Shown piece by piece: positions 1-64,000 of a stretch of 64,000 bases of DNA. The position numbers were made by a program, and so were the translations under genes. Source of the stretch: Corallochytrium limacisporum Hawaii (taxonomy: Eukaryota; Protista; Pluriformea); NCBI GenBank assembly GCA_002811645.1, contig PDIP01000093.1:12790-76789 (forward strand), read 5' to 3'. Under the pieces are notes generated by a model. That model was not told where the DNA came from, searched no databases, and saw only the letters and a list, made by a program, of their open reading frames with translations. Each line of letters starts with the position of its first letter. Positions within the stretch are counted from its first letter, which is position 1.

Positions 1-351
1 AATCAAGATTGAAAAAGATCCTCGGGAGTCAAGTTTTTCGGAGTTTTGACCCTGACATACCAGACAGAGGGTGGTACCATTGTGAAAAGAGGCACGGGCA
101 TTTTCCGCTTTATCAGACTCCAGGAGGAGGGCAGTTAGGCAGACGAAATGGTCCCTGTGGGAGTCGTAAATCGACACGAAGTCTGTTTTAGCCAACGAAG
201 TCCCGTTTTGTAGCAGCAATGACACCCCTTTGTGCAACGAACTCACGGAGTTCGTGAATTGCTCAGGCGTCGCATTGTGCGCTTAGGCGTTTCCTTTTGA
301 AAAGACTTCACACAGTGAAAAATAAAAATCTAAACAAGTTTACAAAATTTG

Positions 352-429
352 GTAAGGTATTTCTGTAGTATTTGCGGTTACAATGTGTTACTAGTGTTCA
401 GAATTTCACATCGATCTTCTTCCGTACAG
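352..429 (+). other. Candidate 78-nt spliceosomal intron in the 5' UTR of the HMG-PHD gene
   Basis: G|GTAAGG donor, 'GTTACTAG' branch-like element, 'TCTTCTTCCGTACAG|G' acceptor 93 nt before the ATG. Confidence 0.55.
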
Positions 430-522
430 GACTTAGCTATATGTTTAAAGATTGGTAAAATTGGCAGAAAACAAATGACTTGATATTCGCATGCGGTCTT
501 TGAAAAAATAACAAAAGCCACC

Positions 523-3291
523 ATGCCTGATCAGGAAGATCTCGTGACTTCCGAACCTTCCGTTGAGAAAACTGCGGGTGGCAAAGAGGCAGGAAAAGAC
601 GCGGAGGACAGCATGGAAACAGACATACAACCCAACGGCGACCACCTCAAAGAAAACGAAGAAGCAGTCGAACCTAAAGAAAATGGTGACCCAACTCTAG
701 GCGTCGTTGTTGAAGAACGCACCGATGTGGTTATCGAGGAAGTGGTTGAAGACCCAGTGGTAGAGGAGGTGATAGAAGAGGTGGTAGAAGAAATCGTCGA
801 AGAGCCCGCCCCGGAAATATCTCATTACGACGAAGGAGAGGCAGCGAAGAAGAGTGATGAAGATCAGGAAAAAGAACTCATGGATGGCGTAGAAGGCCTT
901 GAAGATGCAACTGGCCCCACCGTTCTAGAAGTCACCGAAGAGGAGCTATTCATCGTGGGCACTGTCAACGTGGATGCTGTAGAGCCTGTAGTCGAGGAAG
1001 CAACTGAGGAGAATGATGAAGGAAAAACTGCAGAAAAAACCGATGAAAACGGAGAGACTGCCGAGTCAAACGCTGGCACAGAAGAATTAGTCGATGCAGA
1101 GCCGGAGCGAGAGGCAGAGGCTGCTGCAGGAGAAAAGGAGGAAGTTGAGGCAGATGTAGCACCGGAGACAGACACAGAGCCGAAACCAGAGTCAGAGCTC
1201 AAGGAAGGAGCTGCAAACACCGCAGAGGACGCCGGACAGACTATGGATGTGGCAAAAGATGTCCAGAGTGAGCAGGTCGATGTTGTTTCTCGAGAAATTC
1301 TGGAAGACATGGTTGACAAGGCCGTTGCAAAAGAAGGAGAGACTCAGGACGGTAGTCCAGCTCAAAAAGAAAACGCTGACGATGAGGCCACTAGCTCTGC
1401 CGGCGCTGAGCATGCAGGAGAATCCGCCATGGAAACTGACGATGTGGTTGCTCCGACTGCGAGCTCACCTGCAGCGACGGGAGACTCTGCCTTGGCTGCC
1501 ACAGCCGCGGCTGCCGCAGCTGCCACAGCCATAGCCCCAGAAACTTCTGCTGACAATGAAGGCAACGATGCCATGGATATAGAAAAGAACAAAACGAACC
1601 CAGAAAATGGCAAGGAACCGGGAAATGCCGACGATAGCATGGACCAAGACGATGAAGACAGCAACAAACCTACCCGGCACACCTCAGCCGAAGACTTGGC
1701 CAAGCTTGCTCAGGATGCCGCAGAAATGGCAGCGCGGGTGAGCATGGACGACACGCGGCACAGCCACAGCGAGGCCCTTGCAGCGGGTTCCAGAAGCAAA
1801 GAATTCCGCAGCTTCAAATCATCGACGAAACAAGGTATTCAACTGGAGAACTCACTGTTCAATCGACCGCTCTTTTCCAAGACAGACGCGGTCATGCCAG
1901 CGGGCCAGATTGTCGCATCTGCACCTTTGGCAGTACAACGATCTTTGGCTTCGGTGCTTGAGGAAAAAATCAGTGCCAAGTCTGCTGCCGACAAGCGCAA
2001 GAAGGCAAAGAAGACCCTGGAAGACCCAATGGCGCTGGCCGCCATGAAGGCAGCAGCGGCCGTGAAGCGGGCAAAGAAGCGCCGTGAGAAGAAGGAAAAA
2101 GAGCAGGCGCGAAAAGCGTCCATTGCGAGGGCAGCAGAGAAGCGTAGGGAAACATGGGAACAGAAGCGCAAGGCCGCGAAGAAAGCTGAAGAGAAGAAGA
2201 AAGCCAGGGCAGCAGCACGGGCCAAGAAGCTCAGTGAAAAGCGGCGGATCAGTTCTGCAGCGGACGTGGCAGCCGCAGCAGCCCTGACAGCCGCTATTGC
2301 TTCGACAACTCCGCGTGGGACTGAGGTTGGTCCGCTGGGCGCCACGAAGGGCAACAACAAAAAGACAGGGTCGAAGAAAAAGCCTTCGAAAATATCTGCA
2401 AAGAAGGCAGCCCTTGCGGCGGCCAAGATGACAAAAAAAGCAGATTTGGCAGCGGGATCATTATCACAGGATGACCTGCAGACTATTATGGCCTCTCTAC
2501 ACCATCAGGAGCCGGACCAGATGGGCGGTATCCCGTCTGAAGATGCCAATGCTTTCCTCTCCCAGATGCAAGACAAGATGTTCAACAATGCCAGTCACAG
2601 CGGCATTCCTGCCACCATGGCCCAGATGCAGAGCATGGTTGTGGATGGACCACAGCGTGACAGTGCCCCTGGCAAGAAGTCTAAGCATGACAAATTCAGC
2701 GCTGCAGCCAAGCCAGCGGCGAATGGTGCCGCTGCCGCCGCCGCTGCTGCCGCCGCCGTTCCCGCTACAGTCGTCTCCCCAAGAGATACCAAGGCCAGTG
2801 GTAAGGGTCCCAAGAAGCCCCAGGGTGCTTACATGTTCTTCATGAAGGCAGAGCGTCAGCGTTTGGTGCAGGAGAACCCCGGAGCCTCGTTCTCAGAAAT
2901 CCAGAAGCTCGGAGGCAAAGTGTGGAATAGCATGCCCGCAAAGGAGAAGGCCAAATACGAGAAACTCGCCACTGCCGACAAGGAACGCTACAAGCGCGAA
3001 ATGGCTGCCGTGGAGGCTGGTAATGCAATTACCAGCAGCTTTAATGTACCCAAGGGAGCATCGAAGAAGGCTGCGGCCCCACTTTCCGCCGCGACAGCCC
3101 AGAGACTGTGCCGCACCTGCGGACAGGCGGAAGCCAGCGATAAAAATTTGGTTACTTGTGATGGTCCGTGCATGGGCAAATTCCATCCCAAGTGCGTTGG
3201 ACTCACAGCCGAGGCGATCAAGGTACTGCAGAACAGTTCTGCGGTTCGAGCCGAGTGGATGTGCGACGATTGCTTCCCCAGGGCTGGATGA
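523..3291 (+). CDS. Chromatin protein: long acidic N-terminus, Lys/Ala-rich basic region, HMG box and C-terminal PHD finger
   Basis: 922-aa ORF with GCCACCATG start. HMG box 'PKKPQGAYMFFMKAERQRLVQENPGASFSEIQKLGGKVWNSMPAKEKAKYEKLATADKERYKREM'. PHD C4HC3 'CRTC...CDGPC..KFHPKCVG...WMCDDC'. Confidence 0.85.
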   Translation: MPDQEDLVTSEPSVEKTAGGKEAGKDAEDSMETDIQPNGDHLKENEEAVEPKENGDPTLGVVVEERTDVVIEEVVEDPVVEEVIEEVVEEIVEEPAPEISHYDEGEAAKKSDEDQEKELMDGVEGLEDATGPTVLEVTEEELFIVGTVNVDAVEPVVEEATEENDEGKTAEKTDENGETAESNAGTEELVDAEPEREAEAAAGEKEEVEADVAPETDTEPKPESELKEGAANTAEDAGQTMDVAKDVQSEQVDVVSREILEDMVDKAVAKEGETQDGSPAQKENADDEATSSAGAEHAGESAMETDDVVAPTASSPAATGDSALAATAAAAAAATAIAPETSADNEGNDAMDIEKNKTNPENGKEPGNADDSMDQDDEDSNKPTRHTSAEDLAKLAQDAAEMAARVSMDDTRHSHSEALAAGSRSKEFRSFKSSTKQGIQLENSLFNRPLFSKTDAVMPAGQIVASAPLAVQRSLASVLEEKISAKSAADKRKKAKKTLEDPMALAAMKAAAAVKRAKKRREKKEKEQARKASIARAAEKRRETWEQKRKAAKKAEEKKKARAAARAKKLSEKRRISSAADVAAAAALTAAIASTTPRGTEVGPLGATKGNNKKTGSKKKPSKISAKKAALAAAKMTKKADLAAGSLSQDDLQTIMASLHHQEPDQMGGIPSEDANAFLSQMQDKMFNNASHSGIPATMAQMQSMVVDGPQRDSAPGKKSKHDKFSAAAKPAANGAAAAAAAAAAVPATVVSPRDTKASGKGPKKPQGAYMFFMKAERQRLVQENPGASFSEIQKLGGKVWNSMPAKEKAKYEKLATADKERYKREMAAVEAGNAITSSFNVPKGASKKAAAPLSAATAQRLCRTCGQAEASDKNLVTCDGPCMGKFHPKCVGLTAEAIKVLQNSSAVRAEWMCDDCFPRAG

Positions 3292-3410
3292 ATGAAAGTA
3301 AACGTCCTAGACAGATTGTAACAGTAGGTGTTCGTGTAAATCTGCATTCTATGCATCGAGCAGTTGGGCTGTGTAGGTATTTGTGGTTTAATTTTTTTAT
3401 CATATCGCCT

Positions 3411-5036
3411 TTATGCAGCCTGTTCAATGACAATGTCTCCACAGGGCTCAGCCTGGGTAATATTAATATGTCCACGGGTTTTGAGCAGGAGAATCTCAAA
3501 CAGGCCCTGGGCAGCCGTCTTGCGGCCACAGTTAGGTCCCAGTAGGCCATGGAAGCTCAGTTCTTGCTCCTTTTCGAGAGCAGACTCCAAAAAGTTCTTG
3601 ACCGCCCGTGTGCGGGGTGCCCACACACCCTCTTCGCCGTATTGTTCATCAGTGCTCGCACCAGAGCCCTGAATTGCACCAGGAAGGGAGCCGAATTTTG
3701 CCACAGTTTGCGTGTGCAGGGCTGCTGCTTCCTCGTCGTCGACAGTGATCTCTTGCTGCTCAAAATGTTCACCTTGCTGCTGATGGAATTCGTCATCCTC
3801 CATGCCAGCGTCAAAGCCATCGTCACCACGGCCAAAGTCATCAAAGCCACCAAAGTCCTGGTTGTCCTGGAATGCCACATCATGGTCATCGACAGGCGTG
3901 CGGTGGTGTTCTGTGCGGTACTTATTCACGGTTGCCTTAAACATGTCCTTGGTGCTCTCGGACGCTTTGGTCACAAATGGCTCGTCAAAAAGCTGTCCCA
4001 GGGAGTGAATTCCAGCCGAGGATTCATGGAGAGGGCGTACTGTTGGCCACTCACCGATAAGATCCCTGGTGTCCTTGAGACTGCGCTTGAACTCAGAATT
4101 GTCAATTACCAGCGCAGCGTCCTTCTGAATCTTGCGCTTGCGTTTGTTACGGTTGGCAGTGCCTCGCTGCTTGAGGATAACTTCCTCATCAAAGTTCAAG
4201 GGCACAGCGCTGGTGTCCAAAGCCGATGCCTCGGGTGCACCAAAGCCGTCGTCACCAAAGCCTACATCAAAACCTCCGTCGAACCCTTGATCAGGGACGA
4301 CGGCCATGGCCATTTCAGCCTCGGCGTCAGCATTCTCTGCCTCGCGCCGTTCCTTTTCAGCGGGGCTTAAATCACCACCGTCCTTCATTGCGGCCTCGTC
4401 CCGCAGAATCTGTGCACCACCCAGAGCGTCGTCCATGGGCACAGTGCTGTCCCGACGCTCCACTTCAGGTTCGTCGTTCATGATGTCATCGTCGAAGAGA
4501 ATTTCTCCGTCGTCGTCACCGAAATCATCGATAGTCATTCCCTTGCCACCATCAAAGGCTAGACCATCGTCAGGAAGGGTAATCTCCTCGTTGCGGGCTG
4601 CATGGCGATCAACGGCACCAGCGTTCTTGCCCGACTGCAGCTGGCTCAGAGTAGCCTCCAGTCCTTGACTGGCAACAGCCTGCAGATCCTCAGCTAATTG
4701 CCCGCCCTTCGAACCAACCGCTTTCTGGCCACCTTCGGCCAGTCCAGAGCCCTTGTTCTGACCGGGCTGAAACGCCAGCTTAATCTTCACAAGGGCATCA
4801 TTGCAGTCTGTAAGCAGGTACTCTGCCTTGCGTTTGTAAATGCGTACTACACCGAGCAGCAAATGACCACTTGTCCGCAGTGCAATGGGTGCTGCAGGGT
4901 TGATAATGGAATTTACCGAGCCATTGATACTAGTTTGGAAGATCTGTGCTTTGGAAAGTTTGGAATCCCAGTGAGCTGCCAGCCAGACTTTGCCCAAAGG
5001 TCCTTTCTTAGCGAGGACGAATTGCGAATAGAACAT
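3411..5036 (-). CDS. RAD21: Cohesin kleisin subunit Rad21/Scc1
   Basis: N-terminus '[33 protein letters not shown]...[17 protein letters not shown]'. Central 'KRKRKIQKD' and candidate separase ExxR site 'EPEVERR'. C-terminal winged helix '[16 protein letters not shown]...[10 protein letters not shown]'. Confidence 0.96.
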
Positions 5037-5705
5037 TTTGACCCCTGAAGATATGTGTGAATAAGTGTTCTTTTGTGTAAGAGACCCTGACCAACACTAT
5101 TTTCACGCTCTCATGCAGGCGTGTCCCTTAGCTAGCTGTATTGCCAATAAGTTTCTGTCAATAGATGTCACTTGGATGGCGCAATTTACGAAGTAGCACG
5201 CACCTCTTCTGTTGTGCTCTCAACCAACAACGGTGGTTGTGTGTATCGCCATATTGTACTACCCTGTGTTCATCAAAGATTGAACTTGCGGTTAAGCGAA
5301 ATAACTTCCAAGTACCTGCAGGTGCGCGATTGATTTCACAATAGTCAAACAAAACCTCGTTCTTGCAATGGTGAAATCCTGTACTCATGAGAGCATGTCT
5401 CTTTCTTTTTGGGCGCCAGAACTTTGAAACTTTTGACTCTTGCTGTGGGTTCCCGTAAGCTGGTGCACCTTTGGCGCCGGTTTGTATGTTCCAGCAACCA
5501 ATAAACTCTCCACGAAACGCCTAGTCGGTGACCAATCTCTCCGCCCTTACTGAATGTACCGAAGGAGCTGGGGAAGCAGGCCCTTGACTACGGCCCAGAA
5601 AAGGAACACTAACCACCTCCCTCCCCGCCCCAGGGCGGTGGGGCACTGGAAACCAATGGCCCCCCCCCCCCCCTCTTCCCCAAACCCGCAGGCCAGGGGG
5701 GCTCC

Positions 5706-5910
5706 NNNNNNNNNNNNNNNNNNNNNNNNNNNNNNNNNNNNNNNNNNNNNNNNNNNNNNNNNNNNNNNNNNNNNNNNNNNNNNNNNNNNNNNNNNNNNNN
5801 NNNNNNNNNNNNNNNNNNNNNNNNNNNNNNNNNNNNNNNNNNNNNNNNNNNNNNNNNNNNNNNNNNNNNNNNNNNNNNNNNNNNNNNNNNNNNNNNNNNN
5901 NNNNNNNNNN
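5706..5910. other. Assembly gap flanked by G/C homopolymer tracts
   Basis: N run; poly-C and poly-G on the flanks. Confidence 0.99.
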
Positions 5911-6351
5911 CCCCCCCTTCTCCCCCCCCCCCGCAGGCTAGGAGGGCTCCGGGCAAAGGAGGCGGCGAGGTGGGAATTGTTTTCGGGCGGGAAAAGTTTG
6001 AGCTCGTAAGGACCCGCCCATTTTTCGACCACTGTGTACGCCTGCTTCGCGCATTTTTTTTCACCTGTTCGTCTGCTAGCCTACCTACCGGAGGCATGAG
6101 CTTTGTCTTCCCCCCAACCCCCCGCCCCCGGGGGGGGGGGAATATCGAAATTGATTTCATGACCGAAGCATTCTACTAATACTCAAGTGCTGAACTTTAG
6201 CGTTCGGAGCTGTTCTGGAGGGCCGCGGCATGCTACGGCCGGTGATAAACTACTGAATCGCCTTTTACGATACTTTGAGGGTGTAAGGGCCGAATTGTTG
6301 AGCCATAGTGTGTGTATAGTGTTTGTACGTGTGTATGTATGAATGTATATG

Positions 6352-6378
6352 TGAATGAATGAATGAATAAATGAATGA
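6352..6378. repeat. Imperfect (TGAA)n microsatellite just downstream of the ATM stop
   Basis: tgaatgaatgaatgaataaatgaatga. Confidence 0.85.
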
Positions 6379-6387
6379 AGCATAGGC

Positions 6388-9300
6388 CTATACGAACGCC
6401 TTCCATCCGTGGAAATGATGGGACAGATTCTTCTCGTCCGTAGCCTGCAGGATCAATCGCTGCACTTGAGCCTCTACGGTGCTGTGAATGCCATCTGCAA
6501 TGCCATTCATCTTTTGCCTAAGTGTATCCAAGATGGAAAAGGCATCGTCACAGGGTTCCTCGCTTGTATCCATTTCGTTCAGGGCGGCATCACCGCGCTG
6601 ACGTCTGCGTCGGTTCTCTACACCCGCTTGCCATTTGTTCAAGGGGTCGTATAGGAACACTTCGATGATGGTTTCCAGCTCAAAATTGTGCATACGGACC
6701 ATCCGCATGACGTTCTCGCACACCGTACGGAACTGTCCTTCGTAACTTGTAGGGCCCATGCCATCAACTAGGTCGCGGGTGAGACGGAATGGGACCCTTT
6801 CCGGTACTGCAAGGAACCGGCCTTGGTCAAAGGCAACTCCGAGATCGATATGCACAACTTCTGCGGTGCTGTCATCAACGAGCAGATTGCCAACATGACG
6901 ATCTCCGAGACCAACGACGTAACCAATTATGCTAGCAGTTGCCATGCTCCGGGTGTAGGAGAGACGCCGACGGTGCCATGCCTGGGCATTTTGCGCCGTC
7001 TCCCTGAAGTAGTACCGGAAGACGGGCTTAAAGTTAGCACAGACCCATCGATAGACGCTCAGGCGCTTCTCTTCTGTTTCGTTCTGCGTTTTCATAATGC
7101 GGTCCCGGGCTTCGTTGGGCTTAATATCTTGTGGACGATACCGTTCGTGGGCTCCGAGCCTTCCACCGCGCCGCCCGCCGAGTAGATAGTCGCTGAGCGT
7201 CCGCGTACCTTCACACCACTCCAAGACGCCAGCGACCTGACTGATGGGCACGATCTTGAAAGTGCGCATGCGTAGGCGCTGCTCATCCGCGTGAGAGACC
7301 CTTGAATGGTTGAAGAGGCTGTTGAAGAGTTCAAAAACTTGCTCCATGACCATGTCTTGACGCAGATCCTCAGTTTTTACTAATTGCGCGTACCTTTTGC
7401 CGTCCGTACCCACCACAGTCACTTTTTTCGGTAAGTTGACGCCCCCGGGGATAAAATACGTCTTGGAGACAGCATGGATGCTGATGACGTCAGTACCGTC
7501 TCGGATGACACCATCTGGTGGCAGAGGAATGTTTCGGGTAATGATCGGATAGGACATGTCGGCATTGATGTCAAGAATGCCCGTCGACTCGGGGATCGAA
7601 TGAGTTCCAGCGTTTTGGGAGCGCCCACCAATACTGGTGAGGCGCAAATATGCATCAAAGAGGCCTTTGTATCGGTTCAGAACTTGTTGTCCCCTGCCAT
7701 TGAGTGTGTTCAGGATGCTGCCTGCCTCAGCTTTTCTCTTACTCTCTATCGAATCTGTCGTGTTGACCATGGCCAAGAGGGTCGGAATGCAGTGGTAAGG
7801 GTATCTCCGGGCACAGCGTTGCAAGAGCTCGCGGAGACCACTGCTCTGAGGCGTGGGTCGTGTGCCAACCTGGTTTATGTAGATGGCCAGCAGCTGGTAA
7901 AATACCCTGATGTATAGAAAGATCGGCACAGAGTGCATCTGGGTCACTGCCTCCTGTTCAATCTTGGCAATGACAGACTGCTTGAAGCCGAGGTCTTTAA
8001 TCGAGTCATCGTTGACCAAGGCGACTAACCGAAACACCTGTAGTCCATGGCCCTCGCTGTACTGTAGACCTTTAGCGTAGTTGGAGATAGAACACAGGAG
8101 ATGCTTTTTGAACTGTTGCAGCACTGCACTTCTACTTTGTGTGTGTACCATATCTTCCATCTTCAGAGTCTTTAGCCGCCTCAACTGGTCTCTTGTTCTC
8201 TTCGTCAATGATTCCAATTTTCGAATTTCAGTCTTCCTGTTTACAGACCGCTTTTCACGATCGTTATACTCTACACCATTGAAATAGTCTCGCAATTGAC
8301 GAAAGCGTTCATCAGCAAACGAAGCTAAGGCGAAGCGTGCGTCAGACTTAACAGCGTAGTCAGCACTAAGTGAATTGGTCTTGTCGTAGCAGCCGATGAC
8401 CAATTCGTCCTGGTTGATAAATTCGTGTGCGTGCCACCGACCGCAGGTTAGGTAAGCCGTAGCTAGTACTTCATCGTACATCTGACCATGGGACTCATTT
8501 AGATGATCAACCGTGTACTGCAGGAGCTTGACCGCACGGGCCCGGTCGTTCAATTCCCACATAAGGCGTGCCTGCAGAAAATTGTGAACCAAGGATGATA
8601 TTGGAGATTTACAGTCCGACCGCTGCACCTGGGCCGCGATATCAGCCGCTACAGTGAGCTGGTTATTAGCAAGCGCTCGCTGTCCGCCGTGAAAAAGATG
8701 CATTGCGCGCAAACGTTGCAATTCAAGAGAGTCTTGCAGCCTCCCCAGGTGAATGGCCGCATCCAGAAGGCGCAAGCGGAAAGTGTGTTGAATCTCCCAG
8801 CGATCGAATTCCAGGGCTAGAGAGTTGTGCTTGGTATCTTCTTCCATCCATGACAACATCGTTCTTTCGATGTCTACTGCGAGCTTTTCGCTTGATGCAC
8901 CTTGGACCAGGTGAGTGGTAAGTTTGGAGACCACTCTTTGTACATCTTCACCCAAGCGTTTCAGCATGAATTCCTCATGTAAAGGGTTTACAGATCCCGT
9001 ACTTGTGTCCAGAGAGCAACTGAGGAAAGAATTGGCTATAGATTCCACTGACTGCCGGTTGTACTTACCTGGAGTAGTATTGAACAAGCAGGTCAGAATG
9101 CTTGCCATCCTTGCGCTCACGTCCTTCCCAAAGCTGATGGGTGCTAACATTCTGTCAATATCGCCATCCTCATGAACCATCGCCCCACTTCCGTGTTGGA
9201 TTCCCCAATCAGACAATCTCCAGGCACAGTCTGCTCGATGCATGGAAAGTTCTGGACCCTCCTGGCGTCCCACCTGACCTATGGCCATTGTCCACTGTCG

Positions 9301-12300
9301 GGAGACTAGGGCGATACGGTTGAAATATTCGTGCACGGGTGGATTCGCTTGAGCCAACGAGACAAATCCACGAGCAATTGTACTTGGGTCACCCCTGAAC
9401 ACTTCGAGTCCATAAAGAGGGTCTGCACATGCCATCAACATTCGACTTGATGACCGTAAATGTTCGTCGTTCAGAGCATTTGCAATGCTATCGATTGTAG
9501 GCAGTAGATCTCGCACACTCGGGTCAAATACAGACGCATTAACCGACTCCAGAAATATTTCGAGCCACATCAGTGCCTCGTAGGGTCGCCCATGCCTTAC
9601 TGACCACTCGGCCAGGACCCTGTAGTCTGTACAACCATGGAAGGAGGCAATCAATTTTTGCCGTTGTTCAGCGGACAAATCACCGGTGCACAATTCATGC
9701 AGATGTTCGTCATATGCGATCTTGAAACCATCGAGTATCGCTGCAACGAAGAGGGTTTCGGCAGTGCTTCGGCTGGGCCCACAAACACGCACTTGCGTTT
9801 GTATGGCACTGATCAGGGTCCGGGCACCACCATCACATTGGCGAATATAGATTGCCAGAGCATGAGGAAGCATTGCTTGCGCAACGGCGGTGTTGGACAC
9901 GTTCATTAGGCGAGTTAAATGGTCGCTACGGCTAAACGCCGCCATCCTCTGAAATAACTCCCTCAATCTCTGTCTGGAAGTTCCTTCCGCATCGCTGCCA
10001 AAGTCAAATATACTGTTATCCAAGATTACAGTAGCAGAATTAGGCAAACTGAGAGGCATGGAAGTGATCATTTGGTGGGTCAAGCCGGGATTTAAACTGG
10101 TGCATAAGATTACCAATCGGTCTTCATAATCCTTCCGCGGATTGAATGAGTCAATATCGCGAGCCCGATAGACGTTGTCGATCAAGTTCACATGCTTCGT
10201 GAACACTTCCAGGAAGATGTGACTGGCCGGGGAATCGGGACACAGACTCTTTATCACTGCATGGCCGGTCTGCACAGCGTACAACGGAATCGTGCAAGCC
10301 TTTCGTCCGATCATTAGGGCTTCAGCCGCTGCTAGGATAGGTTGAGCTGATATGCCAAAGGAACCACTGCACTCAAGAACAACATCGGCAGGTAGGTCGA
10401 GGAGCACGGTGGGTTCACTTAAGGTCTTGATGAATTTCGGTACGAAATCCGTGCGGATTACACCCACCTGGGCCACCCGAGACGCCAGCATCGGGTGTAT
10501 CGATGGATCGACAAGCATTTTGACGGTCCTAAAGACGTTCCACAGGTGATCAAAATACTCCTTCTTACCTGCAGTCTGGTCCAGGAGTCTGATAATCCTT
10601 TCCACTCCCGGCGAAATTTCTCGAGCAAAACTGTCCGCATAGGATTTGGAGCACAGTATGCACAAGGTGTCAATGCACTTGGGGACGATGTTCTCAATGA
10701 ATCTGCCGTCCTTATCATGCATGACTGCCCATTTAACGGCGGCGAGAACTATATCGAGGACTGAATGTGCAAGGCATCGGTGCTCCACGTATGGCAAAGT
10801 CTGATTTACAATCGCAAAAACGGTATCTTTCAGCAGGTGTCGGCCGCCCTTGGTAAGGAGCCATCTACAGAATTCCGAGTACCGGGGAAAGACATCCTTT
10901 TCCACTAGTCTTGGGAGTAACATGCGCAGGCTGCTGATATAACCATTGGTCTGAGACAGCGCTATCACCAACGTGTTCTGGTCTTTGGTCATCCATGCCA
11001 ACAGCTCGTCTTTGATCTCTGCTCGGTCCCGAAATAACTCGAAGTACGCAATCGCACTAGTTGTACAACCCTTGTGTGATTCTGTAAGTGTTCCAGCTAC
11101 GCCGTAAAAAAGCAGATAGGCAGTGTTTTTCTGCCAAAGTTTCTGCAAGACTCTAGGGGTCATGCTGCTACGTCCCTCTGCGGAAACCAAATTGCGTCTT
11201 TGTGTTTCTACTATGGATGTCCGGTTGTCGTCGCTTCCTTTGAGAGTGGCGCCATACAAGGCTTGACGATCTCGGTTCAGTGCCTCAAGGCCTCTAAATT
11301 CAGGATCGAGATAGTTTGCAAGGGTTTCGAGAACGCTTTGGCGATCATCAAAGCTGAATCTACCCACAGCCAAGACACAGTCTAGAATTAGGTGAAGAAT
11401 TTGTTTGCGTACTTCACAGTCGGTCTCTTTGTGTCGCAGGAACTTAACCAACGGCGTTTGCTGCCATCGCACGAGGCTGAGGTTCAGCAAGCGAGTGTCG
11501 TTTTCTTTCAGATCATATGCAAAATTCGAAACCATTACCTTAATCGCTTCCACCAGGTCCATCACAGTCTCCATTTGCTCAAAGTCCAGAACACTTGTTC
11601 CGGAAATCCAATCGCTCATGCAGGTAGGTCGCCTTGCGAAACAGGTGGCCAGCTGACGTGGATTGTCCGGAAGACCTGCATAGGGCAAGAGATCATTCGT
11701 CAGACCTACCAACTTAACCGATAGCCACATGGACTCGCGCACGTCCTGGGGAATGGCCGCGATGGGAAGTTCACGTTGGTGTCGCAGTAAACAGGCGAAG
11801 GCACTGGCCAGACCATCGCGACAAACGTAGCTGTCACAGAGTTCATTGAGTATGTGCAACAGATGGCCTTCGATGTCGAGTCCAGCCGTGTTTCCATTCG
11901 CCAGCGTGATAATGTAAGAAATTGTCTGACAAAAGTCCATGAAGAAGTCCACCGGATAAACCGTTGTGCTGGCCAGGTCCTTCAGAAGAGAGTTGATCTG
12001 AGTGCTCATATTGCTCTTGGTGTTCTCCGCATTTACGCTACCAATGGACACCATCACACTAAACAGACCTCGAACGAGCTCGAGATGTAGTCCAGGATGG
12101 TCACGAAGATGACGATTCCCAAGTGTCCGCATCACGTATGGTCCAAAGTCGAGGCCCTCAAGAGTGGCCTTCATATCAATCCAGCAACATTCGACACTCC
12201 TGCGCAATGAAAAATACGTTCGCCAAAAGTGCACGGGAGGGCGTTCCTTGCTCACGGACTCATATTCATCAAGTGCTCGGCGGAGTGTCAACGAAAATGT

Positions 12301-14697
12301 TTCAAACAATTGTCGATCGATCAGTTCAGTGACCGTTGGAGTGCAGCACAGATGCTTCGTTTGTGTCAAGAGACCTTCGGCCGCCGATGATTCAGATTGC
12401 GCTCCAGAGCACTGAATGCGCCACTCAAAGTTCGGTTTCAGGGCTTGAGACACTTGAGCAAGAAGACATTCCAACAGGCCAAGAATCTCAGTAGTATTCT
12501 TACCGGAAAGGCCTTTCAAGGCTGGAATCAGAAGCTTCCGGAAGCTGTCGTAAAAGTCCTTAGCTTCAGGGACACTGACAGGGCAGCACTTGAGGAGAAT
12601 CGCCATGCGCAAAAACGATCGAACTTTGTCAAGATTTGCTAGGTCTCTAACCTGGTGATGCATTTGCATCAGAGCGCGTTTGACCAAGAGCCAGAATTTC
12701 CGTTGGCGATCGCGGTTGGACATAATGGTTGAGCGGAAAGTGAAGTCCCTTTCCCCAACCCACACCCCACTTTGACTAAAGTTAGACATCATTCTCAACA
12801 TGCTCTGATAAATGTGCATGGAGTGGGAGTCGGCCTTGCCGGACAGACCGGGAACATCAAAGGCGATCGGATCCAGAAGTTCAGCATCAGTTGATGACTG
12901 GAATAGCAGCGGAACCATGTACGCCACGTTCGGCAAATCAGATGCCGGTTTTGAATAGACCAGACTGCGTATTACATTTCCAACGACAGTCTCCCAATCA
13001 CCCCATCGACATGGCTGAGATCTGTGTGCATGCAACCACAATGTAGCAAGCTCATTGTATCGGTCAGAATTCATGGGTGAAGCTAGGGCGGCAAACAATT
13101 TGGTCGAAGCAAGAGTGACTTGTCGATCATATAGGTACGTCACATTGATGTGCAGTACAAGCAGCTCATCATAGTTGTCAAGAGCGACCAGCTCATCGAC
13201 GCATTCATCAGCATAGTTCCGCCACTTCATGTGAGGCCCCGTGTGCACACCGGCATGGAATTGCCATCGAAAGAGCTGATTTGCACATGAAAGCACGGCT
13301 GAGTGCACTCTTGTATTGCTTGATTGCACTGCCAATCTCTTCAGCTTGACCGTCACCAGATTGTACAATTTCTTACAGGGCACGACTGCTCCAATGAAAC
13401 ACCCAACGCGAAGGATGTGATAAATGACACAGCAGTAATTGATCAAGAGGGCATTGCAAATTCTTCGTGCGCGACACACTGGGCTGTCACAGCCTGCGTT
13501 GACCGATGACAAGAGTCGATCAATCTCAGTAGCAAGATCTGTTCTCAAGGCAAGCAACATAACAGCATATGTACAAGCTGCATCGCTATCATCTGCCACT
13601 GATGTCAGTGGTTCTGGATCTGAAACGAATGCAGCCATGTACGCATTGTGATCCCCTCCTGAAGATTTTGTCTTCAGACGATGGGGCTGGCGTAGGGCCA
13701 ACAGTACCTGCTGTTGATACCATACAGTGCTGTTGTGCTCTTCGCCGAAGCATCTGAAGCTTGCAAAGTACCGCAAAAGATCACAAAGACCAGGGACATC
13801 GATCACAGACGTTACCGAACCCGATTCTATTTGTCTTTTGATCTTCTCTCCCAATCCCTCCGATCCATACCAAAGTTCAACTAAACTGACATACTGATCT
13901 AGGCCTCCCAGATAAGCAAAGTCTCGCAAAGCTTCCAAGAGGGCAGAGTTCTTCAAAGTGAAAGTTGGCACAGCGGCCTTCGCGGCAACCAGAAATGGTT
14001 CAGCTGTCCTTGGTCTGCCTTGCAGCTTGTTCCTCAACCCGTTAAACTTCGACATCATGTGTCGAATCGTCATCCATAACGGTCGACAATCATTGCGCTT
14101 GCAAGTTTTTCGGATAATCAGGAGAAGAGTTAACCACAATTTCTTCCAATAACCCGAATGGTCAAGCATTTGGCAATACGCAGGAACCCGGAAGAAAACG
14201 TCGTTGAGTACACAGACGAGTGTCGATACATGTTCTTCGTGCTCCCCAACCTCATCTGCCAGGAAATTAACAATAACATATATGTCCTTTGCCAGTACCG
14301 GGTCCGCGTCACATATGTCAACATTAATTGAATGGCATATATTGAGGATCCGTACGTACAGATCGAAAAGGACTTTCTTCGTCCTCAAGGTAGCACAAAC
14401 GGACGTGTACTCTTCTGTTATGTAACGTAAAACTTCACACCACTCTGTACGTTCCTCTTCCTCGTCCAGCGTCTCTGATAATTCATCGGCATACTGTTCA
14501 CACAGTGCTATGCACTGATCTGCAATGACATCGACTTCTCTGCCAGTTTTTCTCTGCACGATCTGGCTGACCACATTGCGAAACCTTTTAAGAGCAAATG
14601 ATGCGGGCGTAGCAGCCTTTTTAGCAATGGAGAGCCCTGAATCATCTAATGGTCTCTTTAAGCTCTGAGCTGGAGCCATTCTGCGGGATTTCTGCAT
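6388..14697 (-). CDS. ATM: ATM/Tel1 PIKK serine/threonine kinase (single 2769-aa ORF; true start may be Met7 at 14679)
   Basis: Kinase motifs 'GGVNLPK', 'QLVKTEDLRQDMVMEQVF', 'GLGDRHVGNLL', 'HIDLGVAFDQG', 'VPERVPFRLTRD'. FATC 'ATDEKNLSHHFHGWKAFV'. HIDLG and the FATC form are ATM-type. The Met7 ATG has the better Kozak context (AGAATGG). Confidence 0.93.
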   Translation of the reverse strand: MQKSRRMAPAQSLKRPLDDSGLSIAKKAATPASFALKRFRNVVSQIVQRKTGREVDVIADQCIALCEQYADELSETLDEEEERTEWCEVLRYITEEYTSVCATLRTKKVLFDLYVRILNICHSINVDICDADPVLAKDIYVIVNFLADEVGEHEEHVSTLVCVLNDVFFRVPAYCQMLDHSGYWKKLWLTLLLIIRKTCKRNDCRPLWMTIRHMMSKFNGLRNKLQGRPRTAEPFLVAAKAAVPTFTLKNSALLEALRDFAYLGGLDQYVSLVELWYGSEGLGEKIKRQIESGSVTSVIDVPGLCDLLRYFASFRCFGEEHNSTVWYQQQVLLALRQPHRLKTKSSGGDHNAYMAAFVSDPEPLTSVADDSDAACTYAVMLLALRTDLATEIDRLLSSVNAGCDSPVCRARRICNALLINYCCVIYHILRVGCFIGAVVPCKKLYNLVTVKLKRLAVQSSNTRVHSAVLSCANQLFRWQFHAGVHTGPHMKWRNYADECVDELVALDNYDELLVLHINVTYLYDRQVTLASTKLFAALASPMNSDRYNELATLWLHAHRSQPCRWGDWETVVGNVIRSLVYSKPASDLPNVAYMVPLLFQSSTDAELLDPIAFDVPGLSGKADSHSMHIYQSMLRMMSNFSQSGVWVGERDFTFRSTIMSNRDRQRKFWLLVKRALMQMHHQVRDLANLDKVRSFLRMAILLKCCPVSVPEAKDFYDSFRKLLIPALKGLSGKNTTEILGLLECLLAQVSQALKPNFEWRIQCSGAQSESSAAEGLLTQTKHLCCTPTVTELIDRQLFETFSLTLRRALDEYESVSKERPPVHFWRTYFSLRRSVECCWIDMKATLEGLDFGPYVMRTLGNRHLRDHPGLHLELVRGLFSVMVSIGSVNAENTKSNMSTQINSLLKDLASTTVYPVDFFMDFCQTISYIITLANGNTAGLDIEGHLLHILNELCDSYVCRDGLASAFACLLRHQRELPIAAIPQDVRESMWLSVKLVGLTNDLLPYAGLPDNPRQLATCFARRPTCMSDWISGTSVLDFEQMETVMDLVEAIKVMVSNFAYDLKENDTRLLNLSLVRWQQTPLVKFLRHKETDCEVRKQILHLILDCVLAVGRFSFDDRQSVLETLANYLDPEFRGLEALNRDRQALYGATLKGSDDNRTSIVETQRRNLVSAEGRSSMTPRVLQKLWQKNTAYLLFYGVAGTLTESHKGCTTSAIAYFELFRDRAEIKDELLAWMTKDQNTLVIALSQTNGYISSLRMLLPRLVEKDVFPRYSEFCRWLLTKGGRHLLKDTVFAIVNQTLPYVEHRCLAHSVLDIVLAAVKWAVMHDKDGRFIENIVPKCIDTLCILCSKSYADSFAREISPGVERIIRLLDQTAGKKEYFDHLWNVFRTVKMLVDPSIHPMLASRVAQVGVIRTDFVPKFIKTLSEPTVLLDLPADVVLECSGSFGISAQPILAAAEALMIGRKACTIPLYAVQTGHAVIKSLCPDSPASHIFLEVFTKHVNLIDNVYRARDIDSFNPRKDYEDRLVILCTSLNPGLTHQMITSMPLSLPNSATVILDNSIFDFGSDAEGTSRQRLRELFQRMAAFSRSDHLTRLMNVSNTAVAQAMLPHALAIYIRQCDGGARTLISAIQTQVRVCGPSRSTAETLFVAAILDGFKIAYDEHLHELCTGDLSAEQRQKLIASFHGCTDYRVLAEWSVRHGRPYEALMWLEIFLESVNASVFDPSVRDLLPTIDSIANALNDEHLRSSSRMLMACADPLYGLEVFRGDPSTIARGFVSLAQANPPVHEYFNRIALVSRQWTMAIGQVGRQEGPELSMHRADCAWRLSDWGIQHGSGAMVHEDGDIDRMLAPISFGKDVSARMASILTCLFNTTPGKYNRQSVESIANSFLSCSLDTSTGSVNPLHEEFMLKRLGEDVQRVVSKLTTHLVQGASSEKLAVDIERTMLSWMEEDTKHNSLALEFDRWEIQHTFRLRLLDAAIHLGRLQDSLELQRLRAMHLFHGGQRALANNQLTVAADIAAQVQRSDCKSPISSLVHNFLQARLMWELNDRARAVKLLQYTVDHLNESHGQMYDEVLATAYLTCGRWHAHEFINQDELVIGCYDKTNSLSADYAVKSDARFALASFADERFRQLRDYFNGVEYNDREKRSVNRKTEIRKLESLTKRTRDQLRRLKTLKMEDMVHTQSRSAVLQQFKKHLLCSISNYAKGLQYSEGHGLQVFRLVALVNDDSIKDLGFKQSVIAKIEQEAVTQMHSVPIFLYIRVFYQLLAIYINQVGTRPTPQSSGLRELLQRCARRYPYHCIPTLLAMVNTTDSIESKRKAEAGSILNTLNGRGQQVLNRYKGLFDAYLRLTSIGGRSQNAGTHSIPESTGILDINADMSYPIITRNIPLPPDGVIRDGTDVISIHAVSKTYFIPGGVNLPKKVTVVGTDGKRYAQLVKTEDLRQDMVMEQVFELFNSLFNHSRVSHADEQRLRMRTFKIVPISQVAGVLEWCEGTRTLSDYLLGGRRGGRLGAHERYRPQDIKPNEARDRIMKTQNETEEKRLSVYRWVCANFKPVFRYYFRETAQNAQAWHRRRLSYTRSMATASIIGYVVGLGDRHVGNLLVDDSTAEVVHIDLGVAFDQGRFLAVPERVPFRLTRDLVDGMGPTSYEGQFRTVCENVMRMVRMHNFELETIIEVFLYDPLNKWQAGVENRRRRQRGDAALNEMDTSEEPCDDAFSILDTLRQKMNGIADGIHSTVEAQVQRLILQATDEKNLSHHFHGWKAFV

Positions 14698-14718
14698 TCA
14701 TCCAATTCCATCCATCAT
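14698..14718 (-). promoter_or_regulatory. Upstream ORF (MMDGIG*) whose TGA directly abuts the first ATM ATG, in frame
   Basis: Minus strand reads ATG ATG GAT GGA ATT GGA TGA|ATG CAG. Confidence 0.5.
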
Positions 14719-15480
14719 GAGCTATGTCTGATCACTACTTCGCCACCCATTAGAACATTTCGCGCTAGGCACATGGCCCCAATACAAGTCCATATACCAA
14801 GATGATCATTCTAACTTTTGTTTGCATCAATTCTCAAGATGTCAAGTACCCAGAGGAACGTAGAATAGTGTTCAGATCCAGCCCAACATGAACACCTCAT
14901 ATCCACCGCCATGAACCCCGCCCCTTCGGTCTCAAAGGCTATCGATCTGGCAAGGCCTCGGATTGCAGGGGTCTCACTTCCCCACCGCTGCTCTCTCCAC
15001 TGTTTGCGATTTTCGCGCGCGAATTCGGGGGCCTATTTCGTTCCCGCTACTTTTGCATCCCTGTTGATCCCTTATTGCGCCCGGTAGGTTCTACATACTC
15101 TTTCAGAACTCAGAAAATTAGGGGAGTCCTGTTGAAGCCCACACACAGCTGGTGATGGTCTACAGCAGGTAGTCGTACTGGATGTACCGCAAGAAACCTG
15201 AAAATGCGCAAACTATGGAACGGTTTGCGGTAGCATGATGGATGTGGAGCTGTTGACTTCCAATACCCTGCAGAGGCAAGGAACGGCGGAGTCAATGAAT
15301 GGTACTCAAAGTTCATGGCCCTGCCACGGCATTGAAATCAAAAACTTATCGGTGTCACAGAGGCAGTGCATGGGAAACGATGAAGTAAGATTGAAGCCGA
15401 GACTACCACGCTGTCCAAGCCAGTTTCTGTTCTGGACCATGTGACATAGTTTAACACTACAAAGTGCTGGAATCAAGGTC

Positions 15481-16317
15481 ATGGGATCGCAGCCACATCA
15501 TTCCTACTTGTCAGGGATGGCCGCTGGCCTTTCTCAGGTAGTAGTTGGCTACCCACTGGACACTGTGAAGGTGCGAATGCAAATGGGAGACGGTAGCGTC
15601 AAGATGACAACAGCCTTGAAGTCGATCTTAGTAAAGGAAGGACCACTGGGCTTCTATAAGGGTATGCTGTCACCCATGGTGGGTTCTTTGGTCTTCAATT
15701 CAATTCTTTTTGGTACGTTTGATCAACTCTGCAAGATACTGGCCAACCAGGAGACTGGCCATGTCGGTGGGAGTGGATTTGTGATTGCTGCGTTAGGCAC
15801 TGGAGTGGTCGAGAGCGTTGTCTACTGTCCCACTGAATTGTTGAAGGTGCGTTTGCAGACTGCAGCAGCTGCTAACATGCAGACTAACCTCATCAGCGTT
15901 GTCAGGGACGTTTATCAGCAGGGTGGACTGCGTGGGTTCTATAGAGGTTTTCTGGGCACAATACTCAGGGAATCCCCGGGAAATGTTGTATATTTTGGCA
16001 GCTACGAGTTCTGCAAAGAGATTTTAGATGAGCACGGAGTGAACTACAGCACACCGCTTATTGCAGGTGGTATGGCTGGCACAGTATACTGGACAACTCA
16101 ATTTCCCTTTGACACCATCAAGACACATATGCAAGGCAACTTAGATACGAAGGATTTGAGCACGACAGAAGTTTCCAAGCGGATCTATTCACAATACGGC
16201 TTCCGTGGATTCTTCAAAGGACTTACGCCTTGCTTAATCCGTGCGTTTCCTGCGAACGCCGTTGCCTTCGGAGCCTTTGAGTTGAGCAAGGAAGCACTCA
16301 TTCACTTCGGAGTCTGA
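15481..16317 (+). CDS. Mitochondrial carrier (SLC25), carnitine/acylcarnitine-basic amino acid carrier type
   Basis: Three carrier repeats with Px[D/E]xxK signatures (PLDTVKVR, PTELLKVR, PFDTIKTH). 'RESPG..VYF' and 'IRAFPANAVAF' are typical of the SLC25A20/29/45 group. Confidence 0.92.
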   Translation: MGSQPHHSYLSGMAAGLSQVVVGYPLDTVKVRMQMGDGSVKMTTALKSILVKEGPLGFYKGMLSPMVGSLVFNSILFGTFDQLCKILANQETGHVGGSGFVIAALGTGVVESVVYCPTELLKVRLQTAAAANMQTNLISVVRDVYQQGGLRGFYRGFLGTILRESPGNVVYFGSYEFCKEILDEHGVNYSTPLIAGGMAGTVYWTTQFPFDTIKTHMQGNLDTKDLSTTEVSKRIYSQYGFRGFFKGLTPCLIRAFPANAVAFGAFELSKEALIHFGV

Positions 16318-18458
16318 TCGCAAGGGGCGCTCATTTGACATTGCATCCCATATTCCATTTTCTCATCGTCATGAAACATTCCAGTTATTGCACACACTAT
16401 TAAAGAAGCATTCAGTATAGCCACTTGAAAGGGTCTTCCGTTCAACATGGCCTTGAACGTGAGTGAACTTGCTAATCTCAAATCAACACGAACACCAATG
16501 CGTAGGCCCCAACTCCCCGCAAATGGGGGCCTATTTAATTATGTATAGAGCCCCGTTCTCACAGCCCGCTTTCAAAAAAGACCCGTACATTCTCACCAAG
16601 AGAGGGAAACGGGATATGCTTGGGACAGGATCAGCGAGCGGAGCACACTGCGGAAGTCACAGCAAGTTTCGCCAATATGTCTCCCTCTGCATCCATGAAC
16701 GCGCACAATTCACACCAGCAGTACCGCAGGCTTACCTGCAAAGAGCACGATACCAAATCTTCAACGAATAATACTAAACTCATACGGCCGAGGATGGGAT
16801 GCATCAATTGTTTCCAGGAAGCCTTCGGAGACAGTGAGTCTGCAATTGGTCCATAGGAGACAAACAAGGAAAACGGAGAAGAGATCGTCGCGCTACTAAA
16901 GGCCTCGGAGGTAGGCAGCAGATGTGCGTCGTCGTTGCTGCGGAATGTCTTTACGGAGCGCACGGTATTGCTTCTGGTAGCATTTCCCCAACAGCCCGTG
17001 GTAGAAAGATGTGTGGGTGTGTATGTGCTTGTGTGAGCATTTGGTGCCTGTCGTGCACACAACACCGCTAACAAAGGGCACAAATCACCACCAACCGAAG
17101 TCACCTTGGACTCAGTGGAGTTCGAGAAGACTTCACAAGGGCAATGTACTACCTAAGCTTCCGAATGTTGGTGAAGTCGGGACCACTGCACGCGTGGATC
17201 GCAACGGGAGTGGCAATGGGAACATGTACCCCAACGAAAAATTGCTGGCCGGCCCATAGTCCTTGCCACTGGTGGGAGATACAGACACTGCATTCCCAAG
17301 GCATTTCACTTCTAAGACTTGCTTCCCTTCCATGCGGCTAGTTCGATGGCCGAGTCAGCCCGAGCACTGATTTCTCTCCACGCAAAGTGTCAGTTCTTTA
17401 TTTGCCGCACTGCGCCGGTCAGGGACTCCTTTATCTTCTGCCGCACCGCTCCTTCCCGGGGACTTGACCCAAAGCAGATGAATGGGCCGAGGCATGTCGA
17501 GGCGGGCTGAGGCGAATGAGAGCGTGTGGAGACGGCCCCCCCTGCGCGTGATTCTAGTTTTACTTTCCCTTCTCCAAGTATTCTCCTGTTGGTGGTGCGT
17601 TTTTCGTCAGTCGCTACATCCGAACTCTCCGCCTGATGCTGCGGTAGTGGGGATATAAGGAGGACGAGGGACTACAGAGATTGTGATAGAGCCAGTGGGA
17701 GGGACACAGATAGAGAGAGGCCGGGGACATCGCTTTGAAGGGGTGTTGAGCGGGGTAGGAGAGGGGGACATACCCACCATAGGCCCATGTGTGCGTCTCG
17801 GAAAAGGACTGGTGGAAAGAACATTTCGGCTTCGAGAATTTCGTCCCTTGCAGCCACGGCGCCGCCACAAACCCCTGCTTCGTTGGTAGAAACCGCTTTT
17901 GGCTAAATGTCGTCTGCACCATCTAAGACACCGTCGCACAGTTGGGCCGGAGGCAGGGAGAGAATGAAGACGCGGCAGAAAACTAAGGGGTGCGCCTGAG
18001 AGAAGGATTTTTGCCTTTGGCTCTCAAGCGGGAGGCGACGACGGCGGACGATGGAGGCGACGGCGCGCCCGTTTTTGTCGGCAGAGCACCAAAAAGCGAA
18101 GAACATTGGTGGGAAGTGTATGTTTGGTCTGTTATGAGTGGAAGAATCACATGGTCAATGAAAACGGTGTGGCATGTGAATGAATTACAGTCATTTTCAA
18201 TTTATAACTTGTGAGTTATTTCAAGCTTTCAGGAGAGGATATTTCGAAGAATTCAATAATGGATAGTAATGGTAATCGGGATCAACAATTACCAATTGGT
18301 ACTGCAATTTGATGAATTGCAGTTTACTAGATATAGAATCAACGCGAATGGCTGAGACTGCGTACTGCTTCATGGTGAAGGACCGGGAACCTGGATAGTC
18401 GTTTCCAACTCCTGTAAGTAATCAAAAAATATCAAGCCCCCAAGTTCCGTTCGCAATC

Positions 18459-18959
18459 ATGAGCGCCCTCCCAAACGCACCAACTCTGCTGGTGTATAAG
18501 ACTATGCAGTTCTTGATCATGGACGCTCCGTCCGATAGCAATATTCAGAGCTACATTCGTGAACTGCAGAAGAATAACGTCAAGGACGTTATCCGTGTCT
18601 GTGATCCGACCTACTCAGCTGATACTATGGAAAGACAGGGCATTAAGGTGCACGACTGGCCTTTCCCGGACGGTGATCCCCCGCCGCAGCACATTGTTAA
18701 TGACTGGCTTCATCTACTCTACATGCGGTTCCCCAAGGGTGAGAAGCCAAAGGCGTGCATTGCCGTGCACTGCGTTGCCGGGCTGGGTCGGGCTCCAGTG
18801 CTGGTAGCCATTGCACTGATCGAAGCGGGAATGAGCTCTGAAGATGCTATTGAAATGATTCGCAATAAGCGCCGTGGTGCCATAAACAACCGCCAGCTCA
18901 AGTATCTACAGAAGTATCGCCCACAGGCGAACTCCGCAGCGTGCTGTAACATAATGTGA
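18459..18959 (+). CDS. PTP4A: Prenylated protein tyrosine phosphatase PRL (PTP4A family)
   Basis: 'VIRVCDPTY', 'DWPFPDG', catalytic 'VHCVAGLGRAP', C-terminal CaaX 'CNIM'. Confidence 0.96.
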   Translation: MSALPNAPTLLVYKTMQFLIMDAPSDSNIQSYIRELQKNNVKDVIRVCDPTYSADTMERQGIKVHDWPFPDGDPPPQHIVNDWLHLLYMRFPKGEKPKACIAVHCVAGLGRAPVLVAIALIEAGMSSEDAIEMIRNKRRGAINNRQLKYLQKYRPQANSAACCNIM

Positions 18960-19676
18960 ATGACCGAATGAAACCCCCTGCTCTCTCCGCACATCCACAC
19001 ACATTTCCGAGCACAATTGACAAAGAGAACGGGGCAGGGGCAAACCACAAGGAAATCACTCATCGTCAACATCATCATCACAGGAAACCCCACAAACCGT
19101 CAAACTGTCTGTGTAAGCATGCGCACAGCATGCTGCAGGTGCCATAGCCCCATTATCATAAATTTGGTATTCAGATAAGGTCCCACTCTTGCAACATACC
19201 CACCTTTTTGTTTTTCTCGGAAGGACTTAGCTTCTGCTGTAAAAACCAAAGATCGATCAATCGATTGTAGCGAATAAACATGGTGCGGGCCAATGGCCGC
19301 CACTCCGCCACCGGTCGGTGATGAGCCATCCCCCCCTGCCACCCTTCTCCGCTGGCAAATTTCTCCAAGCTCGCAAGCCCCACCAACTCTGTTCCTGTCT
19401 CTATTACTAGCTCACCCCGCCGCAGCTGTATTAGCTTGTTTTCGTCCCTCGCGATTTTCCCTCACTTGAGTGGTTAGAATTTTTGCACAAGTGTGTGGGG
19501 TTTCAGCGGTCATATGGCTTGGGAAAAATGTGAGGCCGGAAGGGAAAACCCAGAATTGACGGAATCAATTCCGTGCTCAAAAAGGTATAAAGTACGAGCA
19601 TTAATGTGCACTAAGCACAGTGCGTTGTGGTCGTTACAGTCACTAGATTACCAACACCAGAGGCTGTAGTAAGACA

Positions 19677-21071
19677 ATGACGTGGTCCACAGATATCCAA
19701 GCTGCCTTCCGAAAGTCCTATGGCCAGGACCCTGAGTTTGCTGTCCGCACTCCTGGACGGTTGAACATCATCGGCGAGCACATTGACTACTCCGGATTCG
19801 GAGTGCTGCCTATGGCCATCCACAAGGCAATCGTTTGTGCGGTTGGTCCAGCTGATGACAACGGCCCGGTGCTAACCCTGCGCAACGTCGATCCGGCGTT
19901 CCCTGAGGTCCAGTTCAATGAAGAAGAGATCAAGAACGGTGCCAAGGAACACAGCTGGGCCGTGTACTTCTTGTGCGGGTACCGGGGTGTGGTCGAAGAT
20001 AAGGAGATCTTCAAAGGCGGTCAGTATCCGCGAATGAATGTGCTCCTCACTGGTGATGTGCCGCAGGGCTCCGGGCTGTCCTCCTCTTCCGCGCTGGTCT
20101 GTGCCGCTGTACTTAGCACAGCTCAGGCCGCCGGTGTTGAAGCAATACCCCGACCCAAAGCCGCCAAGCTCGCCATGGCTAGCGAGCGCTACGTCGGAGT
20201 TGAGAGTGGTGGCATGGACCAGAGTATCTCTCTGATGGGAAGGGAGGGCATGGCTAAGTACATTGAATTCGTCCCAGCCCTTAAGGCGACCGATGTCCCC
20301 CTACCATCTGGGATTGTCTTCGTCGTATCCAATACTCTGGTTGAATCGCACAAGTATGCGACCGCAGGTCAAAACTACAACGCTCGGGTTGCCGAGTGCC
20401 GGATTGCGGCTCAAATTCTGAACAAACGACTAGGTCTCGGGTTCCCGGTAGAGAATCGTTTGATCCTCAAGAATGTGAGCGACGCGCTTCTGCAAAAGGG
20501 CTCTATCAAGAGCCTGAACGATATGACCGCTATCGTGGACAAAGAACTGCCCGCAAAGCCAATCACACTCGCTGAGGTGGCAGATATCCTAGGGATCAGC
20601 AGTGATCAGGTCCTGGAGTACTACGTCCACAAGTCCGCTCACTCCCTGCCCCAATTCGCGGTCCACGCCCGCGCCAAGCACGTGTACGAGGAATCCCAGC
20701 TTGTTCTCGATTTTCTCAGTGAATGCGAACGCCAGCGCGAGACTCCTACCGACCATCAGCAACACCTGCAGACCCTTGGACAGCTCATGCTCAACAGCCA
20801 TGCTGGCTGCCGCAGTCTGTTCGAGTGCTCGTGTCCGGAGCTCGACGAACTGGTCAGCCTTGGACAGGAGTTTGGAACCATCGGCAGCCGCCTGACTGGT
20901 GCTGGATGGGGTGGCGCGGCGATTCACCTGGTCCACGCAGAAAAGGCAGATGCTCTGATCGAGTTTCTGCGCCAGAAATACTATGCTCCTCGAAACCTGG
21001 ACAATGGGCGGCTTCCGCAGTCTTTGTTCGCCACCACACCCAGCGAGGGTGGACAAGTCGTGATCTTCTGA
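19677..21071 (+). CDS. GALK2: Galactokinase / N-acetylgalactosamine kinase (GHMP family, GALK2/Gal1-like)
   Basis: 'PGRLNIIGEHIDYSGFGVLPMAI', 'PQGSGLSSSSALVCA', 'GGMDQSIS', 'YNARVAEC', 'GSRLTGAGWGG'. Confidence 0.9.
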   Translation: MTWSTDIQAAFRKSYGQDPEFAVRTPGRLNIIGEHIDYSGFGVLPMAIHKAIVCAVGPADDNGPVLTLRNVDPAFPEVQFNEEEIKNGAKEHSWAVYFLCGYRGVVEDKEIFKGGQYPRMNVLLTGDVPQGSGLSSSSALVCAAVLSTAQAAGVEAIPRPKAAKLAMASERYVGVESGGMDQSISLMGREGMAKYIEFVPALKATDVPLPSGIVFVVSNTLVESHKYATAGQNYNARVAECRIAAQILNKRLGLGFPVENRLILKNVSDALLQKGSIKSLNDMTAIVDKELPAKPITLAEVADILGISSDQVLEYYVHKSAHSLPQFAVHARAKHVYEESQLVLDFLSECERQRETPTDHQQHLQTLGQLMLNSHAGCRSLFECSCPELDELVSLGQEFGTIGSRLTGAGWGGAAIHLVHAEKADALIEFLRQKYYAPRNLDNGRLPQSLFATTPSEGGQVVIF

Positions 21072-21199
21072 AGAGCCTTTTAAAGGCGAACATTGCTCAC
21101 TAGACATGATCTTTCCAAATTGTCTCTATAGTTCCTTGCAGTGTTTTTGCATTGGTTTGTTTGTTTATTTGTTTTTTTGGTCTACGCTGATGCTGATTT

Positions 21200-22954
21200 T
21201 CATGCCACTAGCGGGTAGAGAAACGAATAGCTCTGGTACATCCTCTGCACAGCACATATTTTATCACCAGGACTGCGATCAGTGCGGGCAAGATCTTGCA
21301 GATCTTCGCGAAATGGGCGCTGCAGGCGGACTCGGAGCGAGCCGCTAGCGGCGAACAAGGCCTCAAGATTCAGATAGATCCGCCCATGGTCCATAGCACT
21401 TAGAGGTTCGGGGCCGTTGTGGGCGTTAAACAATTCCAGTAGGCGCACCAGCTGGCGCGTCCTTCGGCGAATCTCTGTCTTTGCGCCCGCCTCAGATAGC
21501 CGTTCAGAGAGGAAGACTCGATGATAGAGATAGCGCGATACTCCGAGAAAGATTCCGACCGTGGGTACCGCGGCAAGAATTTTGAAGTTCAATTCGTTGG
21601 CCGACATGAGCTTGTCAAGAGCGAACAGGGTTTTCTCCACGTCGACCTTTTCTTTCTGGACCTGGATAAGCACGCTGCGAACCAAATTGCCAAAAATGGC
21701 GCCCTTGAGAGGACTACGCATGTCCTTCTCGTACTGTTCTAGAACAACAGTAAGGTCCCCAAGGCGGATCTGTTCCTTGAGTGTCGAAGTGTCTATGCCC
21801 TTCTCTGCGGCAACGTCCCCAACAAAATCCAGCACCATACGCTCCAGCGATTCGCTGTTACTCAACAGGGCTTGGTGGCTGGTCAGGGACATGGACTTCC
21901 GGTCGTAACGGATAGTTTCGTAGATTTCCAATATCGGTGAGACGACATAGTTGCGGAAGTATTGGCTTGTGGCGGTGGCCAAGTCCCAGAGTGATGCGGC
22001 AATCGCAGCACTGTTGCCGTAGATAGTGCGTCCGACGAGCAAGGATCCGAAGCCCAGGGTTGCAATGGGGAGCCAATTACGGATGACGAAGGGAGGACGT
22101 TTGACCTCGTAGAGCGCTGTCGACAATTTGTTGACGTGTGAATTCAGTTCATCAAATGCCAAATAGATCGCATCACATGACTTGATCCAGGGTCTTGATA
22201 TCGTGACCTGGTCACGAGAGCCATCATCCTTTTCTGACGCGACGCTATTCTTGCCCTCATCGGCTGAATTACTGATCACTTTGTCCCAATCGCAGGTACC
22301 ATTATCGTCTCTATGACGACAGTTGGCCCCGTAGCGTTTAAAATCTGCGCAGTAGCGTTGCATGATGGCAATTGGTGAGGAAGATCTCTTCGGCTTCTGA
22401 TGTAAAATAATCCCGCTGTCATCTGAGGTCACGGCCATAGATGTTCCTAACTGTAATTTTGCCAGTGCACCCATCAACTCCGTGAGCTGTTCATGGACCC
22501 GCAGGGCTTTCCGGTGCATGCGTAGGACGTGCTTACGGGCCACGGTCTGGTGCAGGTCACGGAAATCTACCACCCTAAATGCATAGAGCGGTAGGTTCAG
22601 AAGGACATGGGACAGCGGCCGGTCTACAGCAGACCCCCAGTAAGACACAGCAGCCTCAATATCCTTGCGTTTCTGTCCAATTGTATCCATCAGACTGCGC
22701 ACGCAGACAATAACAATGCGCGTATTTATCTCGAGTCCTACTTCTTCGGAGACTTCAGTGTGTTGCTGTTTCTGTTTGACAGTGTGAAAACCCTTCCTGA
22801 TCTCAGCGACTGACAGTTGGACCGAGCTCCCAAAACATCTGGACACAAAGTCTCTAGCCTCCAGACTGACCTCATGTCCATTCTCCAATTCAACTTCAAC
22901 CAAATTTCGCAGTTGCCGGTGGGCATCCTCAGCGAGGATGTCCCAAAGCGACAT
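21200..22954 (-). CDS. NCA2: NCA2/DGS1-family mitochondrial membrane protein (nuclear control of ATPase 2)
   Basis: 'RNWLP', 'PILEIYETIRY', 'ESLERMVLDF', 'YEKDMRSPLKGAIFGNLVRSVLIQVQKEKVDVE...LDKLMSANELNF..LAAVP' match the recalled NCA2 family pattern. Confidence 0.85.
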   Translation of the reverse strand: MSLWDILAEDAHRQLRNLVEVELENGHEVSLEARDFVSRCFGSSVQLSVAEIRKGFHTVKQKQQHTEVSEEVGLEINTRIVIVCVRSLMDTIGQKRKDIEAAVSYWGSAVDRPLSHVLLNLPLYAFRVVDFRDLHQTVARKHVLRMHRKALRVHEQLTELMGALAKLQLGTSMAVTSDDSGIILHQKPKRSSSPIAIMQRYCADFKRYGANCRHRDDNGTCDWDKVISNSADEGKNSVASEKDDGSRDQVTISRPWIKSCDAIYLAFDELNSHVNKLSTALYEVKRPPFVIRNWLPIATLGFGSLLVGRTIYGNSAAIAASLWDLATATSQYFRNYVVSPILEIYETIRYDRKSMSLTSHQALLSNSESLERMVLDFVGDVAAEKGIDTSTLKEQIRLGDLTVVLEQYEKDMRSPLKGAIFGNLVRSVLIQVQKEKVDVEKTLFALDKLMSANELNFKILAAVPTVGIFLGVSRYLYHRVFLSERLSEAGAKTEIRRRTRQLVRLLELFNAHNGPEPLSAMDHGRIYLNLEALFAASGSLRVRLQRPFREDLQDLARTDRSPGDKICAVQRMYQSYSFLYPLVA

Positions 22955-23461
22955 GATAGAATGTTTAATCTCGTCTGTCCCTATGCATCTGGTCGGGTGT
23001 TCCGCTGGCCATGTGTCCTGCTTCCATTAAGCAGCTAGTTGACCATACGCAATCAACAGTGCTCCCGAAGGACCAGGCTACTGCAGAAGGGCACTATCGA
23101 CAAACTGTTACAGGGGACCCCACTGAACGGGGCTGCCCGCTCAAAATCCTGGTATCCTTTGTGTAAATAGGCCCCCGTACCGAAGCGAATTTTCACTTAG
23201 CCCCAGGGTATCCCGGGTCAGCTCTGAGCGCCAGCCAGTGAGCTCGCCAGCCAGCGGGCCACCGGAGGAGAGGAGGGGGCGGGTATTTCATCGCTGGCGT
23301 TGCGGGCGCGTCCAGAACAAATGTCGGTGCGGAAGGTTACCAACGGTGATCAAAGGCCAACATGTAAAACATACACGATACTATCAGAAATATTGGCAAA
23401 TTTTGTGATATGCAGCATTTGAGACGATTTTGCACATGGAATAGAAATCCATAAGAGACAA

Positions 23462-24352
23462 ATGCCACCTCCACCACCTCCGCCGCCGGCGCCTGTTAAA
23501 GTGACATCCCAGGCGACCGGCAATGGCAGCACAACAATGAAACATCCCATAGATTTAACGAGTTTGATCAAGTCGAAAACAATGGAGATAGAAGCTGAAC
23601 CTGATCTGACAGAGGAACAATTGGCATTCAAGGACAGCGGGCTGACCAAAGTAACGTGCCAAAAGTGCGGAAAGACTGTTCTAGAAGATTCGCTCGACGA
23701 TCACGAGACTTCGCACGCGGCAGAGATTTTACCTGGGCTCTATTTGGGCGGTCAGCGCAATGCTTGGAATAAGAAGGAATTGAAACGCAACCAGATTAAG
23801 CACATTCTCAACGTTGCCGAGGAAGTGAGCAATATTTTCGAGGACTGTCCTATTGACTGCGAGTGCACGAATGGAGTGGCCGATTGCCAGGGAAAGACCG
23901 AGAAAGACACAAACGACTTATCAGCGGCAACTGACTCGGCTATGGAAGAAGAGCGCCTGTTCCGCTACACTCACTATCCAATGGTTGACAAGAAGCACCA
24001 GGACATTACGGCCTCCACACTCGAGATCCTAAATCAGTTGGATGAGGCACTGCGGAAAGGGGACGACCCGGAACCAGTTCTCGTGCACTGTGTGGCAGGA
24101 ATCAGTAGGTCGGCGAGCGTAGTGATTGCGTACGTCATGGTTCGGCATAAATGTAGCTTAAAGGATGCTTACCAACACGTCAAAGACCGACGCAGCATTG
24201 TCAGTCCCAACCCATCATTCATTGAACAGCTGCAGAAGATTGAGCAGCACCTACACGATCGAGGTATGCTCGATATTGACTCGGATGGCATCCCATCGCT
24301 GGCGGTGCAAGATGTGTATCCGCCCGGGACCATGTACATTTCTTCCGGATGA
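23462..24352 (+). CDS. Dual-specificity phosphatase with N-terminal polyproline and C2H2-type Zn finger
   Basis: 'EILPGLYLG', 'IKHILNV', catalytic 'VLVHCVAGISRSASVVIAYVM', 'VKDRRSIVSPNPSFIEQL'. Upstream 'CQKCGKTVLEDSLDDHETSH'. Confidence 0.92.
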   Translation: MPPPPPPPPAPVKVTSQATGNGSTTMKHPIDLTSLIKSKTMEIEAEPDLTEEQLAFKDSGLTKVTCQKCGKTVLEDSLDDHETSHAAEILPGLYLGGQRNAWNKKELKRNQIKHILNVAEEVSNIFEDCPIDCECTNGVADCQGKTEKDTNDLSAATDSAMEEERLFRYTHYPMVDKKHQDITASTLEILNQLDEALRKGDDPEPVLVHCVAGISRSASVVIAYVMVRHKCSLKDAYQHVKDRRSIVSPNPSFIEQLQKIEQHLHDRGMLDIDSDGIPSLAVQDVYPPGTMYISSG

Positions 24353-24478
24353 TGCTCTTGAGAATTTGATATATGTTTTATATACGCAGATCGCTTGAAG
24401 AATAGGCTTCCGCTCCAGATATCGCCTAGGTGAGACTTTCTATTTTGGGTTATTGATGTTCTCAAGTGTAAGCTCTCC

Positions 24479-26236
24479 TTACACTTGTATTGCAGCACGC
24501 TCCACGATGGATTGCATGTCAGAGGCACTGATGTCCAATCCACCGTACAAGCCAGAGTGCGTATTGGCCATACGTGACGCGATAAAAGCCTCCGCATTTA
24601 TCGCAGGTGCATATTTGAGCATTAGAGCGCCCTGGAGCATCAGCGCCAGTTTACTTGCCAGCTGCCGGGCGCTAATCTCCATGCGTTCCGGGGCCACAGA
24701 CTTAATCCACTTACTGGTCCCCGCTACGTAAGTGGCAAATGCCTTGTCTTTCTGAACACCTTCCTGGACGTCCGAGTCGTTGAACAAAGATTCTATTACA
24801 CCAGGCGTCTTGTGAATGCTGCGCAGAATGTCGAGAGAAATGACATTGCCGGAGCCTTCCCAGATCGAATTCAGCGGGGCTTGGCGGTACATGCGTGCGG
24901 TCACGTTGTCTTCAACAAAACCGTTTCCCCCGTGGCATTCCATAGCTTCTACAGACGCATTGGCAGCTTTCTTACACACATAGTACTTGGCCACAGCGGT
25001 GGCAATCCTGCTGAACTTCGCGATGTTTTCATCGTCCGGGAACATCAATTTGTCATCGAAGCTCTTTGCGATACGCAGAGCCAACAATTGGGCAGCCTCC
25101 GCCTCCAAAGCAAGGTCAGCCAGTACATTCTGCATTAGCGGCTGTTTGCCGATCACATTGCCAAAGGCCTCACGGTGGTGTGTCCAATTGATTGCATTCG
25201 ACACACCGTTCCGGACTAGCGACGCTGATCCCAGAGTACAGTCAAGACGGGTGAGCGTAACCATTTCAATGATGGTCTGCACACCCTTGCCTTCAGATCC
25301 GATCATTAGACCCCATGCACCATCATATTCGACCTCACTGCTGGCATTGCTACGGTCGCCAACCTTATTCTTCAAGCGCATAACCTTAAAGCCAATGTTG
25401 CGCGTGCCGTCTGGCAGCCAGCGCGGGACCAGGAAGCAAGAGATTGAGTCGTCGGTGGTGCGTGCCAGTGTGAGAAAAGCATCGCTCATGGGCGCCGAAG
25501 TAAACCATTTATGGCCCTTCAAGGAGTACTGCTGGCCCTCGCCCGTCTGCGCAGTCAAGGGCTTGGCCGTGGTAGTGTTGCGACGAATGTCACTGCCACC
25601 TTGTTTTTCAGTCATGCTCATACCGAGAGTAATTCCTTTCTTTTCGCTGATCGGTGCGTCTGAGGGGTCGTATTTATCACTGATGGCCTTCTGATACCAA
25701 TCGCTCACGTACTCACGTCCCTCTAAGCAAGGGATCACGGCGTAGGTCATGGTTAGTGGGCAAGACGTGCCAGGCTCTGCCGCATATTGGTTCATGTTCA
25801 TCACTGCTCTGGCTACGTGCGCAGATTCCTTACCTTCGTTGACCCAGGCAAAGCTGGGCACTTTGTTCCGAATGCCCATATCCATAAAGTAGTGGTAGGC
25901 TGGATGAAATTCGGCGCGGTAAACTTGATTTCCGAACTTATCGTGAGTGTGCAAGATCGGGGTGTTGATGTGGGCCTTGAAGGCAAGGTCATAGGCTTGG
26001 TCACTGCCCGCTTCTTCCCCGTGCCTGGTCAGCTGTTCCTTGGCCCAGCCACCGCCGAAATTTTCCAGGGCGTCCGACATGATCAGATCATTACTGAACA
26101 TGTTGTAGCCCCGTAGTTCCTGGGATTGGTTCATAACTTCGTGGGTTGCTGACACAGCTGGACGCGCAACTGAACCGTAGAAGCGCCGAGCGGGCTGGCA
26201 CAACAGGCTACGGCGCAACAGACTTGGAGCCAACAT
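24479..26236 (-). CDS. aidB: AidB-type acyl-CoA dehydrogenase with predicted mitochondrial presequence
   Basis: 'THEVMNQ', 'EFHPAYH', 'CPLTMTYA', 'GMSMTEKQGGSD', 'GHKWFTSAPMSDAFLTLA', 'KVGDRSNASSEVEY', 'APLNSIWEGSGNV' are colinear with bacterial AidB as recalled. N-terminal 'MLAPSLLRRSLLCQPARRFYGS' is Arg-rich and lacks acidic residues. Confidence 0.88.
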   Translation of the reverse strand: MLAPSLLRRSLLCQPARRFYGSVARPAVSATHEVMNQSQELRGYNMFSNDLIMSDALENFGGGWAKEQLTRHGEEAGSDQAYDLAFKAHINTPILHTHDKFGNQVYRAEFHPAYHYFMDMGIRNKVPSFAWVNEGKESAHVARAVMNMNQYAAEPGTSCPLTMTYAVIPCLEGREYVSDWYQKAISDKYDPSDAPISEKKGITLGMSMTEKQGGSDIRRNTTTAKPLTAQTGEGQQYSLKGHKWFTSAPMSDAFLTLARTTDDSISCFLVPRWLPDGTRNIGFKVMRLKNKVGDRSNASSEVEYDGAWGLMIGSEGKGVQTIIEMVTLTRLDCTLGSASLVRNGVSNAINWTHHREAFGNVIGKQPLMQNVLADLALEAEAAQLLALRIAKSFDDKLMFPDDENIAKFSRIATAVAKYYVCKKAANASVEAMECHGGNGFVEDNVTARMYRQAPLNSIWEGSGNVISLDILRSIHKTPGVIESLFNDSDVQEGVQKDKAFATYVAGTSKWIKSVAPERMEISARQLASKLALMLQGALMLKYAPAINAEAFIASRMANTHSGLYGGLDISASDMQSIVERAAIQV

Positions 26237-26770
26237 CGTGTTTATTCTTACGAGGTGTCCTCAAGGTACTTGATACCGGTGATCTTACGCTGCGCCTTTG
26301 AAACTTTATCGTCCAGAATACCAGAATACAACTCAGCGAACGAGAAGGACGAAACGTGTGCCCTGAAACTTTTCATTCGTCATGGATAAAGATACCGTTA
26401 CTGCCAATTTTCGGACCGTTTTCGGCTGCGCACGGGAAGCTTTGGGTCCTGAAGTTCTAGGTGAGCAGTCCAGTCCCTCTTTGCAATCCTCACCGCGGCA
26501 CAGCTATACAATTTTGCCTTTGCCCGCGGCAGTCAGTCAGGCCATTTGATCCATGTACCACAGGAACCGGAGAGGACTGTGTCCATTCACCCCACCAGAA
26601 CTCGAGACCCGCAGCAGTTTCTTTACCCCATTGTCTACCACCCCATTCGAGTGGTCTTCAGAACCCTTCTATTGTACAATTTAATCACAAGCCCGCCCCG
26701 GTGGTTACACGCCAAGTACTCCGAGGCAGGGAGCCCGGTAAGGGGGCCCAGGAAAGGGGAGGGGTGGGTG

Positions 26771-27004
26771 NNNNNNNNNNNNNNNNNNNNNNNNNNNNNN
26801 NNNNNNNNNNNNNNNNNNNNNNNNNNNNNNNNNNNNNNNNNNNNNNNNNNNNNNNNNNNNNNNNNNNNNNNNNNNNNNNNNNNNNNNNNNNNNNNNNNNN
26901 NNNNNNNNNNNNNNNNNNNNNNNNNNNNNNNNNNNNNNNNNNNNNNNNNNNNNNNNNNNNNNNNNNNNNNNNNNNNNNNNNNNNNNNNNNNNNNNNNNNN
27001 NNNN
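26771..27004. other. Assembly gap flanked by G tracts
   Basis: N run; GGGGAGGGGTGGGTG on the left and a G homopolymer on the right. Confidence 0.99.
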
Positions 27005-27397
27005 GGGGGGGGGGGGGGTTATTCTTGTGTCCTAATGAGTGAGTGTATTGGATGCAGGAGCTAAATTTGGGCCTCTCCGCCGGGGGAGCAACTGGGATCA
27101 GTAGGCCAACTTGTGAATGCAAGTGAAAGGCGCCATACCAACCACCAAATCCCGAACCTAGACAGCAATGGGGGTTGGCTAAGCACTAGGATGTCGAAGT
27201 CATGTCCGTTAATCGCTCGGATGGTACTGATTGCTTATGGATATTAATGTTTGTTACTCTGTCTTTTGGTTTCTATAGGATGGCATTCTTTGCCGTGTTT
27301 GTATCGCTTGGAATACCAAACGATTGACGCATGTCCCGGATGCTTTGCGGGCTATACAATGCTTTCAGTCATGGTTTGAGTTCCGTTGGTCCGCCTT

Positions 27398-27901
27398 TTA
27401 TTCATCGGGCTCGTCCCGAACAACAATTACTGGCCGGTGGCAATTGTGCACAAGGTACGATGACGTGGAGCCCATCAACCAGCGTTTCAGAGCCCCACGG
27501 CCGCGTGAGCCGACGACCAGAGCCTTGGCGCGCATGTTTTCAGCCTCATGGCAGATCAAGTCTCTGGCATCGCCTTCAAGGATGATAGTACGATAGTTTA
27601 CGTTACGATCATCACAGATCTTGGCATACTTGGATACCAGTCGGTGGGCATCGTCCCGTGCCTTCTTGTTCATCGCATCCGCCTGTTCGTCGGGGATATA
27701 GGAGCCGACGGCCGCAAACTCAAAGTCTGTAGCCAGCATGATTTCACTGGCAGCTTCGCTCGGGGGCTCGAAAGCATACACAATGACTAGCTCATCGTCC
27801 GCCTTATAGAGATTAGCGAGTGCCCAATCGAAGGCATGTTTACTGCAATGGCTGCCATCGACACCAATAATGATCGGACCGCTGCTCAATGCGCTCGACA
27901 T
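27398..27901 (-). CDS. Universal stress protein (UspA domain, ATP-binding type)
   Basis: 'IIIGVDGSHCSKHAFDWA', 'GDARDLIC', 'LVVGSRGRGALKRWLMGSTSSYLVHNCHRPVIVVR'. Start placed at the ATG at 27901 (AACCATG); the ORF track extends to 27973. Confidence 0.92.
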   Translation of the reverse strand: MSSALSSGPIIIGVDGSHCSKHAFDWALANLYKADDELVIVYAFEPPSEAASEIMLATDFEFAAVGSYIPDEQADAMNKKARDDAHRLVSKYAKICDDRNVNYRTIILEGDARDLICHEAENMRAKALVVGSRGRGALKRWLMGSTSSYLVHNCHRPVIVVRDEPDE

Positions 27902-27915
27902 GGTTCTATTTGATA

Positions 27916-27978
27916 CTGGAAAGCTTTGGGAATACTCTTTGTTATGAAATTCTTGGCTCTTTAACAGAATCATTATAC
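27916..27978 (-). other. Candidate 63-nt 5'-UTR intron of the USP gene
   Basis: Minus strand CAG|GTATAA...GCTTTCCAG|TATCAAATAGAACCATG. Confidence 0.35.
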
Positions 27979-30108
27979 CTGTTCATTGACCACTTGGAAC
28001 AAATACCTTTCGCAGTCGAGATTGCCTTTGACCAGCAAGTCTTTTGGTCGGTGCTGCCGGACCGTTCACCGCTGTCAGTCACTGCAAGTGCTCGAAAAGA
28101 GTGAGAAAACGTTTTATTCGAGAATGCTGTCCATTGTTCTCCGGATCCGCTCATCCACAAGCATTGGATACTGCACAACCCTCAGAGCCGAGCTTCCTCC
28201 TGGGGCCGTGTTTAGAACACGACTGGCTGGCGAGGCGATCCGCTGAGGTAGCGGAGGAATTTTTTGCTCTGCATGAAGGTTTTTTTTAGTTTTTAGTTTC
28301 TTCCACTTTTTTCGGGGCGACCGGAAAGGTTTTGTTGATCTTCGGGAGAGGCCATACACCTTCGGCGGTTCATGCCGAGTGACGGGCAAGAGCGTCAGGA
28401 CGGGGACCCCGTTCCATAGGTCTCGTGATGAGATTGTACCCTGCACATGATATTTCCAATATTAAATATATTGCTATTCTGGGCACTCAGGTCCGTGTTG
28501 ATGACATATGTATGAATACTCGAATTGTTCCGCAACCATCTACCAGTCCCTCCCGGATCCCAACCAACACCGCCGCCCCCCCCAACCCCACAGTTGGCAT
28601 CGGCACGCAGGGAAGAACCAAACCCGCAGGCGAGATCGCCACGTCGTGGTAATCTCAGTATAGAATTCGGAGGCTAAGGGATTCGCCTTTCCGTGTCGAA
28701 ACACCCCGCACTTTGGTTAAAAAAAAATGCAAAATGCCTCAGACCTTGTAGCGGGGCCCCACCTTGCCGATCGCACACAAAGCCAGCCGAGCCGGCCGGG
28801 GGGGGGGGTTGCCAGGCGGTGAATACCCCAACCGAAATTTGCACGGGAAAAAAATCCCAAGGTTTTCGGGCTGAAAAATAAATGAAAACCTAATTAATTG
28901 TTTTAGTCCGCCGACCGTGGGCCGGGTGTGGAATTGGGTATTGGTGAGACCGTCATCGGCACGGGTTTTACTTTACACGCGAACTAAAGCTGGAGGGGAA
29001 AAAATTGGAGGAGGGTTTTGAGAACAAGAATGGAGCCCGGGCTGGGAAGTGGGAGGGCTTGCGATCCGGTAGGAGACAGAGAGTGTTCCATGGCGATTTC
29101 TTCGGTGGAAGGGGGGAACGGTGGGTTTCTAGTAGTGGAAGTACTGCGTAATCATTGCAGCAAACCCCATGAAAACGGCTTCGTGGAACCCTTTCTACCT
29201 GCAACCGAAACTCAGATGTCATCATTCACCGGTTTTCCAGGGATCTATGTGTTCCCAGCGACTCTGGGACACGGGTGACTGTTACCACTGCGGGGATAAC
29301 CAACATGAGGACACAGCACACGGCCAGAGCACGTTCGCTCATTAGACATACGTAGCAGAGAGCCAATGAAGCACGAGTTTCGGAGCCATACATATAGTAG
29401 ACCATGTTAATGCATCATAGATACTTTAACGTATAGCCAGTGCTGCGCATGTGAACGCCTGCTAATAAACCATGCGATGCACACCGGCCCCAGCTGGCCA
29501 ACATGCGCACGTTGTCTTAGTACTACCTTTATTAGTGAGTGTCCGCTGCAATCGGCTCTGCGCAACAAAGATCTCCACGCCGGGGTCACAACAACGCAAA
29601 CTGAAGAGACACGAGAGAAATCGCAGAAGCGAGAACACTAAAAAGACCAACCGGTTCAACTGTGCCTTCACTACTGGCGCACTTCAATTGTCCATGGAGG
29701 GAAATCAGAAAAATGAAAGGACATTGAGAGATGGGACGGAATTTTTCTCTCTTCGTTCTTCGATCCCGGGAGAACCTTTCGATCCTGGAAGGGGGGGAGG
29801 ATATCGCAAGACTTCGCCAACGAGGCATCATCACTGCAAGGCCTCTGGTGTATCGAGTATTCTTAAAGCCCATGGTATGCGATAGCTAACGTAGGGAGTA
29901 GGCGCCTCAAATGGTATTGAAATGGATGATACAAGCTGGCTAGGGATCGGAGACATTCTGTGTCAGAGATGTTGACGGGTTGTGTCGTCCAAAGATGGTG
30001 GCATGATGTCGAGTGCCGGAAGCGGAAAGAAATATCCGTCAATGTCGTGGTTGGACTGAGTAAACGAGACCACAACTTTCAATTGACGAGCAGTCGTAAC
30101 TACTGGCC

Positions 30109-33100
30109 ATGCCGGAATCATTGATTCCAAAACTGAGCCGTGGAAGCTCCTTTCCTATTGTCAGTATGGGAAGCCACGGTTCTGACGGCGTCCCCTCCAA
30201 TGGTACTCCGACCAAAACGGACGGCACAAAGCGGAAGATTAGCAACAGTAGCGTCAGCAGTGGGAAATTCAGGGTCACACGTAAGCTGAGCGTCAGAGAG
30301 AGTTCCTCCGGAACCAGTTCGCTGCGGACTTCACTGGACAGTGGTGTGGGGAAATCCTCTCGGTCCAGCGACGCGGGACTGCGGGATACGGTATCGGTAG
30401 CCTACGGATATTCCTCTGCCACCGGCCCCGGCCGGCTCAGAAAGACGTCAAATGGCGAGCATGTCATCAGTGCATACTCGTCTTTTCCGAACATTGACGA
30501 ACCACGCCCGGGTTGGGAACGGCCGTGGAAGCAGAACAGTGCCCCCCAGGGCCCTCGGTACTTACCGTTTTACGATTTTGTCAATGATGCCCTCTGTAAC
30601 CAAGAGGCATCGCTACCAAAACTGGCCAAACCATACAAACTGAAACTAGATAAAATCGGGGATGAATTCAAGAAACTGAGCCGTGATCTGGAGGTTGAGA
30701 TTCGCAAAACACGGAATACAGTGCAGGCGTTGGGAAACGAATCTCTTCTTGGGCGTTTGGACGAAGCGGAACAGACAGTGCAGGACCTACAAAACAAACA
30801 AGAAGCCCTTAATGATGAGGTCGCAACGGCAAAGGCAGAAAGCGAAACATTTTCACAGAAACTTGAACAGTTTGCCACACAGATCAAACTCTGGGCTCAG
30901 AAGCCCCCGGAAGGCAAGATCACATTGGTGTTCACTGACATTCAGAGCAGTACGAGTTTATGGTTGAAGTACAGTACGGAAATGTCTGTGGCACTGCAGC
31001 TGCATGATGCTATCATGCGGGAGTGTATCGAACGACATCATGGGTACGAATGCAAAACCGAAGGAGATGCTTTCATGGTGGCGTTTCAAAGTGCGCGAGA
31101 CGCGGCAGAATTTGCGAACGATGTACAGCTTGAAATGCTTGAAGCGGAGTGGCCAGAGACCATCCTTGAGCACCCGAGTGCGCGCATCGAAGTCAACGAC
31201 GAAGGAGTGGAAATCTTTCGCGGACTTCGAGTGCGCATGGGCATCCACACCGGAGTCCCGAGCAATGCGGAAAAGAATCCGGTCAGTGGCCGCATGGATT
31301 ACTTTGGTCCTTGTGTGAACAAATCAGCCCGAGTACAGGGTGTTGCGAGAGGTGGACAGATTTTTATTTCGAAGGAGACGAAGGAAGAGTTGGATGCGGA
31401 GAACCTTCAGGAGGCTCAATTTATTGAGGCCGGAGAGTATGACCTAAAGGGCATTGATGGCAAAACGTTTGTCTATGAAATGAAACACGATATCATCCGC
31501 GACCGTGTCTTTGAGGAGAACGAAAAGGCATACCAGATTGCCAAGGCACCCGAGGGGATGGTCACCCTGGTCAGTGTACAGATTGATAACTATCAGTTGA
31601 TTTGGGATGACTTCCCACTGCTGATGAAGGGCGGTGAGGCGCTGCTACACTCTGAGTTGCGTGCCGTGGGCTCCAAGTTTGATGGCTACGAGACAGCAAA
31701 TTCGGGTGCGCACGTGCTCTGGGCCTTTGCCACTGAACTCAATGCCCTGGAATTTGTTATGGCCGTGCAGGAGGTGCTTTTGACTGTATCCTGGCCTCCC
31801 GAGTTTAACGTCTGTGAGTATACACGACGAGAAGAAGAACCTCCGGGCAATGTCCTGGAGAATGGCTTCCGCATCACCCAGACGTTGCAGTGTGGCAACT
31901 GCGAGTCCGATGTCGATCCGATGACCCAAAAAGTGGTATATCGCGGCAAGGTTATGGCGGTGCTGGATGAACTGGACGACATTGCTCCCGCAGGAACCAT
32001 CCTGATGACCAGAAAGCAGTACGACTCGCTCAAGGACACGAAGCGGTTCAAGGAGTTGAATATAGCCGTCCGTGACTTTGAAGAGTTGGAGGACTTTGAG
32101 GGCGACCCCGATGAGACGGCCACAGTGCAGATGGTCGCGGAACACTTGGGCCACCGCTTGGTACAGCCAAGGCCGACACGCACGTCGCTGCTGAATCTCG
32201 CAGATCTACAGAATGCCGCTCTGATCACCGAACGAGGCGGGCCTCACAAACACACATCCGCGACTCCAGGTGAAGCGGATGGGGCAACGGCCCCACGACC
32301 CGATGGTGGACAGGAGAGCGATCAGGAACACTTCGCATTTCCAGACACGACTACCCCTGGAACCCCGCCTCTGTCCAGCCCGCGTCCCCCACTTCGTCGC
32401 CGCAACAGTGGGGTCGGCCTTCCGGGGCCAATGGGCGGTCTACCCTCCTTGCCCCCCCGCCGACGCGGAAGTCTGACGCCCCTTGGCAGCCACCATGCGA
32501 CCGCTGCCGCGGCGGCCGCGGCGGGCTATGAGAGCGCACGCGCGGGGAGCCCAGCATCCATACTTAGATCCTCGCACGGCTCCCTGCGCAGTGTCACCCG
32601 CCGGTTTCGCACAACTTCGGGAAACTATCCCCGGTTGGATCCCTTTGAGATGATGCGATCGCTGAAGGACAAGAAGGGCAGCTACGACGAACGCACGGAG
32701 CGCCTCGCAGAACAAGGGGAGGAGCTTATGGAAGCATTACGTGAGGTGCAGAAGGAGCTGCAGTCCATGGCCACCGAGCTTGCGGACAAGGACCCTTTCG
32801 TAAAGGCGCTGTCCAGGCTCAAAGAAACAACGGAGAAGACTGCCGATCTGCAATCCAGCTTCTTGGGCATTTTGCAAGAGAAGTCGGAGGTCGATCAAAA
32901 GGTCGAAGAGCTGGTGGAGGCCGTGACCAAGGCACGGGGAGAGGTGAAGACACTGCAGGATGAGAATGCCGAACTGAGAGAAGCTAGGGACAAAGCTGAG
33001 ACGGACCTCATGATCGTGTCCCGTGACGTCGAAGTCATGACTGTGCAGGTAAACGAGATCGAGAAGCAACTCGAGGAGATGGCCTTGCTAAAGCAGCTCA

Positions 33101-33549
33101 ACCAAGAGATGAAGCAGCAGCTTATCATTGCCGAAGAGATGAACGCGAACTTGGAGCGCACTCAGACCGAGCTGGAAACAAGTTGTGATCAGTACAAGCG
33201 GGCAAAGGCAAGAATCGCAGTGCTGGAATCTGAGCTTGAGCGGAAGCAAAAGAAGAAAGGGATAATCAAGCGCATCATGAGCAGCGGCAAATCGTCCAAG
33301 CCGCGAGGTTCCACACCTAGGGCTGCGTATGGATCAATGTCTGGAGTCCATAACTTACCTTCCGAGGCAATCGCAGCCAACAACGGTATTGAGGAGGACC
33401 ACCAACACAGTGATGTACCATCAGAGGCACCTGCTAACGATACTGGTAGCGGGAACGACCACGATCATGATCAGAGAGGCCATCAGCAGCATGATCAGGA
33501 GGTGCCTGTGAATCCCGAGCAATCAGGGCATATTCAGCAAGACATCTAG
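30109..33549 (+). CDS. Soluble class III adenylate cyclase: coiled coil, active cyclase domain, degenerate second cyclase domain, long coiled coil
   Basis: Domain 1: 'ITLVFTDIQSSTSLW', 'YECKTEGDAFMVAF', 'GLRVRMGIHTG', 'GRMDYFGPCVNKSARV'. Domain 2 has parallel but degenerate motifs ('APEGMVTLVSVQID', 'YETANSGAHVLWAF', 'VVYRGKVM'). No transmembrane segment seen. Confidence 0.88.
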   Translation: MPESLIPKLSRGSSFPIVSMGSHGSDGVPSNGTPTKTDGTKRKISNSSVSSGKFRVTRKLSVRESSSGTSSLRTSLDSGVGKSSRSSDAGLRDTVSVAYGYSSATGPGRLRKTSNGEHVISAYSSFPNIDEPRPGWERPWKQNSAPQGPRYLPFYDFVNDALCNQEASLPKLAKPYKLKLDKIGDEFKKLSRDLEVEIRKTRNTVQALGNESLLGRLDEAEQTVQDLQNKQEALNDEVATAKAESETFSQKLEQFATQIKLWAQKPPEGKITLVFTDIQSSTSLWLKYSTEMSVALQLHDAIMRECIERHHGYECKTEGDAFMVAFQSARDAAEFANDVQLEMLEAEWPETILEHPSARIEVNDEGVEIFRGLRVRMGIHTGVPSNAEKNPVSGRMDYFGPCVNKSARVQGVARGGQIFISKETKEELDAENLQEAQFIEAGEYDLKGIDGKTFVYEMKHDIIRDRVFEENEKAYQIAKAPEGMVTLVSVQIDNYQLIWDDFPLLMKGGEALLHSELRAVGSKFDGYETANSGAHVLWAFATELNALEFVMAVQEVLLTVSWPPEFNVCEYTRREEEPPGNVLENGFRITQTLQCGNCESDVDPMTQKVVYRGKVMAVLDELDDIAPAGTILMTRKQYDSLKDTKRFKELNIAVRDFEELEDFEGDPDETATVQMVAEHLGHRLVQPRPTRTSLLNLADLQNAALITERGGPHKHTSATPGEADGATAPRPDGGQESDQEHFAFPDTTTPGTPPLSSPRPPLRRRNSGVGLPGPMGGLPSLPPRRRGSLTPLGSHHATAAAAAAAGYESARAGSPASILRSSHGSLRSVTRRFRTTSGNYPRLDPFEMMRSLKDKKGSYDERTERLAEQGEELMEALREVQKELQSMATELADKDPFVKALSRLKETTEKTADLQSSFLGILQEKSEVDQKVEELVEAVTKARGEVKTLQDENAELREARDKAETDLMIVSRDVEVMTVQVNEIEKQLEEMALLKQLNQEMKQQLIIAEEMNANLERTQTELETSCDQYKRAKARIAVLESELERKQKKKGIIKRIMSSGKSSKPRGSTPRAAYGSMSGVHNLPSEAIAANNGIEEDHQHSDVPSEAPANDTGSGNDHDHDQRGHQQHDQEVPVNPEQSGHIQQDI

Positions 33550-36500
33550 AGGATGATTGAGTGACTACGCATGTCATGAACAGGTCTATACGCACCCAAT
33601 GAGCAATTACACATCCATGTACATAATACTCATCTCTGTCTCAATATCGAAACGATTGAGATATCTGCTCTATGGCGAGTGGAAGTTAGCCCAGTTTGTC
33701 CCAGATTCTCACTAGCGTATCCATGCCTCGATTCACATGGTCAATGAGAGGCGATCGTAAGGCCAAGACCCAGCAAAAAGAAGAGGGCAACCCGCCCGAG
33801 GGGTTGGGGGTTGGGGGGAGGATGCATCAGGAAGGGAGGCCATTGAGTAGCGAGGAAGAGAATTTGCAAGGCCGCTCAAATCATCATGCCCCGACGACAG
33901 TGAATCGCGATCTCCTCGCTTTCGTAGCAAACGACCTCCATTTGCATGTGACTGGTCTGGTCCTGGGTGTGTATGTGTGCATAAAACCTAGGTATGTCCT
34001 CCATCTAGCACATAAGTATTGTTCGTGCACGTTGTTTGGTAACAATGTTTACAATCGATAACATAGAATATTCGTTCTTCGGCAATCTCGGGTTATCGTG
34101 ATCACCCCGCCCATTCCAACAGGTTCTCAATATCGAGCGGATGCGAAGTAAGACGCACAAAGCCGATGAACACATCTATCCGCATCCCTCCAGCAGCCAT
34201 AGTCTCAGCGACACCAGCGTGCATTGTAGGGCGTGTGCTTTGCCTTGTGTGGGATGACATACTCATCAGTGGCTGGTCCTCATGCAAGCGCACCCCTTCA
34301 AGTGGTAGAGATACCAGCTGTCAACAATTAAAAATGGGCTCCTTCGGAGTTTTACTGGACCTTCGCGATGTCCAAGACATATTAACGTCTGGATAGGACA
34401 CACTGGTCAACCCACAAGATTTATGTAACTGCAGAAGTCATTGGACGATGCGCGATGATGATATGATGGTGGCCCGCGAGCACCACCGTCCTTCCCTTTC
34501 TGCTGCCCGCCTGCCTATTCTGAGAAACCCGCCTCCTTGGTTTTGGCAAACTCGTCCTCCTATCCGTCCGGACAGGGTGGCAGTTCTTGCCAGATCTGAT
34601 AGTTAATGTATGGCACCTACACAGGGGAAGAAAAAGGAAGGCAAACCAAAGGGGAGACGGAGCCGGTGACGCAAAATCGACGTCCTGCGGTGTAAACCCG
34701 GAAAAGGGGCTCCTCCTCCGTCTCGCTCAGTAGGCCCCCCCCCCCCAGGGGGAGAGGAGGCCAACTCACCGCACTGTGGTAATATACCCATAGCTTTACT
34801 ATAAATAAATCCGTCTCGCATCTTCGTCTCTCTGCCCGCGGAGAAGGAGTGTTGAGTGAATACGCGTGTGTTGCCGTGTGAGTCCTCCCTCTTTTTCTTT
34901 CCCCATTTTTTTTTCCAGTCCCAACCTTTCTTTCTCCCCTCCGGGCCCGCACAGATTCTCATCTTTCTGTTCTCTCCTTTTTTTTTTCTTGTTGTTTCGT
35001 GCCCGATGGTGGAACTGTGGTGTCGGGGAGGGGGGGGTGATTTCACTTGGCACCTGTGGTAGTGAAGGAGAAAGGCCTCCCGTGCCCCCCTCCCCCTTTT
35101 CCCGGGGTTGGGAGAGAGGGAGGGGGGTTCAGAGACAAAGATCGAGGAGAATTAAGGAACAAAGGAAGAAGTCAGACAGCTAGTAAAATGAAAAACTACT
35201 ACATTAGTGCTAAGTTAGTGACTATTAGTAGAGAGAGAGAGAGAAATAGAAAAGGAGGGACAATTACCGCACCTTGATCGCCCCCATCGCGGCCGCATCA
35301 GACGTCACCGCACCAGCTTAACAATTTTTCAGATAATTCTTCTTTTGGTTTAGGCAGATGGACAATAAGAAGAATTCCGGCTACACCCAAGAGAGTCGAG
35401 GATCAAGCCTTTACCAGTGATGAAATGAATCGGTATTCATGCGCAGGATACCCAGATCCGAAGGGGTAGTCTGCCCGTTGTGTTATGACCGAAACGGGCA
35501 AGAAGGATTAAGAGAGTGGGTAGATTATTCTGGGTATGGTGGTGAAATGACAAGGCGGAGCATGGCGAAGAGTGAGAGAGGCCGCCACGGGGCAAGGCAA
35601 AACAAACGGGGCACCATGGAGAACAGAGAGCATGCATCCAAACCAGCACACGGTATTGGAGCGTGGTCGCGGTAACAGATCTATAGAGAATGTGTTTAAC
35701 ACCCCCCCCCCTTCCCCTTCCTCTTCCTTCATTCCGAAAACGGCGATGGTTTCAGTCGTTGCCACACCATTGAGAGAGAAAAGAAAAGAGACAGAGCCAC
35801 ATCGCGGACGACGTGCCCAGCCCTCTCCACCACCTGCCCGTGCCTACTTCAGACACAAACCCTTTGGTCCATACAGTCTCTATAGAAACCGCTGAGGAGC
35901 CATACAATACTTGTCTTAGTGTGTAAGCACGGAACCAAAACCAACAAAAAACCGCCAAGCGCATTTCCCGGTGTTTGGGGGTTGGCGGGCTGGTTGGTAG
36001 GCGGTTTCGTTACCCATTCTCCCTTGGTTCGTCTGTGAATCTTCTGTTGGTGGTGAGTGGGCACCAAAGGGGATGGCGAGCATGGTGGACCGCTTTTTTG
36101 AAACTGGGCAGGTGCATTTAACACCCCCACACAGGCGGCCTCTGTGTGCTCTGGTACCTTTTGCTCCCGTCCCCCGTGCCTGTACCGGTCGTCGTCGTGC
36201 TCTGTGCATGCGCGCTCCCTGGTAGCCGTCCTCCTTCTCTCCGGGGAGAGTGCCCAGTGGTGCGAGGGTGCGCGCATCTGCGATAATCTACCCAAAGGAT
36301 GCAATTGATAAGTTGCTCACCGTAAACATTGAGGTTAAGAGGTTGCTGGTGGTAGTGATCGGCCGGAGGAAGTGCATACAGAACGAACAACTTGCCACAC
36401 GGTCACCACCACCACCACCACTGAACTACTCACCACCAATCTTGGGGGTAGTGCGTGTGTACCTGGCGAGCCGCTCCCTTTATTAAAATGTTGTGTTGCA

Positions 36501-38988
36501 GAAGAATTATGTGTCCTCTCTCATTAACATTCCGGGAAAACACAGGAAAAGAAAGTCCCAAAGGGGGGGGGGTCGGGACAAGTGTCGTTGAGAAAACTGT
36601 TACCTCAAGAACACAGCAGAAAAATTGTACGCTGCACCCACTGCAGTGTTTGGATCTGGTTGTGTGGTTAAAGGGAACGGGTAGTGGATTAGGAGGTAAG
36701 GAACCGATCAATCGGCCAAGCCAACAAAGTTTTTTTTAACGAACATCGAAGTAAGAGGAAAAATTATGAACATGTGGTGCAGTGAAGAGAAGTCAAAAAA
36801 TGGTCCTGGGCAGTGGGAGAAGACTCCGCCGGGGTTGCAATTTTTCTGTTGTTCCCAAAGCAAAAACCGCTGGCGTCGGTCTCCCTCTTCACACCGGGTC
36901 CCCGCCGCAACGGTCTGGAGCAAGTTTTTTTTTTTCGGCCAATTTTTTCGCTGGGATGTGCGCGCGGCGGTGTTGGCGGTGTGGGTGGTGGTGCGGGTGT
37001 CCCGTAAGCAAGGCAACTGTCAAAAGAGTCCCCCCCAGGGAAAAGAAGGGCCAAAGAGAGTGAGGCCCTGCGGACTACCCTCCCCGAAGGGGGGAGGGGA
37101 GAGTTAAAAAAATGTTGGACCATAAGGAGCGGCGCGATGCCGCATCATTCTTCGCACACCGACGCAGCAAGCAGAGAGTAGAGGAGATCACGTTCCTTTT
37201 TCCACCGCAACAGAAGACGCATTCTATCTCCTTATCTACAACACGGTTCGTTGTATGATGTAGGTTGATTCTATAATAAATGTTCCTACAAAAAGTCGGA
37301 AAAGTCTCCTGATGTAGTATTGTGCAAAGGAGTGCGTCGTCAAACGGCAGAATTTGGCAATGGTTGACCGGTGGAGTGCACACACTGTCCGTTCGCCAGT
37401 ATTTGATCCTAACCTAATTTGGTTCTGGTTATGCCCATTTCAGATATTGTGGTACATTTAGTATGGATAAGTGATGCTACTCGTGATAGCAAACAGCGTG
37501 CTAGCACGACAAGAGGAAGAGACGTCCGACATATGAGAGGAAAGAAATTTCTCCCCCAGGCGAGATTACTGGAAAGTTAAAGGAAAGAACACCATATATT
37601 TATTATATAAATAGAATCCTGTCAGGGCCACGCAAGGGCTGAGCAGAGTACCGATTCGCTTGAAGGTGATGCCTTGCATGGAGCAAAATATTTTATCACA
37701 TAATATCCTACACTCAGAGTATATCCTAGACTAGCTCACACTCACATGGAGGAGGAGCTTCATCGGTCTCCCTGGTAGGGTATGTATGTACTACCGCGTC
37801 TTCCCTGGTCTGCCTCCCCACAACACACCGCCCCCCCACAACACACCCCCCCCCCCCCCGGCGCGGGAGGGTGGCAGTCGTCTCTTACTGTTCAACACAT
37901 TCCGCCGGTGGGTTTTTTAACAGGAGTGATCGATTTCCCTGCAGACCTATTCTCCGCTCGCGTGCTCTGGGGCTCAATATCTTCTGCGTATTTGGTGGCC
38001 CTCGCGGGTCTCTTGCACGCCGCCATCTCCTGCGTCCGCTTACCCCGCTTCCCTCCGCTCCAACTTTCTCAAGACTTCTCCGTTTCCTGGCCTTATTTTT
38101 CTTCCGCCAATTTATGCATTTGCCTCTCTATGGCTTTTTCCAGGAAATCCGTTGGAGTTACCCTTCCCGAAGTGCCAGGTAGAGGAGATTATATTTTTTT
38201 GGATGAGTCTTTCAAAAAAAAATTATGAAACTCTGGTCGTGACGCAAAGACAGCAACCCACTTCCTCCCCGGTATTGAAAACCCACCGCTTCCCCTCCCC
38301 CTCCCCCTCCCCCCGCGCAACTCGAAAATTACAGCGCAAGCAAGCAGCGGGCGCCAAGGCAGATAAAAGAGGGCTGGTACTGGAAACCGGCCCACGATTG
38401 CTGTCCGCAAGAGCGCTATTATATCTCAACCAACACCCTTTTTTCTTCTTCTTCGGTTTGAACAGGGATAGGGCTTGGGTTTGAGTGTTGAACACCCCCT
38501 GCTCTCTCCTTCCCCCCGCTACGCTTCACCCATCGCACCCCTCTCTATCAGGAACATTCGTCTTCTCCGTCGACAACAGTTTCCTTTTTTTGGCCTGCGC
38601 GGCCCCGAGTTGGGTCTCGGAATGGCGGGCCACCCAAAAAAGGGGGGCCCAAAAAGGGGGGGCACCGACCACCGTGGGTCCAAAGCAACAGCGAGGCGGG
38701 AGGCAGTGACAGGGATGGTCATCGCGCCAAGCCCGGACGAAGTAACTTCGCAGAATCAGAATTGACAGGTCCCGTGATTTTTGCTAGTGTTATTCTTAGT
38801 ATTGAATGAATTTGAATTTGCGTCGAAAAGTTGTCATATTGCCGCAGCAGGTGTGGTCAAATGCCGCGCGACGAACGTCAACGGCGCGGAAGGACATCTT
38901 AAGACGATGAATGCGTTTCATGGAGCGAGGGGGTAAGGGACTGGAATGGGACCGAACCACCCCCATTGACACGGCCAGTTCACAACAC

Positions 38989-38991
38989 AGA

Positions 38992-39024
<33 letters not shown>
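38989..39024. repeat. (AG)n microsatellite
   Basis: About 18 AG units with one interruption. Confidence 0.95.
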
Positions 39025-39025
<1 letters not shown>

Positions 39026-39324
39026 AAAGATTAGAAAACAGAGTTAGCGAGACAAATTAAGAAAAAAACCTAGACAAAGACTTTTTAATTGAGAACTTAG
39101 CAAGCAGGGGCGATTGGACCCTCAGATTGTTTCACTGCCAAAAGGAATGCTCGACAGAACCGGGGTGGGGTGGGGTGTGTCTGGAACCCCCTCCTTCCCG
39201 CCGCTTCCTCCTCCACCTCCCCCCGTCTCTCTTGTCGATGTTCTCGCTCTCCCCAGGCGGGGGTGGGGTGGCCCAGATTACCCTCTCTCCTTCCCCTCTG
39301 CACCACCCCACCCCACCTCACTCA

Positions 39325-39346
39325 CTCTCTCTCTCTCTCTCTCTCT
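39325..39346. repeat. (CT)n microsatellite followed by a T tract
   Basis: ctctctct... then ttttttttt. Confidence 0.9.
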
Positions 39347-40065
39347 TTTTTTTTTCTTTCCGGCCGCTGCTGTTGCGAAGAGGAGAACCAGAAAGAAACG
39401 AAGAGAACGTTTTCTCCCTCTTACCGGTGCAATGCTGACACTCGGGGTGTTGGTGCGCCATATTTTTTTTTTTTTGGTCGGGGGCGGCCCCGGAGAGGGC
39501 TGTGTATGTGAGCGTGCTCATGGTCTCGGTTGTGAAAGTTGGAAATGCCAAAGGGGAAATAGGAAGTCTCAAGCAAGAACCGCAAAACACGAATATGCCA
39601 GGACCGGTTTATGAACTGCTTTTCTGAACATGGAGCATGTATGCTGAAAAAATAATGTTTCGGGAATGTGGAACTCAGCGCCCTGGTCGACGAGTCCAAG
39701 TTTTCGGATCCTCATACGTGAGCAGGACATATCGGTGAAGATAAGCTATTTTGGTCATCGCTACCGAAAATATAGACTGTGGTGAAGTCAGAACCTGAAT
39801 ACAGCATAGGGCAACGGGACGAAAGAATATTGAAGTCCAAAATAAAGACGGACAAGGAGGACCGAGAGGAAGAAAACCCGAAAAACAATACACGGGAATG
39901 ATAACAAACCACTAAGACGCCCGACGACCACTATGTGACAAGACATAATTCGATATCTTCTATATTTGTTCACAGGGATACTCTCAGGGAGATAAAAAAA
40001 GTTAACTTAGGGAAGAAAAACACCACGGTTTCTTCAAATCAACAGCAACCATACCCGGGAAAAAC

Positions 40066-43000
40066 ATGACCGAGGGCAACGGCAGCGTCTGGCGTGGCGA
40101 CAAGCCGTTGACTCCCTCCGCAGACCTCGACAATGACGCGAGTGAACCTATTTACGAAAACAACAGTTTGCGGGATACAATCCGAGCCACACGCATCACA
40201 CCAGATACACCAAAGGTACGGAATATAAGCGACGATATCGATGAAAGCCCGTACGAAAATGTGAGCTCCGTCGGCGGTACCCTGCGCCAGCCATACAAGG
40301 AGACCAACAAGAGCCGCAGATCCACCACGGGATCCACAGACAGCTCGAGCCACACGTTTGTGCCAGCAGAGGTCATGTACACGGCGGGGAGACAAAGGCA
40401 ACCCCTCCCGGAGACACCGGACGATGCCGCGGGTGAGGCAGCACTCAAGGGTTTGGAAAACAAGATCCTCGCACAGTCGAATTCCAGGACAATAGATTCT
40501 CTTGCGTCCTTTGACGACGGATATGTGGAGGCGCTGAGCGCGAACGACATTGTCCGTCCGGCACGGAGTAAGGACTTGTTCCTCAAGGAGGGCGAAGACC
40601 CGATCTATGAGTATATCTCCACGAAGTACGGCGGCGGCCATCGCGCGACACTGCGGATTCTGCAGGACGACCAGGATAGCGAGGATCCGTACTCGAATGC
40701 GTCCAGTGTGGCAGGCACTCTGCGCTCGAATCGGCGGACCAGGAACAATCGCACGCAACGCAGTGATGAGAACAATGGAGGCGACAGCAACAACATCAGC
40801 AACGGCAGTGGCGGCAGCGAGAACGACAAACGCGAAAGTTTGGAAGAAATCCGGTCACCAATGGACAACCTGGCACTGGCTATGAAGAGCGTGTCCAAGG
40901 GCAAGACAGCGCACCGCACGTACAACCCGGAGTTGCCGGAACGTCTGATCAAGGCCTCCAGCCGCAGTCCGGTGCTACCCGAGCGCAACTCTGCGCAGAA
41001 CCGCAGTCTGACGGATCTGATAAGGAGCAACAGCCCTGCGGAGGGTGTGAGTTTCAGCCGCAGGCGGGAGACGGTGAGTCTGCCAAATCAACAGCGCATT
41101 TTGCAGGAGATGGAACCCGTACAGATGCTTTTTAATCGGGAACACAAGCGCTTTGGGACAGATCCGCTCTTCCAGGTGCTCACTTCGGGCAGCAAAGACC
41201 TCTCAGGTAAGGAATACAATGCAGCCAAGATGACTAAGCTGGTGCGTAAGGTTGTGTCCAAGATCCTGGACGCGGGCCGTCCCCAGGAGAACGAATTGAT
41301 TGTGATCCTCCTGGACCGCACAGAGGAGAGTGAAATGCTGTGGATGGCTGCCTTCCTGGCTTGCCAGTACCTCGGCATCACGCCGGTAGTATTCGACACC
41401 CCGGACGAGGTCTGCAGTGTGAAGACGAAGGCTCTGCTGGACCTCCTGACGACGTACAATGTTCGCACCTTTTTGACACAGTCGAGCGTGACCAAGCGGT
41501 ACACGACTCTGCGCGGATCTTCATCGAGTGATATTCGCCGGTCCTCGCAGGACTTTAAGAAGCTGCTGCAAAGTGAGGACCAGGTACTCCTTGATGAGGC
41601 ACGGTATCTCTGGCAGATGATGCTGGCGGGTAAAATGATTCTTTTGGACAATCTGAAAAGCCCATCCAGTCGGTTGCAGGGAATGGTGGACTTTGCTGTG
41701 TTGCAGCCCGTCCGGGACCGGACCTCATTCCTCATGCCCTCAGACGGCGTTGAGTACAAGGGAATGCTACGCCTGGTCAGCTACAGCCGTGGAGCATACA
41801 CGCATTCCAGTTTGACACTGAGCAAGGCTCTGAGGACTGACAACAGCAGTGTCATTATCAACCTCTTGCCCAGCAAGACGCCTGTCGGCTTTTGGATCAA
41901 CATAGGCCTCACACTGGTGGAAGGCAATCGCACATATCCCCTGGGTGAGACTCATCGCAGTGCCGCCGAACTGTTGAATCTGATGACGCAGAGCGGTTGC
42001 ACTCACCTGATCGCTACCCACGAGGCACTCGTGGACATCGCAGTCGGGCTCGGTGACATTAAGCAGAGCAAGCGCAAGTTCAATCTGTCTGCCATTCAGC
42101 AAGTGATCATTCCCGTGGAAGGACGGGTCCGCCGCGGCATGGGTAAACTTTTCATTGATGCCTTGAAGGCCTACGGTCTGTCATCCACCGTCATCTGTCC
42201 GGTCCTTTGTACCGCAGAGTGCGGAATCATTTCCATCGGCACAGTGCCCAACGAAATGAAGCCCATGGCCATCTCCTTGCACAGTCTGCAGGAGGGTGTC
42301 GTGCGCCTCATCGAGGATAACAGCAACACCCCGCGCGGCAACGGAGAGGAAGTTACCACTCTGTTTGACTGCGGTGAGATTGCGCCAGGTGTGTCAATTA
42401 CCGTCGTGGATGGGGATGACCAACAGCCGCTGCCAGAAGGTCGGTGCGGTGTGGTATGCGTGCGAACTTTGGGCAGTGGCCAGGCATACCATTTACAAGA
42501 GATTGAGAGCCAACGCTTCTTTAAGCGCCGGTTGTTCAACGAAAATGCAATGGACACGGGCAGCACCCTGGGATCCAGCCCGAGACGCACCGGCCTCGGA
42601 GCCACAGCCACACACCGCCAGACCTCGACGTCGTCCATCGGTTTGGGGCACCTCACGAAAGCACCGCTGTACAATGTGAGCAATTTAGAAGGCTTTGTGT
42701 GGAACCAACGCCTCTACGTTGTGGGCAGGAAGCAACACGCGTTCACGCTCGAGCGTCGGAGGCACTACAATGAGGACATTTTGGACGCAATCAACCAGTT
42801 GGTCGACTCTGTGCGTATGTGCGCGGACAACAAAGTCATTACTTTTGCTGTCAAGCTTCACGGCCTTCGCCAACCCTGTCTCCTGGCTGAGACTCCGACT
42901 GATGCGGAGAACGACGAAGTCGCTCGGTGGATGTGGCGCGTTGTACAGACTATCTCACAGCGGAATCGCCTAACTCTGCTGCTGGCCGCTACCTGCCCGC

Positions 43001-45723
43001 CCGGTGCGCTGTACATGCGCCCTGATGGTCAACCTGCGCTGCAGCGGAACGGGATGCGCGTTATGGCGGGTGCCATCCCTATGACCTCGCTGTACATTAA
43101 CGACGATAATCCATTCCTGTACGCCATGGCTCGCGTCAGTGGCGTCGCCAGCGACTCCAGTTCGACCGCCATTGAAGCCACGGCCATGGGTGACGATGAC
43201 GACGACGACCCCTTGCACAGCTTTACCGGAGGTTCTGATGTCGTGGACCTGAACTCTTCGGTTATCGACGACCCTGATTCACCTATCACCCGCCGTAGCC
43301 GTGCCATCCGCAACAAGGCTGGCATGGGCGAAGGCTTAGCCGCACCCGCTGTCCTTGGCAAGCCGATCGGCAGCTCAGAGACTATGCGCTCCCTGCGGGG
43401 CCGCGATTCCCTGCGCGAAATCACAAACACTGCGCAGATATTGCTGGAATGGAACATTAACGTGCCGAAGCACACCGGCCTGATTGTTTGTACCGGCAAG
43501 CAGGGCCAGAAGGTGAAGAAATACTCATACAAGGTCATCCATGAGATTGCCATGGAATACGCCCTGACCCTGCAGAAGCAAGGCATCGGTCCCGGCGATC
43601 GGGTCATTGTGGCGCACCGTCCGGGCATTGATCAGTATGGCGCTTTCTACGGATGCTTCTACGTCGGCGCGGTGCCGACTCTGGTGAATCCGCCGGAAAT
43701 TGTCGACCTGCCGTCGGCGGCCACGAATAAGTCCAAGAGCCACAGCGATGCCACGCGCGCCGCCGTTTCCAGCTGGCGCCTGTTCTGGGCCATGCTTCTA
43801 GCCATCAACTACAAGAGGACCGCTGGACTGCCCGTTGTCTGTGAGACGGACGTAGCCAAGACAGCGAAAAGCACGCGCATGAGCCGCGTCTTTCCGGAGA
43901 TTGCGGACCGCTTCACCATGATTGTCAAGCAAAGCTTTACTGGTGGCATGCTGAGTTCCAACAAGATCAAAGACGTGAAGTACCTGCCGTACATTGAGCG
44001 TGGTAAGCGATCAACGTCACTGATTGACCTGAGCGCGAGCGCCAACGGAGTCCTGGTCGGTGCGCAATACAGTCACGACCAAGTCCTGCGTGCCATCCGT
44101 ACCATCGGTGATCAATGGAAGTGGAGCCAGCAGCAACATGTGGAAGGGTCGGACTACGATCGCAAGCCTATGATGGTGTGCGCTAACACATGCAACGGCT
44201 TTGGACGTATGTTGCCCATGCTCGTGAACATGTACTACGGCCGGACGACCATTATCATTGATCCCGCGCAGCAGATAACCTACCCGGACACGATCTTTGC
44301 CGTCGCGGATAAATTCCGTCCCGTGGTTGGTCTGATCAACACGTCGGTCCTCGACATTGCTGGACGGTACTGCCTCTGGCGCTCCAATCGCGACCACTAC
44401 CACTCCAATGGCGGTCTCGCGACCGGCTCACGGACGTCCATGGGATCTGTCGGTATGGAGTCCGGTAGCACTGCTGCTATGTCCATGTACGACGAGTATG
44501 GCGCCATGATCAAGCGAAGCCCGGCCTCTGCAGCTGTCAGTCGGGAGAATTTCGGCTCAAACGGTTCAATCTCCACGTCAGTTGGCGGTCGCGAAGTCTT
44601 TGACCTAAGTTTCCTCGAGACTCTGCTGGTGGAAAGCCGCACACGTCCTGAGGTAGAGATTGTCAGTCGCTTTGAAATGAGCGCCAATCTGACGCCTGGA
44701 ACTGTGCGCTTTGTCTTCAGTTGCCCAGAAGCCCCTAGTGCTGTGGTGCCGCAGCTCATTCGAGAGTTCGACAGCACCGCTGCATCGAACGGCGTCGCGG
44801 TGGGACCCATGGGTGCTGTTCTTGTCTCCCGCACGGCGCTGGAAGCAGGTAAAGTGCGCATTATGAGCGATGCGTCCGTCGCAGACGTCGACCAGAGCCC
44901 TGCGAGTCATACCCTCGACGGGACACTGCTAGTGCCCTGTGGCTCGCTGCTGCCAGGTACGGCGGCGGCAGTCGTTGACCCCGCCACCCAGCGGCTCTGT
45001 CTGCGTAACGAAATTGGCGAGCTGTGGATCAGTGCTCCGGGCAATGCACATCTGTATGCATCGATGACCGACAGTTCACAGGCCAATCTAGATGGCAACG
45101 GCAGTCTGTCAGGCGGGGGTAGCGCCAGCCACCGCACCATGACTGACCAAGACACCAAGTCGCTTGGATCCGCATTGACCACAGCCACGGAGGCCGCTGC
45201 TTTCAATTCAGAGGGCCTGGACTGTCGTTTGGGTTCGGACGGCCGTACTTACGTGCGGACCGGAACTCTGGGTTACGTGAACCAACGTCAGGGCAGCCCA
45301 GATCTCTACGTCTGCGGGAATTTCGAAGATTCGGTGGTGATTGAGGAAAGATGCCATTACTTCGCTGACATTGAACAGTCCATTGCAGACTCGTGCCCAA
45401 GCCGTCTGTTCTACGCCGGAGTATTGGTATTTAGCGTGAAGAATCAGCTTGTCGCCTTGATGGAGAGTCCAATCTCACCGGACCACTGCCTGGAGCTTGT
45501 GGTGCCTGTCTTCTTGCGCGTTTTGGAGCGGCACAACATTGCACTATCTGTGCTCTGCTTTGTGCCCCGCAAGACCATCTCGGCCACCGTCTACGGTGAG
45601 AAGCAGCGCGCCCGTAGTCAGCTTCAGTTCCTCAGGCAGCAACTCAGTATCAACTTTATGTTTGTGTTGGGATCCAGCAATGCGGTTGAGGAGGCGCAGT
45701 CAACATTTGCGTCGCCTCGCTGA
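40066..45723 (+). CDS. DIP2: DIP2/Cmr2-like protein with tandem fatty acyl-AMP ligase-like domains
   Basis: 1885 aa with two degenerate adenylate-forming domains ('AAFLACQYLGITPV...RRHYNEDI' and 'GDRVIV..PGID..AFYGCFYVGAVP...VVDPATQRLC..EIGELWI...YVRTGTLGYV...DIEQSI'). Ends with 'TVYGEKQR', as in DIP2 (GEKQR). Confidence 0.85.
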   Translation: MTEGNGSVWRGDKPLTPSADLDNDASEPIYENNSLRDTIRATRITPDTPKVRNISDDIDESPYENVSSVGGTLRQPYKETNKSRRSTTGSTDSSSHTFVPAEVMYTAGRQRQPLPETPDDAAGEAALKGLENKILAQSNSRTIDSLASFDDGYVEALSANDIVRPARSKDLFLKEGEDPIYEYISTKYGGGHRATLRILQDDQDSEDPYSNASSVAGTLRSNRRTRNNRTQRSDENNGGDSNNISNGSGGSENDKRESLEEIRSPMDNLALAMKSVSKGKTAHRTYNPELPERLIKASSRSPVLPERNSAQNRSLTDLIRSNSPAEGVSFSRRRETVSLPNQQRILQEMEPVQMLFNREHKRFGTDPLFQVLTSGSKDLSGKEYNAAKMTKLVRKVVSKILDAGRPQENELIVILLDRTEESEMLWMAAFLACQYLGITPVVFDTPDEVCSVKTKALLDLLTTYNVRTFLTQSSVTKRYTTLRGSSSSDIRRSSQDFKKLLQSEDQVLLDEARYLWQMMLAGKMILLDNLKSPSSRLQGMVDFAVLQPVRDRTSFLMPSDGVEYKGMLRLVSYSRGAYTHSSLTLSKALRTDNSSVIINLLPSKTPVGFWINIGLTLVEGNRTYPLGETHRSAAELLNLMTQSGCTHLIATHEALVDIAVGLGDIKQSKRKFNLSAIQQVIIPVEGRVRRGMGKLFIDALKAYGLSSTVICPVLCTAECGIISIGTVPNEMKPMAISLHSLQEGVVRLIEDNSNTPRGNGEEVTTLFDCGEIAPGVSITVVDGDDQQPLPEGRCGVVCVRTLGSGQAYHLQEIESQRFFKRRLFNENAMDTGSTLGSSPRRTGLGATATHRQTSTSSIGLGHLTKAPLYNVSNLEGFVWNQRLYVVGRKQHAFTLERRRHYNEDILDAINQLVDSVRMCADNKVITFAVKLHGLRQPCLLAETPTDAENDEVARWMWRVVQTISQRNRLTLLLAATCPPGALYMRPDGQPALQRNGMRVMAGAIPMTSLYINDDNPFLYAMARVSGVASDSSSTAIEATAMGDDDDDDPLHSFTGGSDVVDLNSSVIDDPDSPITRRSRAIRNKAGMGEGLAAPAVLGKPIGSSETMRSLRGRDSLREITNTAQILLEWNINVPKHTGLIVCTGKQGQKVKKYSYKVIHEIAMEYALTLQKQGIGPGDRVIVAHRPGIDQYGAFYGCFYVGAVPTLVNPPEIVDLPSAATNKSKSHSDATRAAVSSWRLFWAMLLAINYKRTAGLPVVCETDVAKTAKSTRMSRVFPEIADRFTMIVKQSFTGGMLSSNKIKDVKYLPYIERGKRSTSLIDLSASANGVLVGAQYSHDQVLRAIRTIGDQWKWSQQQHVEGSDYDRKPMMVCANTCNGFGRMLPMLVNMYYGRTTIIIDPAQQITYPDTIFAVADKFRPVVGLINTSVLDIAGRYCLWRSNRDHYHSNGGLATGSRTSMGSVGMESGSTAAMSMYDEYGAMIKRSPASAAVSRENFGSNGSISTSVGGREVFDLSFLETLLVESRTRPEVEIVSRFEMSANLTPGTVRFVFSCPEAPSAVVPQLIREFDSTAASNGVAVGPMGAVLVSRTALEAGKVRIMSDASVADVDQSPASHTLDGTLLVPCGSLLPGTAAAVVDPATQRLCLRNEIGELWISAPGNAHLYASMTDSSQANLDGNGSLSGGGSASHRTMTDQDTKSLGSALTTATEAAAFNSEGLDCRLGSDGRTYVRTGTLGYVNQRQGSPDLYVCGNFEDSVVIEERCHYFADIEQSIADSCPSRLFYAGVLVFSVKNQLVALMESPISPDHCLELVVPVFLRVLERHNIALSVLCFVPRKTISATVYGEKQRARSQLQFLRQQLSINFMFVLGSSNAVEEAQSTFASPR

Positions 45724-45929
45724 ATGAAAGAAGCCACATTTTTGACATAAGCGCACCCAAAATATCCTTTGGTTCCATTTTTGTGACATTAAAGAATTCA
45801 TTACTTCATACTCAAGATTCACATGGCAGAAACAATGCTGTTTCGTTTCCAATTCTTTAATTCTTAGTTCCCCTGGGGAGTCAAGGGTTGTTGTAGTTGC
45901 CAAAATGTGTTTCGGTTTCGTTCGTGAGA

Positions 45930-46457
45930 TTATTTGAGCTCTTCAATAGCGTCCTCAATGTCGGGCATGATGCTCTGCATTGTTCGCCACTGGTCGAGAG
46001 GCAAGGATAGTCCTTTCTTCCCGGGCCGCATGTCACCATCATCAGTGAGGTAGTATTCGCGAATGTCAACCATGACCCGTCCACGAAAGCTCTTGACCTG
46101 CACCCGGCGCTTGGCTGTCAATTCAAACACAATGGACCCGTCGTCGAGCCGAGATTTCTTGACCTTCCGTTGCTGTTGCTGTGAATCACGGCGCTGGGTG
46201 GATTGACAGCCCCGAACCCCACTACTGCTTGCCTCTGATCCTCTCACTGCCGGTTTGGCGCGCTTGGTGTCGAAGCCATCACTGTCGTCGTCATCGTCTT
46301 CCACTACTGGTCGTTTCCGAGCTTCGCTGTCCTTACGCGATGTCTGCTGCTGTTGCGTAAGCTCCTGGTCATCATCTTCAAAGTCTGGAGGTGCCGGCCT
46401 GACTTGGTTGCCACCTCCCACGGCGGGCATTCCGTCTTCTTGTTTCACAGCACTCAT
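45930..46457 (-). CDS. SUB1: Transcriptional coactivator PC4/Sub1 (ssDNA-binding)
   Basis: 'FELTAKRRVQVKSFRGRVMVDIREYY...MRPGKKGLSLPLDQW'. Confidence 0.95.
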   Translation of the reverse strand: MSAVKQEDGMPAVGGGNQVRPAPPDFEDDDQELTQQQQTSRKDSEARKRPVVEDDDDDSDGFDTKRAKPAVRGSEASSSGVRGCQSTQRRDSQQQQRKVKKSRLDDGSIVFELTAKRRVQVKSFRGRVMVDIREYYLTDDGDMRPGKKGLSLPLDQWRTMQSIMPDIEDAIEELK

Positions 46458-46463
46458 TCCCTC

Positions 46464-46490
46464 TGTGTGTGTGTGTGTGTGTGTGTGTGT
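46464..46490. repeat. (TG)13 microsatellite, 6 nt upstream of the PC4 start codon
   Basis: Perfect TG run next to the CAT at 46455-46457. Confidence 0.95.
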
Positions 46491-46867
46491 CTGTGACTAG
46501 TCTTCTTGCCGTTTGGCCATGAAACGGTTTCTCATCCCTGATGCATACCATTATTGCGGAGTTGACATAACTCTCCATCTTGAAATAGGAATCTCTCCAA
46601 CTTAAATCAGAGCTGTGATCTTCAAGAGCAGCCCTTTCATCAGATCCGTTGCCCGATGGAATGTTCGTCGTTTGTTTCCGCAGCAGCTCAGGATTTGCGG
46701 CTTATGTTTCCGGGGTCGCCTACTGCCGGAATCAAGAGATTCACTTTTTGTCGTTTCGCGCGCGCGACCAAACGAGGGTTTCAGCTTCTCCCCGCCCAGG
46801 GGGTCGTTTGCCCTTTTTTCCTCTCCACTCGCTCTGAACCGTTGGCGGGAGTTGGGGGAGGGGGACG

Positions 46868-47166
46868 NNNNNNNNNNNNNNNNNNNNNNNNNNNNNNNNN
46901 NNNNNNNNNNNNNNNNNNNNNNNNNNNNNNNNNNNNNNNNNNNNNNNNNNNNNNNNNNNNNNNNNNNNNNNNNNNNNNNNNNNNNNNNNNNNNNNNNNNN
47001 NNNNNNNNNNNNNNNNNNNNNNNNNNNNNNNNNNNNNNNNNNNNNNNNNNNNNNNNNNNNNNNNNNNNNNNNNNNNNNNNNNNNNNNNNNNNNNNNNNNN
47101 NNNNNNNNNNNNNNNNNNNNNNNNNNNNNNNNNNNNNNNNNNNNNNNNNNNNNNNNNNNNNNNNNN
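46868..47166. other. Assembly gap flanked by G/C tracts
   Basis: N run between the divergent PC4 and RPN1 genes. Confidence 0.99.
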
Positions 47167-47253
47167 CCCCTCCCTTCTCCCCGTTTTGTCCCGGTTGTGT
47201 TCCGCCGCGTTCGGTCGCGAAACGACGACGGTGGAAGAGAAGCGCACAGAGCC

Positions 47254-47297
47254 AGAGAGAGAGAGCGAGAGAGCGAGAGAGCGAGAGAGCGAGAGAG
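47254..47297. repeat. Compound (GA)n/(GAGAGAGC)n repeat
   Basis: agagagagagagcgagagagcgagagagcgagagagcgagagag. Confidence 0.85.
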
Positions 47298-47972
47298 TTC
47301 AAAGAAGAAAAAAGGAAAGAAAAAAAGGGCAAAACACAAAGGCCACGCTGACTGAGCGAGAGGGATTGAGACTGGGGGAGGTGGGTGGTCGGCGGTGAAT
47401 GCCGAAGGCCCCGGGGCCCGGTGTGTACCCCTTAGGGCGCCCGTTCTGGTCGCAGTGTTGTGGCTTTTTGAGCCTGGCGAGGAGAAGACGAAGGCGGGGG
47501 ACCCCCCGGGGGGGAGGGGTACCAAACAGCGGGCGAAGTTGCCAGAGGGAGAGAGAGAGAAAGAGAGGGGGGACGGCGAGGCGAAGGAGAACCGAAAGGG
47601 GACCTGAAGAGCGCGAGCGCAACAAACACATAAGCACACCGAAGGAAATCAGGGCGAAACCGACGGTGGTTTCCACTCGCCCTGTTTTTCATTGTTTTCG
47701 TGTTGGTTTACTTTCTTTTCGTTCCAGTCGCCTGCAACGCAATTAATCTTTGACGTATTTAAGGCTTCTATAGAATACAGCATGTGTAGCGATTACCCTG
47801 ATCCCTTACCATAGTTACTCACGTTTCTCCCTGCTCAACTGGCATAGCGAACGACACCATTCAGTTTGTATTTTGGTTTGGGTGTAATTTCGGGAAAAAG
47901 AATCAGCGAGAGGCGGAAGAGGAGCACTTTTGTTACTAGCAATTATCCCAGTAGTTAAAAAAAACAAGAAGC

Positions 47973-50675
47973 ATGCCAGAGGAGGCAAAGGTAGAGGTCC
48001 CGTCGAAGGATCCGGAACCAAAGGACAAGGACACAAAGTACAAGGGCAAGGAACCCAACAAGGGCAAGGATGAAGAGCCTGAACTTAGTGAGGAAGATCA
48101 GAAGCTCAAAGACGAGCTGGAAATGTGCGTGGAGCGTCTGACGGAAAGCGACGCCAGTCTCTACAAGAGTGCGTTGCAGACTATCAAGAGCCTCATCCGA
48201 GAGTCCACCATCACTATGACTTCAGTACCTAAGCCGCTGAAGTTTCTGCGTCCCCACTACGACACTCTAGTTCAGGTGTACGAGAAGATCATGGATGAAG
48301 ACGACAAGAACGCTGCGGCCGAAGTCGTGTCCGTAGTGGCAATGACCAAGGCAGAGGGCCGTGACTGTCTAAAGTATTGCCAGCTTAGCGGATATCGGGA
48401 TATTACAGCTTGGGGTCATGAATATGTGCGTCACTTGAGCAATGAGGTCATCAACGAATACAGGGAGCGTGTGATTAACAACGCAGAGGTGGATGACCTT
48501 GTGGCCTTTGCCAAGACGGTCGTGCCTTATCACATGAGCCACAACGCTGAGACCGAGGCTTCTGATCTGCTCATGGAGATAGAACGCCTTGATCTGCTGT
48601 CCGATTTTGTTGATGAAGCGGCGCACCAGGGTGTCTGCTTGTACCTGGTTAGTTGTGTGCCGTACGTGAGCGAACCGGAGGACGGCATCCTCTTGAAGAC
48701 AGCGCTGGGAATCTACCGTAAGTTTGGCAAGACCTGCGATGCCATGCGCATGGCCATCCGCCTTGCCGACCTGGATATCTGCCGGGAGATTCTAGAAGGG
48801 GAGAAGGACGAGGCTGTCAAGAAACAGCTCTGTTTCATGCTCGGTCGGCATCAGATGTACTTGGATGAACTGGATGAGGACCTCATGGATATCATCTCGA
48901 ATTCTAAGCTCACCGAAAACTTTTTAGCCTTGGCCCGTGAGCTGGATATCATGGAACCGAAGCTGCCTGAGGACATCTATAAGACCAACCTGGAAGGCAA
49001 CCGCACCGGCTTCTCTGGTTCCAACATTGAACCTGCGCGTGCAAACCTGGCTAAGAGCTTCGTAAATGGCTTTGTGAACGCCGGTTTCTGCAAAGATAAG
49101 ATCATGACCGTGGACGAAGAAGGCAAAGGCGGCCAACGGTGGATCTACAAGAACAAAGACATTGGCATGCTGTGTGCGACAGCGTCGCTGGGCTGCATCC
49201 TGCTCTGGGATGTCGACGGCGGTCTAACAGAAATCGACAAGTATCTCTACGTGAACGACGAGAACGTCAAGGCTGGAGCTCTGCTCGCGTGTGGCATGAT
49301 CAATGCAGGAGTTAACAACGACTGTGATCCCGCCCTGGCCCTACTTGCCGACTTTGTGACTAGTGGCAGTGAGAAGGCCATTATTCGTGTGGGCGCCATT
49401 TTCGGCCTCGGCCTCGCCTACGCCGGCAGCGGCCGTACCGACCTCTTCGAATTGCTGAGTCCCGTGTTGGAGGAGCAGGTCACTCTGGAAATCCAGGCTA
49501 TCACTGCACTCGCCTTAGGCCTTGTGTTTGTCGGCAAATGCAACGGTGACGTCACTGAAGTGATCCTCAACGCTATGACCGAACTTGGCGAGAAGGACGT
49601 GCACGCACCCATGGCGAAGCTCATGGCGCTGGGTCTGGCCCTGAACTTCCTGGGCAAACAGGAGCAGGCTGAGACTGCGATGATGGCCCTGGAGGCCCTT
49701 CCCGAGGCACTAAAGATGACTGCTATTGTCCTCACCGAAATTTGTGCGTACGCGGGTACCGGTAATGTCCTGAAGATCCAGAAGATGCTCCACACTTGCT
49801 CTGAACATATTGAGCTTGGTGGCAGTGGTGGACACAGCGAGGACGGTGACGAGAAGAGCGACGAAGCAGCGAAGAAGGAAGGTCCCGTCAACGACGACCA
49901 TCAGAGCATAGCTACCCTGGGTATTGGTCTGATTGCCATGGGCGAGGAAATTGGACTGGACATGGCGCTGCGTGCTTTCAATCACCTTCTGCAGTACGGA
50001 GAACCGAGCATCCGTAAGGCAGTGCCACTGGCCATGGCCCTGCTGTGCGCCAGCAACCCCAAACTGAATGTCCTCGACACCCTATCCAAACTCTCCCACG
50101 AGCATGACTCTGAGGTTAGCCACAATGCCATCGTGGCCATGGGCATGGTGGGAGCGGGCACGAACAACAGCCGCGTAGCCACTCTGTTGCGCCAGCTGGC
50201 CCTGTTCTACGCTAAGGACAAAGACAATCTGTTTGCCGTCCGTTTGGCGCAGGGTCTTCTTCACATGGGCAAAGGAACGATGAGCATTTCGCCATACCAC
50301 ACTGACCGCCAATTGCTGTCCCCGGTCGCATTGGCCGGGCTTCTGGTGCCGATCGTGAGCTGTCTTGAGAGCAAAGACCTGATCCTCGGTTCCAAGGCTA
50401 CTTACCTGATGTATGCGATCGTTCTGTCCATGTACCCGCGGTTGCTTGTGACTGTAGACAAGGACCTGAAACCCGTACAGGTCACCGTGCGCGTTGGTCA
50501 GGCCGTCGATGTGGTGGGTCAGGCCGGCAAGCCGAAGTCTATCACGGGCTTCCAGACACACACGACGCCGGTCTTGCTCAGCTACGGAGAGCGTGCCGAA
50601 CTCGGCACGGACGACTGGAAGGCTATCAATCCCATCCTTGAAGGCTTTGTGATTCTCGAAAAGGTGGAAGAGTAG
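47973..50675 (+). CDS. RPN1: 26S proteasome regulatory subunit Rpn1/PSMD2
   Basis: 'ELSEEDQKLK', 'MTSVPKPLKFLRPHY', 'WGHEYVRHL', PC repeats, 'VRVGQAVDVVGQAGKPKSITGFQTHTTPVLL'. Confidence 0.97.
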   Translation: MPEEAKVEVPSKDPEPKDKDTKYKGKEPNKGKDEEPELSEEDQKLKDELEMCVERLTESDASLYKSALQTIKSLIRESTITMTSVPKPLKFLRPHYDTLVQVYEKIMDEDDKNAAAEVVSVVAMTKAEGRDCLKYCQLSGYRDITAWGHEYVRHLSNEVINEYRERVINNAEVDDLVAFAKTVVPYHMSHNAETEASDLLMEIERLDLLSDFVDEAAHQGVCLYLVSCVPYVSEPEDGILLKTALGIYRKFGKTCDAMRMAIRLADLDICREILEGEKDEAVKKQLCFMLGRHQMYLDELDEDLMDIISNSKLTENFLALARELDIMEPKLPEDIYKTNLEGNRTGFSGSNIEPARANLAKSFVNGFVNAGFCKDKIMTVDEEGKGGQRWIYKNKDIGMLCATASLGCILLWDVDGGLTEIDKYLYVNDENVKAGALLACGMINAGVNNDCDPALALLADFVTSGSEKAIIRVGAIFGLGLAYAGSGRTDLFELLSPVLEEQVTLEIQAITALALGLVFVGKCNGDVTEVILNAMTELGEKDVHAPMAKLMALGLALNFLGKQEQAETAMMALEALPEALKMTAIVLTEICAYAGTGNVLKIQKMLHTCSEHIELGGSGGHSEDGDEKSDEAAKKEGPVNDDHQSIATLGIGLIAMGEEIGLDMALRAFNHLLQYGEPSIRKAVPLAMALLCASNPKLNVLDTLSKLSHEHDSEVSHNAIVAMGMVGAGTNNSRVATLLRQLALFYAKDKDNLFAVRLAQGLLHMGKGTMSISPYHTDRQLLSPVALAGLLVPIVSCLESKDLILGSKATYLMYAIVLSMYPRLLVTVDKDLKPVQVTVRVGQAVDVVGQAGKPKSITGFQTHTTPVLLSYGERAELGTDDWKAINPILEGFVILEKVEE

Positions 50676-50966
50676 TGAAATCAGAAAATCATGTAGGCAA
50701 CAACAAAAAGTGAAGTTTGGACAGGTAGCTCGCAAGGTGACGAGGCTTCGCACAAACCAGAAGAATAAAGATTTGCACTTCGCGAACACGTACATAAGCA
50801 AATTGGAGTGGAACAGAGTGTTTAGGACTTTCTATGCGTGAATGTATTGATTGAAATCTGCTCTTAATATGATGGGTATTTTGACTATGATGGGGTCGAC
50901 ACCGTCTGTCGGCCCCTTGACGAAGTGTGTACGGAAACTTAGATTTCCATGTTGTGATTAGTCTTT

Positions 50967-53417
50967 TCAGACAAATTGACTGCGACCACCACCACTGCGA
51001 CGGCCTCGCTGTTGTCCCGGTTGTGTTGATGTGCGGCTGTCCCGCGAGTGCTGTGGCTCGGGCACAGCAAACTGCTGCTGCTGCTGCTGCTGCTGTTGCT
51101 GCTGGGGATGAGGTGGTGGCAAGTCAGATGGCCTCGGCTTGGTGCGCAGCTGGCCGTAGATACGACGCTTCTCGTTCTCGGACAGCTTCTTACGACGGTA
51201 GGTGCATTTCAAAGCCACGACCAGCAGGATAATTCCCACAGCAATGATCAGAACAATCCACCAATTGGCCTTGAGCCAGTCACCAACGGCAGACAGACCA
51301 TCGCTGCTAAAGATAGAGCCGAGCTTATTGAGCGGTGTCTCATTGTCGACCTGAATGCACTGGCCCGAGTCATCGCAGTAGCCGGTCTGGTCACCACATG
51401 AGCGACCTGCTGGCAGGTTCACGCCAACCACGGTCTCATTGTTGCGGGTGGCGCCTTGCGATTCGAGAACAAACGTGGAGACGCAGTTGTTATCATTGTC
51501 GGTGCAGCAGACATCACACTCCTGGCCGTTAGTATCGCACGAGCAGGCTGTCAGACCGTATTTCGTACAGATGGAAACTGTGCAACTGCCACTTTCACAC
51601 AGGAAGGCTCCACCGTCACACTCTGTGCCGTCTGCCTTGGGAGTGGCGGTCGGGCAGTCACCTGCGGTACCGGAGCAGGTCGCAGACACGCTGCAGTCCG
51701 TCTCCGGCGAGCACGTCTCTCCAGAAGTCTTGAATTGGCACTGATTCTGGGTATTAAGGGCCTCGCAGCAGACGTCTGCAATCGGCGAGCACTCGTACTC
51801 GGCTCTGATGGTGCAGTTAGTATGGCAGCAAGGGTCCACCTCCATGCAGGCGGTGTTATCGGTGGTAGTGCCACAGTCACAGTCCTCACCTGTCTCGACG
51901 ATGCCGTTGCCACAGACGGCCTCTGGCGGTTCGATGAAGCAGGCACTGCTCTTGGACTCAATCACAGACCACATGGTGGTAATTGAGCACGGGGAGAACT
52001 TGTTATTGTTGGGCAGGTCACCATCGGTGGCCTTGTCGTGCATAATGTAGTTGCCAGAGCCATCAGAAGGAGTACAGTCCGGGCCGTTCGGGTTGTCGAC
52101 CGGGTCGTGACGGGCACCAAAATTGTGGCCCAATTCGTGGCTAAGAGTGATGATGGATACCATTTCGGGAACACGAGAGTTCGAAATTCGGGCAGAAGTC
52201 AGACCAGTGTTCAGATTCTTTTCTCCTTGGCTCGTGTTCACACGGCGCTGACAGATGCCACCGGCATTGCCACCAGGATCAGCGTCAGCGACCCAGGCGA
52301 GACCAAGAACCACGCCATTAAAGTTGCGGTAGGTAAATAGATGGGCGAGGCAAGTGTCATCAAAATTTTCGGACGAGAAGGTGGACAAAAGGTTGTTGAC
52401 ATCAGAGCACACGGCGCAGTTGGCATCGCTGTAGGGATCCTCGGCAGAGTTGCGGAAAATCTCTATGGACTTGATGCTGAAACCGATGTCAAGGTCAGTG
52501 TTAGCGTCGCTGTCAAAGTTGGTGCTCTTGTAGATGGTGTTGGCACCGTTGAACCAGCGGGTGACGGTGTTAACGGTGGTTGCAAAATTGCCTTCACCAA
52601 CGTTCTCGAAGAACAGAGAGTCTGCCTTGAGGACAAGCTGGCAAGTGTTCAGGTTAGCGACAAATTGACGTCGCTGGCGGCGCCCGGTGGCAGCTTCCCT
52701 CCGTTCCTGTACACCAAGGTCTGTGGTCTCCCGGTTATCCTTGGCCTTCTTATTCTCATCCTCCACCAATCCGAAAATTTCCAAAGGACGAGTGTCGTCA
52801 CTATCGACGTGGCCACAGGTGCGTCCACTGCGCAAATCCTCGGAGACATCCGCGTAAGAGAAGGACACATGGCTCGCCACAGTGTCGTCTTTGTGCCAGT
52901 GAGCCGGTTCTAGGGAGATGCGCTGACCGTCGTCGAGCCAGAGCTCGGCAACCAAGTGCCCGTCGATAAATGACCCAGTACACGACCCTACATCCTCAAA
53001 GGCCTCGTCGTATACCTGACCCGAGTAGTGCACATTAATATCCACATGTTCATCGCTCTTGACCTTGTTGCCGTCTTCGTCTAGAACTAGAATCTCGAAC
53101 CCGGGGCTGAACAAGTGATGCTCTGGGTGTAGAGCAACTGTGTATGTGTCGGAGCCATGAGTCACCTGAAAGGTAATTGGGGCATACCACTGTTCAGGAG
53201 TCTGGAGATCCTGGCGCAGCTTCAAATGGTCGGCAAAAAGACCCTGTGTGTCCAGGTCTAGCTCCATATGTGCAAGGACATGCTCATTCAGTGCCGGCGC
53301 ACCCATTGACTGCAGAGGAGTCACTTTCTGTTCGCTGTGTGTGTGTTCATGTGCTGATGCGCCCAAAGCCACCAGGGCCAGGGCTCCGATAGACGAAAGC
53401 AGCTTTTGCAGCTGCAT
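50967..53417 (-). CDS. ADAM10/ADAM17 (Kuzbanian/TACE)-like membrane metalloprotease
   Basis: Signal peptide; prodomain with Cys switch 'RTCGH'; furin site 'RRQRR'; 'CLAHLFTYRNF..VVLGLAWVA'; zinc motif 'HELGHNFGARHD'; Met-turn 'GNYIM'; disintegrin 'CGNGIVETGEDCDCG'; TM 'WWIVLIIAVGIILLVVAL'; polyQ tail. Confidence 0.92.
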   Translation of the reverse strand: MQLQKLLSSIGALALVALGASAHEHTHSEQKVTPLQSMGAPALNEHVLAHMELDLDTQGLFADHLKLRQDLQTPEQWYAPITFQVTHGSDTYTVALHPEHHLFSPGFEILVLDEDGNKVKSDEHVDINVHYSGQVYDEAFEDVGSCTGSFIDGHLVAELWLDDGQRISLEPAHWHKDDTVASHVSFSYADVSEDLRSGRTCGHVDSDDTRPLEIFGLVEDENKKAKDNRETTDLGVQERREAATGRRQRRQFVANLNTCQLVLKADSLFFENVGEGNFATTVNTVTRWFNGANTIYKSTNFDSDANTDLDIGFSIKSIEIFRNSAEDPYSDANCAVCSDVNNLLSTFSSENFDDTCLAHLFTYRNFNGVVLGLAWVADADPGGNAGGICQRRVNTSQGEKNLNTGLTSARISNSRVPEMVSIITLSHELGHNFGARHDPVDNPNGPDCTPSDGSGNYIMHDKATDGDLPNNNKFSPCSITTMWSVIESKSSACFIEPPEAVCGNGIVETGEDCDCGTTTDNTACMEVDPCCHTNCTIRAEYECSPIADVCCEALNTQNQCQFKTSGETCSPETDCSVSATCSGTAGDCPTATPKADGTECDGGAFLCESGSCTVSICTKYGLTACSCDTNGQECDVCCTDNDNNCVSTFVLESQGATRNNETVVGVNLPAGRSCGDQTGYCDDSGQCIQVDNETPLNKLGSIFSSDGLSAVGDWLKANWWIVLIIAVGIILLVVALKCTYRRKKLSENEKRRIYGQLRTKPRPSDLPPPHPQQQQQQQQQQQFAVPEPQHSRDSRTSTQPGQQRGRRSGGGRSQFV
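51072..51103 (-). repeat. (CAG)n repeat encoding polyQ in the ADAM cytoplasmic tail
   Basis: ctgctgctg... on the plus strand; Q11 in the protein. Confidence 0.9.
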
Positions 53418-55760
53418 GTTTCTGTTCTATTGTGTGTACTCGTCTCGTTCTCAATCCCGAATATATTCAATTCACTATCCCAACACAATACGAAGCGCAC
53501 GTACAAACACCGTCGGCTTACACCAGTCTGATCCCGAATGGACAGTATTGCTCCCCGTAAGGATAATAATTCTTTTAAATAAATGTGTCACGACGGTGTA
53601 CAAGCCTTACAGACATGATATGTAAACTTGTTAGTTTAGTGATGACTTTTTGAAATACCACTGTTCGCTGTTCATGGTGGTGTAACATCTCCCCATCCCA
53701 TTTGCCTAGGCTGTCATTGTATTTGAATAAACCCTTTCTACAAACTATCACCCCCGCAGCGTAGCCTTTGTATTTGTGCTTACAAGATATCTTACTCCAT
53801 CATGACGATTATGTCCACAGCAACCGGACGGCCGTAAGTCAAGCAAAGGTCTGACGGGACGAAAGGCGCTCGGCTCAGTTGTCATCCAAACTCCTCCCCC
53901 TTCCCCCCCTCCCTTGCTTCCAAAGCACAGCCAGCCACTGTGAATCCGCCTTTCTCACTTCCTTCCCCCACTCCTCTCACCTTTTTTTTCTGACTGTCTC
54001 TCTCTTCCTCCCTTTTTCGTTTTTGTGCCCGATTCCTTCTCTCCCCCGCCTCCGCTGGGGTCTCTAACCTTTTACTCCTTTGATTTCTTGTTGGGTTTCC
54101 TTTTGTTTCTTTGGGATTTGTTCCTTCGTTCCTCGCTTTTGGTCTGATTTCTGGGTGTTCCGCGGCCCTCCCCTTCCCCCCCCTCCCTCTCCCCTCCTTC
54201 CGTTCCTCTTTACCTCACCTTTCAGTCTTTCCTCCACCCACTCACATATTCAACACGTGCGGGGTGGGGACAAAGTCCCCACTTCATATACCTAATATAT
54301 TGAATGATTTGCCCAAAGTCGACCACGAGTGGATACTTGGCACTGGAGGGGAGGACTGTTTACGTAGGATACGGGCTCCCGGTCACCTACCCTTTTTATT
54401 CCGGTTTGGCCGCCTCTCCCCCCTCCCCCCCGGGGGAGGGACCGGGAGGGACGGCCCAAAACCAAAATATTGCCATCCGATTTGGTCCCCCCCTCCCTCC
54501 TCCTCCTCCTCCTCCTCCCCTCCCTCTTCCTTTGTTTCGTTTCTTTCGTTTCTTTCTCAGTAGCCTCGCTCTCTCGCCCACTTCTTCTTGTCTCTCCTCG
54601 TCCCGTGCGCTCTCGGCCGTGCGTTCGTGCAGAAGAACGCACAAATTGGCACTAGGCCAAGACCAGGCCTCGTTTGGAACACAATACTAAACAAAAAATG
54701 GTATATTTAGTATTGAAATTCCTACACAGCTGCACATCCCTACTCCTGTGTCACGATTATCAACGGACAGTGAGCCCTCACTGTCCAATTGGGGTCATAG
54801 GGGCCCCTCCGCGAGCGTCCAGAGGAAGTCTGGGCACGGAGGAACAGAGCGACAGAGACCCGACATAGTTATATACATTAACTATAGTAAAAATAAGAGA
54901 GAGAGAACACCAAAACGGAAGGGGAAGGGCCGGAGAGAGCGAGCGGAACGGGTTGAGTAAAAGGGCAAGCAACCCAAAAGGAGCCTAAGTAGCATGGTTC
55001 AATGTATGGTTAATGGCTGGTAGCGGATGGCAACAACCCTTGAGGACAACTTGCTGGGTAGCCCGGCTCCCGTTTCTCTCTGGCTCTCTCTCTCTCTCTC
55101 TCGCTCTCGCAGTGTGAGTATGTGCGCAAAGCACTAACAAAATACATACTTTTAAGTATCCCCGGGGAGGGGAGCACCGGGAACACGATAGATCCGCCAC
55201 CAAACGATATAGACGAGAGCAAAGAAAAAAAATGGTGAGCGGCCCAAGATACCACCCGCCATTTGAGACTCTGTCAGCCGAAAAAAATGTGTACGACACT
55301 TTGTTCGAACCCCGGGGACCGGCACAGAATCCCACCTTCCATCCTCAATCTGATCCTACCAAGTTTTCGATAGGGTAACAAAGTTTAGGCTATTCAGATA
55401 TGATGGGAGCAGAGCGATTGCGCTGATTGGGCATCACAACTGCATTCCGCCCGGTCTTCATTGCTCCTCGCTACTCTGTGTGTGTGTGTGTACATACACA
55501 CACACGGGGCGGTAGAGTAAAATGGGCAAAGGGGGAGCCACCTCCTTTGGTTTTTGTTTTTTTGGATCGTTCGCTGGGGTGGTGGGTTCCCAGAGAAAGA
55601 AAAATATGAGACTGCGGTCGGGTTTCCTGGTACCTCAGACATTTTTGTTATTTAAAGGCGCCTTCCCCCCGGGGTCTCCCGAGACCCAAAACAGCATGGC
55701 TCTGGGTATTTATGGAAACTGTTAGCCTACCGAAAGAATAAGAAATATGTTAGCCCCCCC

Positions 55761-55969
55761 NNNNNNNNNNNNNNNNNNNNNNNNNNNNNNNNNNNNNNNN
55801 NNNNNNNNNNNNNNNNNNNNNNNNNNNNNNNNNNNNNNNNNNNNNNNNNNNNNNNNNNNNNNNNNNNNNNNNNNNNNNNNNNNNNNNNNNNNNNNNNNNN
55901 NNNNNNNNNNNNNNNNNNNNNNNNNNNNNNNNNNNNNNNNNNNNNNNNNNNNNNNNNNNNNNNNNNNNN
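55761..55969. other. Assembly gap flanked by C tracts
   Basis: N run between the divergent ADAM and ZNF593 genes. Confidence 0.99.
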
Positions 55970-58881
55970 CCCCAGTTACTTCCGAAGGGCCACACACTCA
56001 GCCGGGTCACACACACACAATCAGTCACGCACATTCCCCACTATCTCTTTGTTTAGAATTTCTTGTATTTTCGTTTGGAGAACGTATACACTTTCCCGCC
56101 GATTTCTTCGTTGTTTTTGTTTTTGTACACGTCGGCTTCTTGGGTTCGTGTACGTTTGTCTCATTAAAACTTTAGGCGATAGTAAAGCCCTGTTTAGCCG
56201 ATCTTTCTTCGATCGATATCTCGGATGGATAGAACATATTTCAATACAGCATACACACGACTATCTTGGAAACTATGGTGCCAGGAGAAACTAAGATAGG
56301 AGCCAAAGAGGGCGTCACGGGCCAGTCATTTTTTCTCATTTTTCTTCTATTTCAACAGATGTGCCTGGGCTCCACCAATTACTACAATACATTTAAAGTA
56401 CTCAGACTGGGTTTGACAGAAACGAACAACGCGATGCCCAATACTTCAAGTGCACCGGAAAGGAATTGGGGGGGGGCCAACCTGCAAGGGGGGGGGGCAT
56501 GTTCACTCAAAAGTTTTCCCTCGTCACCCATAGGGCGCCCTCGATTGCGCGTCAGATATCCGTACATTTAGTACTAGTGATTTCATCGAGATCGAAGAAA
56601 GAAAGTGACGGAACTCACCCTGAACGCTGCAGGCGGTGCACAGTGTCTGAAGTGCCATAAAATCATCAATATATTCAATATACACTTCCCCAGCGCTTCA
56701 CGCATCGCACCTATCATCCAACAAAGTCATGCGACCATCTGTTCCTTGGGTCAATCGGAAAATTACGGTACATTCACTATGGAGCACTGAGCACGGGATT
56801 GAATCACGACAGGTCCCAATTTGGTTTGGAGGAGGTAGAGCGCCAAAATTTGTTTCGTGCTCTGCCAGCAACCAGGCAACATAATCTGTAAGTTTCCGCT
56901 TTGTTATTAGAACCTTATACCAACCATCACTAAACCAACCAGTCGTGCAGCTTTCCTGCGCCTCAGTATGGAGAACATGTGGACCACCACCCTAGCGCTT
57001 TCTAGCACCCTCCCGTATTTGTATTTGTCCCCTCCCCCCCGGGGGGGGGGGGCCTCTCTTCTTTACCTTTTTTTCTCTGTGTTCCTTTGTCCTTTCTTTC
57101 CTTTCCCTTTTTATTTGATTTGGCGCAGAGAGTGTGGCCTTTTTGGAGGGAAAAATGAGGCGCAAGCGTGGAAGGAGAGAAGGAGCAGGCGAATGGACCG
57201 CAACCCCCGCTGGGGTGGAAAGCCTTGGTGTTGGTTGGCTCTTTCTGGGTTGGTTTGGAGTCGCGGTGTGTTCGATCGCCCCGGCGCCGCTAGGACATGC
57301 TGGTTTTGGCAACTCTTAGCCCCTTTGCGCTGCGCAAACTCACTTCTCACATCTTTCTTTTCCTTTTTTTTTTCTCTTTTTTTTTTTTTAATATTGTCTG
57401 CGTTCTATGCTTGAGGAAGTCCACTCCGTCCGTGGTAACAAAATATGAGAGAAAAAAAAGGGAGACGGTGATTCATTGAACGTCAGACAGAAAAGGAACC
57501 AATTGTACCGCTCGATCGTCATTCACCGCCTACGTAGTCGCCCAGACAAAGTCGATGCAATGGACACATCCGTGTTCCCATTATACGTTTCAAAGAGATT
57601 TAAAAGAAAAAAAATAAAAAAATATTCTGCCTCTGAGGTAAATTAAAGAATTACCACCCCGGAGTAGAAAATTTACGGGAAGGCCGGGCGAGCAGCTCTA
57701 TTCCAGTTTAGATCGAAAAAGGGAAGACGCAGGGAAGGAAAGGAAGGACATAAACGGTCACACATTTACTACCGCAACCACCAATTCGCCGACCATTCCT
57801 TTGCCACCGCACCGGTGCCCGGGGAAGGGGAAACGACAGGGGGGGGAACCATTAAAGGGTCAGTCCGGCAGGGCCCACGGTGAAAGAAGCAAGACGTCGC
57901 GCAGGTTTGGAATGTAATGTCCATCACGGTCGCCTCCAACAAATGACGCTTGCAGGCCAAAAAAAAGTGTAACATATTCAGTATGGAAAAGGCCAATCAA
58001 GCGGATAAAGAGGGGCACTTTTCTTTCGTGGTTGCCCAGGGCGATGGTACCATTGGGGGGAAGTTGTGAGGACGGTCTGCGACCCAGAGTCTAACAGGGC
58101 GGAGTTGTGGCAGGCCTACGAGATCTCAATTGGATAGTAAAAGTAAGGGGGGCTCCACCATGCATTGTGGTCTGGCCCAGCAACCCCTCTTGTTGGCCAC
58201 TAGTACCGTGCAAGTGTGAGAAGCCATGACAGCGAAATGATCGTGCAGTCCTCGATCTCGATTGCCTTTGCCTATACAGCATGTAGCATGTGAATGCAAA
58301 CAGTGATAACTCACTACCATTGGGGGAGATTAAACCACACTCTCATACAATGATTTGCGAACTGTAAGGTGGAACCATAACCCGGCATTGTGGAAGTTGA
58401 TCAAGTCATCGTCGTAGCGCGGTCATCGCACTGCGGGTCATCGAGAATCGGGATTTTGCAGAGATATCCCTATTTGCCATGAACAAGGCTGGGGTCTCTT
58501 TTGGATGACATCAAGCCCCAGTGGAGGTGTTGTACCATGGCGATGAGTTCGACCCTCAAGTAGACACTTGTGGGCGTTGGATTCAATTAATGAAGTATAT
58601 TAGGTTTTCAGTTTAGTTCCCTGACCCGCACCATTTGCTGCTACTGTGTCTATTCTGCTCAATACACGCGGGTTCCCCCCCCAGCAATGTGAGGGGAGGA
58701 GGGAGTTTAACTATGGGTACTACACGGGGTCGTGGTAGGCGGAGTGGAACGGTTGCACTGGCTGTCTCATCGGGTGCCGTCAGCTAGATCAGACATCCAG
58801 CCCGTTCACGCGATTTCAAGTGATACGGTGTTCAGGCATATCGTTAACTAAACAGAATTATCAACAAAGACACATACAGGC

Positions 58882-59247
58882 ATGGGTCGGTTACGGAGAA
58901 AGCGCGTTCACAAGAACGATAAATCCTTCCACAGAAAGTATGCCACTAAGAAACGCACCAAAGACCTGGACCAGATCCAGGAAGACATGGCTACCGGAAA
59001 GATGGAAAGCCAGGCTGTTGACTACGATCTGCCCGGTCTGGGACAGTACTACTGCACTGAATGCACAAGATACTTCCAGGATGCAGAGACGTTAAAGAAG
59101 CACAAACAGACCAAGAATCACAAAAAGCGAGTTAAACTGCTCAAAGATGAAGCGTACACCCAGGAGGAAGCTGAGCGTGCTGCTGGAATGGGTAAGGCAG
59201 ATAATGGTATTATCACGAAGAAGGAGAAGAATCAAATGCAGGAATAA
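58882..59247 (+). CDS. BUD20: ZNF593/Bud20 zinc-finger ribosome biogenesis factor
   Basis: 'RTKDLDQI', 'DLPGLGQYYCTECTRYF', 'HKKRVKLLKDEAYTQEEAERAAG'. Confidence 0.95.
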   Translation: MGRLRRKRVHKNDKSFHRKYATKKRTKDLDQIQEDMATGKMESQAVDYDLPGLGQYYCTECTRYFQDAETLKKHKQTKNHKKRVKLLKDEAYTQEEAERAAGMGKADNGIITKKEKNQMQE

Positions 59248-59339
59248 CGAAACAATAATTTAGAACAATTGTTCTCATCTTGAAATAATTACATGGTTTA
59301 TATATATGTCAAAGATTCGGAGCAGGGATTTGCTGGCTT

Positions 59340-60590
59340 CTAGCCTTGGTCTCCCATCTCTTCCTTGAGACGGAGACGCTGTTCATGTGTCTCGCTTGCG
59401 AGGTAGCGCCAGACGGCCTCATGTACCCAGGGCTTTTGGTACGTTTTGCTGTCTCTGACCGCCTCCGGAGGGACGGTAAGGTTCTTCATGATACGCAGGT
59501 CCCGCTCCTGGCTGTTCATCCACTGTTCGATGAACTTGTGCGGATTATCAGCAAAGTTGAGCATGAATGCCCGCTTCTCTTCAGCCTTATCAATGTTAGT
59601 GAGTTCCAATGCTATGCGTTCATCCCACTGTGAGATCTCTTGGCCCAGGGGTGCCATGTTCAGGGCTTTGTTCAGGTTTCCATCCATGTCCCGGTCAATA
59701 TCGACCACGATGTCGTAGACCGTGTACATTTCGCTGGCATTGATAGGCTCCATCTTGATGTCGTAGCTCAGGTCGACGAAGTTAAGTGGCGACAGATGCT
59801 CCTGCAGAACAGTGGGCAGTTCAGAAAATTCCATGTTCTCCACCTGAAAGACTTTCGCCAGTCGTTTGTCCATGCGCAGCAGAGTGGGGTTGCTCGGGTC
59901 CTGAAGTTTGTGCTGCCGCATGTACTGCCACAGAGCCATAGTAATTTCGGAATGCGTACCGGTCTCGACTCCGATAACTGATTTCAGCGCCTTGCTGACC
60001 TCATAGCGGGGCGGATTATTGTGCATTTCGAGCAAGATCCGGGCATTTAGGGGCTGATTGCCAATCCTCCGTACCTCAAAGCCATCGACATTGACCGTGT
60101 CCATCGTCCGACGCCACTCGATGAAGCCGTCCTTGGGCACCACTTCGGGGTCAAGTTCAATCTGAATAGATCTGAGGAAGCTTGAGAACTTTCTACGACT
60201 AATTCGGCGATTTGAGGCAGTCTCGGTATGAGTGGGTTTTTGTCCTTCGGCGCTGTCCAATTCGTGGGCTTTGAGCAACCGTCCCTCGATACGGAGAGTC
60301 CATGCTGGCTGTCCCGGTGCTGCTTCTCCCTCGTTAAGTTGGAACTCCTGGTTTGTATGATGTGTAGAGATGAATACCCGCAGGATACGCTGCTGGACAG
60401 GTGTCTTTGTCACTACCTCGCTGATCTCCATGCGTTTCCGACTAATAAATTCATCAACTCTACGTTCCAAGCCTCTCATCTTTTTGTACATTTCCGACTC
60501 CGGGAGACGGTCCCCTGTCTTTTTTGGCAGCTTCCGATCCAAGCGCCGAGACCCTTGGCTGGGGGCAGAGCGCTTCTTTGTGTCCGGCAT
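59340..60590 (-). CDS. SMARCD: SWI/SNF subunit SMARCD/BAF60/Swp73 (SWIB domain)
   Basis: 'PESEMY', 'ILRVFIS', 'WTLRIEGRLL', 'RKFSSF', 'DGFEVRR', SWIB 'ALWQYMRQHKLQD', 'FIEQWMNSQERDL', 'PWVHEAVWRY'. First ATG at 60590 (the ORF track start at 60617 is TTG). Confidence 0.94.
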   Translation of the reverse strand: MPDTKKRSAPSQGSRRLDRKLPKKTGDRLPESEMYKKMRGLERRVDEFISRKRMEISEVVTKTPVQQRILRVFISTHHTNQEFQLNEGEAAPGQPAWTLRIEGRLLKAHELDSAEGQKPTHTETASNRRISRRKFSSFLRSIQIELDPEVVPKDGFIEWRRTMDTVNVDGFEVRRIGNQPLNARILLEMHNNPPRYEVSKALKSVIGVETGTHSEITMALWQYMRQHKLQDPSNPTLLRMDKRLAKVFQVENMEFSELPTVLQEHLSPLNFVDLSYDIKMEPINASEMYTVYDIVVDIDRDMDGNLNKALNMAPLGQEISQWDERIALELTNIDKAEEKRAFMLNFADNPHKFIEQWMNSQERDLRIMKNLTVPPEAVRDSKTYQKPWVHEAVWRYLASETHEQRLRLKEEMGDQG

Positions 60591-60916
60591 TTTTTGTAGT
60601 GCGCTATGGATAAACAATTTCGTTCCCGTCTAGCACGCTTACATCCTTGTCCAAATACGGTGAGGATCTAAATCCTTTCAAATCCTTTCAAATTCGCTGT
60701 CAAGAATTATTCAACATGAACCCTATACTCAATAGTGTTGAAACAGGGTCAATAAGTACCCACACTTTCATCTCCTTCTCTTCACTGAACAACAAGAAGC
60801 CATTTCCCAAGGCCTACTCTTTTGGCCCTCCTCTCCCATCTCCCTCCCATGGGCTGCTCGCGCCGAAAAAAGGGGACCTGCGGCTGCGCTCTCGTGCGTT
60901 GGGAAACGCGGTGAGG

Positions 60917-61194
60917 NNNNNNNNNNNNNNNNNNNNNNNNNNNNNNNNNNNNNNNNNNNNNNNNNNNNNNNNNNNNNNNNNNNNNNNNNNNNNNNNNNNN
61001 NNNNNNNNNNNNNNNNNNNNNNNNNNNNNNNNNNNNNNNNNNNNNNNNNNNNNNNNNNNNNNNNNNNNNNNNNNNNNNNNNNNNNNNNNNNNNNNNNNNN
61101 NNNNNNNNNNNNNNNNNNNNNNNNNNNNNNNNNNNNNNNNNNNNNNNNNNNNNNNNNNNNNNNNNNNNNNNNNNNNNNNNNNNNNNNNNNNNNN
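60917..61194. other. Assembly gap with a G tract on its right flank
   Basis: N run between the divergent SMARCD and TRAPPC4 genes. Confidence 0.99.
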
Positions 61195-61468
61195 GGGGGG
61201 GTGTTGTGAGGTCAAGGTGTGGCGCTGACCGGTCTCTGTTTGAAGCTCATTCGGACGGTTCTCCAGTTGGATGAGCTTGTGGTCGTACACAATAGGTATC
61301 TCACACACCATAGGCTGTTTAATCATTATGTGCAATGAACGAAATGCTGTGTGAAGGAGATCAAAGGACAAGCTGAAAGCAACACAGTAGAACTCAGGGA
61401 AAGGCTTAGAAATGTGAATGCTTCGGTTACATACCGGTCAAACAGTTCGATAGAATAGATTGTCCACC

Positions 61469-61870
61469 ATGATATACAGCGTGTATATCATTAACAAGGC
61501 TGGTAGCTTGATCTTCCAACAGGACTACATTGAAGGATACCGTCTTCCTGCCAATGAGCGAATCATGCTTGCCAGTACGTTCCACTCATTGTTTGCGATT
61601 GCCGCCAACATTTCTCCGGCCAATAATTCCTCCGGGATCAAGACATTGGACTGCGACTCCTTCAGGCTAGAATGCATGCAGACTGCAACGGGGACTAAAT
61701 TCATGTTGTTAGCGGACCCGTTAGAGGAAGGTCTTCCCCACTTCCTGCAGAAGGTATATGAACTTTATGCTGATCACGTGCTGAAGAATCCCTTCTATTC
61801 CCTTGAGATGCCCATCCGAATCCAGAGCTTTGAGAGCAATCTGCGGGAGCTATTGACATCTAAAACGTAA
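61469..61870 (+). CDS. TRAPPC4: TRAPP complex subunit TRAPPC4/Trs23 (short form, longin domain only)
   Basis: 'MIYSVYIINKAGSLIF', 'NERIMLASTFHSLFAI', 'SSGI', 'QTATGTKF', 'YELYADHVLKNPFYSLEMPIR'. ATG in CCACCATG context at 61469. Confidence 0.95.
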   Translation: MIYSVYIINKAGSLIFQQDYIEGYRLPANERIMLASTFHSLFAIAANISPANNSSGIKTLDCDSFRLECMQTATGTKFMLLADPLEEGLPHFLQKVYELYADHVLKNPFYSLEMPIRIQSFESNLRELLTSKT

Positions 61871-61941
61871 ATTGAGCGCATGCAAATAATGTTCATAAAA
61901 GCCATTTCCCAACAAATCATGAATCAAGAAGCCTATTTGTT

Positions 61942-62919
61942 TTATTCTCTGCCCATCCGGGCTACTTCCTGCACAGCAATATCAGATCCAGGGAAGACCT
62001 GTTCAACGTCTGCGACCATGAGGATTGGCAAAAACTCGTCATCATACACGGTACGGATCTTGGTTTTTTCAGGCAGAGGGATCTGCTGGGGTCGTACGTA
62101 GTCCCCGATACTCTTGCTGTCATCAACCGGTTGTTCACGCCTTTCGAGCTTAATGCCCCCGCTCGGTTCCAAGTTGTTCGGGGGTAGCTTCAAAACCGTC
62201 CGTTGCGTACTAATCTGTTTCATAGCCGTAAACGGAACAGACGCTTGCACGGTCGCTGTCGCTCCCATTTCCTTCAAGCGGCGACGTTCCCGGAGCTCCT
62301 CAACATAGAGCCGCTTGCGCTCGAGGGCAGCCTCTCGCTTCTCTTTAACCATGGCGTCGTGGTCCCCCTTGCCACGAGCGGCACTGTTGGCAGCAGTCTC
62401 CTTGTGACGCTGGTATTCCATAAGGCCTGCTGCCTGGGCAAAAGATTGATACTCAATGCTCTGAACGGGCACAAAATTCCTGGCCGGCCGATACGGGTTA
62501 TGATAGACTTCTGCTGGGTCTTTTGTGAGGATGTAAGGCTCCAGAGGGGCCGGTGCCAAGGGATCCATGTGTGAATCGCGCTGTTTGTGCAACTGATCGA
62601 AAAGTAAAAGGTGACTGAAAATGTGTGCTCTCCCATCACTGTATTCTTTTGACGTCCAGATCGCATCTAAGTCACGCGCATTGGGGTCGTTGGCAATGAT
62701 AAGGTCCGCATCCTTCCACTTATTCGTGATTCCGATTCTTGATGTGTAGTATGCTTGCCATTCACTGACCCACTTCTCATTAACGTCGGTAGCCACCCAC
62801 AAAAAGACTTTCGAGCGTCCTTTCCTAGACTTGCATGGCAAAGGATACGCTCCTTGATCCCGACTTACACTCGTTTGACTGAGACGCGAATATGAGGCGT
62901 CAGTTGTCGAACCCGCCAT
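61942..62919 (-). CDS. TERB2-like protein (putative meiotic telomere-bouquet protein; BRCT-like N-terminal domain)
   Basis: 325-aa ORF. aa ~38-131 'FLWVATDVNEKWVSEWQA...ITNKWKDADLIIANDPNARDLDAIWTSKEYSDGRAHIF...LEPYIL' aligns by eye with the recalled human TERB2 N-terminus. C-terminal 'EQVFPGSD' resembles TERB2 'DFIPGTSG'. Confidence 0.6.
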   Translation of the reverse strand: MAGSTTDASYSRLSQTSVSRDQGAYPLPCKSRKGRSKVFLWVATDVNEKWVSEWQAYYTSRIGITNKWKDADLIIANDPNARDLDAIWTSKEYSDGRAHIFSHLLLFDQLHKQRDSHMDPLAPAPLEPYILTKDPAEVYHNPYRPARNFVPVQSIEYQSFAQAAGLMEYQRHKETAANSAARGKGDHDAMVKEKREAALERKRLYVEELRERRRLKEMGATATVQASVPFTAMKQISTQRTVLKLPPNNLEPSGGIKLERREQPVDDSKSIGDYVRPQQIPLPEKTKIRTVYDDEFLPILMVADVEQVFPGSDIAVQEVARMGRE

Positions 62920-63926
62920 AATTATATTTCACTAATGAAGCACGAAAATTTGAATATTGATAAATGCTGTGTGTTTTATGTCCTGTCTTCTGTTACGAAA
63001 CCATAATCTTGACCCGTCTTTGCAATCTGTAGTCACTACGTCTCCGTCTTCTTCGACCCGAAATACGCACTACAGTGTAGGAGAACTTGGTGCACTTAAA
63101 TAAGAATTACACGCATCATCGTATAGACCAACTCAAAAATTCAACACCACAGACGGTTTCGCAGCAATGCATGCCTCTATCCCGCTATCCAATCCGTTCT
63201 TGCCCCAAATGAAGTCATGCCAGTGAAACTAAGGAACCCAAAACCCGCCCAGCCGCCTTCCCCATTGACCAGCATACCTTGCGCTCCACCAAGCGGCTCG
63301 GGTGCGATGAGAGAGAGCGCGCCAAAAAAAAAAAAAAAAACTACAGACAAAAATCTGCTTCGGAGACGGTTTGTAAGGTGCTATTTTATATACGGACATT
63401 TTTAGTTTCATAAACTTCAAACTCACAGGGACGGTTTTTCCGTTTCTCTGGAGGATTCGCAGAACGTGTTCGGAACCGATTCGGACGACAAGCAGAGTCC
63501 GATTTGAGTATTGGATTTGTACTGTGGAAAAGGGGCCGCAGCGCCCAGGCCGGAGAATGTGTATCCTGGACGATTGCGGACAATATGTAAAATTCTGGCT
63601 CCCCGCACCGTTCGTGGCCGGCGGGTCTCACAGAAATTGCAGTTCACTTTGCGTCGGGTGGCAGCCCCCGGTCTCTCGGGGCATTCCCGCCGAAGCCTGA
63701 CACGACCGGCTGGCCCGTTGCTTTGGCTGGTAGTTTCGCATGCATCTCTTGTTTCCTCTGGGATCAAGAGACTCATTAAGCTATCTGTGGACACGCAGAG
63801 GATAGAACGGTGAGTGATATAAGGTTCCCTGCAAGCAGTGCAAGCAGGATTCAGCTAGGAGATCAAGATCAAGTCTCACGTCAGAGGAGAGGAATCCCCG
63901 GGACCTTGGGAGAACATGATTTTCTC

Positions 63927-64000
63927 ATGCGGGTCTGTGGTTTGAGGCACGCGAGGACAAGTGTCTTTCGCACGCTTGCTTCGAGGCTACCTTTAGCAGG
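63927..64000 (+). CDS. Possible 5' end of a gene (partial); peptide resembles a mitochondrial presequence
   Basis: ATG CGG GTC... = MRVCGLRHARTSVFRTLASRLPLA, open to the window edge, Arg/Ser/Leu-rich with no acidic residues. Would be divergent from the TERB2-like gene. Confidence 0.4.
   Translation, partial: MRVCGLRHARTSVFRTLASRLPLA

Follow-up and report, generated by a model that had tools for sequence, protein, structure and literature searches.

A TERB2-like gene with a predicted BRCT-fold domain in the unicellular holozoan Corallochytrium limacisporum

Introduction

Meiotic telomeres of animals are tethered by TERB1, TERB2 and MAJIN, three proteins that have been listed only from metazoans and whose origin has been dated to the animal ancestor (PMC7227075), a distribution that later reviews repeat. 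According to reviews, the meiotic telomere adaptors are not conserved between animals and fungi (PMC10679444, PMC9140367), and Bqt1-Bqt2 of fission yeast, Ndj1 of budding yeast and MJL-1 of C. elegans are reported to share no sequence relationship with the mouse proteins (PMC7227075). Two properties of animal TERB2 are useful for comparison. With the substitution Y56E, TERB1 is no longer bound in cells (PMC6361898), and a [F/Y]xLxP motif (human residues 86-90) is present in all metazoan TERB2 proteins (PMC7227075).

An earlier note, made from the DNA letters alone, had proposed a TERB2-like gene in an apparently non-animal genome. Here, we describe this gene of Corallochytrium limacisporum, whose 325-aa product is probably a strongly diverged TERB2 homologue. 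When the literature outside subscription journals and database annotations was searched with the TERB names and holozoan terms, no non-animal member was found to have been reported, and the Corallochytrium gene is thus the probable first TERB2 homologue outside animals in the literature searched.

The locus and its host

The window, meaning the whole stretch of DNA that was analysed, is 64,000 nucleotides long and belongs to a genome that was searched in full (24,109,830 bases in 286 contigs). The published genome of Corallochytrium limacisporum measures 24.1 Mb, its coding sequence has 0.0 introns per kb, and the organism is treated as a unicellular holozoan (PMC5560861). EukProt names of proteins encoded on three further contigs start with Clim_evm, and the plasmids of Corallochytrium likewise bear the prefix Clim. 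NCBI taxonomy places it in Opisthokonta and outside Metazoa, which bears out the non-animal host that the note had proposed; the scaffold is not metazoan. The NCA2 gene and the cyclase domain that it had read among the surrounding genes are both confirmed by Pfam. The features of the locus are as follows.

61942..62919, minus strand: TERB2-like gene, 325 aa (open reading frame, exact EukProt protein, RNA-type contigs without joints)
62518..62811, minus strand: N-terminal TERB2-like domain with a modelled BRCT fold, aa 37-134 (PF15101 at aa 41-134, model, 6J07_A as best match, Atlas TERB2 cluster; aligned to human TERB2 4-92)
62617..62646, minus strand: putative TERB1-contact segment, aa 92-101 (alignment to human residues named in PMC6361898 and PMC8956405)
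62521..62535, minus strand: Y129-I-L131-T-K133 in the place of the metazoan [F/Y]xLxP motif, without the proline (residue comparison)
62260..62364, minus strand: charged linker segment, aa 186-220, 57% K/R/D/E, probably helical (composition; aa 140-270 are without a Pfam match)
61975..62046, minus strand: candidate MAJIN-binding motif in a hydrophobic C-terminal segment, aa 292-315 (Y292-P310 spacing equal to human Y176-P194; shuffle P 0.89; without a Pfam match)
61355..63040, no strand: contig-covered stretch with the TERB2-like gene and TRAPPC4 (one contig per RNA-type run)
61469..61870, plus strand: TRAPPC4/sybindin, 133 aa, convergent neighbour (Pfam, EukProt; stop codons 71 nt apart)

Translation of the open reading frame from 62919 to 61942 on the minus strand gives the 325 aa without introns; the note had read this frame as complete. 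The gene is present in a single copy in the genome, and a EukProt gene model is identical to the protein, its cluster having no other member. Two runs that were judged to be RNA, from two studies, each yielded one contig over 61355-63040. These contigs show no splice joints and span both the TERB2-like gene and the convergent TRAPPC4 gene, while the flanking intergenic DNA is uncovered; they record transcription in two samples, which were ordinary culture runs. No functional link between the two genes is implied by their adjacency. Compared with the window, a second strain carries six SNPs in the reading frame, four of which are synonymous and the other two conservative (A181S and D95E), a pattern that points weakly to purifying selection (P 0.038 on the assumption that one change in four is silent).

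Elsewhere in the window, genes for an ADAM10/17-like metalloprotease (50967-53417, minus strand), a DIP2-like protein (40066-45723, plus strand) and a 2769-aa PIKK kinase (6388-14697, minus strand) are likewise intronless. In one run (X4), a single base is deleted at ~60590, about the start of a SWIB/BAF60 gene.

Sequence evidence for TERB2 identity

The TERB2 family PF15101 is the only Pfam match of the protein among 24,736 models and aligns aa 41-134 to profile positions 7-90. The full protein scores 21.6 bits (E 2.4e-4) and aa 36-140 alone 23.6 bits (E 5.7e-5), both below the curated gathering cut-off of 27 bits, and neither aa 140-270 nor the C-terminal segment has a Pfam match. The profile comparison that the note had called for thus names TERB2 for the N-terminal domain, at a sub-threshold score, and has nothing to say for the tail. 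In the six-frame translated genome, this reading frame is the only TERB2 match, and the likeness of the N-terminal domain exceeds chance. The residues from which the likeness had first been read are all in place, namely W41, D45-V46, W54, A71-D72-L-I-I, D78, D83, I87-W88, S90, E92-Y93, A98, I100-F101 and Y129-I-L131.

Seventeen BRCT domains cut from the same genome served as a control for generic BRCT matching. All 17 match PF00533 and none matches TERB2 at E<=10. Conversely, the query is not matched by any BRCT Pfam family found in these domains, scores -1.8 bits against a local profile built from the 17, and is without the canonical BRCT Gly-Gly turn and alpha-3 Trp. At the level of profiles, the concern that the likeness might be a generic BRCT match was thus not borne out.

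Single sequences reach less far. Pairwise and one-sequence-profile searches of the PDB gave no human TERB2 match at E<=10, and no homologue was found by a phmmer scan of 1.84 billion representative proteins, by word-index searches that included other unicellular holozoans, or by a metagenome protein scan, a metagenome motif scan and an exact contig look-up. One protein from the phmmer scan (P0002) is a leucine-rich-repeat protein that matches the charged segment, and it was rejected as a homologue. Since the single-sequence searches found no relative, the link to TERB2 rests on the family profile.

In language-model features (ESM Atlas), TERB2 clusters rank second and third once BRCT families are skipped (0.79 and 0.77), with BRCT and unnamed fungal clusters above them. 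The nearest feature neighbours are two clusters, one unnamed and of 98 aa (0.91), the other of 260 aa and labelled BRCT but without Pfam families (0.81), both of them basidiomycete where the phylum is known. These clusters may be fungal relatives of the TERB2-like domain.

Fold of the N-terminal domain

An AlphaFold model from the single sequence had a pLDDT of 38, and its fold-search matches were discarded as meaningless noise. A second model of aa 37-134 was folded with an alignment of ten generic BRCT domains from the same genome, a subset picked because their secondary-structure elements aligned in order, and reached a pLDDT of 68. As the guiding alignment held generic BRCTs only, this model was pushed towards BRCT and not towards TERB2. 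Human TERB2 (6J07_A) nevertheless came out on top in Foldseek (E 0.015, probability 1.0, TM 0.59), a tool that also uses residues and is thus not independent of Pfam, and in VIA (Z 9.2, rmsd 2.4, 88 residues aligned to human 4-92, 18% identity), where ordinary BRCTs follow at Z 8.7-8.8, a margin of less than 1 Z that lies in the tie range of the tool. In the Atlas comparison, the TERB2 cluster came first with a TM of 0.68, equal to that of a BRCT cluster. The fold search suggested by the note therefore puts TERB2 at the head of all three lists and in a tie with ordinary BRCTs; the modelled fold is consistent with TERB2 and no proof of it.

The TERB2 N-terminal domain and the BRCT domains of XRCC1, TopBP1 and LIG4 fit this one model equally well, which shows that the N-terminal domain of TERB2 is itself a BRCT fold. 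A literature search, which covered papers and not structure databases, found none mentioning both TERB2 and BRCT.

Contact residues and C-terminal tail

Residues were compared only at human positions named in papers. No gap is needed to align the TERB1-contact block (D55/E92, Y56/Y93, E58/D95, D59/G96 and F64/F101). The equivalents of Tyr56 and F64 are kept (Y93 and F101), and in the acidic cluster E92 and D95 match while G96 does not; the D95E change makes this position Glu in the second strain, as in human E58. This register is the best ungapped one in the protein and fits the spans of the Pfam and structural alignments, its P taken alone being 0.185. Further towards the N-terminus, human W8 corresponds to W41. 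At the [F/Y]xLxP position the proline (P90) is absent, human G84 is replaced by E127, and an equivalent of G25 is not evident. As both the Pfam cut-off and the motif proline are missed, we file the protein as a TERB2-like variant and not as a confirmed member of the family.

The overall layout consists of the N-terminal domain, a linker and a hydrophobic tail, with no membrane helix. In the best register of the MAJIN-binding motif (Y176, D191, F192, P194, Y199), which falls on aa 292-315, Y176/Y292 and P194/P310 are identical, and D191, F192 and Y199 are replaced by Q, V and A. The E-Q-V-F-P-G-S-D stretch that had been likened to the MAJIN-binding region of TERB2 is indeed found at aa 306-313, but the likeness is not above chance: when eight TERB2 residues named in the literature are scored, shuffled sequences equal the tail register 89% of the time (P 0.89), and a claim of MAJIN binding is thus only positional.

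Partners and telomere proteins

A genome search with the MAJIN family PF15077, run without a positive-control match, gave no candidate, though the same search gave the 22-bit TERB2 match, and a MAJIN motif pattern matched the genome at control or chance level. No candidate TERB1 layout was present among 28 Myb matches in the genome, and four zinc-motif patterns, part of whose matches were read and with several ARM proteins of 700-800 aa left aside, gave only chance matches for TERB1. Among the positions used in the search patterns were C614 of TERB1, the Pro and Trp around F73/Y75 of MAJIN and a choice of N-domain positions. ARM proteins of a size suited to TERB1 occur at C257:213633-213998 (721 aa), C110:222124 (807 aa) and C257:254259 (697 aa). 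The matches rejected as TERB1 are one lying 3' of a chaperonin gene and carrying an in-frame stop (C253), one in a 69-aa frame upstream of another gene (C256), two that by eye are antisense of other genes (C143 and C255), and an ARM protein (C18) that is unlike TERB1 in the part read. Genome searches for a TRFH domain and for Speedy found none. The partner searches are insensitive, that for TERB1 being made without a profile, and the blanks for TERB1, MAJIN, TRFH and Speedy show the absence of none of them. For the TERB1-TERB2-MAJIN system that the note had envisaged, profile and fold thus speak for a TERB2-like N-terminal domain; neither partner was found by these searches, and the tail motif is not significant.

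The genome encodes a SUN protein whose SUN domain lies at the C-terminus. A 552-aa protein with an internal Myb domain (G000:C99, Clim_evm20s99) has TRF1 and TRF2 as its best PDB matches and is, judging from its sequence, a candidate double-strand binder at telomeres whose layout is non-animal. There is also a POT1 match in an 889-aa frame (G000:C175:124168), and a weak match to the Rap1 C-terminus (E 0.28) lies in a 628-aa frame (G000:C235:76022).

Meiotic gene set

Genes of meiotic type in the genome include a DMC1-like gene, a HORMAD/HOP1-like gene, MND1, two Spo11/Top6A genes and two kleisins. The cryptic meiosis that the earlier note had suggested is thereby given a plausible context, as DMC1-, HOP1-, MND1-, SPO11-like and SUN genes were all found. 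The DMC1-like gene (G000:C261:51401-52126) has DMC1 as its best matches with a small margin over RAD51, and its open frame is without the N-terminal part. In the HORMAD/HOP1-like protein (G000:C186:231544), a cysteine-rich, PHD-like region follows the HORMA domain. The two Spo11/Top6A-family genes (G000:C25:74135-74977 and G000:C70:30881-31354) differ in character: the conserved one is nearer archaeal topoisomerase VI A than yeast Spo11, and the very divergent one, a 291-aa open frame with a separate upstream frame, is the likelier meiotic Spo11. One kleisin of the RAD21/REC8 type lies in the window (3411-5036, minus strand), and a second, more divergent one is found at G000:C171:52022. The life-cycle paper of Corallochytrium makes no mention of sex or meiosis. 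As a set of predicted genes, this toolkit supports cryptic sex whether or not the gene described here is TERB2.

Possible origin and function

The preferred explanation is that Corallochytrium limacisporum has retained a strongly diverged TERB2 homologue that goes back to a holozoan ancestor. Most likely, such a protein would be a two-ended adaptor, like animal TERB2. Its BRCT-derived N-terminal domain would bind a helical telomere-side partner (TERB1 or an equivalent) via the Y93 surface, the flexible charged linker would join this domain to the tail, and at the inner nuclear membrane the hydrophobic C-terminal peptide would bind another partner, either MAJIN or a protein equivalent to it. 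The adaptor could thereby connect telomere proteins, such as the telobox Myb protein and POT1, with the SUN protein in a meiosis that has so far gone unobserved. Homology to TERB2 is the firmer part of this proposal. A role as meiotic telomere tether is put forward tentatively, at slightly under even chances, and the complete reading of a homologue from the holozoan ancestor acting as telomere-SUN adaptor is an equally tentative one. A more far-reaching version, in which the ancestor of Holozoa already had the animal-type TERB1-TERB2-MAJIN tether, assembled around a co-opted BRCT domain, and a highly diverged form of it persists in Corallochytrium meiosis, with TERB1 and MAJIN in the genome beyond the reach of profiles, strikes us as doubtful.

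Somewhat unlikely, though the closest competitor, is a true TERB2 homologue without the animal complex, having other partners or a non-meiotic role such as anchoring telomeres or the nuclear envelope in vegetative nuclei. TERB2 would then have arisen from a BRCT protein before animals, with TERB1 and MAJIN either lost in the Corallochytrium lineage or added on the animal stem. The contrast between good evidence for the N-terminal domain and the blank for both partners fits this explanation, as does the first-look search that detected TERB2 and no MAJIN; so do transcription in culture and a life-cycle paper without a sexual stage. The kept TERB1-contact tyrosine with its acidic neighbours argues the other way, as does the co-occurrence of the three genes in animals (PMC7227075), and the limited reach of the partner searches, in which TERB1 had no profile and the ARM proteins of 700-800 aa were set aside, lessens the weight of the blanks.

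Less probable still is a lineage-specific, degenerate single-BRCT protein, acting for instance in DNA repair, in chromatin or as a Rap1-like adaptor, whose likeness to TERB2 would come from both being degenerate BRCTs. Such a protein would account for the BRCT fold, the structural tie with ordinary BRCTs, the sub-threshold Pfam score and the unnamed basidiomycete and BRCT clusters at the top of the language-model neighbours. It would leave unexplained why no real BRCT domain of the genome scores against TERB2 and the query against none of their families, and convergence does not easily yield an E-value of 6e-5 among 24,736 models for a family that had been named beforehand. It is very improbable that the gene is a contaminant or was acquired from an animal by an old transfer: a homologue was found in no other unicellular holozoan and GC3 is 0.56 against 0.61-0.68 in the neighbours, but a raw-data DNA contig joins the gene to TRAPPC4, the two RNA-type runs from two studies and the strain SNPs exclude recent contamination, and the protein is too divergent for any pairwise animal match, which leaves an ancient transfer as only unlikely.

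If the homology holds, at least one subunit of TERB1-TERB2-MAJIN would be moved back before the origin of animals, and TERB2 would gain a route of origin as a BRCT derivative. The TERB2-like protein could also mark a sexual stage of Corallochytrium. Stable transfection of this organism exists (10.1101/2020.11.12.379420), which makes the location and the partners of the protein directly testable.

Comparison with known systems

The proposed role, a meiotic adaptor between chromosome ends and SUN, is shared with Bqt1-Bqt2, Ndj1 and MJL-1 (PMC9140367), whereas the Corallochytrium protein has no sequence or fold match to any of them. Canonical BRCT domains (XRCC1, Rad4/TopBP1, LIG4, Fcp1) have the same fold and the same order of elements as the model (Z 8.3-8.8). 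Unlike them, the domain has no BRCT Pfam match and neither the Gly-Gly turn nor the alpha-3 Trp, stands as a solitary domain, and carries an extra short helix at aa 91-94 in the model.

The TERB1, TERB2 and MAJIN genes of animals are germ-line specific, in contrast to the Corallochytrium gene, which is transcribed in ordinary culture. The protein further differs from animal TERB2 in its length of 325 aa, its 36-aa N-terminal extension, its charged linker segment, an identity of ~18%, the absence of G84 and P90, its non-animal host and the partners not found. Like animal TERB2 (PF15101; PDB 6J07 chain A and 6J08), it is a single-copy protein without a membrane helix whose alpha/beta N-terminal domain superposes, as modelled, on human residues 4-92, with equivalents of W8, Y56 and F64 followed by a linker and a hydrophobic C-terminal tail.
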